Position numbers and translations under genes: made by a program. Below the pieces are notes generated by a model. It searched no databases. It had not been told where the DNA came from and saw nothing but the letters and a program-made list of their open reading frames with translations. Positions 1-64,000 of a DNA stretch of 64,000 bases are shown here, piece by piece (position 1 is the stretch's first letter; each line of letters starts with the position of its first letter). This DNA is from Amphiscolops sp. MND2022 (lineage: Eukaryota): positions 33,294,001 to 33,358,000 of the forward strand of contig OZ076410.1 in assembly GCA_964187785.1 (NCBI GenBank), read 5' to 3'.

Positions 1-26
1 AAAGCAAGACAAAAATATTACTACCC

Positions 27-1482
27 ATGTATGGCAAATACATCAAAAAATGGGTCAGTAATTGCCAAATTTGCATCCAAACGAAACGCATCAACAATGA
101 TCTCCTTAGGACAGAACTTCTTAACTGTCCGGAATGGGATCTCGGTCCGGAAGACATTTTGCAAATGGACATTTTACCAAACCTTCCCCCTAGTGGAGGC
201 TATGACCATATTATCACAGCAATAGATGTCTTCTCAAAATACTTGTTTGCCTACCCTGTAACTCGTATTACTGCAACAGCAGTATCAAGGGTTATCATGG
301 ACATCTTATGCAAACATACATACCTTCCAACAACGATAATCACGGATTTAGGCACTCAATTCAATGCACAAGTAACTCACGAAGTTGCGGCAGTACTCGG
401 AATTGAAATGAAACACGCAACAATGAAACATGCCCAAACAATAGGACTCCTTGAGAGAACACATGCATCAGTGAAAATGCACCTAAAAGCCGCAACAGGC
501 GAATTCAGGAACAACTGGCATAAAGATCTCCCCTCGGCAGTCCTCAATCACAACACCACATACCATGCATCACTCGGTTGTGAACCTTCACGAGTCTTCC
601 ATGGTAGGATACCACACAATATCCTAGACTACAAACTTGGATACAATCCTAACCCACGATACCAACCGCAAGCAGATGTGGCGGAAGAAATTCAAAAACG
701 CATGAAAATCCTTCTGGATCAAACCAAAAAAGAACATCATGCAATCATATCTCAAAAACAAAGCTTACTATGACCGCAAAGCGAAAGCAGCTCCGCTCGA
801 AACAACGGATTACTGCTACATTCTTAACCCAAAAGCTGATACTCAAGCGACAAAAATACCATTCCGAGATTTCAGATGGTGTGGGCCATATAAAGTAGAA
901 AAAGTGCTCCCTAACAATAACTACATTGTCCGGAGACTTGGGACTAACAAAACGCAACTGCGACACAGGATTCGTCTACGGAAATTCACTCCGCAAGCGC
1001 CCTTAGCAGACATTTTTATCCGAGAAACCGATTGGCAAAAAGATGACCAAATGCCTATAACAAATGATGACCTTTATGCCCAATCATGGAACACGAACTT
1101 CGGTTCAAATCCTTTTGACGATGGTCCTTCAGAATATTCATTAAATACTGAAGACACAGAATACATTCCAATTCAAATGCCCGAAGGAAACTGCCCACCC
1201 TCCCCAGGATCTTCAAAAAATAGTGGGGGGAGCCCAATGGAACAGACCACTGAACCGGATGAAAACCATGAAAATGAAAAACCACAACAAATCATTGAAG
1301 ATGATCAAAGTACCCAAAAAACCCAAAAAGATGCAAATAATTCACTTGATGATGATACCCAAAAAACCCCAGAAAATCCACAAAATACCCCATCACAAGA
1401 AGAACCCATAAATACCCGTGGTGATAAATACAACTTACGTCCTAACCCTAACCCAAACTACTCAGACACATACAGATATTAA
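27..1482 (+). pseudogene. pol: pol C-terminus: integrase (CxxC, rve core, GPY/F module), frameshifted near 725-740
   Basis: NCQIC; GPEDILQMDILPNLP...AIDVFSKY...IITDLGTQF...GLLERTH (D,D-35-E); overlapping ORF 739-1482 continues YYDRKAKA...WCGPYKVEKV. Confidence 0.92.
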
Positions 1483-1655
1483 TGAAAACAATTCTCAGAC
1501 AAAACTTTATCTTATACTGGTTTTATACTCCCAGCATTTTTCTCTTTTCTTGCACACTCAATAATAATAAAGCAAGACAAACGAAATAAAACCATAACAA
1601 ATGTCTCCTATGAGACGAAAACAAAAGAAACAAAGTCTACAGAAGCAAGACTGCT

Positions 1656-4600
1656 TTAGTTCTTCTTAGCTTTTCCACTCGACCCTTTTGTTTTTCTGGT
1701 ACCATCATTTCCTCCGTCGGCGCAGCGGGATAGAGACACTGTAGCCTTCCCAAGAACTGGCTGAGAATCTGGGGAACTCGTAGTGCTGGATACTCCACTC
1801 AAAACAGAAACATCGGGGTCGACAGAGAAAGGATCTTCTTCTCGTCTCACAACGGCACTCTTGTATGCACTTTCTAATTTAGTCTGAAATCTGACTCGTC
1901 TTGGTCCGCTACCTTTTAAAAAGTTCCAAACAGAAAAATTGCGATCTTCCAATAAATCACGTCCTCGCCCGATAAGACGAAACACACGGCTGAGCGATCG
2001 AGGGTCTCGGAAGAGACTTGACACGTTTGGGACAGTCTTGTAGGCCAGCTGGATACTCGAAATGCATGAATGAAATACCTCTTCGTCGGGTCCCAATTCC
2101 GGCATGGGTACAACAAATTGACTAGTGATCTTCGCTTTCGGTGGCAAACACAGACAGGAATACTTAAATACCCGATGTAGCTCTGGTCGGCAATGTAATT
2201 CATAACAGGAACAAAGGAATTCAAACCAACTATCTGGCCGGCAGACCTGACTCGAACGAAATTTCGTAACCAAAGACCTGTATTGACTCACAGCCTTTGT
2301 TTTATCACTAACTGTGATCCAGCCATGGGAGGAGAAGTAGGTCGTCAGCATCTCAATCGCAGGCAGATAATTTTTCTCTTCACCATCAAGCATCATGGCA
2401 GAATCGAAACTGGATAAACATCTAATTAAATCCGAAGTCGCAATCTTATGCTGCAACAGTATTCGACAAAACGCTTTATAGAAGGCAATGGACTGTTCGA
2501 TGAATTTACTGGGCCTTGGCAGCTTGCTGGGAGTTACTAACTCATGAAAATCAGAGTTCAGAACGAATTCATCACAGCTCTTGAAAGGGAGTCCAGGCTG
2601 GGTTAAATCGAGCTTCAGATAACTGTCCCAGTCGGAAACATTGCCAAGGATACTATCTGGAAGTATACTTTGGAGCTGAGAATAAACGAATACAGCAAAC
2701 TGGTTAAACAGGCGAAATCCAGCTTCAAATCCAGTTGGTGCTTCAGAAAATGACGAGTTGTCTGTAACACAAATAGCAAAACATCCAAAAACGATAAAAG
2801 CAAAACATGAGACACACCTTGTTAGGGTGCCACCAACTCCACTACGCTGATAGTACGGCATATACTTATAGCATATGCGGCATCCTACGGTTTTAGCTGT
2901 TTTACGATCTACCCTTCACCAAAATACGCGGCATCATGCGGAAACAGGGGCGCCGCATACGCGGTATCATGCGGAAAAAGGGTGACGTATATACGGCATC
3001 CCGCGGCTTTGGTGTGTTATTCAGAGAAGCAATTCCTAATGATAATCGCAAGTCACAGCTGCGCAAAGAAATTACAACGAAAAGCCATACTACTGATATA
3101 AAAGCACAATGAAAACAAGTGATAAAAGAATACTAACAGTGATCCAAAACACAGCGAATGACGAAAAGCCGGGCCAGGTACGCCGTATCGAGCCGGAAAC
3201 ATTCGTCTAACGTACTGGGCTAAAAAACCGAAAAGGTTAATCAACAAATTGGTTAATCAACAAATTGGCTACAAAAGGAACCCGAAAACGAAATATTACC
3301 TCACGCATGTGGTAACGGAAGGTCGGTAACCGGGAAACCCGATACAGGTGATCCAACACCCTGTCCCAGTGTGCAGATAACAGGGCTATGATGGATGAGG
3401 CCTCCTCTAGAGTGTATGTTAAGTGTGTTACGCACTAAAAAGAGGGGTACCATGACGCTAGAAGTTGAAAGTGCATTTTGAGACAAAGTAAAACCGAAAA
3501 GTGTACCTTGTGTAATACGGGTATTGACTGCAACCACTCCTGGTCCAACGCGGTTCTCAGTTTCATGAGAAAGAAATCCAATATCGTCCTGAAGTCGTGT
3601 CGCTCAAGAATCCGGGATGTTGGCATGGATAAACATTTTTCTAACTCAGTAACTCCAAACCAATTGACAATCATTGGGCAAGTTTTCCCTGACAGTGACC
3701 GAGTAAGGCAAGTTGCTAACCTCTCATCAAAATTAACGAGGCTAAGGCAAGACGGTGGATTCTCTGACAAGCTGAAGTAAGACGAGAGCAAGGAAAGAAG
3801 TCTTTTGGGTAACAATAACCCGCGGGGCCCAGACCCGAGACTAACTTGGTAATAGACGTTCCCAGACCAGAAACTCAGGAAGAGGAAATTTTTGGTAAGA
3901 GAACTCTCATAAGATAGAGAACAAACTCCAGCTGTCCCAGTAGTCACGACACAATAATGCATTAGCTCGCGGAACATATATGTAACGATGGCCTAAACAG
4001 AAGGATAGAATTGTAACCCTCAAAGCATGAGTAGAATAAAAGGGGAATAGAAAAGTACTTACATAAATGCGATGTTGACTCCATTTGTGAGTGGTGATTT
4101 GGGCACTGCTGCCTGGAGATAATCTTGTCATGTCCTCCCAGAGTCCGAGCAGGACATTTATGTGTCCACCATGGCGGAATCCATTCTCGAGAATGCAGAT
4201 TTGAGCCAGAACACTCTCACTCGGGCTGGTAACAGAACTGAATTCAGGCAACCGCTCTTGCCCGACTAATAAACGGCACCCATCTAATTGAGGAGCGATT
4301 GGATGTGCTTCTCTAGCTCTTCGTTTCGCTTCTTGCAGTCCTATTCCCCGCAGTTCATTTTCTTCTTGGTCGAATAGAGGTAACCCAGGAGTTTCTAAGC
4401 GGATCCTATGTTCCTTCGTCAAATGAGCTTCAGTTTTGTAATGAGACAATAATTCCAAAACCCCTCCGCTCATCAAAGACAGCTCTATCTTGCAAACTCG
4501 ACACCACCATTTGTATGGGTTTTTGTTTCTGTCGAGTGGTCCAGTGGCAAAATATTGGACGACAGGATGTTTCTTCAACATGGCTGAAGTTAACGAGTAC

Positions 4601-5383
4601 TTTGGTCTTCGTCTTTTGCCCCGTGCCAACGGAAGTTCTTCAGAACTGGAATGGGGACGCAAATCATCGGGAGGATGTTCTGTTGTTTCACCCTGACTGG
4701 TACTTGTACATCTTGAACTGGTGAGTTCTGAGCCTGCCCAACAACAGTGAGAGTAATGTTTTCTGGAACGTTACGATCTCCCCTCACTAGGGCAGTTTTC
4801 GGGATCTTATCCAATACGCTTGAAAGCGCTAAAACTTCTTGCCGCGTGACAGTAACTTGTTGTATTGTTTCTTCTTCGGGTTCAACACTGTCTCTGGCAT
4901 GTAAGGTACCAGGAATATCTTCATTGGACTCAGGCAGCTCTTCGTCTCTTTCTCTATTTTCCCCTCCTGCCGGGTCAGTCGGCGGATTTCCTTTAGAAGA
5001 AGTATGGGGTTGACCAATATCGGGCCTATCCAACTTTGAACTAGAGGTAGTTGCATCTCGGACCATGTTTATGAATTCTGTGAAACGAGGACAGTTGGTG
5101 GTAAAAGTAACCTGTGGCAGTTCTTCAACGTTCGGCTCAGTGGTGGTTGCCAAAGTCTGATCGTTGTCTTCAGTCACAGTAACATTCTTGTCGGACAAGT
5201 CAATTTCTTCAATGGGTATCTCTGAAGAACCATTAGTAGTATCGTGGATCAAAAGTTGACCTGACCCTGCGGATTCATTTAAACTTGTGGCGAGAACACG
5301 CTCAATCCCTTCGTTACTTCCTGTGGAAGTTTCCTGGATTGGTAAATCTTCGGGAGGATTCTGAGTTGTTGGTGACACAGCTT
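1656..5383 (-). CDS. Spliced antisense gene of element A; degenerate hAT-transposase-like protein (C-x2-C-x16-H-x5-H finger, dead catalytic core, basic tail). Exons ~5383-4063 (one frameshift at ~4600-4770), 3992-3507, 3434-3300, 3219-3138, 2761-1656; 5' end unresolved
   Basis: Four GT..AG introns (4062-3993, 3506-3435, 3299-3220, 3137-2762) are all phase-compatible; WCRVCKIELSLMSGGVLELLSHYKTEAH; homologous to the gene at 21889-26177. Confidence 0.75.
2874..3010. repeat. Cluster 1 of a degenerate TAYGCGGYAYYATGCGGAA motif, ~33-bp period, inside the last intron of the antisense gene
   Basis: catatgcggcatcc, aatacgcggcatcatgcggaa, catacgcggtatcatgcggaa, tatacggcatcccgcgg. Confidence 0.7.
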
Positions 5384-6267
5384 CTAGAGGTGTATAAACT
5401 TTTGTCGGTGATCGTGCTGGTGAAGTTTGAGTCGCTCCCAGGTCAACTGAAACAAGTTCAAATGCTTAAAGCGGAAGCGAAGGCAAAAGAATTACAGGAA
5501 GTAGCATTTGAATTAACTCTGAAACCGGACGCGGTTAAAGATCACAAAGCTACTTCCGCCCCAAAAAATCAACGTGTGACAAAATTATTTTCACACTAAA
5601 ATTAAACAAATCGACTATTGTGAATTAGTTACTTCATTTTGCAAGTCTGGCCAGCTTTGCACGATGATCCCTCAACCAAAACAAATTCTACTATAAATCA
5701 AAACTCAAAACAAAAGTTGAACCAACCTGGAGACGTCTTTGTAGGAGATTTGTATCCCCACGATCCTGGCACTCGTCTTGAAATTTGATCCTTTCTGGAT
5801 TTTTACCGACTAGTAGATTCCATCCCGAATGAAGGATAACAACGATACAAAACAATGAGCAGTAATCCGACGCAGAATAAGGAAGCACAATTTTAACGAA
5901 AGTTTAGAAGAAGTTTCGGGAGTGCAGTATTCAAGATAAAATTGTTGAAGAAACTGACTATGACTACGACTATACTTTTTCCAAGAATAAGCTGAAAAGA
6001 CTGTAATCGAAGAGTTGAAAGAAATGCTTAATTCACAAGAAATTGAAAAGGCGTGGCGTACAAGTAAAGGCAAAAGAGCAAAATGTGACAGATATCGTAC
6101 ACGGAAATAGAGCGGTTCTCAAATCTGATTGGTCGATTAAATGTCAATCACTTCTGCCAGAGTGAAAGATAACATAATTTACGTATACGACTGACTCATC
6201 AACCATTCTCATTACAAGCGAGAGTGAACAAAGAGCACATGGCTTTTATACAGTATTGTAATATATT

Positions 6268-6392
6268 ATATGCGGCATTGTGCGGAATTACGAGTGCCGA
6301 GCATACGGCATCATACAGAATTATGAATGCCGTGTACGCGGCACCATGCGGAATCACAAGATGTTGGATATACGGTACCATGCGGAATTGCA
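6268..6392. repeat. Cluster 2 of the same motif, between the antisense gene and the 3' LTR
   Basis: tatatgcggcattgtgcggaa, catacggcatcatacagaa, gtacgcggcaccatgcggaa, tatacggtaccatgcggaa. Confidence 0.7.
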
Positions 6393-7305
6393 TTTTCCAG
6401 CGGACAGTGAAGAAAGAAACAATCAATGACGAAATTACGTAATAGTATGCATTATTGACTACACAAAGTCAAATAATACTACGCGGCAAGATGTGCAGTA
6501 CATGTGATTAAAACAAACTTATTCTCACCAAATAGTGAACTATTAGGCAATGATCATTATTTGATGTACGGAAACATGAATTTGCCTTCGGATGTGAAAA
6601 CTGAATTTACCAGGATATATGATCACTCGTTACGTGGCAACGTCAAATGCTAATCTTTTGTGAAATTTAAAATGAGTGAAAAATTGTTAGATATAACTCC
6701 CCTGTGCACGTTTTAAGTGCAGGACTGATGAAAGTGTGAATGTATTAGATGGACGAACTCATATTTTAATATTTGATACATCTGTTTGAAACTTTTCCCT
6801 GAAACATTTTCATTATTTTCTCTCAACTCAGTCATGTAATATTGGATGAATTAATCCTGTTCAAAACAAAATGAATAATTATTTCACTGTAAACCTAATT
6901 TACCTTCCTAAATAGGAAGAAAATTGTTGATAAATCATTTAAATCATCAACTCAGTGAGATAGTGAGCAGCAAGAGGTGTGATATTACAAGGTGAAACCG
7001 AGAAAACACTTGAAATCGAATTGTTTACACCTCATTGATGGATACAGACCAAACTCATCTCTTTGAAATATCCGACTATATTTCCTTAAAACCCATATAA
7101 GGGTATCAGATAAGATAGAAATCATGACGCTCAGCATTTCCGCGGGAATCATTGGAAACAACTGGTATTTATGGGACAACTACCATAAGGTCTCATTAGA
7201 AAATTAGAATCAGAAGCTCATCTGAAATAAACCTCAACCGAGATAATCCAAAACAATAAAGCTCGTAATTTTCATTCTTCAAAACTATCTAATCACACGA
7301 TACCT

Positions 7306-8355
7306 ATGGAGAATCTACAATTCAATCTTGAGGAAGAATTGGTGCTACCTTCTCTTTCCCCCGTCATAATTGACGTCTCAAGTGACTCTGGAGATGAATT
7401 TATTGTCCACCCTGGGGACGTTTCGGAGTTAGAAGATCGATTCAGGCCTGGCGGCCCCCGATCTGATGTCATGACCGCCTTTATGGGAGCAGCGACAGCT
7501 TCCCTTTTCCCTACTTCAACAAGTGGATCAAGAGAAGACGAAGTAATCGACATTTCTGGAACAAGAATTGAGCGCCAGTTAGTGGACTTGATGGAAGAAG
7601 ATCAACATATATACGAATCCCCTTCTACCTCATTCATCGACACTGAACTACAAGATTCTCCAATGTCACCTTGGGAACCCCAAGTTAGGGAGGAAGGCTC
7701 GACAAACAGCTATGGGAGACCAACAGCAGCTATTTTACCAACGCCCCGGGACAATCCTCAAAGGAGCGTACCAGTGGACAGGCCAACTGCAACCTACCCT
7801 CCGAATTTCGTGGCTAATGCAAGCCATTTCCAAATGCTACAACCCAATATCTTCAATAACCATCATCAAACAGTCTACCCGAGTAACTATAACCAACAGG
7901 AAATGACAGCCCCTACTCCAGTGGACAATATGGTAGTCTACAACAACGCCCCATTGATGATACAGATACCCCCAAATAGTGGAAGAATGGATATGCATCA
8001 GCAAGCCCAAGTGGTCAATAACCAGCAGGTATTTAATTTCCCTTTTCATGTGGGACATAGTACCAATTTGCTACTTATCCCAACTAGTGAAAGACAGATG
8101 CACAGATTGTTCCCCACCGTGATGCCAAATGTAGCAGGCTTTTGCGATTGGTGCGGGAAGTGCTACGATCAAATAGCATTGGAAATTTTGGGCGAATATT
8201 CAATAGCAACCGCCTACGACACCGAGACAGTAAGGGACCGTGGGGTAAGATCCCGTGCTTTCATAGATGGTTTTGAAGCTGCCCTATTCTCGTTTAAAAG
8301 TGCAGGACTGTCACAACCCCACAGTTGTGCTGGAGCTGTTGGGCAACAACCCTAA
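7306..8355 (+). CDS. Intact 349-aa ORF of unknown function inside the LTR (disordered N-terminus; C-terminal FCDWCGKC + helical segment)
   Basis: ATG-to-stop ORF without disruption; no family recognised. Confidence 0.6.
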   Translation: MENLQFNLEEELVLPSLSPVIIDVSSDSGDEFIVHPGDVSELEDRFRPGGPRSDVMTAFMGAATASLFPTSTSGSREDEVIDISGTRIERQLVDLMEEDQHIYESPSTSFIDTELQDSPMSPWEPQVREEGSTNSYGRPTAAILPTPRDNPQRSVPVDRPTATYPPNFVANASHFQMLQPNIFNNHHQTVYPSNYNQQEMTAPTPVDNMVVYNNAPLMIQIPPNSGRMDMHQQAQVVNNQQVFNFPFHVGHSTNLLLIPTSERQMHRLFPTVMPNVAGFCDWCGKCYDQIALEILGEYSIATAYDTETVRDRGVRSRAFIDGFEAALFSFKSAGLSQPHSCAGAVGQQP

Positions 8356-8687
8356 ACGAGAATACATAGTCATCTCCAAAAGAACCCTAAAACAACTCGA
8401 GGACTTGAAACTCTTAAACACTCTTAACTTTCTTTTTGTTATTTATGTTGATTTAATTTTCAGATGATACTCTGAAAATGTCGTGCAAACTTTCAATCTT
8501 ATAGTTTGATGTTTACGCTTTGACAAATACCTTAAACATTGATGCTTTCATTTTGTTGACATGAATGAACATATGCACTCATTAACTTCGGAGCTAGAAT
8601 AACGTGATGTCTTTTTTGAACTAATTTTGTGGACGTAACGCCATTAGCACTTTACTGTGTGAGTTTAGTAACGATGAGTATGCGTCA

Positions 8688-8823
8688 TTATGCGGTAATC
8701 CGGGTAACGCATATGCGGTACCATGCGGATTCTAACTTATAACATGTTTTATTGGTGCTTTTAATAAGCTTTGATCATACGTCACTATGCGGAAAACAGA
8801 ATGACGTATATGCGGCATTCGGA
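8688..8823. repeat. Cluster 3 of the ATGCGG motif, inside LTR A
   Basis: tatgcgtcattatgcggtaa, catatgcggtaccatgcgga, catacgtcactatgcggaa, tatatgcggcattcgg. Confidence 0.65.
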
Positions 8824-9180
8824 AGTTTCCCAGGGACTTGTTGCTTTAGCATAGTTAGATTATTGGAAGTCATGCAATTACTATTTGAAAGTTATAAATA
8901 GAATTATGTCACCCTGACGTAAGTCTATTTATAGTATTTTTGGATTGATGACAACCCTAAATCTGAGTGTCATGCTTTGTGATTTTTCATTTGAAAAGGT
9001 GCATTTTACTTTAGTTGAAATATAACTGGTACCAGAGACAGTTGCTCTAGAACAGTAAACCCAAACATTGTAAAAGCAGTTTCCTTGATAACTCTTTGTT
9101 TCACCCGAATTGTTTTCACAACTTTGACGAATAAATTCAAATTCTTTCTGCACTCCAACCCAATTTTCCTCTTGAGCAAG

Positions 9181-9870
9181 ATGGGAAATAGAAGAAATCG
9201 AAGGTCCAGAAGGTTAGAAACTCCATTCCCGGAGAGGGAAACCAGCGAAGTACGCATAGAAACTCCAAGTCAAGGTAATGAAACTCTAACTAATGTTAAT
9301 TTACAAAGTCAAGAAAGTTTAGGTGAAACTGATTTGAGACCCAGACTAGTTGAACCCAGCCAAGTCAGTAATGAAATTCAAGCTTGGACCGAGATTTTTG
9401 AACAGAAAAACAACGATAGAATCACTAAAATGAGAGAAGAAATGGAGAACAAATTAGACGCGATTCTAATGGAGATAAAAACCAGTAAAAGCACATCTAT
9501 GACAACTAATCCTAGATCTGAGATGAATGAAATAGAAAGCATGCAACCATCGGGATCCAAGGGTAAAAGGTCTATGGGAGTAAACGCATCTGATAACGAA
9601 AGTGTAGACTCTGAAAACGAAGATATCCCCCTCAAAGCCTCAGAAATGAGAGATTTAAGGCATCCCGCTAAACCTATACACCAAAGTGACACAACATTAG
9701 ATGCAACAGTTATCTTTAACGAAGAATCCGATGAGGAGGATTATCACACGCTACTATGTCACTATGACCGTTTGTGTCAGAAGAAGAATGTAAAGTGTTC
9801 GGATTACTTTACCGAAGACTTCATCAAAAGTGCAGCCTGTAACTATAGACACTGGACACAAGAACAGTAG
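9181..9870 (+). CDS. LTR-encoded ORF1/gag leader (MGNRRNRRSRR...coiled coil...EEDYH) running out of the 3' LTR into flanking DNA
   Basis: ATG at 9181; frame crosses the LTR end at 9748; same architecture as the gag leader in LTRs of element C. Confidence 0.6.
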   Translation: MGNRRNRRSRRLETPFPERETSEVRIETPSQGNETLTNVNLQSQESLGETDLRPRLVEPSQVSNEIQAWTEIFEQKNNDRITKMREEMENKLDAILMEIKTSKSTSMTTNPRSEMNEIESMQPSGSKGKRSMGVNASDNESVDSENEDIPLKASEMRDLRHPAKPIHQSDTTLDATVIFNEESDEEDYHTLLCHYDRLCQKKNVKCSDYFTEDFIKSAACNYRHWTQEQ

Positions 9871-9931
9871 AAACTCTGCGTTTTTTGTACAACTATACTA
9901 CAGTTGCACAAAAAAACGCAGAGTTTCTACT
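9866..9931. repeat. Near-perfect 29/30-bp inverted repeat (hairpin), 7-nt loop; possibly the end of a non-autonomous DNA element
   Basis: agtagaaactctgcgttttttgtacaact / agttgcacaaaaaaacgcagagtttctact. Confidence 0.7.
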
Positions 9932-11758
9932 AGTAGACAAAATCGGTTTTTTTGTCAAAATGCGTCTCTGGGAAGTGTGAAAGTAGCAACCTGAAAACTA
10001 CCTGAAGCGACCTGCAAACTACGCATTAAGTAATTCACCAGCTGAATCGTAGGGAAATAACTGCCGATTGTTTCAAAACTGACTGTACTTGAGTTGCTTC
10101 ATGCTAACACAGTTTTCTCAACAACGTTAATTCCTTTCAACTGGGAGTTAACAGGCTGCTAGAAACGTTTACATCAACGAAATGGCTAAATCAGCGGAAA
10201 TTATAAAGTTCCAGGCACAAATGAATAGCTGAAGTGTAGTGTGATTATCTACAATTTCGGCCATAATTAAGAGATGAAAGCCTCGCCAAAATTTTAACCA
10301 GCGAGATATTCTATACACTGTATAAAAATATAACGAAGTATCTGAGTCACACTCAAAAAAGTCTCTCTAAGCCTTTGGATTTTCTTTTGACCTAATTCCA
10401 AAAGTCCTTACATCCCTTTGAGCCTTTAATTTCAACTTTATAAGTTAATATTTGGCACAAAGTCACTTTCAGACAATCCTGAGTGTTCATCTGCAGAATA
10501 CATTTATTATTCCGACACCGCTGCGAATCACTACTCTGTTTTTTAATGGATTTTCGCAGGCATATTCCAAGAAAAAATGTTCAGGTAGCAAAAATTGAAA
10601 ATCTATTTCAGGTACTAAAATTGTCAAAGCCAACAAGAATTTATGATCTGTCATAGTCCTGCGTCTGAAATCAATACTTTGCACTAGACCATCAAGAAAA
10701 TCCTGCACGTGTACTCACACCTTGTTCAGCTCGACGTCCTTCCAAGGAACGAAAATCTAAAGACATAGAGCTTCCCCGTAATCCAGGCTTTCCGTTTTAT
10801 CACACTTCAAAGAAAAGTGGAAATCAACTTCCTACCCAAGTCATGATTCTACATTCCTTCTTCTTCAGTTTCCGCCAATTCGAGACGCCGAGCCAAAGTT
10901 GAAACTGAAGTATTTCAACTTAGCTGAATGACACAGAAAAAAGAACGTGTTTACATCGCGATTGTAAACAAGCTGAAATACTTAACGACCAATAATATGA
11001 CAAAAATTATTAAACTGCACTCGATAAGAGATGATAAGACAAGCGATAGATAAAGATTGTAGAAAGATTATACAAATCATTGCGAAATACAAAACCAATT
11101 TCATTTCGTAAGCCTGTTGTACGTTCTCAAATTATGTTTTCTGTTGCAACCTTCCAGTACAAGTTCAAAATGTAGGAAACTTCCAACAAACAACCAATAA
11201 GGCAATAAATAACAAAGCTGTACTTTATTCGGCAAAGTGATGAAACTTCACTAAATATAACCCAATATATTTGTATACGTCACATGAATTTATGGTTTAA
11301 CCAAGATATTCATTTTAACTGGTTTTATCCTTGGGAATTACTATAGTTTCTATAATTTAAAACTGCACGTAAATTGGGGAAGTGTTATTGTTTTGATCTT
11401 ATCTTTTATTTCAGCATCGTTTATTAACATCTCGGGTGAATTTTGATCATTGGATTACCAAAAAAGCACATTGAATGGTTGGGTATTGTAAAAAAAGTAT
11501 TAAGTCAGCGTGATAGTTGACCAGGCCGTCGACTCAAATTTAGCTCTCTGGAAGGATTCCTTAGACGTCTAATATTCGGTTGAAATCATTCGACTGGCTC
11601 GATTATGATTGTCAGATTGCTATCCAACTACCAGTGATAAAACACGGATGTGTCAATGAGGCAACACTCCAGTCAGCGTGCTTATTGTTTAGTTTACGCT
11701 GGCTGTTTGACCAGTAAATGACTATGTCCCTTTACTGTATTATCTATAATATTACATA

Positions 11759-12296
11759 CATATCCTCGACTGTGATTTCGTCCTCAAATGAGGACAGCGA
11801 TTTTTTTCGCAACCAATAATAAATTACGACACGCATAGGGGAAAACAAAAAATTGTCTTTCTTATCGAAAATCTATTGGACTATCTGGTGTGAATTGTTA
11901 TTTGTGTCAATATAGATTTTTTCCGGGCCACTGGCAAAAAAGTACCTGAAAAAAAGTGAAAAATTGCAAAAAAGTACATTTCAGAAAATTCGTTTTTTCT
12001 CAATAACTGAGCAACTGTTTGCTAAGTTACTGTCCCACTTTAGTAACACTGTTTGCCACCATTGAAAACGCATATAGAAGTTTTTATCAATGAAGCTTCA
12101 GATGAGTTCAACCGATATTTGAAAGGACCGGCGCAGCGACCTAACTAGTGTGCATTTGAAAACTTAGGTGAAGGGCTCTCAAGAACAGAAATCCGATTGG
12201 AGCTGCGGCTATTATTTGTGGAGAAATGAACCTTTGAAAAAATTTTGCCGAAATTTTGTCAATTTTACGACTTCTCGGTGTACTGTCGAGGATATG
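11759..12296. mobile_element. MITE-like element with CATATCCTCGAC terminal inverted repeats and TA flanks (Tc1/mariner-type signature)
   Basis: ta|catatcctcgac...gtcgaggatatg|ta. Confidence 0.55.
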
Positions 12297-12962
12297 TATA
12301 CTGTAAGTACTGCGTATTAGTAATTTTCTTATTTCAAATCGTTGACATAAACTTTTATAGATACTTTAGTTTATTATTGTTTTAATTGTCTTTTCATTCC
12401 AGATTAGTTCGTTAACTTTCCCAAATACTTCTCCTGCATTGTAGTCAATTGCATCAAGTTGAAGACGTATGTTGTCAATTCGGGGACCTCTATAGAATAA
12501 CTTTTCACCAAAAATCCAATTCGCTACTTCAACACTGTAAAAATGAACAGAGCCAGAAAGGATAACATAAAACTAGAAGATTGAAATGTACATTGGAGCA
12601 ACAGTCAGCTTTCTGGATAACCTTTTCCATAATGAAATCTGGTTATTTATTTTAGATGAACCTAATGGATACAGGTTGTAATTCAATGGCGTCAAAGCTT
12701 TAGTTTGATATGTTCAAGTAGAAATCCAATTGCCAAATTTACGCTTGCTCGTTTCCAAAGAAACGAAGGAAGTTATATTAGAGCGATAACTGCGGAGTCA
12801 TTCTACAAGATATCAAATATAAGCAAAATAAGCGATTTATGCAAAGATAATTTTCGTAAAACATGGCACTGAAGATTGCGCTTCAGCAGGTGGAACAATT
12901 TGAGTTCTTTAAGCATATGTTTTTCGGAATAAGTATTCCAATTCAACGACGATGTTACTATA

Positions 12963-13169
12963 TGTGACATTATGTATTACGTCACAATTAAGTTCAGACC
13001 ATTGAGGTCACTATTGTACTTAGACAGTAAAGTACCTGTCAGCATTTGAGTTAATACCGCTTGTACATGTATATTATTATTAAAGCATATGTTAGAATCA
13101 GTTGAATCTAGAACGAGATATTGATACATTGTTACAAGCTGATTTTCCTTTATTTCCTACAATAGAACA
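12963..13169 (+). repeat. 5' LTR of element B
   Basis: tgtgacattatg...caatagaaca followed by PBS tggcgcagtc. Confidence 0.88.
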
Positions 13170-13192
13170 TGGCGCAGTCACATTAAACAAAA

Positions 13193-16100
13193 ATGGAAAA
13201 TAGCAAAAACTCGGAGAGCACAAGCCCTTCAAATAGAGAAATCTTGGAACGAGGAGCCACGCAGAACGAGAAAAAACATCAGAAGATTACCCTACCTTCG
13301 GAAAAAGGGAAATTCAAGAAGCCAAACTGAGGTGGCGCAGAGTCTCACAGTACATAAAGATGACACAAAATATTGATCTGAACATAATGACCACTGACAG
13401 AGAAATACTGGAACAGTATCGAGTAGAACTTGAAGAATGGATTAAATACCTATTTATTTGGACAATGGGTGAATCTGCCATTACTGAGATGACACGGTCC
13501 GCTCGAGACAAGATCCAAACAAGATGGAATAAACCAATTATATTCACTATTCAGACTACATTTTATGCAGAACGTAACAAGTTTCACAGTCGAGCCGATT
13601 TCTTCGGAATCGCAAGAGAGAAAAACGAAACAGCCGAAGACGTCTGGACACGAATTCTACGAGTAAAAAAGAATTGCCAATTCGAGAATGTAACCCCCGC
13701 AGAACTAATCGCCTCGAAAAATTTATCTCTGATAGGAAGATCAACGGGTGATTATGAATTGAAGAAGAAAATACGAAAGCGCGACATGACCATCGAGGCA
13801 ATTACGGACTTGATACACGAGAATATGTACGATAGACTAAACGAGTCAAAGAATTCAAATGATGGTAGAGGGATACAACACATTCAAGAACGACAATACA
13901 AACGAAAATGGTCTGATAAATCCGAATACGAAAGACCCAGGAAAAAACTGGACAGTCAGAAACCTCATCACAAAGATAACCGATGCGGTCAATGCGGCGC
14001 ACCGAACTGGTCAAGAATGAACACATGCCCGGCAAAATCCGCCGAAAGTGGTAATTACAAAAGAAGGGGACATTACGAGAAGATGTGCAGATCAATCAAG
14101 AAAACACAACACATCGAAAGACAGTCATCATCAGCAGAAGAAGACAATTGGGTTTACAACAAAATGCAGAAAGTAAACGGCAATGATCAGAAAGTTTTCT
14201 ATAATAAAACATTTTTGGTCAATGGTAGACCAAGCAAATTCATTATAGACAGCGGATCACCAGTTACACTAATCCCAAATTGCCTTTTTATTAAAACAAC
14301 TGAAGTGGAACCATTGGTTATCACTTATCGAGACGTAAATAAACATCGGATTGAATTCATTGGACAAAGAGAAGCGTTGGTGAAAACAAACAACAAGACG
14401 ATAAAGCTACCATTACTGATAACAAAACAGATAACATCACCATTGTTGGGATTAGTTTGGATGAAACGGCTGGGAATACACCTTATTACTGTTAACATCG
14501 AAATGCAATAACACATCCTCAAAATCGATCACACCGAAAGAAAAACAGCTCAATTAAAAAACGAATTCAAAGATCATCTATTCTACAATAACAAAGAAAG
14601 TAAATATTTATCAGTGAAGATAAACCTAAGAGAAGGGGCACCAATTAAACAACAAAAAGGCTGACAAATACCAATACACTTACAAGAACAAGTGGCAAAT
14701 GAACTAAAACAATTGATAGAAAATGGATATCTGGAAGCGACCGAAATAACCAAAGACTGTTTCGTGAGTCCCGCAGTAATAACAGTAAAGAAAGACAAGT
14801 CAATCAAAATAGCACTAGATTCACGAAAACTGAACGAAGTAACAATAAAACGTGAAGAACAAATGCCGAACATGGAAGAACAACTTTCAAAAATTTCGAG
14901 AAAAATATCCGAAGGAGAGGACGGTGAAATTCTGGCAACAAAATTAGATTTCGATTACGCTTACGGACAAATTTAACTGGAGGAAAAGTCAAGAAATCTA
15001 TGTATATTTACCGTTACGTATGGAAAATTAACTGACTACTACCGTTTCTTCAAATGATTTTATGGTCTGGCAGATATCCCATGAATATTCCAAGAACGAA
15101 TCGATAAAACACTGGAAAACAAACACCCGGCATGGCTTGACGATATAATGATAGTAACAAAAGGAGATGCAACGAAACACGAAGCAGAACTCAGAGAAAC
15201 GATAAAAAAACTCGAAAAAACTGGACACAGACTAAACCCAAAAAAGTGCGAATTCGTTAAACGAGCAAATGAATGGGTGGGACATACAAATCGATCAACA
15301 AGGAAAACGACCATTACAAGATACACTGGAAGCAATAACAAAAACAAACACACCAAAAATTGAAAAAAAATTAAAATCCTTCTTGGGAGCAATCCAAAAC
15401 CTCTCAAAACATATCGAAAAATTATCTGCGAACACCGATGTTTTGGGAAAACTGTTGAAGAAACAAAACAAATGGAATTGGACTGAAAAACCCACCAACT
15501 CATTCAACATCCTAAAAGAACACATATCAAATATCACTTGCCTAGCACATTATAATGCGAATAACGAAAACACCTTAACAACCGACGAAAGTACTGAAGG
15601 ATTGGGAGCAACACTGTGGCAACGACAGAAAGATGGTAATTTGAAACCAGTTGGTTATGCAAGCAGAATCTTATCGGACATTGAGAAAAAAAATGCAATA
15701 ATCGAACTGGGGCTTCTTGCAGTAGTGTGAGGACTGAAACATTTCAGACTCCACATATACGGACGACCAATTAAATATTAACAGATCATCAAGCGCTAGA
15801 ACCATTAATAGTGAAAAACAGATCAAACAAAACATACAGCGCAAGAATTTTACGTTGGCTAGACAGACTGGCACATTTTGAAATAAAGATAAAGCACGTT
15901 GCCGGTAAACACATGGGATTAACGGATATCCTGAGTAGAAATCCCGTGTCAAAACCAGAGCCAATAGTAAATTACGACAAAGAGTACGTCATTAATTGCA
16001 TAATACCACTATTTGCGTTCATCAACAATCATGGCAGCATCAATGAGTCGAAGATGAAAGAAACGCAAACGGACCACTCGAAGAAGTGTGAACAGAAAAC

Positions 16101-18136
16101 CGACCAATCACAGAACAGATACCAAAACAAACCAAAATCAAGCCACGGTAAAACGAACGAACGCAGTTCGTTGCTATTAACTCAGCACAAAGATTCGCAC
16201 ATTAACTCTTTCAAACAAAACGAAATCAAAATGGATTAAAAAAAAGATCGAGCAAATGGAAAAAGACAATACAGCCGAAACACTTGCCTTAACAAATGAA
16301 TGGAAAGAACTGGTAAAACCGAACGATTACAAAATGACGAATGGAGTCTGGAAGAAATATAATCCCCGCGATTTCACCGAATGGAAATTAAACGAAGTGA
16401 AATGGAACTACATCAAAAGATAAACAGACTTATCAGGAAAAGAATGGAACAACAGAGTGAAGAAACCTTGGAAGAAAAAAGCAGACGAGAAGAACTGTGC
16501 AAAGTGATCAGGAAAATAAGAAACACACCGATTTAGAACAATACAAAGAACAAGGGGCCATCAAAGATGTGACAACAGAAGAAATGGAAGATTACAGCGA
16601 AGAAACAAACAACATCCAACAATTCAAACGACTCGATTGACGTACCGGCAACCAATTTCAAAAAGTATCTGTGAGCAACGGGAGTCAGATACATTCAAAG
16701 GGTCCAAGCCAGCCACGTATAAGAAAAGAAGAAATGGAACTCAGAAGAAACAATAAGGCACTCCGAGCAAAAAGTCTCAACAGATTTAAAGATGATCGCA
16801 ATGGAAACAACAAACGACGACAAACTACTAAAAACATTAGTTTGCATGGAACGAAAAACAGCAACACAAATCTTGGACGAATACAAGCAGTACATCAAAA
16901 ACTCATCAACACGATTCGGGATAATGTTCTATACGACGACAAAAGAATTGTGCCACAGAGTTTGAGAAGCACCGTAAATGCATTACTTCACATAGGACAT
17001 CCCTCGATCAACAAGATGTCACACGCAGCAGAACCATTCTGGTGGCCAAGGATGAATAGAGAAATCCAACAAAAATGCGACGAATGTATACTCTGCAAAA
17101 TGACATGTAAGAACATCAAGCCTCAATTATCAATGAGAGAGGTTAATCATTTACCACCAATTGAAAAACCAAATCAAGAAATCCAATTGGATTTCATTGG
17201 ACCAATAAAATTTAAACAGAGACGATTTTCATATTAGTATCAATAGACCGATACAGAATCTGCGAAACACCTACAGGCAAAACAGCATAAATCTTTTTAG
17301 AACAATACATAAACTTTATTGGTATACCACAAACCATTCGAACAGATGAAGGTACGACCTTTACCGGGAAAGAATTCAGAGATTTTTGTAAAAACATAAA
17401 TATTAAACTGATTTACGGAACACCGTATACGCACACACCAAGCGGTCTGGTGGAAAGAGGTATTAAGAAGCTGAGAGGTTACATGCGCGCAAATTCAATG
17501 GACGGTTGCACAATTAATGAAGTATTAAGCCGTTCAGTAAATGTAAAGAGAACAACGGTCCACTCAAGCAATAAAGATACTCCTATTGAATACAACTACG
17601 AAAAAAACCTAGAAGGGAATAAACGAATTCTCTAAATCGTTCACCTAACGTAAAAACTAATGTGATTTCATCAAAGCCGGAGACCCTGCAGGTGTATACA
17701 CTTTCAAACAGCGAAGAACATTACTATCAGCGAGTGATGAAAGCACCACGAAATCTCAAAGAGGATGTTAGTACTAAATTACCATACCTCTTTCGCCAAA
17801 AGAAAGTAAGTAAACACAAATTTGAAAGTGCATACGATACTAAACCACAAATGGCTGAACTCTCAAATAACGAAACATACATTTACAACGAACGAAAACA
17901 AAATAATACACCGCAAAAGAGTAAGCAAATCGCTAAAATCTACATTTCAGAAACCACTATCCAGACGCGAAACCCCACGAGGACCGGACGGTCAATTCAC
18001 GACAACAACGTTCATCCAGCCAGAAACAACACAAGACGAGAGAGAGCACCGCAATCTTGGAGGAAAGTATGCTAGAAACATCAATGACAAGGGCCACCGA
18101 AATAAGCCCAGTGTGCGGACGGTGAAAAAAAGTTGA
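13193..18136 (+). pseudogene. pol: gag-pol of element B (zinc-knuckle remnants, protease, RT, RNase H, integrase) with many stops and frameshifts
   Basis: CGQCGAPNW...RGHYEKMC; FIIDSGSPVT; KIALDSRKLNE; WLDDI; GLGATLWQ...PVGYASR; LHIGHP...WWPRMNREIQQKCDEC; IQLDFIGPI. Confidence 0.9.
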
Positions 18137-18682
18137 TATAGGGTAGAAACGCACAAAAATCACCAGGACAAATCAACTTGCAGATGCACTTGGAGAAGCT
18201 GAACGAGTCAGAAGAAATACAAAACAATACAACTCCCACCACGGAAGAAGACCCAAACGTCATAACCGTAACCGACAAAAATGGTAATACCGATTTAATA
18301 AAAAAAGGAACAAAGATAAAATACAAATCAAAATACCAATAACGACCCAACTACACGAAAATCATCAAGGGTCAAAACCGTAAATCCTATAATACGTTTT
18401 GGTAATACAATAACACAATAATTATTGAAATAAACATAGTAAACAAGTGGGACCATCAGAACAACCAGTTGAACAATTAGATGGAGAGGAACCGAAGTGG
18501 AAGCAGAGATTGGCGGAGACCCACAGCCAATAAGAGATCAGTCGAAGAAACCCGGAGATAGAAAAAGGCGAGAGGAACTGATCAGTATCAACAAAACAAA
18601 TTGTCTGATGCTAACTACCATTTAAATTGTCATGTAAACAATTTGTTTATATACGCTTACAGCACCTTCGCAAGAGGGGGAA

Positions 18683-18895
18683 TGTGGCATTATGTTTTAC
18701 GTCACAATTAAGTTTAAACCAGTGAGGTCACCATTGTACTCAGACAGTAAAGTACCTGTCAGCATTTGAGTTAATACCGCTTTGACATGTATATTATTTA
18801 TAAAGCATATGTTCGTATTAAAATCAGTTAAATCTAGAACGAGATATTAATACATTGTTACAATCTGATTTTCCTTTATTTCCTACAATAAAACA
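18683..18895 (+). repeat. 3' LTR of element B
   Basis: tgtggcattatg...caataaaaca, direct repeat of 12963-13169. Confidence 0.88.
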
Positions 18896-19061
18896 ATATA
18901 ACATCGACGAGGTTTCTGATCCAAAAGTGTCCTGTAAAACATCATTACTAAGAAATCGAAAACTTTCTAGCGGCTCCGCGAAGGCCATAGGCTTTGTTAA
19001 TTCGTATTAGACCACTGGAGCAAATCGTAGACGTTTCCCTGCATATTGTCAGTGTAGGCCA

Positions 19062-19861
19062 CCCAAGTTTTCGATCTTTGTGAATCTGTGCAGATCTGCA
19101 GGATTTTTTCTGCGGGGTTCTGCAGAGATCATTGCACTGAATCTTGAAGATCTTTACAGAAGTGTGCAGAATTCGTTAAAGATTTTTGCAGAAATATGTT
19201 TTTCTGCAGCTTCTAAAGAACCAATATACTGCATTTTGGAACTTCTTTAACTACTTCATCAACTATTTTAGATGACCCAAGCTCAGTCAGTTGATACTCT
19301 CGATAACTCAAAATCCTCGAGAAGGAAAATTTGTCCCGTCACAGTAGTTTTGGCGACTGGAGAAATATTGGTTATACACCGTAATTTATCCATTTCACTT
19401 GAATTTTCCAGAAGTGGTTGTTGAACTTTGAGAAGCTCGTTTGCCTTATTGACTTCGTTTTGACGGATGAAATTTGAAATGTGGCAACCTTCTGGGTTGG
19501 TAGATGTGTTGATAAAGTATTGTTGTTGTAATCTTTCGGGGACATGGTTTGTTGAAGTAGTTTTAATAATTTCTGGTAAATCGGAATACGTTATAGTAAT
19601 TTACTGGTCATTGTTTGGATCTGTAAAGATCTGTAAAAATCTGCAAAACTCTACAGATCTGTACAGATTGCTGCAGCAAAACGTTTCATCATTTTGACAT
19701 AAATGAGATTTCTCTCGGGTTTTAATCGTTTGACCTTGCAGTGGGGTTTCTATTGTGTTTGTATTGTAAGTAGGTCATTTTCCTTCGAATCTGCACATAT
19801 CTGCAAAGATCTGCAAAAATTCTGCAGATCTGCACAGATTCGCCAAGATCGAAAACCTGGG
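19062..19861. mobile_element. MITE-like element with ~40-bp terminal inverted repeats and internal (a)gatctgca repeats
   Basis: cccaagttttcgatctttgtgaatctgtgcagatctgcag vs reverse complement of right end cccaggttttcgatcttggcgaatctgtgcagatctgcag; no clear TSD. Confidence 0.6.
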
Positions 19862-19964
19862 CAAGGAAACAATTAATAAAAGCTGGCGATCATCGGCAAA
19901 AAGAACACAATGGCAATCGCGTAAAAGTTGACCGACACCCTTTATGTATATTAAAGCCAGGATG

Positions 19965-20992
19965 CGTCGGAACGTGCATCAAGTTCATTTGATGTGGTAA
20001 TGGTAGGGGCGTTCCCTTCTCTATCATTAGAGGATGACTTTTCATTAGACGATATTTTCTCGGTTAGAGCTAGAACTAGATTCGTCAGTTCACTTATTTG
20101 TCTGTTCATTTCCGTAAATCTCTGATTTACGGCTTGACGTTCTGACTCGCCAGTGAAATCCAACAGATTTCCGTTGTCGAACTCGTTTATCTGTTCTCTC
20201 GTGAGAACTTCAGGGACACTACTTTCACTTTCGGTATCGCTATGTCGGTCAGGTCGGCACATGTGCGTTTGCTGGTTTTCTGCCACTTGAGATCTGGTAT
20301 TGACCATTTTGAAGAGATATTGGGTTTTTGAGGTCTTATTGAGTAATTGACAGAATGGTTAAGTATTCTAGTGATGAAATTATATCAAACTGAGAGGTAC
20401 GTATTTAGCAAACTGTTCGTCAAACTATCGCAAAATCTTCTGATGGTACAATTTCACTTGGTAGCAATTATGGCGACGTTGGTCACGTGACCACATCAAC
20501 CAATCACATCGCTATTTTCGTTCGCACCTTTGTTAGTAATCGCGCAATAATGTCGCAGCACCAAAATGAAATGTAGTTACGTTGCTATGGTTGCATGACT
20601 CAATTTGTATGATGATGTGGTTGCACTACTAGCATCATATATGTGAATGGTTAATGTATATAATTGTTTACAGGACTGACTGCACTGAAACGAAATCTGA
20701 TGATGGCGTATCAGCCACATTACTTTCTTTTCTAATTAAAATTCACGAAATTAATTTAATTGACATACGTAACTAATGTGTGAAATATGGGGGATAATAG
20801 TAAAGTTATTTAGGGACTGAATAGAAATGATGCTTTTTAGCAGATTCTAGTTCGAGTTTTATGATTTGGTTGACTTCACCACATTCTTTCCTTTCATCAT
20901 CATCCTTTTACTGTTTGCATTTGTTTTGAGCTCAGGTATGCAGGATGGTTGACCACATCCTTGTTTGATTTTTTCATGCGTCACGCATGACA
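19965..20992 (-). repeat. 3' LTR of element C (contains a copy of the gag start; ORF 20307-19951)
   Basis: Direct repeat of 33869-34896. Confidence 0.93.
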
Positions 20993-21888
20993 CTCCGGGT
21001 CTTTTTTTTGAAGAGAACGTGTGGTTGGAATGGTGAATTGTCTCGTTCGGTTGGTTGGAAGATCGGATGCGGCATGCTAGTTAGCAAAGTTGGAATTGCT
21101 GTATTCGTTAATTGGATTGAGTGCTCGTGTTGTTATAGCGACCACATTAGTAGTGGCGAGTTGACTTTGTGGTTGGAAATAGACAGTGATGTTGTTATAG
21201 CAACCACATTGACAGCGGCGGATTGATTTCGTTGCAGGAAATTGTCGGTTTGATTTCCGCTAGCTACTAGTTCGTCTCGGTTCGGCAATCGATCAGCGTG
21301 TTGACTGATCCACTTCGGTTGAGAGTAAATGTAGAGTCGATGTGGCGAGAGTAGCCACGTCATCCAAGCGTGCGCGTTGTTTGCAGAGAGAGAGTTAGCG
21401 TAAGAATGAATTTGCCGGAAATCAACAACGTGGCAGCGTAATATAATTACTCGGCTTATTCGGTAACTGTTCGGAAGTAAGATGCAGTGGAAATGTCGTG
21501 CGCTTCGTAAACAAATCTTCGTCGATGCCAAAACCGAGAAACAAATCTTTCTCCATTATATTCATTGGTGCGATTCTTCAGCAGTTCAGTTCGGCCGCGG
21601 TTTACTGAGTGACTGTATCCACTAAGCAAGTAGGATATAGATAGGATAAGCCAGGGAGTCGTGTTGTGATTTTGACAAATTTTTCGGGTAGGTGTTGACC
21701 GTTTTAGAGGAAATATTAGTAGACGGGTGACGGGAATTCGGTTGTCCCTTTGAAATTTTCGGGTAGTAACTTTGCATAGATAATGTGGGTGATCAGGCCA
21801 CATGATCCTTAGAAGTTAATTTGAATCTCAGTAAATCGCAAACGACTGTATGCTTCCAGATTGTTACCCTTGATTTTATTCTTTTCAG

Positions 21889-24800
21889 ACTTGCTTGTTA
21901 TTGCCGATATGAGTTCAACGCCTCAAGTGGAGACGTCTCAGGCTGCGACTGATGTGGCTTCTGTTGTGTTAGCTGCGGAGGGAGTGTTCACTGAGTTAGC
22001 ACAGTTAAGTTTTTCTTCGGTGGGCAGTGAATTAACAGCTGCTGTGGAGGAGACTCTGTCAGGAGAGCGTCTAGGAATTTGTTGCCGTTTCGCTGGGAAA
22101 GTGACTGCTGCCAATAAAGAAGTAGCCAACACGTTATTAGAGATCGCTCTATCGAGTGAATTCCGTGAGTACCCTCAATTTCCAATATTTCGTTGTTCTT
22201 TTTCTTTTCGAAGTAGTAACCAGGGGAGGTTATCTTCCTTCAGAGCATCCTGAATTATGATATGCTAGTATGTGGTTTGCACGGTACTGGCATTGTGGCA
22301 TGTACTTCCCGGGATCAAATGCTCTGGGTAACTCATGTGGTAGCTAAATAGGCATTATTGTGCTTTTAGAAGAATTGTCACTCGTAGAGATTGTGAGTTT
22401 GCTCCGGAGACTGTTAGCTTCGAAACGGAGTATTGCTGCCAGTGGTGCTACTGAACTAACTGCTGTGGAGGATCGGCTCAGTTCTGTCCTCGGTGATGAG
22501 CGAGGTACGTAGTTGATTGTTATCCATTAGGTTGAATATACTTCCAGTCGTAGTTCACTGTTAGGATTGGCGGTATCTTGCATGTAGAATGGTGCACAGC
22601 ATATGGTCAAAATTAAGTTGTGTTGTAGGGACTGTTACAGGCTTGCGTGTAACCATTGCTGAGTTGGAGTCATCCTTTCAGCGGATGACGAAAGAATTGG
22701 CAGAGACTGTCAAAGCGATTATCGATTCCAAAATGGGCGGGCTGGGATCAGTCTGTGCGTTGTCCGTCCAGGAGTTCATCGGAAAGTTGAAAACAGCAAT
22801 GGAGCACTTGGCTGCGTCTTCTGTGCCTGGTGGATCTGTCGAGCAAGCTGTGACAAGTGTGCCGTCAGTGCGGTTGGAAGCACCCGGGAGTCCTTTGGAT
22901 GCCAGTAGTTCACGATCTGTCAGCTTGAGTCAAGTGTCCGATGTTCCGACTGCTTTCGCTGGTGTCCGTTCAGTGCCCCCCTTCGAAAGAGGGGGGTATC
23001 TCCACATCCGCTACTGCTAAACCTGGTAAGAAATCTCAGAAGATCATGGGAGGGGTTTTAGTATTAGCACTTAGGTTAAGGATTACGATTTACGACACAA
23101 GTTTTTTTTTGGAGTTTGCTGTTTTCTATTGTAGGTCGCAAAAAGAAGGTGAAGACGTTGAAGCCGGCCTATTTCGTTTCTGGTGTGGTGGGGACCTTTG
23201 TTGGTTTCCCACTGCATAAGCGCGTAGTCGACGGGTATGCCAGGTGCCTGTTGTGCAAAGTCGACCTCAGCATTGCCGAACGTGGTTTGTCTTCCTTGTG
23301 GGAGCATTGGCGGGGTGTAGAACATACCCGTGCGGAGCAGAAGTTTCGCATCATGATGCAGATGCCGTTACTTGATAAGGCCTGTCGGCCAGTGTCAGCA
23401 GAAGAAGACAGACGGATTCGGCGAGCACGGATGTCTGAACCGCCTGTGTTTTTGGAGTCAGAGCTGAGTCTCAGTGTTGATGAGAGGGTTGCCATTGAAG
23501 AGGCTGAAGCGGTTGCTGGAGGAAAACCTGTTTTGGGCGAGGAGAGCGTTTCATTCCTGTGGTTGAGCCAATTTGTGAGCAATTTCTGTAGTACTACCAC
23601 ATTCAGAGATGTGATGCAAATGGTGGAGTCGTGGCGGGACACCATGAATACGGAACTGCGAGTTGAGTGCCGCACCTTAACCTACACACGATGTCAGGTA
23701 TGTATCTACATAAGTTCATGTCGATTTCTGTTTGTGTGTGATGAGGTCATCTAAGGGTTGTGGCTGTATGTTTGGGTGTGCAACTATGCGGCTATAGTTG
23801 AAATTGTGCAGAAAGAGGTTGATTTTTTTTTGTTTACAGAGTTTGGTTCACTATGGATTGTATCGGTTCGTCGTGGAGCAGTTAGATGAATTGATAGCTC
23901 GTGGTAAAGGCGCGAGTGTCAGTATCCGACGACATGAAGCAGATTGGTTGTGTGAGTGTCATGTGGTGTGCGACTACGCTGTGAAAACAATCGTTCTTGG
24001 TGTGGTGGTCGGCGGGACCGGCTGGGAGAAGCGAATGCTCGATACTGTTGTTCCGGTGTTGTTGAGTCTGCCACATGCTTCTTCTATGAGAGCGTACAGC
24101 ACGGAGTCAGATACCCGCATTGGATACGCGCTAGCAGCTTCAGTCGGGATCGTTGGCCCTTTGGTTGTGGGTCGAGTGACGCAAGTGTGGTTGTTTGACC
24201 TTGTTAGGAAGCACTTTCTTGCTGAGTTCGTGGGTCTGGATCCCCTCAGCGTTCTGGACTATTTGCGTGTTCGACTAGCCTCCGTGGTGCAGGAGAGAGT
24301 TCTGGATCGTTTGCCTCGTTTGAAACAAGTGAGTATTTTGAACTATACATGTATAGTATGTGGTATATCAAAGGACATTTGATCCAATTTTTTTTGGAGA
24401 GGAGGTGTTACTTTGCGGGGTCTACCTTTTTTTCTTGCGTGGATGTTTCTTTTGTTGTTATAGTTTATACTAGTCGGAGGAAGTGATGTGGTTTCGTTGG
24501 CTGCTTTGTGTGCAGAAGTTGTCGAATACTGGAACGACCTTGCAGTCTATTTTGGAACTCATCGCCCCCATGTGACTTCTGAGTTGCGCCTGGTGACTCC
24601 GCTTGAGGGGCAGGTATTTGACGATGCCATGATGCGCCCTCGTTTTGCCGTTCTACGTTTCATTTTGGATTTGTGTTAGTATGGTTTTTTTGTAATTGAG
24701 TTCAGCTAGGATGTTGGTGGCTTTTGTCGACTTAACTCTTTATCCCCCCTTTTTTTCTAAATGGTACGTTCAAACTAATTATGAGCATGGGTTAACGTGT

Positions 24801-26177
24801 GTTGCGTTATGTTTACAGTGGCCGAAACGTGTCCTCGATTTTCTAGGAGCAGCAGTGATAGTAACATGGTTGCTGAGCGTGAACTGTCACAATTCGTTCG
24901 GAGGCTGATGCGTTTAGTGTATCCTGAATCATCCATACCTGCTGAGTATGAAGTGGATTCTCTCCTGAAGCCAGTGGATCGCGATTTCTCTACAATAGAC
25001 GAGAGTCTGTACCAACTGCATTTCAGGTATGACGTATTTCCGGTATGACGTTCGCACACAACTCCCGTTCTTCTACCGGTCAGTGCAGAAATTGTTGGGA
25101 GTGATATGCACAGAGCTTGTGGGGACGTGGCAATGTGGAGCTATTGACCACTTCAGTCTGACTCCTTTCGATCCACTGTTGGTGCATGGTGGGTCTGATG
25201 ATCGCTGTATTGATGCTTTGGTCGGAACCTGTGCTACTCTTTCTCGTTATAATTTAATGAGCGACACCATAGCTGCGAATACCCTGAGACAATATCGGGA
25301 AGTGGCCCAATTTTTCAAAACCAAGTGGACCTTGATTGAAGGCATGCCTGCAGTGGATGATGTAATCACGATGTGGTTCTCGTATCCTTTTTGGTCTCGA
25401 TGTCAAGAGTTGTTGTCAGTGCTGAACCTATTGTTTGGACTTGCAGTTGTCGGAACTTACAACCCTAACTTCAGTGATGAGTTTGGTACTGCTATAGCTG
25501 TTGATACTCAGCGTTCTAGTCTGCATCTTGTCAGGAGTTGGTTTTCGAAGATGTTTGCGGGTCATACCCGTCAATCGCTCACTGGGCTACTACGTGTTTG
25601 TTCTACTAGTGATATGCAAGTGTCCCGATTAACAGATGAGGCGCGGTGCAGGCCTTGGGATCGGTTTATCAAATCAAGTCTGAGTGAAGCTCTCTCTTTG
25701 GGAAATGCTGTATTGACCAATGATCTAACTACTACCTCAACTGTGCCTATTGATGATTATCGATCGAATGTCTTGGCTCAATTGGATCTTGTGGAGGTAT
25801 TGAGTCCCCCACGAGCTGGACGGCGAAGCAGTCCCATTGGTGTCAGTAGTGCTAAGTCAAAAAAGAGTGCACGGAGGCAGATTGATGTGACCTTGGGCAT
25901 TAGTGCGCCGTTTTCCGTTCAGACAGCCCCCAAGAAGAAGAGATCCGCCGTTAAGAATCCTAGAGGTGCGAGACGTTGTATGCCTTCAACTAGTCGTGGT
26001 GGTGTCCTTACGAGACAGTCAGTTGGGCGTAGAACAGGAGGGATTCCCCGAGGAACGAAACACTTGCAGTTAGCTAATGTTGTTGGCTCCGATGACGATT
26101 CAGCTAGTGAAGTAGTTGTGAGCGGGAGGAAACGACTGAGCTGTATTCAAATGGATTCGTCTGGATCAGGCAATTAA
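21889..26177 (+). CDS. Seven-exon antisense gene of element C; ~1,130-aa degenerate hAT-transposase-like protein. Exons 21889(ATG 21909)-22164, 22370-22504, 22629-23025, 23135-23697, 23840-24328, 24464-24674, 24819-26177; two frame lesions (~22976-22996 homopolymers; 16-bp duplication 25020-25051)
   Basis: Six GT..AG introns with phases 1,1,1,0,0,1 all compatible; ARCLLCKVDLSIAERGLSSLWEHWRGVEH finger; SLAALCAEVVEYWNDLAVYF resembles the hAT RWLSL..AV.R.LE.W..L..YF block. Confidence 0.78.
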
Positions 26178-27750
26178 ATGTATGCGAACTTGTCTACCGT
26201 GAAACTTATTTAGAAACTGTTATCTTTTCTGTTTGTTTTTTGGTCATAATTCACTACAGTGAATTATTTGTGCTATTCCGATTCATTTTTGGTCAGTGTA
26301 GATTTGCTATTTGCTCGATGTGATTTGATTATGTTACATTTTGATTTACATTTTGTGTGACGGCCTATGATTTGGTCTACATTTAGCTGATTGGTCGGCT
26401 AGTTTGCATGTTTTTCATGTAAATTTACATGTTGACTGTGTTATACTAATTTTTTGCGTGTGAACTTCGTTAGCTGGTTTCAAAATGTTGGAGCGATAGG
26501 CTCAGCTTTGCAAGTCATTCAAGTTCTAGTAGAGTAGTCGCCTAGGTAACTACCATTGAAAAGCTCTCACTCACCAAGTGCCATTCTCGTTTACAGCGTT
26601 GTTCATGATTATGGCTTACATGTGACAGAGGTGGAAACTTGATGGGTGGGTGGAGTCGCTCAACTCCTAGAGATGATTTGAACTTTTTGAGTAGCTGCTT
26701 TTATAGTGCTCTAGTTGGTTGTTTGACAGGTGTTTACTAACTTAAGTGTCAATTTAATCTGTCAATTCATGTCGAGTTTTACATATGTTTATTTCTCATG
26801 TAGCGTTATTCTTGACGTCGTCATCGTTGATGTGTGTCATGCGACGTCATCACTCATGTCGTGTGTCAAGTGTTAACGTCAATTTTAATGGTAGATGGGT
26901 TTCCCCATGGCCATTAAACTTTTTGATAAGGGGTGGTGTGTACCATCCCTTGTTACGAATCTTCGGTGATGTAGTGAATATGACTGCATGTTTTTTGTTG
27001 TTCTGTCCTTCCTGCCGCGAGGCGAAGCCTACGAATCAACAGTAAGAACAAAAGTGTCGTGATCTAAATTCAATGTAGAGGTGACGACTGCATTTTACTG
27101 TCCTAGGAAAGGTTTTATATGTTGTTCGTTGGATTGGGAAGGTTATTTGCCGTCGCAAAAACCCATACAAAACTAGCACCGAATCCACTTGCTAAAGAGC
27201 AAGCTTCATCTGAATGTTTGCACAACCACACAGACGCGTTTTTGATGACGCACCCACACAGCCGAACCACATCATGATTTCAGAGGCGGAAGTGCGGGAC
27301 TAGATTTTGGCGGTGTAACTTAACTAAGGCAGCTATCTCTTTTGCATGTTCGGTTGTGTGCTATTACTTTTGCTAAAATGGTTTATTTCTGTCGTCATAA
27401 GGTTGGTAAGTACAGAATTGCGAAGCAATTCCTTTGAAAGCGTGTGGTTGGGGTTTTCTGTGAATTGCATAATTTAGTAGCTCGATTGCATGTGTTTTAC
27501 ATGTACTTAATAATTTCCGGTTAACGTGATGTGGTGTGTATGACTGCATTACATGTAGTTACTTTTGCGCTCAGCTGTCTCGGTAGAGAGTAACAATTTA
27601 CTCTGCCGGTAAACTCAAGTATGTCGGACAGTGAGTATCAGTCGTCACTGAATGGCGTAAAGTAGACTAAATAATTTAAAGGTATGATTGATGCATGTGG
27701 TGTTGTAGACTACATTCAGTTGAATGTGAAAATGAAATTTTAGGAAAATT

Positions 27751-30700
27751 TTACCAAAGGCTTGTTGATTTGCGTTGCATGAATTTTAAGAGTGCGGGCT
27801 TTGCTTGCAGTTCATGAACAAGAAAGTTGTCAAACGTTTTAGGCACGGGTGCCTCGCGAAGGCTGTATCGGGTAATGTTATTTCGTGTAATTGGTTGGGG
27901 TGTTTCGGCAGATGATGCGGTCGATTCCGCATCATTATTTGGATGGCTTTGTTGCTCAGGCAGTTGATCAGAAGACGGTGTGTCCATTTCATTTGATTGA
28001 ATTTCAGCTTCAGATCGATGTGTACTGTCGGTGTGGACGGTCTCAGGTAGAGGGTTATCCAGAGGTGGTACCTCATGAACCCTTTTGTGTTCGTAAAAGA
28101 TTGCTCCATGCTCAGAGTCGACTGTGTCAGTTTCATTTGTGTCTAGTTCTACTGTGTTTTCAGCTGGAGGTAGCGTTTCGGATGCAGGTAGATTATCGTT
28201 GAATATTGATTGATCGTCGATTGCGTCAGGATCACTATAGTGTCGTGATGCATCGTCGTGTATGTCTTCGATGGGATCGTGTGGTACGAATGGGCGAAGC
28301 CGCATTCTATGTACGCACTGTGTTCGGAAAGTACCAATTTTTCTGATGATATAGTTTGACTGTGACAGGACTTTAATTACCTTGTAAGGTCCTTCCCATT
28401 TGAAAGAATTGAAAGGGATTTTTTTGGATTGCTGGCCAATTTTGGGGTTCAGTAAAAAGACAAAGTCGTTTACTTTTAAAGGTGACGCTTCCGCTTTCCT
28501 GTCATAGTACTACTTGTATTTATGGAAAGCACGGATTATGTTGGTGTGTGTCTCTTTGAATTTCGCATTCAGGTTATCCACTAACGTCTTCGCGTCAACA
28601 GCGTTTCGAGGCGGATTGAGGGGGTTGCTGAACTTCAGATCTAGTGCATTATATGGTACTCGACCGTGGAAGACTTCAGTTGGAGAGCACTTCAGAGTCT
28701 GGTGGTAAGTCGTGTTATGTGCCATCACAGCGAGATTGACGTATCGGTCCCATTGTGGGCGGTCCACGGAAACGTTTATTTTCAGGACTTGTTTCCAGCG
28801 TTGATGTGATCTCTCGATCATCCCAATTGTTTGGGCATGTTTAATCGTTGCGTGGGAGACTTTGATCCCGGCTTTGTTCATCAGTTCAGTTATGACTTCG
28901 GACGTGAATGCAGAGCCTTTGTCGGTGATAATGTGTTTCGGTACATATGCATGTTTTGTGAAAATGTCTAGTAGAGCATTGACGACGGATTTCGTGTCAG
29001 GTTTGCGAATCGGGATAGCAAACAGATAACGTGAAAAATAGTCACAGGCCATCAGAATGTGTGAGTACCCATTAGATCGCGGCAACGCACCTACGAGATC
29101 GATTTCAAGAACATCCTCAGGACCGTTGCAGGGGTCATAAATTGGTTCGAGTGGAGGTATCAGAGTGTTTGGTTTTGCAGGTTTCGTTTTAATACATTCT
29201 TGGCAGTTGTTTACAAACTCTTGGACCTTTTCGGTTAAGTTTGGGACGTAGTACCTTTTCCTTAGTTCACTTAGCATTTTGGAAGCGCCAGGGTGTCCCT
29301 GCATGGGGTCGCCATGCATCGTCCTGATTATGGCTTCCGTAGTTTCTGGAGGAACTACAATTTGTCGGTAAGCTAGTTTTCGTACGTTGTCAAAAAACTG
29401 CCTGTACAACACGTTGTTCACTACTTCAAGTCTTTTACGGTTCTTGAAAAGTTTTTGGAAAAAGGTACTTGTAAAGTTCACTTGGTTCGGAGGGGTTTCC
29501 TGGACGGTAAGAATCCTAATTACACGTTGAACGTCACTGTTTTCGCCTTGAGCCTTAACAATTTCTGAAGTCCCCGAAGGGCATACCTGATTTACCATAT
29601 GAACCTGGTTCTGTTGGTAGAATCGGGTGAAGAAAAGGGTCGGGTCGGAAGGCGTCACAAATGGTTGTATCTGGGACCTGATCTCACTGATGCGTCTATC
29701 GTACTGTTCCCCGTCTTCGTGGTGTTGCCGTGGGAACATTTCCAGTAGCGTTTGCATCGTCGGATTTGATGATGTGGTCGCACCAGGTACATCGTGGTCT
29801 TCTGGGATGTACTCCTCCTCGTCATCGTCTTGTTTAGGCGTTTTGGATGCCAGGTCGATTTCAACTTTAAAGACTGGTATTTCGTCGTGGAGTTTGAGGT
29901 GGATCCTGTCTTTCGGTCTAATGTCAATTCTGGACAGGTAGTCGGCTGCTGGGTTTTCGACGCCAGGTACATGGGCCAGGACGAAGTCGAATTGGAGGGC
30001 CTGGTCGCAGTAGTTCCACAGTTTCGGAGGTATTCGCTTTGACTGGAAAAATCTTGTGAGGGCTTTGTTGTCAGTCATGACAATTGTTGGCTTCGTCACT
30101 CCCCACAAGATATGAGCGAATTCGTCGAAGGCGAAGTGCATGGCCAGGAACTCTTTTGCATACATCGTGATTGACATCTGGCCCTCAGTAAACCTTTGTG
30201 AACCAAAGGCTACTGGTGCGTATGACTTCGTTGGTCCATCATTCGTCTCGGTGTAATCCTCGATCAAGTGAACGTATCCAGCTGCATGCTCGCTAGCATC
30301 GCACATGATCACGAGCTGTTTGTCCGGAAGTGGTAGTCGCAGGGACATCTTGGCTGCATTTGCGAGGTTCTCATTGATGTCGAACATGGCATCTTTGTGG
30401 ACTTGAGTTAGTTCGAATTTGACGTCTTTCTGCAGGAGTTTGTAGAGTGGTACAAGTTTTTCAGCTAGGCATGGGATGTATTGGCGGTAGAACTGGACGA
30501 ATCCAATGTACCGTTGCAAGGACTTCACAGACGTTGGTAGTTTGATGTTTTTCAAGAACCTGTCAATTTTTTCCTCGATGGGAGCAACTCCCTTGGAGGT
30601 GATGCTTCGTCCCAGAAATTCTATCTCGGGGTGTCCGAAAGCGCATTTACCCATTGACAGTTTCAGGCCAGCTTGTCTGATTTTGATGAACACAGCCTCA

Positions 30701-32697
30701 ATATTGTCGACGAGCTCTTCGACATTGTTGGCTGCAATGCCGATGTCGTCGACGTATTGGGCACATTTGTCAGCCTTGACCAAGGGGTCCAAGTACTCTC
30801 GAACAGTACTGTTGAAGGCTGATAGTGATCGGTTCAATCCTTGGGCTAGTCTGAGGTAGGCGAACGTCCTACTTCCAAAGTTGAAAGCGAGTAACTGGAC
30901 TGACTGTTCATCTGCCATCTGCAAGCAGTGATATGCTTGTGAACAGTCAAGTTTGCAGAAGTATCGCTTTCCTGCCATGTGCTGCGCTGCATCTGCCATC
31001 GTCGTCACCGGATGATTGTGTTGATTGTAGTCGTTCTTCAGTAGGTGATTGATTCTTCTCAGATCTACGAGGATTTTAAGCTTCCCATTCGGCTTGCGTT
31101 GGGCGAAGATGGGTGATGAGTACTTGCTGTACGGCAATGTTGTGATTATGCCGTACTCCTGCATCAACGCCAATTCAACGAGTAAGTCGTCCTTCAGGTT
31201 CGTCGGTGTGGGTAAGCTTTGGGCATAGACTGGTTCGTCGTGTTTAGGAGTCAACTTTATCTTGAATTCGGTGTTGATTCCTATGTCCAGTCTATGTCTG
31301 GCGAAGATGTCATGGTACTTGACCAATAGATCCTCAATTTGTTGCTTCTCGTGAGGGTTCAGTATTGATTGTTCCCACTGGGAAGTTGCCAGAAATTCAT
31401 GCCGTTGTTCTTCGCTTGCTGTTGGATCCAGTTTCTCCTCTGCCCTGAGTTTGACGATTTCGTCATGGATTCGTTTTTCAATCCTGTTGAGTTTTGATGG
31501 GTCGTCACAAGTCTCAGGGGTAGGGTACCATCGTCTATCTGATTTGGTAGTCGGATCCTGGAAGATTTGGTTCAAGACAGCTTCAGCATCATCTGGGTAC
31601 TGTGAAATCAGGTGTAGTTGGTGATTGGTCATCGGTTGAAGGTTGTTAGCTTGCTTCGGTGTCATTATCTTGAATGATGCTACCGGTGTACCCACATTGA
31701 TGGTGATTTGGTAGTCGAGTGGGTTTGTGATCTGGACATGAGTCCGCCCCTCCTGGGTCTCGCTGAGAGCCGGAGAAACCAACAGGTGTGAGCGTCTTTC
31801 GAACGCTGGTAGTCCTTCGACAGTGCCAGTGATGTCACCTAGATCGCGTTCAATCTTCACTGGGACGAACACTTGTTGGTTGGGTTGGATCACAGTCTTC
31901 TGGGTTGTCTTCAGTTCTAGTAGTTTGTTCTTGAATTTCCCGTTGACTGATCGCAGTTGGAGGGTGATGTCCGGGAATTAGACGATGTTGTTGGCCAGGT
32001 CTAGCGTAACGGAGTATTTTTTGAAGAAAGACATTCCTATAAGTACGTTCCCTATCGTCGGGAGGACCATGAATGTTTCTTCAAATATTTTGCCGCCGAT
32101 GAAGAATCGAAGCAGGACTTGCTTCTTGACTGGGACGATGTTTCCGTTGGCAATCTGCACTTTGAACTCCGGGGCAGGGAGTTCCTGGAGGAGGGCGGCT
32201 GGGTGGGCTGCAAGGATGCGGCGGAGTTCCGCTTCTGAGAGAGCACTCTGGATTGCTCCCGTGTCAAGTAGGCCGAAGTTTTCGTATTCTCGGAATTGGA
32301 GTGGTACGTAGAGCATCCTGTCCTTTTTATTGAGTTGGAGGGTGGCACTCAACTGGCGTATTTCGTACTTCGGCTTCTTCTGTTGGTTTTGTGGTTTTGG
32401 CGATGTGGTTCGTTTGTCATCATTTGGTTGGTCAGGCAGTGTGCATTCTGAACTCGGCTGTTGGATGTTGTGGACTTCGGGTCTTCGCTTGGTCTCCTTT
32501 GGTTTAATGGTGTAGTTGTCAGTTGAATGTCTTGTGATGACAAAGTTAGTAGTCTCCTTAGTGTAAGTTGGAGGACGGGACTGCCACCCCGTATGGTTTC
32601 CAGTATGTAGTCGAGTCTGAGGAGTAGTTTGTTGGTGTTGGTTTAGTAGCGCACTTTTGTATGTTTGAGGAGGATGACGTGGCTTTAGAAGTTTTTT
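27751..32697 (-). pseudogene. pol: pol of element C: protease, RT, RNase H, integrase with GPY module; in-frame stops at ~31978 and ~28510
   Basis: LLDTGAIQS; YFCKLDCSQAY; YVDD; MCDASEHAAG; MHGDPMQGHPG...CQEC; LEIDLVGAL...ITDKGSAF...GMIERSH; WEGPYKV. Confidence 0.95.
32691..32697 (-). promoter_or_regulatory. -1 ribosomal frameshift slippery heptamer A AAA AAC at the gag/pol junction of element C
   Basis: gag ends CCA AAA AAC TTC TAA; the -1 frame is open from here into the protease ORF. Confidence 0.75.
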
Positions 32698-33855
32698 GGA
32701 TCTTCTACGTCATCGTGTCGTTCTGTTTCCTCAGCATTTTCGGTGTCATCGTTGGGGTTGTGGGACATCTCATTGGCGTTGTAGACCCTGTTGTTGGTCT
32801 GTTTGAAGTCCCTTCTAAATTGTCGGTTTTCCTCGGTCGACTGCTTAGGATACGGGACGCTGCGGTAGGCTGATGTCGCAGTATTCCTATAGTAGCAATC
32901 TCGGGCGGAGTGTCCCACTTTGCCACAGATTTGGCATACAAGTTTGGCGTTGTATTTCGGCCTGATCTCTTGAGGTTGGGCTGGTTGTTGCTGGTTTTGG
33001 CCCTGGGGTTTGGTTGGTGCTTCCTCCCGGAGGCGTTTCCTGCACTCAGCCCACTTGTGACCATGTATTCCGCAGTGGCGACATTGGCCATCAAATTTTC
33101 GTTTTGTCTCCCTGGGTTGCTGGGTTTGGACGTTAGATGTCTGAGGTGTGGTTACATTCGGCTGGGGTGCGCTTATCTGATTGAATGGTTGCGCATTGGT
33201 TGCGTTAGGAATGAGCTGCGCATATTGACATCTGCGCTGCACAAATGTCCTGATCTCCTCCATCGATGCAACGTGTTTGCCTGCCATGGCCAAATCGTTT
33301 TGCATTTGGACTGGGAGTTTCGCAAATAGAAACGTCTCTGTAATATCACTGGACTTGTCCCCAAATGCCTGCTTTGCGACCTTTTTGAACTTGTTGAGGA
33401 AGTCATTGAAGGTCTCTGCTGTAGGGTCGTAGCGCATTTGGTCAAATTTGTATTTGGCCACTTCCTTCAAATCTTCTTTTGCGTATTCCTTCTTGCAGTA
33501 ACGCAGTACTTGGGCCAGTGTCGTCTGGTTCGTTATTTTCAGCGACTGCCAAAATTCAATGGCATCGTCGCGTAACAAGCTCTGGAAATATGTCAGTTTC
33601 TGTTCTTCTGACAATTTGTGTTGGTGTGGCCTGAGGTGGTTGAGCAGCAGGTGCTCAAACTCGTTCTACTTTTCCCGGTTTCCGCGGAATAGTGGAACTT
33701 GTGTGTGCAATATTTTTGGATGTTGCACCGTGTCCGTCATCGTGTCCCTCAGATGATGGATTTCAGTGACAATGTCATCGTACTGCTGGGCGGATGACTG
33801 AGGGTATTGTGAGGTGGATTGTCGTGGTGGGTTCGGTAGGTAGTTGGTCGTTGGA

Positions 33856-33868
33856 ACTCCTGTCACCA
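33856..33868 (-). promoter_or_regulatory. Primer-binding site TGGTGACAGGAGT (tRNA-Leu-like)
   Basis: Immediately follows the LTR terminal CA; identical 13-mer is the PBS of element E. Confidence 0.8.
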
Positions 33869-34896
33869 TGTCGGAACGTGCATCAAGTTCATTTGATGTG
33901 GTAATGTTAGGGGCGTTCCCTTCTCTATCATTAGAGGATGACTTTTCATTAGACGATATTTTCTCGGTTAGAGCTAGAACTAGATTCGTCAGTTCACTTA
34001 TTTGTCTGTTCATTTCCGTAAATCTCTGATTTACGGCTTGGCGTTCTGACTCGCCACTGAAATCCAACAGATTTCCATTGTCGAACTCGTTTATCTGTTC
34101 TCTCGTGAGAACTTCAGGGACACTACTTTCACGTTCGGTATCGCTATGTCGGTCAGGTCGGCACATGTGCGTTCGCTGGTTTTCTGCCACTTGAGATCTG
34201 GTATTGACCATTTTGAAGAGATATTGGGTTTTTGAGGTTTTATTGAGTAATTGAGAGAATGGTTAAGTATTCTAGTGATGAAATTATATCAAACTGAGAG
34301 GTACGTATTTAGCAAACTGTTCGTAAAACTATCGCAAAATCTTCTGATGGTACAATTTCACTTGGTAGCAATTATGGCGACGTTGGTCACGTGACCACAT
34401 CAACCAATCACATCGCTATTTTCGTTCGCACCTTTGTTAGTAATCGCGCAATATTGTCGCAGCACCAAAATGAAATGTAGTTACGTTGCTATGGTTGCAT
34501 GACTCAATTTGTATGATGATGTGGTTGCACTACTAGCATCATATATGTGAATGGTTAATGTATATAATTGTTTACAGGACTGACTGCACTGAAACGAAAT
34601 CTGATGATGGCGTATCAGCCACATTACTTTCACTTCTAATTAAAATTCACGAAATTAATTTAAATGACATACGTAACTAATATGTGAAATATGGGGGATA
34701 ATAGTAAAGTTATTTAGGGACTGAATAGAAATGAGGCTTTTTAGCAGATTCTAGTTCGAGTTTTATGATGTGGTTGACTTCACCACATTCTTTCCTTTCA
34801 TCATCATCCTTTTACTGTTTGCATTTGTTTTGAGTTCAGGTATGCAGGATGGTTGACCACATCCTTGTTTGATATTTTCATGCGTCAGGCATGACA
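33869..34896 (-). repeat. 5' LTR of element C
   Basis: TGTCATGC...TTCCGACA, direct repeat of 19965-20992. Confidence 0.93.
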
Positions 34897-36670
34897 GGGT
34901 GCATCACGTAGATTCCCCTCTGGTACAACAAAAGTAATTGTGCGAGCTTTGGATAGTAAATTATTCATTCTAACACTTTGGGTTGGTTCTTTTTCAGCGA
35001 TGTGATTCGATTAGGTGAAAAGGGCTATTGATATTTTCCAGCTTCACCAATAGTTTATCGTGTAGAGCTGTATCGAAATCCTTGTATTTGTCAAGTAACT
35101 TGATATGAAAAGCAGCCACTGTCTTTGTATCGATATACAAGATCAATAATTTCAAAATGATGGCTGGTATTTTTTTACCGCGAACAAAGTCGGGTTGAAA
35201 AGGAGATAACTGACTTCTAATTCCCTCATACGGATAACCAAAAACGATTTACTCGAACATAAAAACTAGTTTCGGGAGAGTGCTAGTAGTACAGTAGTTT
35301 TCAATTCAATGCAGAAATCCAGGCTTGCGAGACATGCGAATTGGCGTTACCCAGAATTGTTTCCTTCGGCCTGGCTAGCTTTTCAATTCAAATATACCAG
35401 CGAACAGGTGATAAACGTGTTGAGTAAGAGTTTGACACCTATCTTTGAAAAATACTAAGTTACCTACATCATTCCGAGCGAAAAACGACTAAGATAGAAA
35501 GATGTCTGGGTGACTACAGGTTGACTGTGAAGTAGTAGATGCAGGGAGTGCTGTTGAGCGTTTAATAGAACTTCAAGAGACTTTTTTGGAGATTGTTTGG
35601 ACCTTATTTGGAGATACTGTTTGAAACATTTCCTTTTAGCTTTTTTTCTCTGATTTAGCGTCAAATGCATAGTATGTGATGCTTAGCAATCAAAGTACAT
35701 GAGTTTATTCGGATGTTTAGTGCAAATAGTAGCATTGACAGACAGATGAAGAAAAGCAAACCTACAGTTGAGATAGACCTTTTTGTAGGAAGACATTGAA
35801 AACCTTTTCGTAAGAAATGAAATTGTTAAAATCACAAAAGGTTGCATTGAAAGCAATTTGGCCAAAAACTTCTCATCATTTGTAGTAGTTTCTTTAATGG
35901 ACCAATAATCAAACGAAGTGAAAAACTGTTCTGGAAAGTGATCCAAAAACACCTCGGAAATTTTGTATAACTGGACTCGTATGAATCATTTATGAAAAGA
36001 CCTGAGGTGTTGCCTGAAGCATGAGTAATGAAGCAATGTCTCTGACCATTTCGACGAGCTCAAGGGTTGGAAGGAGTTGGAGACTTCTAGATTTTTGAAA
36101 ATTTGTAGTATAAATTGTGTCCCAATTGATACATGGATAGTTGAAATCACCAGAAACGAAGAATTGTTTCTGATAATTTAATTTACATTTGGTGATGGTG
36201 AAACAATGTCAATGTCATAGGAGGTGTGGGGGCGAATTCTCCTCTCAAAATTGATCTGGGCTTGGCAGTTTGTAGACGATACCGTCTTATTTTCAACTTT
36301 AGCATCGATGCTCTATGATTTTAGTACAGATATACTCAATCTCAAATGTCAAGTTGTAGATCTAAAATCAAACGGTGTCTGCTGATATTCCCATTAGTGA
36401 TCGTCACAAGCAATTCTTTCAGCTCGGTGCTTTTTGATAACCCGTACTGTCAACCAAGGGAAATCCATCGGTGGTCATCGGTGGACCACCAATGGCCATC
36501 GGTGGGGGGGAAATTAGCTTACGTGGAGGCTTTCCCACCGGTGGTGGCTTTCCCATCGGTGGAAAATTCGAAAATTTTCAAAGTGAAAATTTCGTTCAAC
36601 ATTTCTAGCAACTGAATGTTGGTACACGAAATACCTTGAGACGATATTCCCAACCTTAATACATCAAACT

Positions 36671-36698
36671 GGGGAAATGGGAAATGGGAAATGGGAAA
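36671..36698 (+). repeat. (GGGAAAT)4 tandem repeat; G3N4 quadruplex-compatible
   Basis: ggggaaatgggaaatgggaaatgggaaa. Confidence 0.7.
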
Positions 36699-39314
36699 CC
36701 CTAACAAAATGGGAAAATTATAAGGACCGTTTCTGAAGTATCTGTAAACCCTGTTTGCAGTTTCAAATCGTGTCCGAAAAACCTTTTCCACTGGTTATCC
36801 AGTGAGTTTTGATCTTACTCTAGTGATTTTTTGGGTGATTTTAGATCTTTTTCTGGTGTTTTTCCAGTCATTTTAGATCTTATTCCGGTGTTTTTTTTGG
36901 TGATTTTAGATCTTATTCCAGTGGCACTTCGTTTCTCCAACTTTTGCCAGGAATGAGTTGAGCAGGGACTCCGTAAAAATAATGGCATTTTATGGACGTA
37001 AACCCATTAATATTTTCCATAATTCTTCGCAAAAAAGAAAGTATTTCCCTATCTTTTTGAAAAAAAAACAAATAATGGAATAATGGTAAATTTTCTAAAA
37101 CAATTTGAATAGCAAAATTCAAATTACATTATGCAGGAAATCCATTCGGCATCCCAGATTTTTTCATTATTGATAAGAACAGTTCATCTTCGTGGTGCAT
37201 TGGTGTGATAATGTGTCTTGAGTGTGTTTTTTGCTCGACAAATGAGAAATTTTGATCACCCCTCTTGTTTGTTTTCCACTTCTGTTGGCGCCAAAATTTT
37301 CTTAAATTATTTCAAGTATGTGAAATAAATTATTTCCCTAAACTCTATCTGAAAATAAATAATTTTCATTTTCGTGATGAAAAATAAATAGTTCATGGCC
37401 TTTATTTCCATAAAAATAATTTGGTGTAATAATCCCTGGTGTCGGTGAGCCGCTAAGCCTTGATGTCTTTTTTAAAGCCCTGAGTCCTGTTTCAAGCTTG
37501 CTTGCAGTTGTTTTCCAACCCAGTATGTGCAGTTGGGATGTTTGAAATACAGTGAAAGAGAAGAATTTTTCTGTTAACACTCTATTTTGTGACTCATCAT
37601 TGGAACCCGATACTGCATCAATATAAACCGAATGCTTTACAGTTGGAAGCCTCACAATCAATTCACTGTACTAATTGTGACTGAACAGGTACGTCTCGCT
37701 GCTCCTAATTTATTTGCTTCTAATCGAAAATTCTAGTTACTTCTAATTAAATCTCTTCAGTTATTAGTTGCTTCTAATTTATCTACATATAAGCTAGTTG
37801 CTTCTAAGTTATCTGCATGTAAGCTGGTAGCTTCTAATTTATCAACATGTTACGATAACAAATTACGGTAACGTAGTCCTCTCTATTATTGAACATGCTT
37901 GAACTTTTTACATGTACTTTAGTGTTGCTAGCAACTTTTATTTTGATAACCTAAATATCTTACGGAAACTTTAATGCGTTAATATTTCCCTGTTGTCACC
38001 AACTTTTATCAAGCTGCTTTAAAGAATCACCAAAGATTTTGGCGGCAATTTCAAGCCGTGAAGTTCTGCAAGTTTCAATATGCATCAGTTCTAATTTTAA
38101 ATGCAGCTGAGACCTCAACACTTTGACCGCCATTTTGATGCAAATTAACTTCATTCACAATGTAAACAGCAAACTAGCGTCATCTTCAGAATCATATTTG
38201 AGACGCGGTGATTAAATCAGATGAGTATTTGAGAAATCAATGTATGAATACAACGTAATCGTGTCCGTGAAAGGAGGGGAACACTTTTTCAAATTTAATT
38301 GCAGTAATGGAAAATGCAGTGTAATTCTACAAGATTTACCACCGGAACCTTACTGAATCTTCTAGGTTTTATAGAAAATTACTCTGCATGCAGGGCTGCA
38401 GCATTTAAAAAGTTCCAGCAGTCTCAACTAGGGCTATGTTCACATACTCCTAGTGCCCTAAATGCAGGAGAGAAGCCGCCTCAATGTTGCTACTTGGCGA
38501 AGGGAGCGAAGCGACCGAGCCATACAACAAATATGCTAACCTCTTCAACTGAAAATATTAGCTGATTTGGAATTTTTTAGGAGCAACTAGTTTTAGAAGC
38601 AGCTAGATTTAGATAAGCAAATAAATTAGGAGCAACTGGACAGGCACGACTGAACATTGCAAATTTGAAACTATATGGGTGAATATTTGCAAGAGTGCGT
38701 TGAATAAATAACAAATTCAGAATAGCCAGAATATGTAACGGCGCCCACTGGTGCAGCAAAATCAGCCAATTTTGCAACTTTGACATGTTCAGAAATGTTG
38801 CCAAAATTTCTAATTCGATGTGTGACGTGGCACTGAGTATGGGATTGCTCTTTTCGCTGTTTTCGCCAATTTCAATGCAAAACAAAGACGAGAGCAGATT
38901 GAGCAAGAACATATAGAGAACGACATGGCTTGAGAGCCCATATAGGCTGTGAAAACACATTAAGAGACTCTTTGTTGTTGCTAACCCCGGTTTTCATCGA
39001 TTTTCAATATTGTGCTACCCTATGTAGCGGAAATCCATAAAATGAGTCTTTTCGCCTAAAGATCCTTGTTTGGTACTTGGAGCCCCTGCGCCTCAGCTTG
39101 TAGCTGTGTGGTTTCCCATATTCATGCGTGCATTACTGTATTTTCATGGTGTTAAGCTGTATTTACTAGCTCGAGCGCTAGTTTTAGATACTATTCCAAA
39201 TTTTAGACCTTATTCCGACCCTGGAACTGGGAATTTACTTTATTCTTGGCATTGTTTTATGTGCTAGTTAAGCGGTGGTCTTTGGAGAGTCAGGAAGATG
39301 CCCGTTACTATATG

Positions 39315-41704
39315 TGTCACGACCCGCTCCCGGTCGTAATTTTACTTGCTGCTCTGGAATACCGGGATTCGGCAGAGGACATGGACAAGGACAGAGTAAA
39401 TACCTTTAAACTTTGTTAAACTAATCAAATCAAAATTCTACTTACAGTACAGTTAAATAAGCGCGAATAATTTTCCAAATACGGAATTCAACGTAAACGT
39501 TACGAAAGATTTTCAGAAATGATTTTAAACTAGCTAAAACTTCCGGTCTAATGTTATCACACGCAACACCGTTTTATTTCCGGTTTTATCTTCTGAGTTT
39601 TCCATTCCAATCTAAATACTAAATAATTTTGCAAATGGGATCATTTTGGCGCTCCACACTAAAATGAAAACATAGAAACGACATATAACTCCGAGATCCC
39701 AACGAAGTCCATAAGATCTAAAGTGTCAGAACATACAAAAATAGAGTGGAAATGTATTCCAATATTAAAGTAGTTGTGAAATATCCACTTAAAACCGCAG
39801 TCAAGTGATTTTAAGTAAATGTTTACAACGTTATGACAGCGTCACTCAACTAGGCTAGTGACGGGCGTTTATATTTTCACGGACCAATAGCGTCGCTTGC
39901 CGGCGGAATTATCCGAGCCGGTACCAGTAGAATTAAGCTTGGTTGCCGCTAGCAACGCTTACTAGCTAAGAAAGAGAATGGAATCGCCTACGCTCTCCGT
40001 TTTCACTCCGCTTGCTGCTGCTGCTCAGCTATAAGCAACCTTAATACGTACGGAGCACCTTCGGAGCAGGTTGTAAAATTGTATTCCGTTGTTCAGCTAT
40101 AGATAATCTTAATACGTAGCACCTACGGAGCGAATTGTAAAATCGCAAATGAGAAATACTATTTCAAACGAAATCCAAACGAAGCTTTTAAATCGACGCA
40201 TTTGAAAGATTTAAGAGTTATGGTTCTTATATAAGGAAAACTGTACTGCAAGGAAGGATGATAGGAATTGCAATGGTATTTTTGTGTTCTGGATTTGTAT
40301 CGTCATGGTAAATCACTAAATCGCGTTGACATTATGTTTTGCTTAGTACTTCCTTAATGGAACAAATCTACTTGGTTGACTATGGCACTTAAAATATCTT
40401 AATATTAATCCTAATGCAAGACGTAAGGTCAACGCTAATTCCTTGTTTTCAAGTCAGTAATAACAGTTGTATTTTATGATTAGAACAATCAGGCTAATGA
40501 CCAAACTTTGTTTATGTTTTGATGAATTTCATGGGTATTGTGTAAAATGTTGAAGTTGCTTTCCACTTATTATTATTACGAATATGTTGCGCTCATCTTT
40601 GTTGTATTCCGTTAAAGTCCCGTTTGGACTTAATTTGTGTTCAGTATAAATGATGTAGTATGCCATTAGCAGGTAATTCATGTGTTTGAATTTCGATTAT
40701 CGTTTCAGCATCGTTTGTTCCTTTTTACCAAACTTCCATATTTTCCTTCAGCTTCTAAGTTGACTCATTCCGTCTCGATTTCGTCGCCATTTTTGAGCGT
40801 CATTCTTTTGCTTCGAACTTCAATCTTCCCAACTTGATTGCTGACTAATTGATCACGCCGGCGTGCCTACGCTGATGAAAATGTCAGGTAGACTTCTATT
40901 TTGCCGCAATTTTGAAGCACAAACAGGAAATGGACCGCCTGAACAAAAATGACTTGAACAAAATTTTACGGAACGCTGACGCAACTAGGAATTTTGATGT
41001 CTGATTTTATGACGCGGGACTGAAATAATATGAATCACTAGCGCTTTTTGTTGAACAAACTCGATTTTTGTGATACTTAGGAATTTTTAGGTGAGGAACA
41101 AATGATGCTGGGAAGGTATAAATATGTAATACATACATGTAAATCAGTTGGTTTTTTAACTTGCTTTGTAACAATCAGTTTGCTCCGTTATCATAACGAA
41201 AACAAATCTTTGAAGAATTCAACCTTTCCAAAGATACTCTCTCTCTCTTTCTCTCGATCAAAATGACAACTAGAAGCAGAAAAGGAAAGCTGTAGCGGAA
41301 TTGGTCTCTGGTGATTTCGAAACCTCTGTATCCGAAAACTTTCCGCCTGAAACCCTTGTAGCTAGTTCTAGCAAGATTCCTAGGATAGAACCAGAAAGTT
41401 TGACTGAAATAAAAACGTCATTAAGAAAGGAGATTATGTCAGACTTGACCAAAATACTCGCGGAAAATCAAAAGGAATTGCTTAAACTGATAGCGCCTTC
41501 AAGGTCTTGAGCATTGATGAGTCTTGAGCATTGATGAGGACATTTTGTTTCTTGTTTAAAGTTTAAACAAGAAACAAAATGTCCTCATCAATGCTCAAGA
41601 CTCTGACTCTGAAACAGAGAACGTTTCCGTAGCAAGGACCTCTACCCCCGTCAAAACTCATAATACGACTAACTCTAAAACAACACCGGCAAATAGTCGT
41701 AACA
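39315..41704 (+). mobile_element. Element D: 2390-bp solo LTR of a Ty3/Gypsy family
   Basis: TGTCACGAC...GTCGTAACA termini; perfect 5-bp TSD ATATG (39310-39314, 41705-41709); ORF1-leader-like frame MTTRSRKRKAV... from 41263 to the LTR end. Confidence 0.85.
41519..41603. repeat. Perfect 42-bp-arm palindrome with 1-nt loop, plus adjacent 17-bp tandem duplication, interrupting the LTR-borne ORF
   Basis: gagtcttgagcattgatgaggacattttgtttcttgtttaaa-g-tttaaacaagaaacaaaatgtcctcatcaatgctcaagactc. Confidence 0.9.
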
Positions 41705-43950
41705 ATATGCAATCAAAGACCAGGACCGGTTGGACAGTATTCATCGAAACACCCACGGCGCCGGGACGTATTTCACCCCTGGAGGCTAAATGAATCTGTA
41801 GCGATGGATTTACCCATTTCCTCAGGTTCCTCCACCTCTGTTGATGCGTTAAGCGACCGATAACTGCTTTCCGTTACAATCCCTCCTAAAATTAGGTTTA
41901 GTCATAGATCCAACTTTCTGATACCCAACCTTGACTTGGACTCTTCGAAATTTATCAAGGGACGTTTTCTTTCGCAATATTTTTGACTCCACATTTTCAT
42001 TTATCAAAACTTTTTTGGAGTTTTGTTGTTTTTCCTTTCTTTTCGCTTAAATATAAGCTTTCTGTTTCATTTCGAACTGTGAAATAGTTCAATTTAGCTA
42101 GAAAAAGTGGAAGACAACCGATTTGGTCATGACACCGTGATGCAATACCGAGTTACAGTAAATTAATATAACCATATAGACCCCATAGTGATGTACTTAC
42201 TGTACGGGTGTTGAAACATTCTCAAATTTGCATGACACTCAGCTTGCATAACGTTAGTCTGAAGAGTTACCAAATAAAATCAAACTGGATATCATTTTAC
42301 ACGAGAATATTGAAGACTAGAGTAGCTCAACCTGTTACATGTCAAAATCTCCCAAATAAAATGGAATCAAAAAAAATTAACTCCGCTTTCCTCATTCCGG
42401 GGGGGATGCGCGCACTTCCCTTCGTCAAACTCAGCTGCTGGACCAGTAGTGGCAGGTCGCTTCGTTTCGTTTCACTTCTCTTCGCTTCGCCCCTGCATTT
42501 GAAGCATAATCGGTATATGAAGCACATTTTCATCTTTAGAGATTTTGACTTAGGAAATTTTGACATATACCCGCCCAACTATTTAGTGTTGACATAGTTC
42601 GAATAGAATTCTTCAACCATGAGTCTGTGTTTATCAGCAAGATGAATGTTGCTTTTAAAATGTATATTTTTGCTACGAAAACAACAAAAATGACTGAGCA
42701 GATGCCACCAAACATATTTCATAAAATTTGAACTTTATTGACAGGGAAGTTAATTCCACCGAAACCATAAGTATATATACTTCTTGTTTATAGTTCTATT
42801 CATGAACTATTGTTTTATAAATACATGTAAAGAATGCAGTGAATTTGATAATTCTTAGTAAAACCTTTCTTATGTGGTTGTGTATTTTTAAGCGTTTGGG
42901 AGCCTCGGCAGGGTCCTTTAGGGCGAGCCTGTAAATTCGAATTCATCCCACCTAAAAATCTTGAAAAATAGTCGCGATCTCGAAAACTGTCCGTTAGATT
43001 TCCCTGGAATTTGCATGCAGCTCTAAATTCAGATTCTAAGAACTGCTGACGTTTTGCTGGCAAAATTCAAATTGTTGGTCAAAAAAGATATTTTTGGTAC
43101 CGAAACTGACGTTTTTTTCACATTTTTCAAAATTGAGAGCCGATATCTCGTTTCCAAGTGGCTGGAGCTGTTCGCACATGAACGTCAGTTTTGTTAAGCG
43201 GTTGGTGAGGAATTCGTACGGTGGTTTTTGTGCAAAATTTACTAAAGTACACCACTAGGGGGTAACCCCTACCCAAACTTCTGCCGAACAAGACCATTTG
43301 GCCTTTTTTGACCAGGTTCCAGCGTTCTAGTATTACCTTGCCAAAAGTTGTGGGACTTTGAAGTTTTTCAAAAAAACTTCATTTTTCCTTGAAATTTATT
43401 TTTTAATTTCAGGCCTCCCAAAGTCAGGAAAAGTCCTCTTTACTAGGATTGCAAGTGAATTCATGCGGAAAGCCCTTGTTCGGAGGAGGAAAATGCCGTT
43501 CAAAGTGCGTTTCTATCTTAACTTGATGTTACCTTACGATGTTTCAAACGTGAGCCTGGTAAGGTGTCGAGATGTCAAGAAACATACATGGGTTTTGACT
43601 TTGAATGTAATATCATCAGAACTCGTGCAATTAACCTCGAAACATCTTTGATTCGGATTTGGTACTGTAGCAACACCATTCAAAGACTTTACACATTTGA
43701 AAATTGTTCATTAAAATCTTACTTCCTCTGAATTGTTATCCAAATACTTGAAACTTTGCAGTACAATCCATCTTCCTTCAAGGGGAGATGGGACTGGACT
43801 CGCTGAAGGCCAGGTACTACGGCACCAAATTGGTTTTATGCGACGCTTTGTTTGCTATTGCGCTCTGCGACAACTAATGTTCAGACTTTTTCTTTGCACT
43901 CTGCTTCACGACAAATGATATACAATACGCCCGTAACATCACCAATCATC

Positions 43951-44695
43951 TATAACAGCCTTTTCTTATAGTATGAAATTATCTTCTTCGTATGGGTTCG
44001 CTGACTGTTATGATAATTTGGAGTTCAGTAATTTAAAATTACTAAGGCTTTAGGACTACCGTAAGAGAGAAATCTTGAGTGAAAGAGAAAAAGTTTTTTT
44101 TGCTTTTTGGGGAAGAATTTAAATTAAAATGAAATCAGAGTTAAGAGATGAAACAAAGTTTTAAATACTTTTACAAGTTTACAAACTAACATATTGGGTG
44201 GACTATGGGTGGCTGAGTTGGAGTTCTGAATTTGTTTCTTCTTCAGTTGATGGTTGTTGTCTTCTGGTTTGTAGCTTCTCCAATTGTTGAATGATTAGAT
44301 ATCGATTTTTATTTTTGTTAAACAAGATTAATAAACGGCATGAACACGATAAAACGGGTTCGAAAGAACAAGATTAAGCTCGCAGAACTCAAAATCTGCA
44401 AATCTGCAATTAATTACACTAGGCTCTGGATAAGTCCAGATAATTGAACAAAAACGTAATTAAATGGGGATCGGAGTAATTGGACAAGATTTAAATGCGG
44501 GGTGTACAAAATACTGTATAAAACACGTTGTAGATCTATCTGTGTAATTATGTGACTGGTTTTGTACTGATAAGCAAATTTGTATGTAACTTAGAAACAT
44601 GAAATGTTTTAAGTGCTTTCTTGTTTTGTTTTGTTGCTCTGGCTTTTGTTTACTAGGGGCCGTCTTTGTTTTCGTGTTACCGCTTGCTTGTCACA
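43951..44695 (-). repeat. 3' LTR of element E (TGTGACA...TGTTATA)
   Basis: Direct repeat of 55680-56425. Confidence 0.95.
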
Positions 44696-44728
44696 CCACT
44701 TCCTTCTTTCTGAAATTGCGTCTCGCAA

Positions 44729-45718
44729 TTATAGATCCATGAACTCGTGAAGATTTCGTAGAAACGGGTCGCAACGGCGACATGTCCGTAGACCAATTTC
44801 GTTTCGTTGTATTCCAGGAAGGCCACAACAAGCATAGACTTCCTTTAACGTGGGATCGAGGAAGATCCGTTTAGCTTCCTTGACAAACGGTATGTATTTG
44901 CTGGCCGTGGTTGTGGCAGCTTTCTTTTTGTCGGGATGTAGTGTATGTACCAGCACGCGGTAGTTTTCCTGGATAATCTCGGCATAAGACGATGGGTTGC
45001 AACCGAGCAGATTGAACAACAAATTATCAGGGGCATCTTCAGGCTCAGGTTGTAATGGTAGTTTTGTAATATGGTGAGCAAGCATCCTTTGTAGAACGGG
45101 GACTTGGCATTGGAAGGCAGCTAAATTCCGGAGCGTGCTGAGTTCTTCAGTGAGCTCTAAAGTCCGTTGCAATAAGGACTCATTCTCCGCTGTAAGGGCG
45201 GACAGGCGTTTTTGGAGTGCTTCGTTAGCTGCCTCTAGCTCTTTGGTAGTCTCCAGTTGCTCACAAAGGACGTCCATGGTCAACGAAGTTTCGCGACGAG
45301 CATCCTCAAATGCTTGATTCAAAGTAGTAACATCATCGAAGCGTTTTGTTAGGAACGCTGCATACTCGTCAGTGTCGACGCAGCATTGAGTACCGGGGTC
45401 AGCGGAATCCGGCCAAACACGGGGAGGGGTTGGCTCACAGAGGCAGCTTGGGGTCGGCTCGTCAACCATGAGACAAGCATCTTGGCTTGCTGGAGGTAAC
45501 ACGCAAATGGCTGTTGATGGGCGCATGAAGCTGCGCTGGTTAGGAGTAGCGTCCACTCGTCGTAGGACAACAGTCCCACTGTGGGGATTAACACGTAGGA
45601 CAGTGTATTCACGTTCGTCCAGAATCTGCACGGTGTCGCCAGGACTGATGAAGGCGATTTCCCAGAACAGGTGTATAGATTTGCTCCTGCACGGCGCTTG
45701 GCGGGGAACCTTTAACAT
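44729..45718 (-). CDS. Intact 329-aa accessory ORF: N-terminal beta-barrel-like segment, coiled coil, C-terminal DnaJ/J-domain with HPD (~45029-44821), CxxC tail
   Basis: LFNLLGCNPSSYAEIIQENYRVLVHTLHPDKKKAATTTASKYIPFVKEAKRIFLDPTLKEVYACCG follows the four-helix J-domain pattern. Confidence 0.8.
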   Translation of the reverse strand: MLKVPRQAPCRSKSIHLFWEIAFISPGDTVQILDEREYTVLRVNPHSGTVVLRRVDATPNQRSFMRPSTAICVLPPASQDACLMVDEPTPSCLCEPTPPRVWPDSADPGTQCCVDTDEYAAFLTKRFDDVTTLNQAFEDARRETSLTMDVLCEQLETTKELEAANEALQKRLSALTAENESLLQRTLELTEELSTLRNLAAFQCQVPVLQRMLAHHITKLPLQPEPEDAPDNLLFNLLGCNPSSYAEIIQENYRVLVHTLHPDKKKAATTTASKYIPFVKEAKRIFLDPTLKEVYACCGLPGIQRNEIGLRTCRRCDPFLRNLHEFMDL

Positions 45719-45905
45719 TACAAAAGATTAAAAGAGACCGATTAGGGTTTTATGTGACAATTTAAAGTGTAAAAAGGGGGGGTTTTGACGACTGTATGAT
45801 GGAAACTGAGATCTTGAGCTACAGAATAATTAAAGCTTTATTTGCGAGAGACAATTCACGGTTTTATTTTGTAGACTGGACACATAGGTATGGACAAGAA
45901 TTAGG

Positions 45906-46098
45906 GCACGGACACGTGCATTGACTAGGCACAACACGGAAACGTGTGGAGAGGGCACGGAAACGTGCAAGGTGAGGACTACACGGAAACGTGTATGTTA
46001 GATAACACATTTTTTTTGGGCACGGAGACGTGCAGAAAAGGGGCAGAGATAAGTCTGCGTTAGTGTCCATCCAAATAAAACGGGGCACGGATACGTGC
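45906..46098. repeat. Six copies of (G/A)CACG-GANA-CGTG(C/T) dyad between env and the J-domain ORF
   Basis: Copies at 45906, 45934, 45955, 45980, 46020, 46085; outer pair is G-C in four and A-T in two. Confidence 0.85.
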
Positions 46099-46110
46099 AC
46101 AAGGTGGTGA

Positions 46111-48584
46111 CTATGAGTCACGGCTAAAAGTCACCATATTAGGATAGTTATTTGTATTAATACTTTTATATATACATATATAGAGAGAGGGTGTCGAGGC
46201 ATTTAAAGGGTTGTAGCTATGTCGTCGTCTCGGAGTAGTGAGGAGCAGTAACATCTGGATAAATTCGTGGAGGAATAATTGGTGGAACTGTATCGGAGGA
46301 ACTGAGTCACGCGTCATTTGTAAGGTTTCCTTAGCCAGGCCTTGTAGGGCAAGAAATTCGTTCTTTGTCAGATAGAGGAACGGCGCGTTATTCTCTATCA
46401 GTGAGGGGTTTTCACTGTCGTCCAAGATGTGGATGAATTGGCCTTGGGAACTTGTGAAGAAACGTTGAGGATGAAGAAACAGACGTTTCCATTGTCTGCG
46501 GAAGAGTGTGAAGCTGATAGTAAAAGTTAACAAGGAAAGTGTAATGGAAATGCCGGAAAAGAGTGCGGCTGTACGATAAGGCAAATACGATTGCAGGGCA
46601 TGTGATGTGACTGGTGATATTGACGAGTAATGATCTGCGATGGGTTTAGTTAACTCATCAATTGCGGTGTTTGTCATTCTATGGACATCAGGAAGCTCCG
46701 CAAGCTCCATCTGGACGCTGCCGATAATGGATTGGCGGGCTTCTCCAAGCGAGTAGGCATGGAAAACATTGCTAGACTGGGGAACATGCTTGAACACTTG
46801 TTCAAGTGACGGGGTAAGGGCAACAGTAGCTACAAACGGTTCTGGACGCGTTTCACAGAAGTCCATGTCAGGCGACAGTACAAGATCGCCCTGATTGAAA
46901 GAGAGCGTACTGGTACAGCTCGGGCGCATTATACAAGCTTGACACATTACAGTGGTGACTGAGATACCATGTAATCGGCTATCGTTTTTCACTTGCAAGA
47001 CCGGATCTCTTGAGATTATGTGGTACAAACCATCCGCTAAATAGAATGCCTGTGGGGCATCTGGTAGGAGTACAGATTGAACGGGACAGTTCCTCAGGCT
47101 AGGAATGTCATAGTTGTAGAGTAGGGAACTCGAAGTGTTTCGTCTGTCGTAGTAGAGAAACCCTTGCGACAGAATTTGATCCTATTATTCCCTGAGCACT
47201 GTTGTAGTGTGGAACCGTCGAGTTCCGCAAAACGGGAGTTGTCCGTAGAAACTGCCAAAAAGGGCTTTTGAAGCTGGTACAGAGATGCTGTCTTGTTGTC
47301 CCCATTCGGTTGATGCAGGGGGATCGCGTGATACACATCAAACGTGGAGGACTTGGAATTCATAGGAAATCCGAGCACTACTGAGATGCCACGAGGAATC
47401 AGTGTGACCTCTAGCACGATGTTAATTTCATAATAGATAGCTTCGTACCCTGGTTGAATAGCTGGCGATAATTTAGTACCGCGGCGGACTTCATCGTCAG
47501 AGAGTTCTTGCACGATGTCCGCAATCTCCTGTGGTAAGAGAAACTGGGGCGTAATGTGGCCACTCGCGAGAGATGAGATGGTGGAGAACAAGTTAGTCTT
47601 GTAAGCGTAGAAAGCAGCTTGGTAAGATTTGATGTGAGTGTAGAGAGAACCCATGTCTGATATGAAGTTACGAATCTCCTGAAGGAACTTTATATGGACC
47701 GTTTCTAATCTTTGGCACTTCTTGTGTGCTACTATCGTACCTTTTATGGTGTGTACCTCTTTATGTATTCTGTGTAAATGCTCATTTACTTGGTCCCTTA
47801 TTTCTTGCAGATTATTTTGTGTTGCTTTGACTTCATTACCGAGAAAGAAGAAATTTTTGTCATTCCTTGCCTGCACGCGCTGCAGAGTCAAAATGGTCTT
47901 CTGTTGGGTATCCAAGACAGCTTCGACATCTCGCGACAACTGGCTGTTATCGCTACACATGTTGAATATTGATAACGCTGTACATGCAGCGTCCTTGATC
48001 GGATCACCCAAGATTAATCCGGCGCCTGCTCCAATAGCTGCAACAGCGCCAACAAACCGTTTCTTTCGGGGAGCAGAAACTTCTTCTGTCCTATAAATCT
48101 GTGGCAAGAATGACTTCGTTATCTCGGAGAGGCCATTTTGGTCCTTGACCGATGCTCTCATCTCCTTTTTTACCAGATTGGCTCTTTCTTCCAACTGCTG
48201 GACCACTAGACTGTGGGTTTCGTTTATCTTCTCCCAATAACAGCTTGTCTGGGCGTACATACCGCCGACTGCTATCGTTTGTACTTTAACTAGAGCCAAC
48301 AGGCGTTCGACCTCAGTAAGGTTCACTTCCGGTAATTTCGGAAACGGGGAAAACACACAAACTTTGCTCTCACTCTCGGAGGTGACAGCTTGGTACTTGA
48401 ACAGGAACGCTGCGCCTTTCTTGATTACAGGGACTTCAGGATTGTCATTGAGGAGGGTAGAGTAATGCGTAATGGCGACGCAAACTTGAGAAGTGAACAA
48501 CCAGCAAAGGAGGGTGAACACTTTGTCGTTTGGAAAATGTCGCCTGAAAGTAAGAGATATGCGTGAAGGTTTGTATGTGTCCAA
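46111..48584 (-). pseudogene. env: env-like class I fusion glycoprotein (signal region, furin site, fusion peptide, heptad repeat, TM), frameshifted at ~47135 and probably ~46295
   Basis: VFTLLCWLFTSQVCVA; APRKKR|FVGAVAAIGAGAGLILG; heptads QLSRDVEAVLDTQQKTILTLQ; LASGHITPQFLLPQEI; TM TAALFSGISITLSLLTFTISFTLF. Confidence 0.85.
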
Positions 48585-50681
48585 TTGGTATCGTAGAAAT
48601 AGATAGAGGATATAGTGTACAAGCTAATGATTGCTAATTCTTCCCGTTTTATACTTTTTGTTGTTTTTTTGTATATACTAAAGGAGGGAGATGCGAATTC
48701 AGGTGTGTTTGCTGTTACGCTTCTGTTTAGAAGTGTTGGGGGAACTGAAGTCAGTGACATCGTTTGGGAGATTTGCTTTCCATAACGGTTCAGCTCTAAG
48801 CTGGGCTTGCGTTGATTCGCGAAGTGTGCGTGATCTTGGTTCGGGGAGGTGGAGAGTACGTGCTGCCTGATGCATAGCATGTCGGTACCAAGGCGAGGTT
48901 TCATTTGAGGGAAGATTTGATGAGACGGGGCTGGTCGGGAGGCTTTTCGTTAACAGGGGTTTGTTGGGGGAGGAATTGAGCCAGCTGGGTGATGTATTCT
49001 GGTAGGAAGGTTGGTTGGGAGAAATAGAGGGAAATCGTTGAAAAGGTGATTCTGCATGAAGAGGTCCGGATGTTGGGGTGGTTGTTGTGTGAGTGGTGGG
49101 AGCGATTGGGGCTGTTGGTGACGCAACAAAAGGAGTAGAAGGTGCAGATAAGGGGGTTCCCGGGGTAGCAGATGAAGGTGCGGGCGCGAAAGAAAATGGC
49201 CAAATACATTGATCGTGATCAAATGCAGAAGCAGTTTCAGGGTTTTCTTTACTATGAGGTTTTGGGTTTGCAAACTGACTTGTATCTCGGGTTGGGACAT
49301 TGGATGTAGGTGGGGGTTCTTTGAATGGTTTCAAGCGATCGAAATGAACCACCAATTCCTTTTGAGTTTGTTGGTCTTGAATCCGATAAGTTACGTCGTT
49401 GATGTCCTGCAAGATGACATAGGGGCCTTTCCACGGGCTGAAGAACTTCGATGTTTTGCCTGTATTGTGAAGCAAAACTTTCTGTCCTGCTTCCTAGAGG
49501 GGTCCGTGAACTTTGCTGTTATAGATGGCGTTTCGTCTCTTCTGGTTTTGATTGAGAGCGGACCGAGCCAGTTCGTAAGCCTTTTGGAAGGCTAGTTTGC
49601 GCGCGGAGACAAATTCATTCGTATTTGACGCTGGTTGATCTTTTGGGTTGGGGTACATGAAATCGATGGGTAATGAAATTTCTTGACCATAGACAAGAAA
49701 GTGGGGCGTGTAGCCAGTCGATTCATGTACGGAGGTACGATATGCCATCATGACATAAGGCAATTGTGTTGACCAATTGTCCTGCTCGTCGTTCACACAC
49801 TTGGCAAGCATGCTTTGAAGGGTCCGGTTCATCCGCTCGATAACAGCGTTGGACTGCGGTCGAAAAGCCGTGGTACGAGTTTTCTCAATCTGGAGAGATT
49901 GCATTAACAGTTTGAAGATTTTTCACTCAAAATTACGACCTTGGTCACTGTGGATGCTATAAGGACATCCGAAGCGGCAAATCCAATGTTGTAGCAACGC
50001 ATTGGCAGTTGTAGAAGCTGTTTGATCTGGAAGTGGAATGGCTTCGTACCATTTCGTGAAATGATCTCCAATTAGTAGTATGTGCTGGTTTCCGTTAGAC
50101 TGCGGCAAAGGACCCATGAAGTCAATACCAATGTGATGGAATGGGTAGCTAGGGTGCCAATCCGAGAGAGAATGCAGGTGTTTCTTTGGAGGGTTGGCCC
50201 TTTTTTGGCATTATTCACATCTACCAATGAATAATTTAATATCTTCCTTGAAATTAGGCCAGTAGAAACGTTGTCGTACTTTTTCAGTGGTTTTGAATAC
50301 ATCTAAGTGTCCTCCAGTAGGTGAAGCGTGAACTGATGAGAGTATTTCCTGGACCATATCAGGTGGTACTATCTGCTGCAAATAATGATCTCCGGTTTTG
50401 ATCAGTTCGAAACGTCGGCATAGGATGCCATCTCTAATTAACAGGCTCTTTAACTGATTGGCCAGTCGCCAGGTTAGACGGGGAGAACCCTGCAACTCCT
50501 TGTTGCTCGGTGTTGTACCATCGGTTATCCACTGATGAACAGTTTTCAGTGCTGGATCTTTCTGCTGGGCGCTTCGCAGAGGGTTTGAATCGTTATCTTG
50601 GAGGACTTTAGTCCCTTGAGAAGGCTCACTGATTTTTAGAGGTGACTTGTCTTCAGGAGCCAGTTGTTTTGTAACTTCTGG

Positions 50682-51096
50682 TAGAGTGAGAACCGTCACT
50701 CGGATTACTGAACCTTGAAACACATCTTGTATCATGTCCCTTACTTTCTTCCAATCCAATTTGTCGAGACCACATCCAATTCTGGGCAAGCTAATGCGTG
50801 TGACATTATTTGTTTCGGCATGGGTTCTCAACGCTATGAGAGAGGCTCTAAGGTTCTTGTATGTAGGTTTATGGAAGTAACGTCTTTTCGTTATTAGGTG
50901 GTACAGGAATCGCTGAGACTGGTTAATCACCTGGGGCCAAAAGGGTGCGTTGTTAACCATTTCCTTTGTAGGTATCTTCGTCGGGAATTGCAGTTTTAAG
51001 TCCTGAGCAATTCCGGAAGACATTTTGAAGTCAGCCGATATGCAGTGCGCAATGGAGTCGGCGACCTTCAAAAGGTCTCCTTCCTTCTCGGTGTAG
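50682..51096 (-). other. TARG1/OARD1 (C6orf130)-type macrodomain in frame within pol, between RNase H and the integrase zinc finger
   Basis: EGDLLKVADSIAHCISADFKMSSGIA...FLYHLITKRRYFHKPTYKNLRASL...ISLPRIGCGLDKLDWKKVRDMIQDVF. Confidence 0.9.
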
Positions 51097-53441
51097 TTAG
51101 CTTGGGTTGATCGGTTTGGCCATTCGGACTCGTCTTCGTAGTAAACTGTTCCTCCCGGCTGATCAACAGGTTCCGGCTGTGTCGAGACTATATTCAATGC
51201 TCTGGTTGGCGTGCGGGATAGACCGTCTGCGTGTCCAATGGACTTACCTGGCCGATGGACAACTTCGTAGTTAAACGCGGCAAGTTTCTCCAGCCAGCGG
51301 GCTGTGAGCGCGTCTGGGTCTTTGAAATTATGTAGCCACTGTAACGCACTATGGTCGGTGACTATCCTGAACTGTCTTCCCAACAGGTAATGTCTAAAGT
51401 GTCGCGTGAAGTTTACAACTGCTAGGAGTTCGGGTTTAGTAGCTGAATACCTCATTTGAGCTTTCGAGAGCGCCTTAGAGGCATAGCAGATTGCTCGTTC
51501 TTGTCCATCTTGTACTTGCGCGAGAACGGCTCCCATAGCAGTCATGCTAGCGTCAGAATACAGTATGAAAGGCTCCTTCATGGAGGGCAACGCTAAAATT
51601 GGTGTAGACACCAACTTTTGTTTCAGTGCTTCAAAGGCACTCTGGGCCTCTGGTGTCCACTGAAAGGGCGACTTGCTTTCACTAGCTTTATGCAAGGGTC
51701 GGGCTATGTCTGCAAAGTTTTTTACATAGCGGCGATAATAGGAACACAGACCCAGAAAAGACTTCACTTCCGTTGGGCTTGTCGGAATTGGGAAGTTTTT
51801 CACAGCTCTTACTTTCTCAGGATCTGCCTCGAGTCCATTTCTGCTGATGATATGTCCTAAAAAAGGGACTCGTGCTCGGAAGAATTCACATTTTGTCGGG
51901 TTGATTTTGAGTTTCGCCATATGAAACCTTTCAAACACTTGCCGAAGTTCTTCAGCTGTTTTCGACAAGATGATGCAATCATCCAGATAGGGGACGGTTA
52001 TTTTCCACGTCAAACCCATTAGAACACATTCCATTAGGCTTTGGAAGGTGTTCGGACTCCCAGTGAGACCCATTGGCATTCGGAGCCATTTGAAGGACCC
52101 AAACGGGGTGCTGAAGGCAGTTAGGTCTTGACTCTTGATGTCCATGGGCAATTGATAAAATGGACATATCGATTGTGGTAAAATAGGCACTCCCTTCCAG
52201 TGTGTCAAAGATTTCTTCTATCGACGGGATTGGCCAACAAGACTTAATGGTCTGGTTGTTAAGCTGCCGGTAGTCGATGACTAGTCGAAGTTTACCATTT
52301 TTCTTCGGGACTAACATAGCTGGTGCGCTATACGGGCTGTGACAAGGCGTGGTCAGGTCCTTTTCAAGGAAAGCATCGAGTTTTTCCCTTAGGTCCTCTT
52401 TATAATGAAGTGGCATCCGCCTATTTGGTAATTTCACAGGTCTGGAGCCGGGATACACGTCGATTTTGTGGGACGTTACATCACACTTACTTATATCCCA
52501 TTCATTTTTGGAGAAGACGTCGGAGAATTCATCGATTAATTTGTCGAACTTTTTCTGCAAGGAAGTGGACAACTGCTCGTCTACCGCTGTTTTCACGTGC
52601 CTCAGGTCATATTTATCATCCAATTTATCAAACTTTGCTTCTTGCGTTTCCCTGGATCTACTCATCCCAACATTTTGTATATGTTCCTTGGGTACGACTT
52701 CGGAAGTACCTAGTGTCGTATCTTTGTATACTGTAATTGGTTCATCACCGGAATTTTCAATAATCACCGGGATTACATCCGCTGTGAGGTTAAACAAGAT
52801 ATCAGGAGCCGTCAAGGCTTTTTCTCCACTGAACCGTTCATTTGGTTCAAATGCGGCCACCAGTTCGATTGGTGGACACTTCCAGTCCGGGATGAACGCT
52901 GGCACCACTACAGAGTGGCCCGAAGGGATTGAAATAGTATCCTGAGAAACTACGCGGAAAACTTTATTGTACGGAATTTCAAACTTTTTGTGGTAAAGAG
53001 GCACAGAAATTGAGTCGCTAATCAGTAGTTTCTTTTTCGAGAAGAGCGGGTCACATTTGTGATCTTCAAGAAAATCCAGGCCTATTAGGCAGTCTGATTC
53101 GGATTTGACCAACACATGAAAAGTGTGATCATACACTCTATCTGCTATTCGTACTGGTAAGCTAACCGTACCCCGCGTTTCAATGGGTAATTGGTTAGCT
53201 GCCTTTAATTGGGTGGTCGAAGGTAACAACTTGAGTGGGGTTTTAGGCTGTAAGGAGTCGAAAACCGAGCTACTAAGGCAAGATACACTGGCACCACTAT
53301 CGCAAACGGCTTCAATGGTGCGATCCATAATTTGGATTTTGACGAAGACACTTCGATGATCCACTACTGCATGCAGCAATTGTGGCTGTGGGTCACTGCT
53401 TATTTCATTGTCTGCGCTTCGACCCGTCAGTGTAGACGACT

Positions 53442-54633
53442 CTAGTTTAAATTGTTGTTTTGATTGCTCCGGCATTCATTTTTGAAATGCCCAACTCGGC
53501 CGCACTTGAAGCAGGCCTTACAATCGCGAGAGTCGTGATTATTGCGCTTACAGTGTTTACAGGGCTACCTTTTACTATTGCTTTTGTTCGTTTTCTTTGG
53601 CTCAGGCGAGCGTCCTCGGTTCTGTTGGTTGTTCTGATTCTTTTTGTTCCCTTTATAGTTTGTCTGGAAACGTACTGATTTGCTATTATTGGATTCAACA
53701 CTACTTGATCGAGAATCGCGCGATTTCTCTGTAGGAGGTATCGCCTTGTTCAATTTTTCCGCTAAAGTTCGGACAAACTGGTCCATCAAGTCGGTACTGA
53801 TCTGTTCTGGTGGATTCCGTGAGACCAGGTTTACAGCTGAATCAGAAGCTTGTGGTGGTGGCGGGGCGCCTTTTTCAATTTCTAGAAAAGAGTTAAGTTC
53901 CATTGCCATGGTATGGGCATCATCAGCCGTTGCCGGTTTGCTTTTTTTTGAGTTCCCACCGGAGGGTGGAATCACTGAGGCCTTCGATAAAACTGGTGAG
54001 GACGATTTGTTCGACAAGGTGTGGGAAGGCACGATAGGCCCTTCGCGCCAGTGTGCGCACATCGCACAGAAAGGATGCAATATCCTGATTCGGTTGCTGC
54101 CGGGCAGCTTTTAACCTTGCCTTTAAAATGTCGACATTCGTCGTGTAGTTTTGTCTGAACGCGTCCACGAGTAGTGTAAAGTCTGTTTGTTGTGCCACCG
54201 ACAAGGTGGTGAAAAAGTGCAATGCATTTTGCCTAAGACGCAGAGCAAAGTAGTGGGGACGGTTGTCATGGGTTGTAGAGTACCAACCCGACATGAAGGC
54301 AGCGGTATTAAACTGTTGTAGATAGTCTTCAAAATCACCAGAGCCAGTGAAGCTCTCAGGCATCAGACATGAAGGCAACGGGGTCGAATGAGGTGTTCCT
54401 GTGGTTCCCATGGGTGTGGGGAACGGTGTACTAGTCGGAGGAAAAGCAGAGCTAGATGTTCCTGCTGTTGCAGTAGGGGTCGTTCCAACCGACGTGGTTG
54501 TGGTTGTGCAGGCTCCAGTTCCGCCTGATCCTGTAGGTGGAGAAGGCGCGGCCGTACTAGCTGCCGTAGTGGTAGGCGTGGCGGCGCTACTAACGGGTGT
54601 GGACATTGTTAATTGTTCTATATTTTGCGTCAA
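53442..54633 (-). pseudogene. gag: gag of element E (capsid-like domain, two CCHC knuckles; frameshift in an A8 run at ~53945 and TAG at ~53565)
   Basis: PESFTGSGDFEDYLQQF; ARQQPNQDIASFLCDVRTLARRAY; CKHCKRNNHDSRDC; CFKCGRVGHFKNEC. Confidence 0.9.
53445..53451 (-). promoter_or_regulatory. -1 frameshift slippery heptamer T TTA AAC at the gag/pol junction of element E
   Basis: gag frame ends AAT TTA AAC TAG; pol continues in the -1 frame (...QQFKLESS). Confidence 0.8.
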
Positions 54634-55658
54634 CTGGGGTTATTTAGCACGAAGGTGTCAACATACGATAATCCGGTACGTAGCTTTCGAGGAATTCGAT
54701 GAAGGCCGTCCACAATTTAGCTAGCAACAAGAATATTACTCGGTCGTTTACAAAAACGGGGGTAAAGGAGGGTTGCACGTTACTAAATATCGCGTTGCGT
54801 GATCCAGTCACTTCGTGTTGCTGATAATGAATGAATTCTAACCGGTAATGAAGACTCAATTGATGCGGTGTTAAAAGCGGCTCCGGTCGGAACAAGCGTG
54901 GTATTCTGTAGGCTCGTGCCTGACAGAAGTAACAAGGAATTAGGAGGTCTCTTCGCGTAGCGCTAGGTGAAGCCGAGAGAGGAAAGCTGAATAAGAACAT
55001 GAACGCGAGTTATTACATTAAGGTTTTAAATGCGACTCGGGCACACATACTGTGCGTGCGTTGTACTTCAAAAACTAAGCCAAAGACTGCTATTATCAAA
55101 AGCGACAAGGCTAATGTCGTTGTTGCTAGAAAGAAGGTAAATAAGCACACTGGAGGTGAAACAGCAGAGCGGTGGCTTCTATATGGTAACGGCAACGACG
55201 TCGGACGGGACACAAAAGCTTGAACTGGGGGCTGGACAGCGCTAGGATACGTCGGTGCCATTTTCGCAGTTAAACCAAATCAAAGTTAGGCAGACCATAG
55301 TGATCGAAAAGGCCATAGGGGCAAAGGAGTAAAGAAAAGCAAAATAGAGAAAGACTTTTTCGTATTTTTCACTAAATACTTACTTCCAAGTTCTTAGCTT
55401 AGGGCCGTTCTTATTGGGTCAGCCAGACTCGCAAAACTGCGGGGTTACTCAGCAAACTGCTGGAACTAGACACAGACCGAAGTCCGGAAAGAAGTCTTAC
55501 AGAAACTAGGCACGGATTAAAATCCGGTGAAGGATCTTACTCTGGCATGGGCACTGTCCGAACAGTGTTGAAAACATGAAGGGAAGGGTCTGATGACAAA
55601 ACTAAATGAGGCTTCTGCGTTGATTTTAGAATTTTCGAAGAGATTTTTCACTCGAGAT

Positions 55659-55676
55659 ATCCCACTCCTGTCACCA
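55659..55676 (-). promoter_or_regulatory. PBS TGGTGACAGGAGTGGGAT (tRNA-Leu-like)
   Basis: 3 nt downstream of the 5' LTR; complement ATCCCACTCCTGTCACCA resembles eukaryotic tRNA-Leu 3' ends. Confidence 0.85.
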
Positions 55677-55679
55677 TTT

Positions 55680-56425
55680 TATAACAGCCTTTTCTTATAG
55701 TATGAAATTATCTTCTTCGTATGGGTTCGCTGACTGTTATGATAATTTGGAATTCAGTAATTTAAAATTACTAAGGCTTTAGGACTACCGTAAGAGAGAT
55801 ATCTTGAGTGAAAGAGAAAAAGTTTTTTTTTGCTTTTTGGGGAAGAATTTAAATTAAAATGAAATCAGAGTTAAGAGATGAAACAAAGTTTTAAATACTT
55901 TTACAAGTTTACAAACTAACATATTGGGTGGACTATGGGTGGCTGAGTTGGAGTTCTGAATTTGTTTCTTCTTCAGTTCATGGTTGTTGTCTTCTGGTTT
56001 GTAGCTTCTCCAATTGTTGAATGATTAGATATCGATTTTTATTTTTGTTAAACAAGATTAATAAACGGCATGAACACGATAAAACGGGTTCGAAAGAACA
56101 AGATTAAGCTCGCAGAACTCAAAATCTGCAAATCTGCAATTAATTACATTAGGCTCTGGATAAGTCCAGATAATTGAACAAAAACGTAAATAAATGGGGA
56201 TCGGAGTAATTGGACAAGATTTAAATGCGGGGTTTACAAAATACTGTATAAAACACGTTGTAGATCTATCTGTGTAATTATGTGACTGGTTTTGTACTGA
56301 TAAGCAAATTTGTATGTAACTTAGAAACATGAATTGTTTTAAGTGCTTTCTTGTTTTGTTTTGTTGCTCTGGCTTTTGTTTACTAGGGGCCGTCTTTGTT
56401 TTCGTGTTACCGCTTGCTTGTCACA
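55680..56425 (-). repeat. 5' LTR of element E
   Basis: Direct repeat of 43951-44695. Confidence 0.95.
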
Positions 56426-58589
56426 CATCTTTAACGTCAACGCCACATACACACCTGCCCTTCGACGGCGTATACCAAAATTAGGCGTTAGCACGGTAGC
56501 TGCTAGGTGCTTTCAAGTATATTAGATCGCCATTATCGGAAGATGCTCGTTAGTGCAGTTGGGGATGATTCAGTCAATTGCTGCAAAAAGTACAGATCAA
56601 GAAGTTGATTCAACAATGTTTAAACAATGTCCCGATTTTTGCGAATGCTCCACATTTCGTGATCAAGTCCATTTTTATTTCATCTCATTTTTTCTTATTT
56701 AAGTTTTGGCTGAATTTCAAGCTTTTTAAAAATTAAATACCAAATAAATGGAGAAGTCATCAAAAAGCAAAATTTCGAATCAAGTGAGAGTTTGTTCTGA
56801 TGTCACTTTCCCCAACCGCCTAAAGGGAACCTGAACCCCAGATGAGGATTGTCTCCGAGTTCCGAAAGGTCTCACAAAGAGGAGCTGAAAACGTTCTCTA
56901 GTCAAACCCAAGTATCGAAATTTCCAAATGCAGGGAGCACATTTTCAGGTACAACCTGTACCATATCGATGGCGCAAACTATAAATTTTATCTATAATTT
57001 TGGGTGTTTTTCTGCAACCCGGCGGCCTAAAAATAGTCTTCATAACGTACAGGACGTGTAGAGTTTGAGAAGATAATGCCACACGATTTGGAACTCAACT
57101 ATATAGTTGATAGAACGTCAACCAGTTACTATTTCAGGTGTTCACATTTCGTTAAGATGTTACATTCCAGTTTGAAAAAACTTCTTCATTGCAGTACTCA
57201 GAAAGTCCAAAGTTGGATAACTCGAAATCGAAAGAAGTAAAAAGATGTTTCATTTTGAAATTTTGTGCTAACGAAAGTGACATCTACTTCCATTTCGAAA
57301 AACGGACAAGCGTTTCTTCAGAAAACCAATTTGTAGAATGTCCAACGCCTCTAAAGATGATAGCTTGTACAACTTGATTATAAGAATCAAAAGGAAAGTT
57401 TCCCATTTTTGTATATCAATGCAACCATGATTCAGGTTAGTGTCGAAAGTCTCATCCACAAAGTTTTCTTGTGGGCTGGAAAGGTTAATAGAACCACGAA
57501 AGGCAAAGTATACACTCTGTAGGCTCCAGTCAGCGTAATAGGCTGAGAAAATATCAGATGAAGAATTTAGTAGCAAAGCTGCGATTCCATATTCACAGTA
57601 TATTCTAGATTAGCAAAACCTCAGAGCATCTGAAACTCCTTATATAGGTATTATAATGCAACTGAAAACTGAAATTTTCATTGTGAAAGTAAATGGAATC
57701 TTCGAGGTTTGAGAATAACACGGCAAATTATGGAGAAATTTTTTCGATGAGTCGTTCGAGCAGTCAGTGGGCCAGTCAATCAAAAAAACATAGGCTCTGA
57801 CGTGCTAAGCGCAATTAAGCTTAGCACGTCAGTAGCCTGCTGTGGATGAACACTCGAGAACTAGAACATGGGCACTTGCCTCGGGCATCTTTCAGAGGAA
57901 GAATTTCTACTGCATCACAAATACTCTCGAAGATATTTACCTTAGAAAACCAAACAGGCTAAAATGCCGCCTTTGATCAAGGGACATTTTTCCGGCAAGA
58001 AATGCACCAAGGATTAACTTTAGCAAGATAAAAGTTGTTACTCGATAAATAAGGCTCCGACCAAATTTTAACTACTAACCAACTTGATTGCCAAATTTTT
58101 CAATTTCGCAGAGATTTATGAGAGTGTTTGTACTTGAAAGGGGCACTTTGTTGTACACCCACACTTGACGTACACCCAGGCACCCCTGCTACCCCTTCAT
58201 GAACCTGTCCACAGGGGGAACAACTATCCCCATTTGTGCACACGCTAATGTTAGCGTGAACGATGAAATTGTTAGCTAAAGCTGAAACACATCTAAAGTT
58301 TTAAAGGAAACAAGCCGGGAACGGTCCAAATTGGCGCCATATCTAAGGCTCAAAAATAGCAAAAGAAATTCAAAGTGTCAAGTATTCTCTTTTACTTTAC
58401 AGTACCCGAATGAGGAAAAAAATTTTGCGAAAAAAATTTACATAGTGCCAAAAAATGTAAAAGGAGGACCATTTGGGATTTTTTGAAAATCCATTCTGTT
58501 ACAAAATATAAAAAAAATGAAGGGGGAACATTTTGAGACATTGAAAAAAGGCTCACAAAGCTGAAATAACATGCACAACAAATTGATTA

Positions 58590-58665
58590 AGGGAGAGACC
58601 CGAACCCACGTCTTTCTACCTGGCAGACCCCAAAAAATCCTAATTAACCTCTATGCCAAGTGGCA
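58590..58665 (-). other. Possible tRNA-derived SINE head (Pol III A and B boxes)
   Basis: Minus strand TGGCATAGAGG ... GGTTCGGGTC spaced ~40 nt; no full cloverleaf. Confidence 0.35.
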
Positions 58666-59548
58666 ATAGAAGTTACATTAGTGTGACCGTTAGTGGGGGC
58701 CATCTTATAAAGCTTACAAATCTGTCACTTCGTTGGTCTTAAAAAAACGAAAAGTCACTGCTATAGTCTTCTGCGTTTTTCTACGAAAAGCGTCGACTAA
58801 AAGTTTTCACTGATGAAGACGATGAGATGCTAATGTCGAAAAAAGTGAAAAGAGCATAATTGACGGTCGTTAAAACTATGCAAAGTTGAATTATGAAAAC
58901 CAACCAACCGAAAGAACCAAACAACCATCTGGACATCTACATCATTATCTAACACGCTTTTCAGAACGAGACTTTGAAGCTGCGAGCCAAACGCGTTGAT
59001 GTTCATAAAAAAGTTCCATTGTTAAAAACTTAGTAAATAGCGTCAGCCTGTTTGAGAAGCAACTTCCGATTGTTTATTGTCCGTTTCCCGCTGAGCGTGT
59101 TTCTGATATTCACTAGCATACTCATCAAGAAAGTGTTTCGATATCTAAGCAGGTTGCATTATATCATAACTGAGTTACCACTCTCTTTCAGAATTATCAA
59201 AGTTTTTTCAAACCTTATTCCAAACTGTTATTTTAAATTTAGTATTTCAATTTCATTTAAACGTCTGTCTAAGCCTGTTTTTTTTGCCAGATAGATGCTG
59301 GAACGAACCTTCACAGCAAAGAAGACATCAAGATTATACAGCTAGTCAACCCAGTTATTGGAAAATAAAGTGTTCACCTATAAAGAGGGGCAATCCTTAC
59401 TGATCTCTAGAAATTGTTAGCATCTAAAGTTGCAAAAAAACTATAAAGGGTCTCTACCATTTTTAATGGAGATCGTTTCAGATTTTTCAACAATTCTGTT
59501 GCAAAATAGCAAAAAAAATGAAGAGGGACCCTTCGAAGACATTCAAGA

Positions 59549-60351
59549 TGTAACGTCAAGCTAACAGCTACACTCTAAGAGTGGGACAATGCCTAGATTG
59601 CCTTAACAAGAGACCAGTGTCTTACAACAACCTAGACATTAGTTTTTCTTACCGAAAAGGTCTCAATAGGGACTTTCCACTGGTCTAAGGAGATTCCTCA
59701 TTTTAGAGCTCCGTGGCGACGTGCCGGCATACTCAAAGTCCGGACACGTCCCACAAGCCTGTGAAAACAATTCTTAAGGTTCCTGCGCACTCCTACATAC
59801 TTCAGAGGTCAAAAAGATAGTTTACCTGAAAAACCATTTTTTGCCGAATGATATATAAAACGGGCATATAATGGACTTTTTAGGTCCAATTCCATCACAC
59901 ATCTGTCAAATTACATAAGTAAACAATGTATAACACCGAGAATGGCATATCTTGGTCTTTCATGAGATCTCTAGAATTCTCTGGATTGAACCATTGTTGG
60001 TTCTTGATTCCTTTGCGGGTCTTCCAGGACAATTTCCAGGTTAAATGGCACACAACTGTGTTCTTGAACGTCTTTCTCTCCTGGGATGATATGTCTTGTC
60101 TCTGGTGGGGTTTCGGGTGGCTCTGGGTGTGCTTTTTGGGAGTGGCGGAGGGGGTGTCTTTATTTTCCTGCTTCCTCCTTTTAGATTCCAACGACCTGCC
60201 AGGTCGGCCATTTTGACTCGAACACTTTCTGGTTTTTCATCGAAGTTTTGGGTGTTAACTGGTGGACGTTATATCCTTCCCGGGCCGTAGTTTGACGTCC
60301 TCACCAAACGAGAGAGGATGCAAAATTACATACCCAGTGGGTTTAGCAACA
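59549..60351 (-). repeat. Putative 3' LTR of element F
   Basis: Minus strand starts TGTTGC after A-rich aagaaaaaactgaaatga and ends ...GTTACA; partner copy not in the window. Confidence 0.35.
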
Positions 60352-60775
60352 TCATTTCAGTTTTTTCTTAGATCTTACTGCTCAAAATTTCTGTATAGTC
60401 TTGATAGCATTTTCAACATGAGCACTATTGGATTTTTCGATTGAGCGCTTTTTCACCATTTCTAAGGATAAAAACCGTTTTCGTTGAAAACTATTGCCAT
60501 TCAGTCTGGTTAAAAATATCCTTTAAAGGGTGGTTACACTTGACCAGTAAAACTGAGACTTTTAACGCAAAATAATAATTGCACTTTTTCTTGGCAAGCA
60601 GGCAGGTACCAAGCTGAGACCTACCCTACCAGGTAGTTATGTTAATATCATTGGTAACTTTCGAATTAAACTGAAATTGCACATATCTCTAACTTTTGCA
60701 CTTGGATAGGAATGTTTTCAATAAGTTGTTCGTGGTAATCTTAGTTTGATTGGCAGTGTTCAGTTCCTTCTCCAT

Positions 60776-63700
60776 TCATTGGCAAGGGTTGTCGACTACA
60801 GTTGTTTGGTCTTCCAATGCTTCACTCAACGTTTCTGCCAGCATGTCTGAGAGCGGCAACTCTTGTTGGTCCAAGCTAGGAAGTTCGTTAAGTTCCAGCT
60901 CAATGTTAGCTGCTTCGGCTTGTGATAGAGATATGTCGTCTGGATTGTCTAGTGGCATTGTTGTGTCATTGGAAGGAGCAATGGGAATTTCTGCTGGTCT
61001 CTGATTTGTTTGGTCGGGGTTGTTAATCAATACATCTGTTCTGACTGTTGCCGTGGGCTGCGAGGTGCTGACTTGACTCAAAGAAGACACTAGGGAAGTA
61101 GAAGTGCCTTTGACAGAAACCTCCACGTGCCCCGCTGCCTGTCGTTCTGCGGTAGAGCCCGCTGGGCGTGGCTCTGGCAGCTGGTCTGCAAGGTGCTGGT
61201 GTCCGTATTTCATGAGTATCTCTTAAAACGTTCGGACTGCGGTTAGGTAACTCTCGTAGACATAGTTGCCTTCTTCTCTCTGCCTGGCTATCAGACTTAG
61301 GAAGATTTCCATCGCCATCTTCGGAATATTTGGCATTGCTTCGCTGATTGGCAAAATTTTTCTGTTAGGCTCTTTGGCGAGTTTGGGTACAGTGGCGTTC
61401 AGTATCTGGCAGCATTGATAAACTGTTCGGTCTACCATCAGAGGGTCTGCCCAACAAGTGGTGTTAGACAAGATTGTGGCCGTGTTAGCTTGTGTTAACA
61501 GAACCCGGTTCTGTTCGCGGGTTATACATTCTGAAAGTGTCTCTGATGGTTCTGTGCTGCAAGCTTTCCAATGTTGAAATTTTTCATCTTCCTCCCAGAC
61601 GCTGCCTGGCATTTGTCAGCGTCCTCAAAATTGCGAGTTCATACCAACTGGCGAAGTTTTGTAAAGCACCAGTGTTGCTGTTTATGGCTGCATGTAGCCA
61701 TGCCACCGGGTGGAGCTCTAAGGACATAGGCATAGCGCACCGCACTCTAGCTCAGATTAAGGTGACGAAGTTGTGTTCGACTTGTTTTTTATCTTTGATG
61801 GTATACGCCATCGGGGGCCAGAAAATTGCAAAGTTGCGTACTATTGTCTGAAAGTCAGGTGGCCTTGTGTCATCTTCGGGATCTACGAAATGTCAAACTC
61901 AGAGTGTGGGGGTATTGGCAGCTACTCTGAGTGGTTGCGTGGGATATCGTAGTGCCATCACGGAGCCAATTATGGGCCATGTGATCGGAGCAATTACTGG
62001 AATCATCTCTTCTGTTTCCACCAGAACTAAATTTGCTATTTCTAAAGGAAAGAGAAAACCTGGCCGGTTTTTTTCATTGTCTTGCTGAGTCGGTGGATTG
62101 TCCAGGGTGCGCATGACAACCGACAGGTTCATCCAGGCTGAATAGATCCAGGCTAAGATTGTTTCAACATTTTCAACCAATTGTGCGCGCAATTTCAATG
62201 CTCCTGCAGGGTCCATTGTATTAAGAATTGCGGATATCCACTCTTTTTGGTTCCTTGCATACACTAGAAAGCTAAATAAGCTTGAGTTGGCTTTGCTCAA
62301 TGTCAATTTCTGCACCAGTTGCACAGGACTTTTGTAGAAAGAATCCAGGCCAACTGCCATCAGGTAGGCCAGATTTTCGCTGATCGTGGCTCTTTGCATC
62401 GCTTCTATGTATAGTTTCACTTGCTTTCAAGCCGCTTTCACTTTGCACAACCGTTGGCACCCAAAATGGAGAGACGTTATATAGAAGGATGGGAAAGGGT
62501 ATATGTGGTGTCGTTCTTCCACTTGCATCAGATTTTGTTGCAGTGTTTTGTGCCAGGACTGGTACGAGTGTTTGGGGTCGACTCGATTCTCACGTCCTAT
62601 TTTGCGGGCCAATATTGCTAGTAGCACCAAAGTAGGGGAGACTATGGTAGGTTGCGAGTACACGGCCTGCGTGGCCACTGGGAAGACGGTGGCATCAGTT
62701 CGAGTCTGTTTGATTTCCTCAGTTTTCATGAAGAGAGCTAGCAGCTCTTTGTGAACTTTTGCATCATGTGTCTTTTCATCCAGGGTTGGTTCGTCTCCCT
62801 TCGCGAACCACAAGTTGTCAATAATGCTCATTTTTTCATTTTCATTTGGTTCCTTGACTTGGCGTACCCTGTTTTCATCGAAGGTTTGGTGTGCCATCTG
62901 CATGGCCAAACCCAGGCAGTTGCCTCATCAGCTATCAACTGAGAATTGCCCTCGTATCCGGTGTAAGCCTGTAAGGCTTTCGAGAGTTCAGCCAGTAATG
63001 CGGGATATGAATTTTCGCACGGGCGCCAAGTCATGGCACTAATCCTCAGGTTTGGGGCAACAATGTAGAAATACATGTTCTGTGCATGAGTTGCTTCCGA
63101 TAGTAAATATAGCAATTGTTGCAACGGTTTGGAAAGATATACGTATCCCGGACATGATACGAAAATCACGCCTGCCGTTGGCTTTTTCCTTTGTGTTCGT
63201 TTAGTCACGCTCTTCATTACTTTGATGTATGACACTACTTCACTGGTCATTATTTCCTCTGTCAACCTTCGATTTTCTCCATCGAAGTACTTCAGGGTTC
63301 CTCGAAGTGCTAAGTGGTCTATCACGTTGCTATATATTAACAATGGTGGGAATGGGATTGTCTCAGTGGGGTTGGGAGCCGGGCCGAGACCTTGCAGGTC
63401 ACTTCTGTCATATCCTCTAACGACGAGCAAGGTAGGTTCATAACTCTAACATCCATCACTGTGTTATTCATGTTTGACGTTGCTTTCATCGTAGAGTCCA
63501 CGAACAAGGCAATCCTTGTTTTTTGCAACATCTCTTTACCCATGGGGAGCAGTGTAGCTAAGTCCCTTATGAAAACTCGTCTCCGCAACAATTGTTCATC
63601 GTATCTGGCTGGTCGTTGTGTTCCCAACTTTAATTCACGAATGGCGAATTGTCCTTGTGTAGCTCTTCTTTCACTCTCTCGAACCATGGGGGGATTGCGA

Positions 63701-63939
63701 TCCATTATTAATGTTGGTTTCTTCACGGGCCTGAAGTAATGCTTTCTAATCGAGGCCTTTTCTAATTCTTTTGTATTCTCTGGTTCTCCTTTGCTCGTGG
63801 CAGTTTCAAACTTTTGGATATTCAAACCCGAATTTGAATTTCCCGATTGGACTTCCCGCTGCAGACGCACTGCGTCTCTGGCAGTAAGATCGTACTGTCT
63901 TGTCTCCGTCTGTGACAGGAGCGCCTCGGAAAGCCTCAC
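60776..63939 (-). pseudogene. Long decayed ORF (>1000 codons when joined) with an SGNH/GDSL-fold-like segment; probably belongs to a mobile element extending past the window
   Basis: Six ORF pieces joined by in-frame stops (62427, 61223) and frameshifts (~63400, ~62920, ~61600-61900); IALFVDSTMK / NLPCSSLEDM / LLIYSNVIDHL blocks. Confidence 0.5.
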
Positions 63940-64000
63940 TCTTTTAGCCTCCGGCTGTTGTACGGGGGAGGGGTTCGGGCTTGTGTTAGCAACGTCTGAA

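Follow-up and report, generated by a model that had tools for sequence, protein, structure and literature searches.

The window analysed in this study, a stretch of 64,000 nucleotides from Amphiscolops sp. MND2022, carries a complete Ty3/Gypsy retrotransposon (element C) on its minus strand, a seven-exon gene that lies between pol and the 3' LTR of this element and is read from the other strand, and part of a second Gypsy element (element A). The coordinates of these features are listed in Table 1.

Table 1. Features of element C, its antisense gene and element A in the window
Feature	Position	Strand	Remarks
Antisense gene of second Gypsy family (element A)	1656-5383	-	element A lies on the plus strand and is cut by the window start
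3' LTR, element C	19966-20992	-	1027-bp direct repeat, partner at 33870-34896; purine-rich tract just internal
Stretch upstream of antisense gene	20993-21908	+	PPT of the element beside the LTR; putative antisense promoter and 5' UTR
Exon 1	21909-22164	+	ATG at 21909; variable N-terminal region; open in 6/6 sister copies
Exon 2	22370-22504	+	open in 10/10 compared copies; GT..AG conserved
Exon 3	22629-23025	+	frame of window copy broken near 22977
Exon 4	23135-23697	+	basic patch, zinc finger at 23245-23325, then linker; dN/dS 0.06-0.15
Exon 5	23840-24328	+	predicted RNase H-like core, hAT-like by shape
Exon 6	24464-24674	+	ends at GTTAGT donor; most conserved exon
Exon 7	24819-26177	+	all-alpha domain and basic disordered tail; stop 26175-26177
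pol, element C	28510-31893	-	RT, RNase H, integrase; convergent with antisense gene
gag, element C	32685-33614	-	zf-CCHC; weak Pfam matches to DUF1759 and Retrotrans_gag
5' LTR, element C	33870-34896	-	PBS next on the minus strand

Element C measures 14.9 kb from LTR to LTR. Its two LTRs, 1027 bp each, are 98.15% identical (self-BLAST) and have the termini TG...AC, not TG...CA; the PBS starts with TGG one base past the 5' LTR, and a purine run precedes the 3' LTR. Pfam analysis of the single pol ORF gave the domain order RVT_1 (266-428), RT_RNaseH (523-630), Integrase_H2C2 (847-905) and rve (924-1016), and the gag ORF contains a CCHC knuckle (Pfam zf-CCHC). By its LTRs, PBS, PPT and gag-pol domains, element C is a member of Ty3/Gypsy (Metaviridae), and the setting described in an earlier note on this DNA, with the gene antisense between pol and the 3' LTR of a complete Gypsy element, was borne out.

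The antisense gene comprises seven exons and six GT..AG introns with the phases 1, 1, 1, 0, 0 and 1, and the spliced reading frame (3402 nt, 1133 codons plus stop) is open in 6/6 sampled sister copies. The earlier note had proposed six GT..AG introns in matching phases, about 1,130 codons and two lesions, in agreement with the roughly 1,133 codons and two frame breaks found here. Both breaks, in exons 3 and 7, are private to the window copy, and each needs one frame change. The six sister copies all differ from the window copy in the length of exon 3, are all open there and are matched by public DNA contigs, and the break in exon 7 (25024-25033) falls within a 16-nt tandem duplication (TRF). 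The four runs that contain the stretch are genomic DNA unitigs with introns retained; their joints fall elsewhere than at the introns and lack GT..AG ends. The donor GT of exon 1 is kept in 10/10 compared copies, and the dN/dS of this exon is 0.17-0.18 against the diverged copies D1 and D2. Exon 6 has 87-88% DNA identity to the subfamilies and a dN/dS of 0.05-0.11; the GTTAGT donor of intron 6 is unusual, yet kept in every compared copy. The CCHH finger, placed at the N-terminus by the earlier note, is in fact encoded by exon 4, some 300 residues from the start of the protein. An ATTAAA at 26173 overlaps the stop codon.

At least 28 near-full copies carrying the antisense gene with its introns are present in the genome, and the sampled copies are colinear across all 14.9 kb from LTR to LTR. 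The layout is the same in four subfamily copies of about 80% identity, which keep 12/12 splice dinucleotides with variable intron lengths, and the substitutions that separate the subfamilies show a strong bias towards third codon positions. Because the 12 splice dinucleotides are all kept at about 80% identity while intron lengths vary and most substitutions fall at third codon positions, the gene structure is far beyond chance. The upstream stretch shares 78-81% identity with three of the four diverged subfamily copies and 53% with D2. In comparisons with the subfamily copies over about 850 codons, the dN/dS of the antisense gene was 0.14-0.17, and the shifted frames gave 1.2-1.5; the same pairs gave 0.07-0.14 for pol and 0.11-0.13 for gag. 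The N-terminal exons evolve faster, with dN/dS of up to 0.45 and a DNA identity to D3 and D4 of only 53-63%. The antisense gene is thus under purifying selection comparable to that on gag and nearly as strong as that on pol.

Antisense transcripts of retroelements often work as RNAs, and the selected product could in principle be the antisense RNA itself, for example as a source of dsRNA or piRNA that tunes expression of the element, with the long frame being incidental. We consider this highly improbable, given the third-position bias, a dN/dS of 0.14-0.17 in the proposed frame against values above 1 in the other frames, seven exons open in 6/6 sister copies, and splice sites that stay conserved while intron sequence and length drift between copies. 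The third-position bias, low dN/dS, open exons and conserved splice sites indicate selection on a protein. Even less probable is the reading that a recent hAT-like DNA transposon was inserted into one Gypsy copy and left the gene as a nested passenger, as might be suspected of a long gene with introns of its own in a variable pol-to-LTR region tolerant of nested insertions. The gene is colinear in 6/6 sampled full copies, occurs in at least 28 copies across the genome as well as in the four subfamily copies at about 80% identity, and the same layout recurs in 45% identical homologues and in a second Gypsy family. A search around the gene for terminal inverted repeats (TIRs) and an 8-bp target site duplication, as suggested in the earlier note, came out empty: inverted pairs of 11-23 nt were at chance level, none lay at the gene boundaries, and no 8-bp duplication was found, which argues against a recent nested DNA transposon. 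The nested-transposon reading was rejected on the colinearity of all sampled copies and the absence of TIRs. The antisense gene is a built-in, intron-bearing part of the Gypsy element, as the earlier note had held, being found in every sampled copy and in the diverged subfamilies, without flanking TIRs and under purifying selection.

Homologues in other assemblies, 30-45% identical, have introns 4 and 5 at identical codon boundaries with GT..AG ends, and one homologue (about 45% identical) is convergent with RT and integrase genes. For exon 7, 122 homologues were obtained among 1.84 billion representatives, all of them ORF fragments. Within the window, the finger exons of the antisense genes of elements A and C matched each other (BLASTP E 3e-7), and the last exon of element A matched a profile of the family from which A had been left out (hhalign E 1.2e-5), whereas exon 5 of element A showed no significance against the profile without A (hhalign E 0.35; BLASTP E 53); only two exons, the last one and that of the finger, therefore carry the homology between the two antisense genes. 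The integrases of elements A and C are only 44% identical. The gene module and the pol module have different histories. We give about even credence to the view that a clade of animal Gypsy elements has long retained, as a needed, intron-bearing antisense accessory gene, a domesticated class II (hAT) transposase, in at least two families (integrases 44% identical) and with homologues down to 24-45% identity; such an element would be a 'complex' retrotransposon akin to complex retroviruses, and the module would apparently have been swapped between pol lineages by recombination.

Descent of the antisense protein from an inactivated hAT transposase, as proposed in the earlier note, is moderately supported: four leads from structure or features, each of them weak, agree on hAT, and no sequence method (Pfam, PDB) detects it. 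The structure models cover single exons, not the whole spliced protein. The exon 5 model shows an RNase H-like order of strands and helices at low confidence (pLDDT 58.8), and its search against the ESM Atlas returned 7/10 family rows specific to hAT (TM 0.36-0.52) and zero from other transposase superfamilies. The fold search that had been suggested against hAT structures (Foldseek) gave a divided result: Hermes was present for exon 5, but below significance among tied or noise-level PDB matches, with the longest alignment (132/163 residues) and the top TM by query, and exon 7 gave no meaningful match in the PDB. The AF2 model of exon 7 (pLDDT 70.6) consists of helices throughout and matched, with probability 1.0, the C-terminal parts of arthropod proteins in AFDB clusters, one of which is named hAT C-terminal dimerisation; searches of this model against the PDB (Foldseek; VIA PDB-wide), Swiss-Prot models and the Atlas gave no meaningful match. 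The finger has the pattern C-x2-C-x16-H-x5-H, in which the second Cys and the two His never vary, element A included; the first Cys is misaligned in element A and has been substituted in D2, a decayed copy. Atlas feature scores of the finger exon, to be read as a lead only, were 0.86-0.90 to zf-C2H2_12, zf-BED and FAM200-ZBED5 clusters; the Atlas feature search with exon 5 and one exon 7 homologue gave nothing usable.

Sequence searches for hAT domains were negative throughout. Pfam analysis of the seven ORF pieces (E up to 1) gave no relevant family, neither zf-BED nor Transposase_28 (PF04195), and that of every sequence in the alignments of exons 5 and 7 (about 100 family members; E up to 10) gave nothing relevant. 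The hAT dimerisation domain PF05699 was absent from 77 family members even at E 10, and a genome-wide PF05699 search listed 150 places, with none among the listed copies of the antisense gene. A genome search by DUF4371 for hAT elements of its own gave no match, nor did PDB sequence searches with single sequences and profiles. The loss of catalytic residues claimed by the earlier note could be checked to some extent: at the site of the Asp that follows strand 4 (in STESD), close homologues carry D, E, A, G or K, so that no conserved DDE residue occurs at this position, the sole one examined, the other two triad positions having no confident alignment, and the Pfam hAT dimerisation domain is undetectable.

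The gene may accordingly be real and owned by the element while its RNase H-like core comes from a non-hAT source (another DDE superfamily, or a host protein with an RNase H-like or ASKHA fold) or is too diverged to assign. We hold this to be rather unlikely, though far from negligible: 7/10 Atlas family rows are hAT-specific with no other transposase superfamily, the alignment with Hermes is the longest (132/163 residues) and has the highest query TM among the PDB hits, the succession of finger, predicted RNase H-like core and all-alpha C-terminal region is the hAT order, and the independent feature and AFDB leads also point towards hAT.

We judge the whole account somewhat probable, namely a Gypsy lineage with an antisense, spliced accessory gene whose product has a hAT-like core and serves the element as a nuclear, non-catalytic DNA-binding factor. 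Introns that are antisense to the genomic RNA survive retrotransposition, which is an established principle; the six introns are present as reverse complements in the genomic RNA, where the spliceosome cannot remove them, and thus are copied faithfully at each retrotransposition. All copies keep their introns, consistent with this principle. The gene would be expressed from a separate antisense transcript, whose start is probably within or close to the 3' LTR side and which would be spliced in vivo and end at the ATTAAA over the stop codon. The predicted product of about 1,133 residues would comprise, in order, a variable helical N-terminus, a basic patch with a C2H2 (BED/SPIN-DOC-like) finger, an RNase H-like core, an all-alpha region and a basic tail with an NLS-like motif. 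Its core appears closest to hAT transposases; at the single catalytic position that was compared, that of the Asp following strand 4, the acid is not conserved. The conserved finger residues, the PKKKRS motif of exon 7 (25929-25946) and the tail, in which K and R make up about 20%, hint at a nuclear or DNA-binding character, and the product may be a nuclear, non-catalytic DNA-binding factor for the element.

The most likely role of such a factor would be to regulate LTR transcription or chromatin of the element itself, by analogy with HBZ of HTLV-1; integration tethering appears less likely. A tentative alternative, which we regard as possible but not probable, is that the protein serves the element otherwise, as an integration tether (a finger with a dimerising transposase scaffold) or in counter-defence against host silencing. 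Dead transposases retain surfaces for DNA binding and oligomerisation, the N-terminal exons evolve faster, as expected of an interface in conflict with host factors, and the gene and pol modules differ in history, but the present observations do not discriminate between these roles and regulation of the LTR.

LTR retrotransposons are usually thought to need gag and pol only, and accessory genes mark complex retroviruses and, in plants, a few lineages. The animal Gypsy lineage described here keeps a seven-exon gene of 1,133 codons under selection of nearly the strength seen on pol. The arrangement is a natural counterpart of the engineered retrotransposition reporters, in which a backward-facing intron survives reverse transcription, and it means that an ordinary spliced gene can belong to a retroelement. 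Should the hAT ancestry prove true, one class of transposon has domesticated the enzyme of another, and the element would offer a tractable system in which to ask whether a dead transposase controls the promoter, targets integration or counteracts silencing. Genome annotation is affected as well: genes of this kind will be mistaken for those of the host or repeat-masked.

The design is known from plants and retroviruses, and as far as could be found the literature holds no case from an animal Gypsy element. HTLV-1 HBZ, HTLV-2 APH-2 and HIV-1 ASP, which are also cited in PMC11963269, have their genes on the proviral minus strand, 100-200 aa and at most one intron; HBZ, a nuclear bZIP protein, arises from a spliced transcript that begins on the 3' LTR side, and it controls transcription of the virus. 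Like these proteins, that of element C is coded opposite to gag-pol; unlike the retroviral antisense genes, which overlap sense genes or adjoin env, its gene occupies a dedicated 4.3-kb segment with seven exons and encodes a predicted transposase-like fold. Domesticated or inactive hAT transposases include the ZBED family, FAM200, the ZBED5/Buster-derived proteins, GTF2IRD2, SPIN-DOC-type finger proteins and DAYSLEEPER. The element C protein resembles them in the predicted order of finger, RNase H-like core and helical C-terminal region and in its apparent catalytic loss, and the structural and feature leads are to these families. They are single-copy host genes, whereas the element C gene is carried and selected inside a multicopy retrotransposon, and its protein has no sequence-detectable hAT domains and an extra N-terminal region of about 260 aa. 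Compared with Hermes (PDB 2BW3, 4D1Q and 8EDG), scores are below significance, and TIRs, an 8-bp duplication and a conserved acid after strand 4 are absent.

In plants, antisense ORFs (aORF-3R) are known from Ty3/Gypsy elements of the Retand/Tat, Grande and RIRE2 groups, and the Retand ORFs carry Transposase_28, a Pfam domain named after a transposase (PMC11963269, PMC7264820). The word 'intron' is absent from the Retand paper and from the review of plant aORFs, which only urges looking at spliced transcripts (PMC11963269, PMC7264820). Unlike the plant aORFs, element C is hosted by an animal, its antisense gene has six conserved spliceosomal introns and a much larger protein (about 1,133 aa), and this protein lacks the TRP28 domain and instead combines a C2H2 finger with a predicted core of RNase H-like, hAT-like type. 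It shares with them the antisense orientation, the position between pol and the 3' LTR, a long pol-to-LTR region, lineage-wide conservation and proteins predicted to be nuclear or to bind DNA.

Element C, the Gypsy element on the minus strand, is a complete 14.9-kb Ty3/Gypsy element, since its paired LTRs, gag ORF and Gypsy-order pol ORF are accompanied by a primer-binding site starting TGG one base in from the 5' LTR and by a purine run directly adjoining the 3' LTR. Its LTR termini (19960-19990 and 34875-34905) read TG...AC as against the canonical TG...CA, and the hexamers on either side, GGATGC and GGGTGC, resemble a target-site duplication of 6 bp carrying a single mismatch. Immediately past the pol stop, the sense strand has a 184-aa ORF (27751-28305, minus strand) that is acidic and rich in Ser, Thr and Pro; it has no match in Pfam and may be a C-terminal extension of pol or another small sense ORF. 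The stretch from the pol stop to the 3' LTR is unusually long (7.5 kb), and its plus strand holds seven open segments in differing frames, joinable via six GT..AG introns (phases 1, 1, 1, 0, 0 and 1), the sixth of which requires a GTTAGT donor. The earlier note's description of seven exons, six introns and two lesions matches this reading, in which the window copy has frame breaks in exons 3 and 7, the exon 7 break sitting within a 16-nt tandem duplication (25020-25051, 2 copies, 93% match); the zinc finger, which it had placed at the N-terminus, lies instead in exon 4, ~300 residues into the protein. Four public runs matched the stretch, none of them RNA and all of them genomic unitigs with the introns included, and the six splice junctions are predicted on purely comparative evidence.

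Features of elements C and A in the window
Feature	Position	Strand	Remarks
Element C LTRs	19966-20992 and 33870-34896		1027-bp direct repeats, 98.15% identical; window self-comparison
Element C gag ORF	32685-33614	minus	CCHC knuckle
Element C pol ORF, 1127 aa	28510-31893	minus	RT, RNase H, integrase domains in Gypsy order
Antisense gene exon 1	21909-22164	plus	
Antisense gene exon 2	22370-22504	plus	
Antisense gene exon 3	22629-23025	plus	frame change needed in window copy
Antisense gene exon 4	23135-23697	plus	holds zinc finger
Antisense gene exon 5	23840-24328	plus	
Antisense gene exon 6	24464-24674	plus	
Antisense gene exon 7	24819-26177	plus	frame change needed in window copy
Element A antisense gene	1656-5383	minus	element A within 1-5400, cut by window start

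The DNA of the antisense gene, introns included, was found in at least 28 near-full genome copies at 94-99% identity, with further copies at ~79-81%. All six close copies sampled were colinear with element C along its full length, both LTRs included, and had every exon open in the same phases (1133 codons in total), so both frame breaks are private to the window copy. The order LTR, antisense gene, pol, gag, LTR was common to the four diverged subfamily copies D1-D4, and no terminal inverted repeats were found flanking the gene. A nested insertion is ruled out by the colinear copies, the order shared with D1-D4 and the lack of such repeats, and the earlier claim that the gene is built into the Gypsy element stands.

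Several copies are mosaics in which the antisense gene shares 96-97% identity with that of the window and the adjacent pol just 83-85% (for example C6:14678080-14686826, C13:24979146-24987990 and C5:22572402-22581240), while D3 and D4 are reversed (gene 79%, pol 86.5%); these opposed identities suggest that gene and pol modules were swapped between subfamilies by recombination. In a third LTR element (43951-56426; 747-bp LTRs, 98.9% identical), every large ORF lay on the minus strand, and the plus strand had none of 200 aa or more; such an antisense gene is not carried by every large Gypsy element here.

All 12 splice dinucleotides were retained in D1-D4, the odd GTTAGT donor included, and intron lengths drift (intron 1 is 205 nt in the window copy and 264-275 nt in D1-D4). 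Between the window copy and D1-D4, dN/dS was 0.14-0.17 (exons 4-7, ~850 codons), with third-position differences dominating, and the same columns in two shifted frames gave 1.2 and 1.5. For the same pairs, values of 0.07-0.14 (pol) and 0.11-0.13 (gag) were obtained; thus the antisense gene is constrained almost as strongly as these core genes. Exons 1-3 are its faster-evolving part. Judged from sequence comparison, the gene codes for a protein under selection and its introns are genuine.

The earlier note had also derived the gene from a hAT-like transposase. No Pfam family was detected for any exon or any of ~100 homologues, a PDB sequence search gave no relative, and HMMER over 1.84 billion representatives returned 122 relatives, all unnamed ORF fragments of at most 439 aa. 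Structure models cover single exons, not the spliced protein. The exon 5 model (24 sequences; low confidence, pLDDT 58.8) runs helix, three strands, helix, strand, helices, which, as modelled, is the order of an RNase H-like core. In a shape search of the ESM Atlas, hAT families (ZBED1_RNase-like, FAM200-ZBED5_RNase-like, DUF4371, Dimer_Tnp_hAT and DBD_Tnp_Hermes) made up seven of the ten family rows (TM by query 0.36-0.52), with no other transposase superfamily among the ten, and six Hermes chains were among the top 36 Foldseek rows (E 0.06-0.2). The all-helical exon 7 model (pLDDT 70.6) matched the C-terminal ~300 residues of arthropod proteins in AFDB clusters with probability 1.0 but TM ~0.35, one of them named 'HAT C-terminal dimerisation domain-containing'; other structure libraries gave no match. 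Feature-based leads from exon 4 were to zf-C2H2_12, zf-BED and FAM200-ZBED5 clusters. Taken together, these leads make an RNase H-like core likely, and they tilt the balance modestly towards hAT ancestry, which is not proven; the proposed descent finds backing in predicted structure and feature-based leads and none in Pfam or PDB sequence matches.

On the reported loss of hAT motifs, the Asp after strand 4 (exon 5), the one catalytic position examined, is variable among close homologues, and Pfam detects no hAT dimerisation domain in the protein or its homologues; both argue that the protein is not an active transposase. A tail of ~20% Lys+Arg containing PKKKRS and a basic patch ahead of the zinc finger would suit a nuclear protein. 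Bona fide hAT elements are numerous in this genome (a search for the hAT dimerisation domain raised 2215 candidates, of which 150 were scored matches, several within open frames of 600-700 aa), so possible donors of the gene's ancestor exist in the host; a DUF4371 search of the genome found nothing.

Homologues in other public assemblies, 30-45% identical in exon 5, have GT..AG introns 4 and 5 at identical codon boundaries. RT and integrase genes, together with a gag-like ORF, run convergently towards one of these homologues (45% identical in exon 7). In a sequence from another assembly (L034:3111-8878), a BEL/Pao element between exons 6 and 7 of the homologue is a nested insertion at the position corresponding to intron 6. 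Element A, a second Gypsy family on the plus strand with an integrase only 44% identical to that of element C, has an antisense gene of distant homology, with E 3e-7 for the finger exon and E 1.2e-5 for the last exon when compared with the family profile; the exon 5 match to the element C family was not significant. Its zinc finger is the same, and its ORFs run on into GT-initial introns at boundaries equivalent to exons 4/5 and 5/6 of element C. The shared intron positions, the convergent RT and integrase genes and the element A gene argue that the association with Gypsy elements is old.

An antisense-oriented intron survives reverse transcription because it is unrecognised in the genomic RNA. 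The gene would have a promoter of its own on the 3' LTR side, and its transcript would be polyadenylated at an ATTAAA that overlaps the stop codon; splicing and translation would yield a nuclear protein with a zinc finger, built on the scaffold of a dead transposase. Selection would work via propagation of the element itself, so the protein would have to help the element. Our leading guess, by analogy with HBZ of HTLV-1, is that it controls the LTR or the chromatin of its own element; alternatively, it may tether integration or counteract silencing.

Plant Retand/Tat elements are typified by antisense ORFs that lie, as in element C, in the stretch from pol to the 3' LTR; their products contain a Transposase_28 domain and are predicted to bind DNA (PMC11963269; PMC7264820). 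In the literature on animal and bivalve elements, covered incompletely so that absence is unproven, no intron-rich, transposase-like antisense gene was found in an animal Gypsy element. Antisense ORFs in plants and spliced antisense proteins in deltaretroviruses are known, and what is new, as far as found, is an intron-rich, transposase-like gene in an animal Gypsy element.

What the first reader, a model, noticed from the sequence alone, without database searches (positions are those of the whole stretch)
43951..56425. Recent, complete retrovirus-like element with three unusual modules in one genome
Seen: ~99% identical LTRs, a perfect 4-bp TSD, a tRNA-Leu-like PBS, a ~1-kb leader, and gene order gag, pol(PR-RT-RH-macro-IN), env, dyad array, J-domain ORF. 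The LTR ends are TG...TA rather than TG...CA. Inference: this is a 'complex' invertebrate endogenous retrovirus lineage with a putative ADP-ribosylation counter-defence and a chaperone-recruiting accessory protein.
Basis: partly seen in the sequence, partly recalled or inferred. Interest (0 to 1): 0.8.

Follow-up and report, generated by a model that had tools for sequence, protein, structure and literature searches.

The report
Envelope retrotransposon with chaperone accessory gene
This is a broken copy of a family of retrovirus-like jumping genes that carry an envelope gene, an ADP-ribose-erasing enzyme built into their polymerase, and an extra chaperone-recruiting gene after the envelope, an arrangement otherwise typical of complex vertebrate retroviruses.

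Summary
The anatomy is confirmed: a 12.5-kb minus-strand Ty3/Gypsy element with 98.9% identical LTRs, TSD, Leu-type PBS, PPT, gag, pol, F-type env, a six-copy dyad array and a 3' gene. This copy is structurally complete but coding-dead (five frameshifts, four stops).

The modules are family traits. A TARG1/DarG-class macrodomain lies after RNase H in 41 of 41 close Pol relatives, which form one clade; the catalytic Lys/Asp pair is kept in 41 of 42 rows.

The 3' gene is more than a J-domain: a KOW/Tudor-like barrel, a dimer-forming coiled coil, an HPD J-domain and a Cys-rich tail. It has about 90 clusters at 50% identity (E up to 1e-10) and is linked, indirectly, to env, the dyads and the LTR at other loci. 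It lacks its own start codon and begins at a splice-acceptor-like site in the same phase as env.

Env-bearing Gypsy elements are known. My ten literature searches found neither the Pol macrodomain nor this accessory gene described in them. Functions (counter-defence, Hsp70 recruitment, regulation through the dyads) are inferred, not shown. Verdict: new variant of a known kind, a 'complex' errantivirus-like lineage.

The parts
55680..56425 (-). 5' LTR, TG...TA
43951..44695 (-). 3' LTR, 98.9% identical to 5' LTR
56426..56429 (-). target-site duplication GATG (upstream copy)
43947..43950 (-). target-site duplication GATG (downstream copy)
55659..55676 (-). primer-binding site, tRNA-Leu-like
54607..55658 (-). 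about 1,050-nt leader; best donor-like site GAA|GTAAGT at 55383, with no open upstream ATG in this copy
53442..54606 (-). gag, with C-terminal zinc knuckle; broken by a frameshift near 53950 and a stop at 53565-53567
53445..53451 (-). TTTAAAC heptamer at the gag/pol overlap, candidate -1 ribosomal frameshift site (motif recalled)
48699..53475 (-). pol: PR, spacer, RT, RH, macro, IN with GPY/F-type C-terminal module; broken by a frameshift near 52161 and stops at 50211, 49923, 49494
50682..51095 (-). TARG1/OARD1/DarG-class macrodomain; Lys84-equivalent codon at 50888, Asp125-equivalent at 50765
46217..48543 (-). env, class I F-type: acceptor-like site at 48543, signal-peptide-like stretch, RKKR at 48057-48068, fusion peptide, heptad repeat, TM, tail with YPD motif; frameshifts near 47131 and 46300
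46163..46182 (-). only TATAWAWR matches on the element's sense strand (inside a TA run)
45906..46098 (.). six dyads RCACG-N4-CGTGY; sense-strand spacers all T-N-T-C
44729..45709 (-). accessory gene: acceptor-like site at 45709; KOW/Tudor-like barrel, linker, coiled coil, J-domain (HPD), Cys-rich tail; frameshift near 45660
44696..44711 (-). polypurine tract

Best explanation
A recently inserted, since-decayed copy of an env-bearing Ty3/Gypsy family organised like a complex retrovirus. Shown from sequence: LTR/PBS/PPT anatomy, gag-pol-env, a family-wide macrodomain in Pol and a family-wide accessory gene between env and the 3' LTR. Inferred: the genomic RNA gives Gag and, by -1 frameshift, Gag-Pol. 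Env and the accessory protein come from subgenomic RNAs whose 3' exons start in the same phase and take their start codon from an upstream exon. The macrodomain is packaged with Pol and strips ADP-ribose from RT/IN or from the cDNA during reverse transcription and integration. The accessory protein is a parallel dimer that grips a target with its two barrels and brings Hsp70 to it through its J-domains; the adjacent dyad array is the likeliest target.
For: Macro: human TARG1 match E 1.9e-32, DarG E 1.3e-10 below cut-off; 41 of 41 listed Pol hits with RH identity of 66% or more carry it after RH (32 of them long enough to show IN beyond it), 0 of the other 79 at that place; one clade, 100/100 in a 45-row RT-RH tree; Lys and Asp kept in 41 of 42 rows at about 40-69% identity. 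Accessory gene: 31 clusters; 151 at E up to 0.001 and 91 at 1e-10 among 50% representatives (the weak tail holds ordinary DnaJ proteins); 7 of 30 non-self hits share an exact contig length with an env (6) or Pol (1) hit against 0.014 by chance; P0398 joins env C-terminus to its N-terminus in one ORF, P0327 runs into LTR sequence, P0028 and P0341 carry the translated dyad repeat upstream. Model pLDDT 83; J-domain Z 8.8, rmsd 2.5, 74 aligned; Spt5 KOW Z 7.5, rmsd 2.2, 57 aligned. Homodimer score 0.41 against best control 0.00, contacts at 132-222, runs agree in at least 59% of contacts, pLDDT at least 58; mark reached by 21 of 30 solved microbial homodimers and 0 of 23 monomers, 17 of 29 and 0 of 30 in eukaryotes. 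Both acceptor-like sites place G as third codon base; 16 of 20 hand-picked rows have no Met in the next 60 residues. Splicing of env to an AU dinucleotide or short peptide is known in Drosophila elements (10.1101/2023.08.03.551782).
Against: No transcript, activity or binding data. No convincing shared donor was found: the best leader donor has no open ATG in this copy. Linkage of the accessory gene is indirect, from protein records only, and it has fewer close clusters (31) than env (285), so some env-bearing subfamilies may lack it. HPD is intact in only 35 of 54 covering rows (many rows look decayed). KOW Z 7.5 is within the range of common small barrels. A coiled-coil dimer may pass by likeness to solved ones. 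The env model is poor (pLDDT 53.5). TARG1-class enzymes have several substrates, so defence is only one reading.
Confidence: 0.62

Rival explanations
1. The accessory gene has its own internal promoter, as in foamy viruses or Oikopleura Tor env: TATA at about 46170, dyads as host transcription-factor sites, and a short intron before 45709. The protein need not bind the dyads.
For: The only TATAWAWR matches on the sense strand cluster at 46170-46182; AT|GT sites lie between them and the acceptor. Internal env promoters are shown for Tor3b/4b (PMC4402516 passages). Dyads are two-fold symmetric with a conserved spacer length.
Against: The TATA lies in a TA run; the local donors are weak; the same acceptor phase as env fits a shared leader exon.
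Confidence: 0.3
2. The dyads are RNA hairpins (export, packaging or splicing control) bound by the KOW barrels, making the protein Rev/Rex-like rather than a DNA binder.
For: All six fold as 5-bp hairpins; region z = -4.6 against 200 shuffles; a G-C to A-U double change in two copies. Translated footprints in P0341 read YVSVP in some copies, which could mean a U-G wobble (codon unknown). KOW modules of Spt5/NusG bind nucleic acid (established knowledge).
Against: Any dyad folds, so z is not independent evidence; the two A-U copies may be one duplication (49-bp period); no Rfam match at E up to 1.
Confidence: 0.25
3. The accessory protein is an assembly or uncoating co-chaperone for Gag particles or Env, unrelated to the dyads.
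For: J-domain with HPD; host J proteins and Hsp70 act in capsid assembly and disassembly of many viruses (recalled).
Against: Does not explain the nucleic-acid-type barrel or the dyads kept upstream in divergent subfamilies; it has no signal peptide, so cannot fold the Env ectodomain.
Confidence: 0.25
4. The macrodomain is housekeeping for the element (clearing PARP-made ADP-ribose at DNA breaks, or reading ADP-ribosylated chromatin to guide integration), not counter-defence.
For: TARG1 reverses thymidine-linked DNA ADP-ribosylation (PMC8501950 abstract) and acts on acidic residues (PMC8120803 passage). Position next to IN; two distant Pols carry the same class after IN, where chromodomains sit in other elements (PMC13524379 passage).
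Against: Catalytic pair is kept, which argues against a pure reader; nearest look-alike clusters are mostly phage macrodomains, a conflict context.
Confidence: 0.35
5. The macro and J modules are copy-specific captures or nested insertions.
For: This copy is decayed; no DNA of other copies could be read.
Against:: family-wide, clade-restricted, catalytic residues kept, same neighbours at other loci.
Confidence: 0.03

Closest known systems
Metazoan env-carrying Ty3/Gypsy elements ('errantiviruses' of Chary and Hayashi, PMC13524379)
   Same: gag-pol-env between LTRs, F-type env with furin site and fusion peptide, tRNA-Leu PBS among known types, recent multicopy families.
   Different: The RH-IN bridge there holds mini or pseudo-RNase H domains (section 7). 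'macro', 'DnaJ' and 'accessory' do not occur in its main text. No fourth gene after env appears in the parts I read.
Drosophila gypsy/ZAM/idefix insect ERVs
   Same: F-type env from a spliced RNA whose start comes from an upstream exon (10.1101/2023.08.03.551782 passage).
   Different: No macrodomain or 3' J gene appears in the passages read; the accessory ORFs of the MDG1 group are short sORF1/sORF2, mostly upstream of gag (PMC11952523 passages).
Teleost epsilon-like ERVs with macro-domain ORFs (Basta et al. 2009, seen only as cited in PMC4977317)
   Same: Retroelement carrying a macrodomain.
   Different: Retroviridae, not Gypsy; described as occasional additional ORFs. Class and position unknown to me; the original was not held.
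Complex retroviruses (foamy Tas/Bet, HTLV Tax/Rex, lentiviral Tat/Rev)
   Same: Regulatory gene between env and 3' LTR, expressed by splicing or an internal promoter, with a repeated cis element (recalled).
   Different: Analogy only: no sequence or fold link; RT is far closer to Ty3 (E 3e-50) than to retroviral entries (E 2e-24 or weaker).
Human TARG1/OARD1 and bacterial DarG
   Same: Fold class and Lys84/Asp125 pair (PMC9411070 passages).
   Different: Embedded in a polyprotein; substrate untested.
Polyomavirus T-antigen J-domain
   Same: Virus-encoded J-domain joined to a targeting module to aim Hsc70 at a complex (recalled).
   Different: Unrelated architecture; here barrel, coiled coil, then J.

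Membership tests
Ty3/Gypsy (Metaviridae) | Pol order PR-RT-RH-IN | tested here: met
Ty3/Gypsy (Metaviridae) | RT-RH closest to Ty3/Gypsy | tested here: met
   Ty3 E 3.4e-50, next 8.8e-31, retroviral entries 2e-24 or weaker; no tree with named reference clades was possible
Ty3/Gypsy (Metaviridae) | LTRs, tRNA PBS, PPT, short TSD | tested here: met
Usual LTR termini (typical trait, not family-defining) | TG...CA ends | tested here: not met
   both LTRs end TG...TA; whether this is family-wide or a founder mutation of this copy could not be tested
Errantivirus in the broad sense (PMC13524379) | env after pol with F-type or gB-type ectodomain | tested here: met
   furin site and fusion peptide in sequence; Pfam Baculo_F in 4 of 38 aligned members, best E 3.4e-8; baculovirus F E 8.4e-8 among 25 BFVD matches; support moderate because the model is poor
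Errantivirus in the broad sense (PMC13524379) | uninterrupted gag, pol, env | tested here: inconclusive
   not in this copy; intact-length Pol (P0032) and Env (P0153) clusters exist but were not shown on one element
Errantivirus in the broad sense (PMC13524379) | placement among their insect or ancient clades; mini-domain in the bridge | not tested
   their sequences were not on hand
Retroviridae | retroviral-type RT | tested here: not met
Complex retrovirus (works-like claim) | conserved extra gene between env and 3' LTR | tested here: met
Complex retrovirus (works-like claim) | subgenomic RNA for that gene | not testable with these tools
   acceptor-like sites only
Complex retrovirus (works-like claim) | trans-regulation through a cis element | not testable with these tools
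   inference from dimer model and dyads
TARG1-class macrodomain hydrolase | Lys84/Asp125 catalytic pair | tested here: met
TARG1-class macrodomain hydrolase | de-ADP-ribosylation activity | not testable with these tools
   bench assay needed
J-domain protein (Hsp70 co-chaperone) | J fold with HPD between helices II and III | tested here: met
   Pfam DnaJ 32.3 bits over cut-off 27.8
J-domain protein (Hsp70 co-chaperone) | stimulates Hsp70 ATPase | not testable with these tools
   bench assay needed
KOW/Tudor/SH3-like barrel | five-stranded barrel matching Spt5 KOW | tested here: inconclusive
   Z 7.5, rmsd 2.2, 57 aligned; Foldseek E 0.016; Tudor and KIN17 match similarly

The most novel reading that the evidence does not exclude
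An invertebrate Gypsy lineage independently became a complex retrovirus. Its own dimeric trans-regulator reads the six-dyad element with paired KOW-like barrels and uses J-domains to aim Hsp70 at transcription or RNA-export complexes, while a virion-borne TARG1 enzyme defeats an undescribed host ADP-ribosylation defence against retroelement cDNA.
Probability: 0.22. Interest if true: 0.87.

Novelty: new variant of a known kind. Interest (0 to 1): 0.64.

Why it matters
Dedicated regulatory genes after env are regarded as a mark of vertebrate complex retroviruses (established knowledge). A Gypsy lineage with a conserved, deeply diversified one would be a convergent origin. A catalytically intact TARG1-class domain fixed inside Pol points to ADP-ribosylation acting on retroelement replication in animals, which can be tested with one small purified domain. 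The barrel-coiled coil-J protein matched no named family and suggests a new way for a mobile element to direct Hsp70.

Tried and rejected
Env sequence profile against PDB: only coiled-coil chance matches. Env model: no Foldseek PDB match at E 0.001 or better, best NDV F at 0.012; VIA-align gave helical bundles only. ESM Atlas for the accessory protein: best 0.80, uninformative. Rfam over 43900-56500: 0 matches. ARAGORN: no tRNA in the window, so the PBS could not be tested against a host tRNA. The PR-RT spacer (52690-52974) looks dUTPase-like by eye but gave no such hit; it is shared with ordinary Gypsy Pols, so not counted as a module. No second copy of env, macro or accessory gene elsewhere in the window. 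No strong in-phase donor found. The 107-row tree did not finish its careful search (quick tree); I reran 45 hand-picked rows. P0109, with a long RH-IN spacer, has no macrodomain. Literature searches listed no paper whose title or abstract describes macro or DnaJ domains in Gypsy elements; I opened only the papers named in the full report. Subscription journals, Repbase, GyDB and Dfam were not searchable, and I recall macro-type domains being annotated in some transposon polyproteins, so the macrodomain alone may not be new.
Full report
Observation. The element lies on the minus strand from 56425 to 43951. The LTRs (746 and 745 bp) differ by 7 substitutions and one indel and both read TG...TA. 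GATG flanks both ends; AGATG fits too if the LTR ends one base earlier. The PBS starts 3 nt after the 5' LTR and matches 10 of 12 bases of tRNA-Leu ends tabulated in PMC13524379. A PPT abuts the 3' LTR. Pfam confirms PR, RT, RH, IN zinc finger, core and C-terminal module, and DnaJ above cut-off; Macro is weak there (E 0.017) but matches human TARG1 at E 1.9e-32. The six dyads are far beyond chance and unique in the window.

State of this copy. Gag has a frameshift and a stop, pol a frameshift and three stops, env two frameshifts, the 3' gene one. My arithmetic: the LTR divergence implies about 0.5% substitutions and about 6 indels over 9.2 kb of coding sequence, so nine breaks fit neutral decay after insertion. 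Assembly error is not excluded. The copy is young and whole but cannot code.

Family. RT-RH is closest to Ty3 among solved structures. A Pol search listed the best 120 of 2369 hits. All 41 with RH identity of 66% or more carry the macrodomain after RH (32 reach far enough to show IN beyond it); none of the other 79 has it there, and 2 of those 79 carry the same class after IN. The query contained the macrodomain, which favours carriers, but a close relative without it would still have outranked the distant 79. Carriers form one clade (28 of 107 rows, quick tree; 14 of 45 rows, 100/100) whose four-row sister group has a short bridge. The two post-IN macrodomains fall outside the family's. The Lys and Asp that PMC9411070 names as catalytic in TARG1 are both kept in 41 of 42 rows.

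Env. The sequence shows a signal-peptide-like stretch, RKKR followed by a Gly/Ala-rich hydrophobic peptide, a long heptad region, a Cys-rich part and a TM helix. There are 285 hits. Baculo_F matches 4 of 38 aligned members. The model of relative P0153 is poor (pLDDT 53.5), yet its viral matches include baculovirus F and its best PDB row is NDV F at E 0.012. F-type is likely, not proven. A YP-acidic/hydrophobic motif is in the last 60 residues of 24 of 30 long members.

Accessory gene. It has 31 clusters by word search and 151 at E up to 0.001, 91 at 1e-10, among 50% representatives; the weakest are ordinary DnaJ proteins. The model of P0002 (pLDDT 83) has a five-stranded barrel (about 14-75), a loose linker with CxC, an 87-residue helix, a J-domain and a Cys-rich tail. 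The J part matches at Z 8.8 and the barrel matches Spt5 KOW at Z 7.5. HPD is intact in 35 of 54 covering rows; tail cysteines in 32-44 of about 50. Two copies fold as a parallel coiled-coil dimer, 0.41 against 0.00 for the best of 3 controls (counts under Best explanation; may be from likeness to solved coiled coils).

Linkage at other loci, from protein records only. Seven of 30 non-self hits share an exact contig length with a listed env or Pol hit, against 0.014 expected; this shows same contig at best, not adjacency. P0398 has env C-terminal sequence then the accessory N-terminus in one ORF; P0327 continues into LTR sequence; P0028 matches the window from 46057 through the dyads. P0341, from a subfamily about 50% identical, shows four translated dyad repeats upstream. 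The module is therefore not a capture specific to this copy.

Expression. Family ORFs keep an F(C)FR-type motif just before the barrel, the translation of a pyrimidine tract ending in AG (20 rows), and 16 of 20 chosen rows have no Met in the next 60 residues. In the window both env and this gene start at AG|G with G as third codon base, so one upstream exon could start both, as env starts are supplied in Drosophila elements. I found no convincing donor. The only TATA-like run on the sense strand lies just upstream of the dyads, so an internal promoter as in Tor elements is a live rival.

Mechanism. Most likely the macrodomain travels in Gag-Pol and removes ADP-ribose from Pol products or cDNA (inferred; defence versus housekeeping about even). 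The accessory dimer most likely binds a target through its barrels and recruits Hsp70 (inferred). A two-fold protein beside a conserved two-fold array makes the dyads the leading target, as DNA or RNA, but this step is the weakest.

Comparison and novelty. Env-bearing Gypsy elements occur across most animal phyla (PMC13524379: I read the abstract, section 7, part 1 of 2 of sections 5 and 6, found passages, and term-searched 7 supplements; figures not seen). Its text has no 'macro', 'DnaJ' or 'accessory', and its supplements give only species-name matches for 'macro' in the rows shown. Macro-domain ORFs are reported in fish retroviruses (PMC4977317 passage). Passages only: PMC9411070, PMC8120803, PMC4402516, PMC11952523, PMC10221186, 10.1101/2023.08.03.551782, 10.1101/2021.11.30.470311; abstract only: PMC8501950. 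bioRxiv supplements were closed. Searches showed no description of this architecture; Repbase and subscription journals were out of reach. The host was not determined.

Verdict. Real, family-wide and apparently undescribed in combination: a new variant of a known kind. The accessory gene is the more surprising part. Interest 0.64; 0.87 if it proves to be a trans-regulator acting through the dyads.

Noticed in passing
window 19966-34896: A second LTR element (LTRs 1027 bp, 98.2% identical; same Leu-type PBS) with minus-strand gag/pol and a long 3' region holding plus-strand ORFs at 22565-26177. No Pfam match; one has a CxxC...HxxxxH finger.
   Followed up: partly
window 3910-4770 and 23080-23751: The finger-bearing ORFs downstream of two other integrase genes resemble each other (pairwise E 4e-7), so other Gypsy families here may carry their own accessory genes, BED-finger-like by eye.
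   Followed up: partly
window 45906-46098: All six dyad spacers read T-N-T-C on the sense strand, the motif named for the DNA ADP-ribosyltransferase DarT in PMC8120803, whose mark TARG1 removes. Probably coincidence, but cheap to test.
   Followed up: no
P0072, P0094: Two distant Gypsy Pols carry a TARG1-class macrodomain with both catalytic residues after integrase instead of before it: a second placement or second gain.
   Followed up: partly
window 46220-46260 and env relatives: A conserved YPD-type motif in the Env tail (24 of 30 long members) recalls ESCRT late-domain motifs normally found in Gag (recalled).
   Followed up: no
window 52690-52974: Conserved beta-rich spacer between PR and RT, dUTPase-like by eye, no database support.
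   Followed up: partly
window 41519-41603 and 19062-19861: A perfect 42-bp-arm palindrome, and an 800-bp stretch with 47-bp terminal inverted repeats (MITE-like).
   Followed up: no
window 61899-63999: Minus-strand ORF pieces without a clear Pfam match in a G+C-richer block, probably another repeat element.
   Followed up: no
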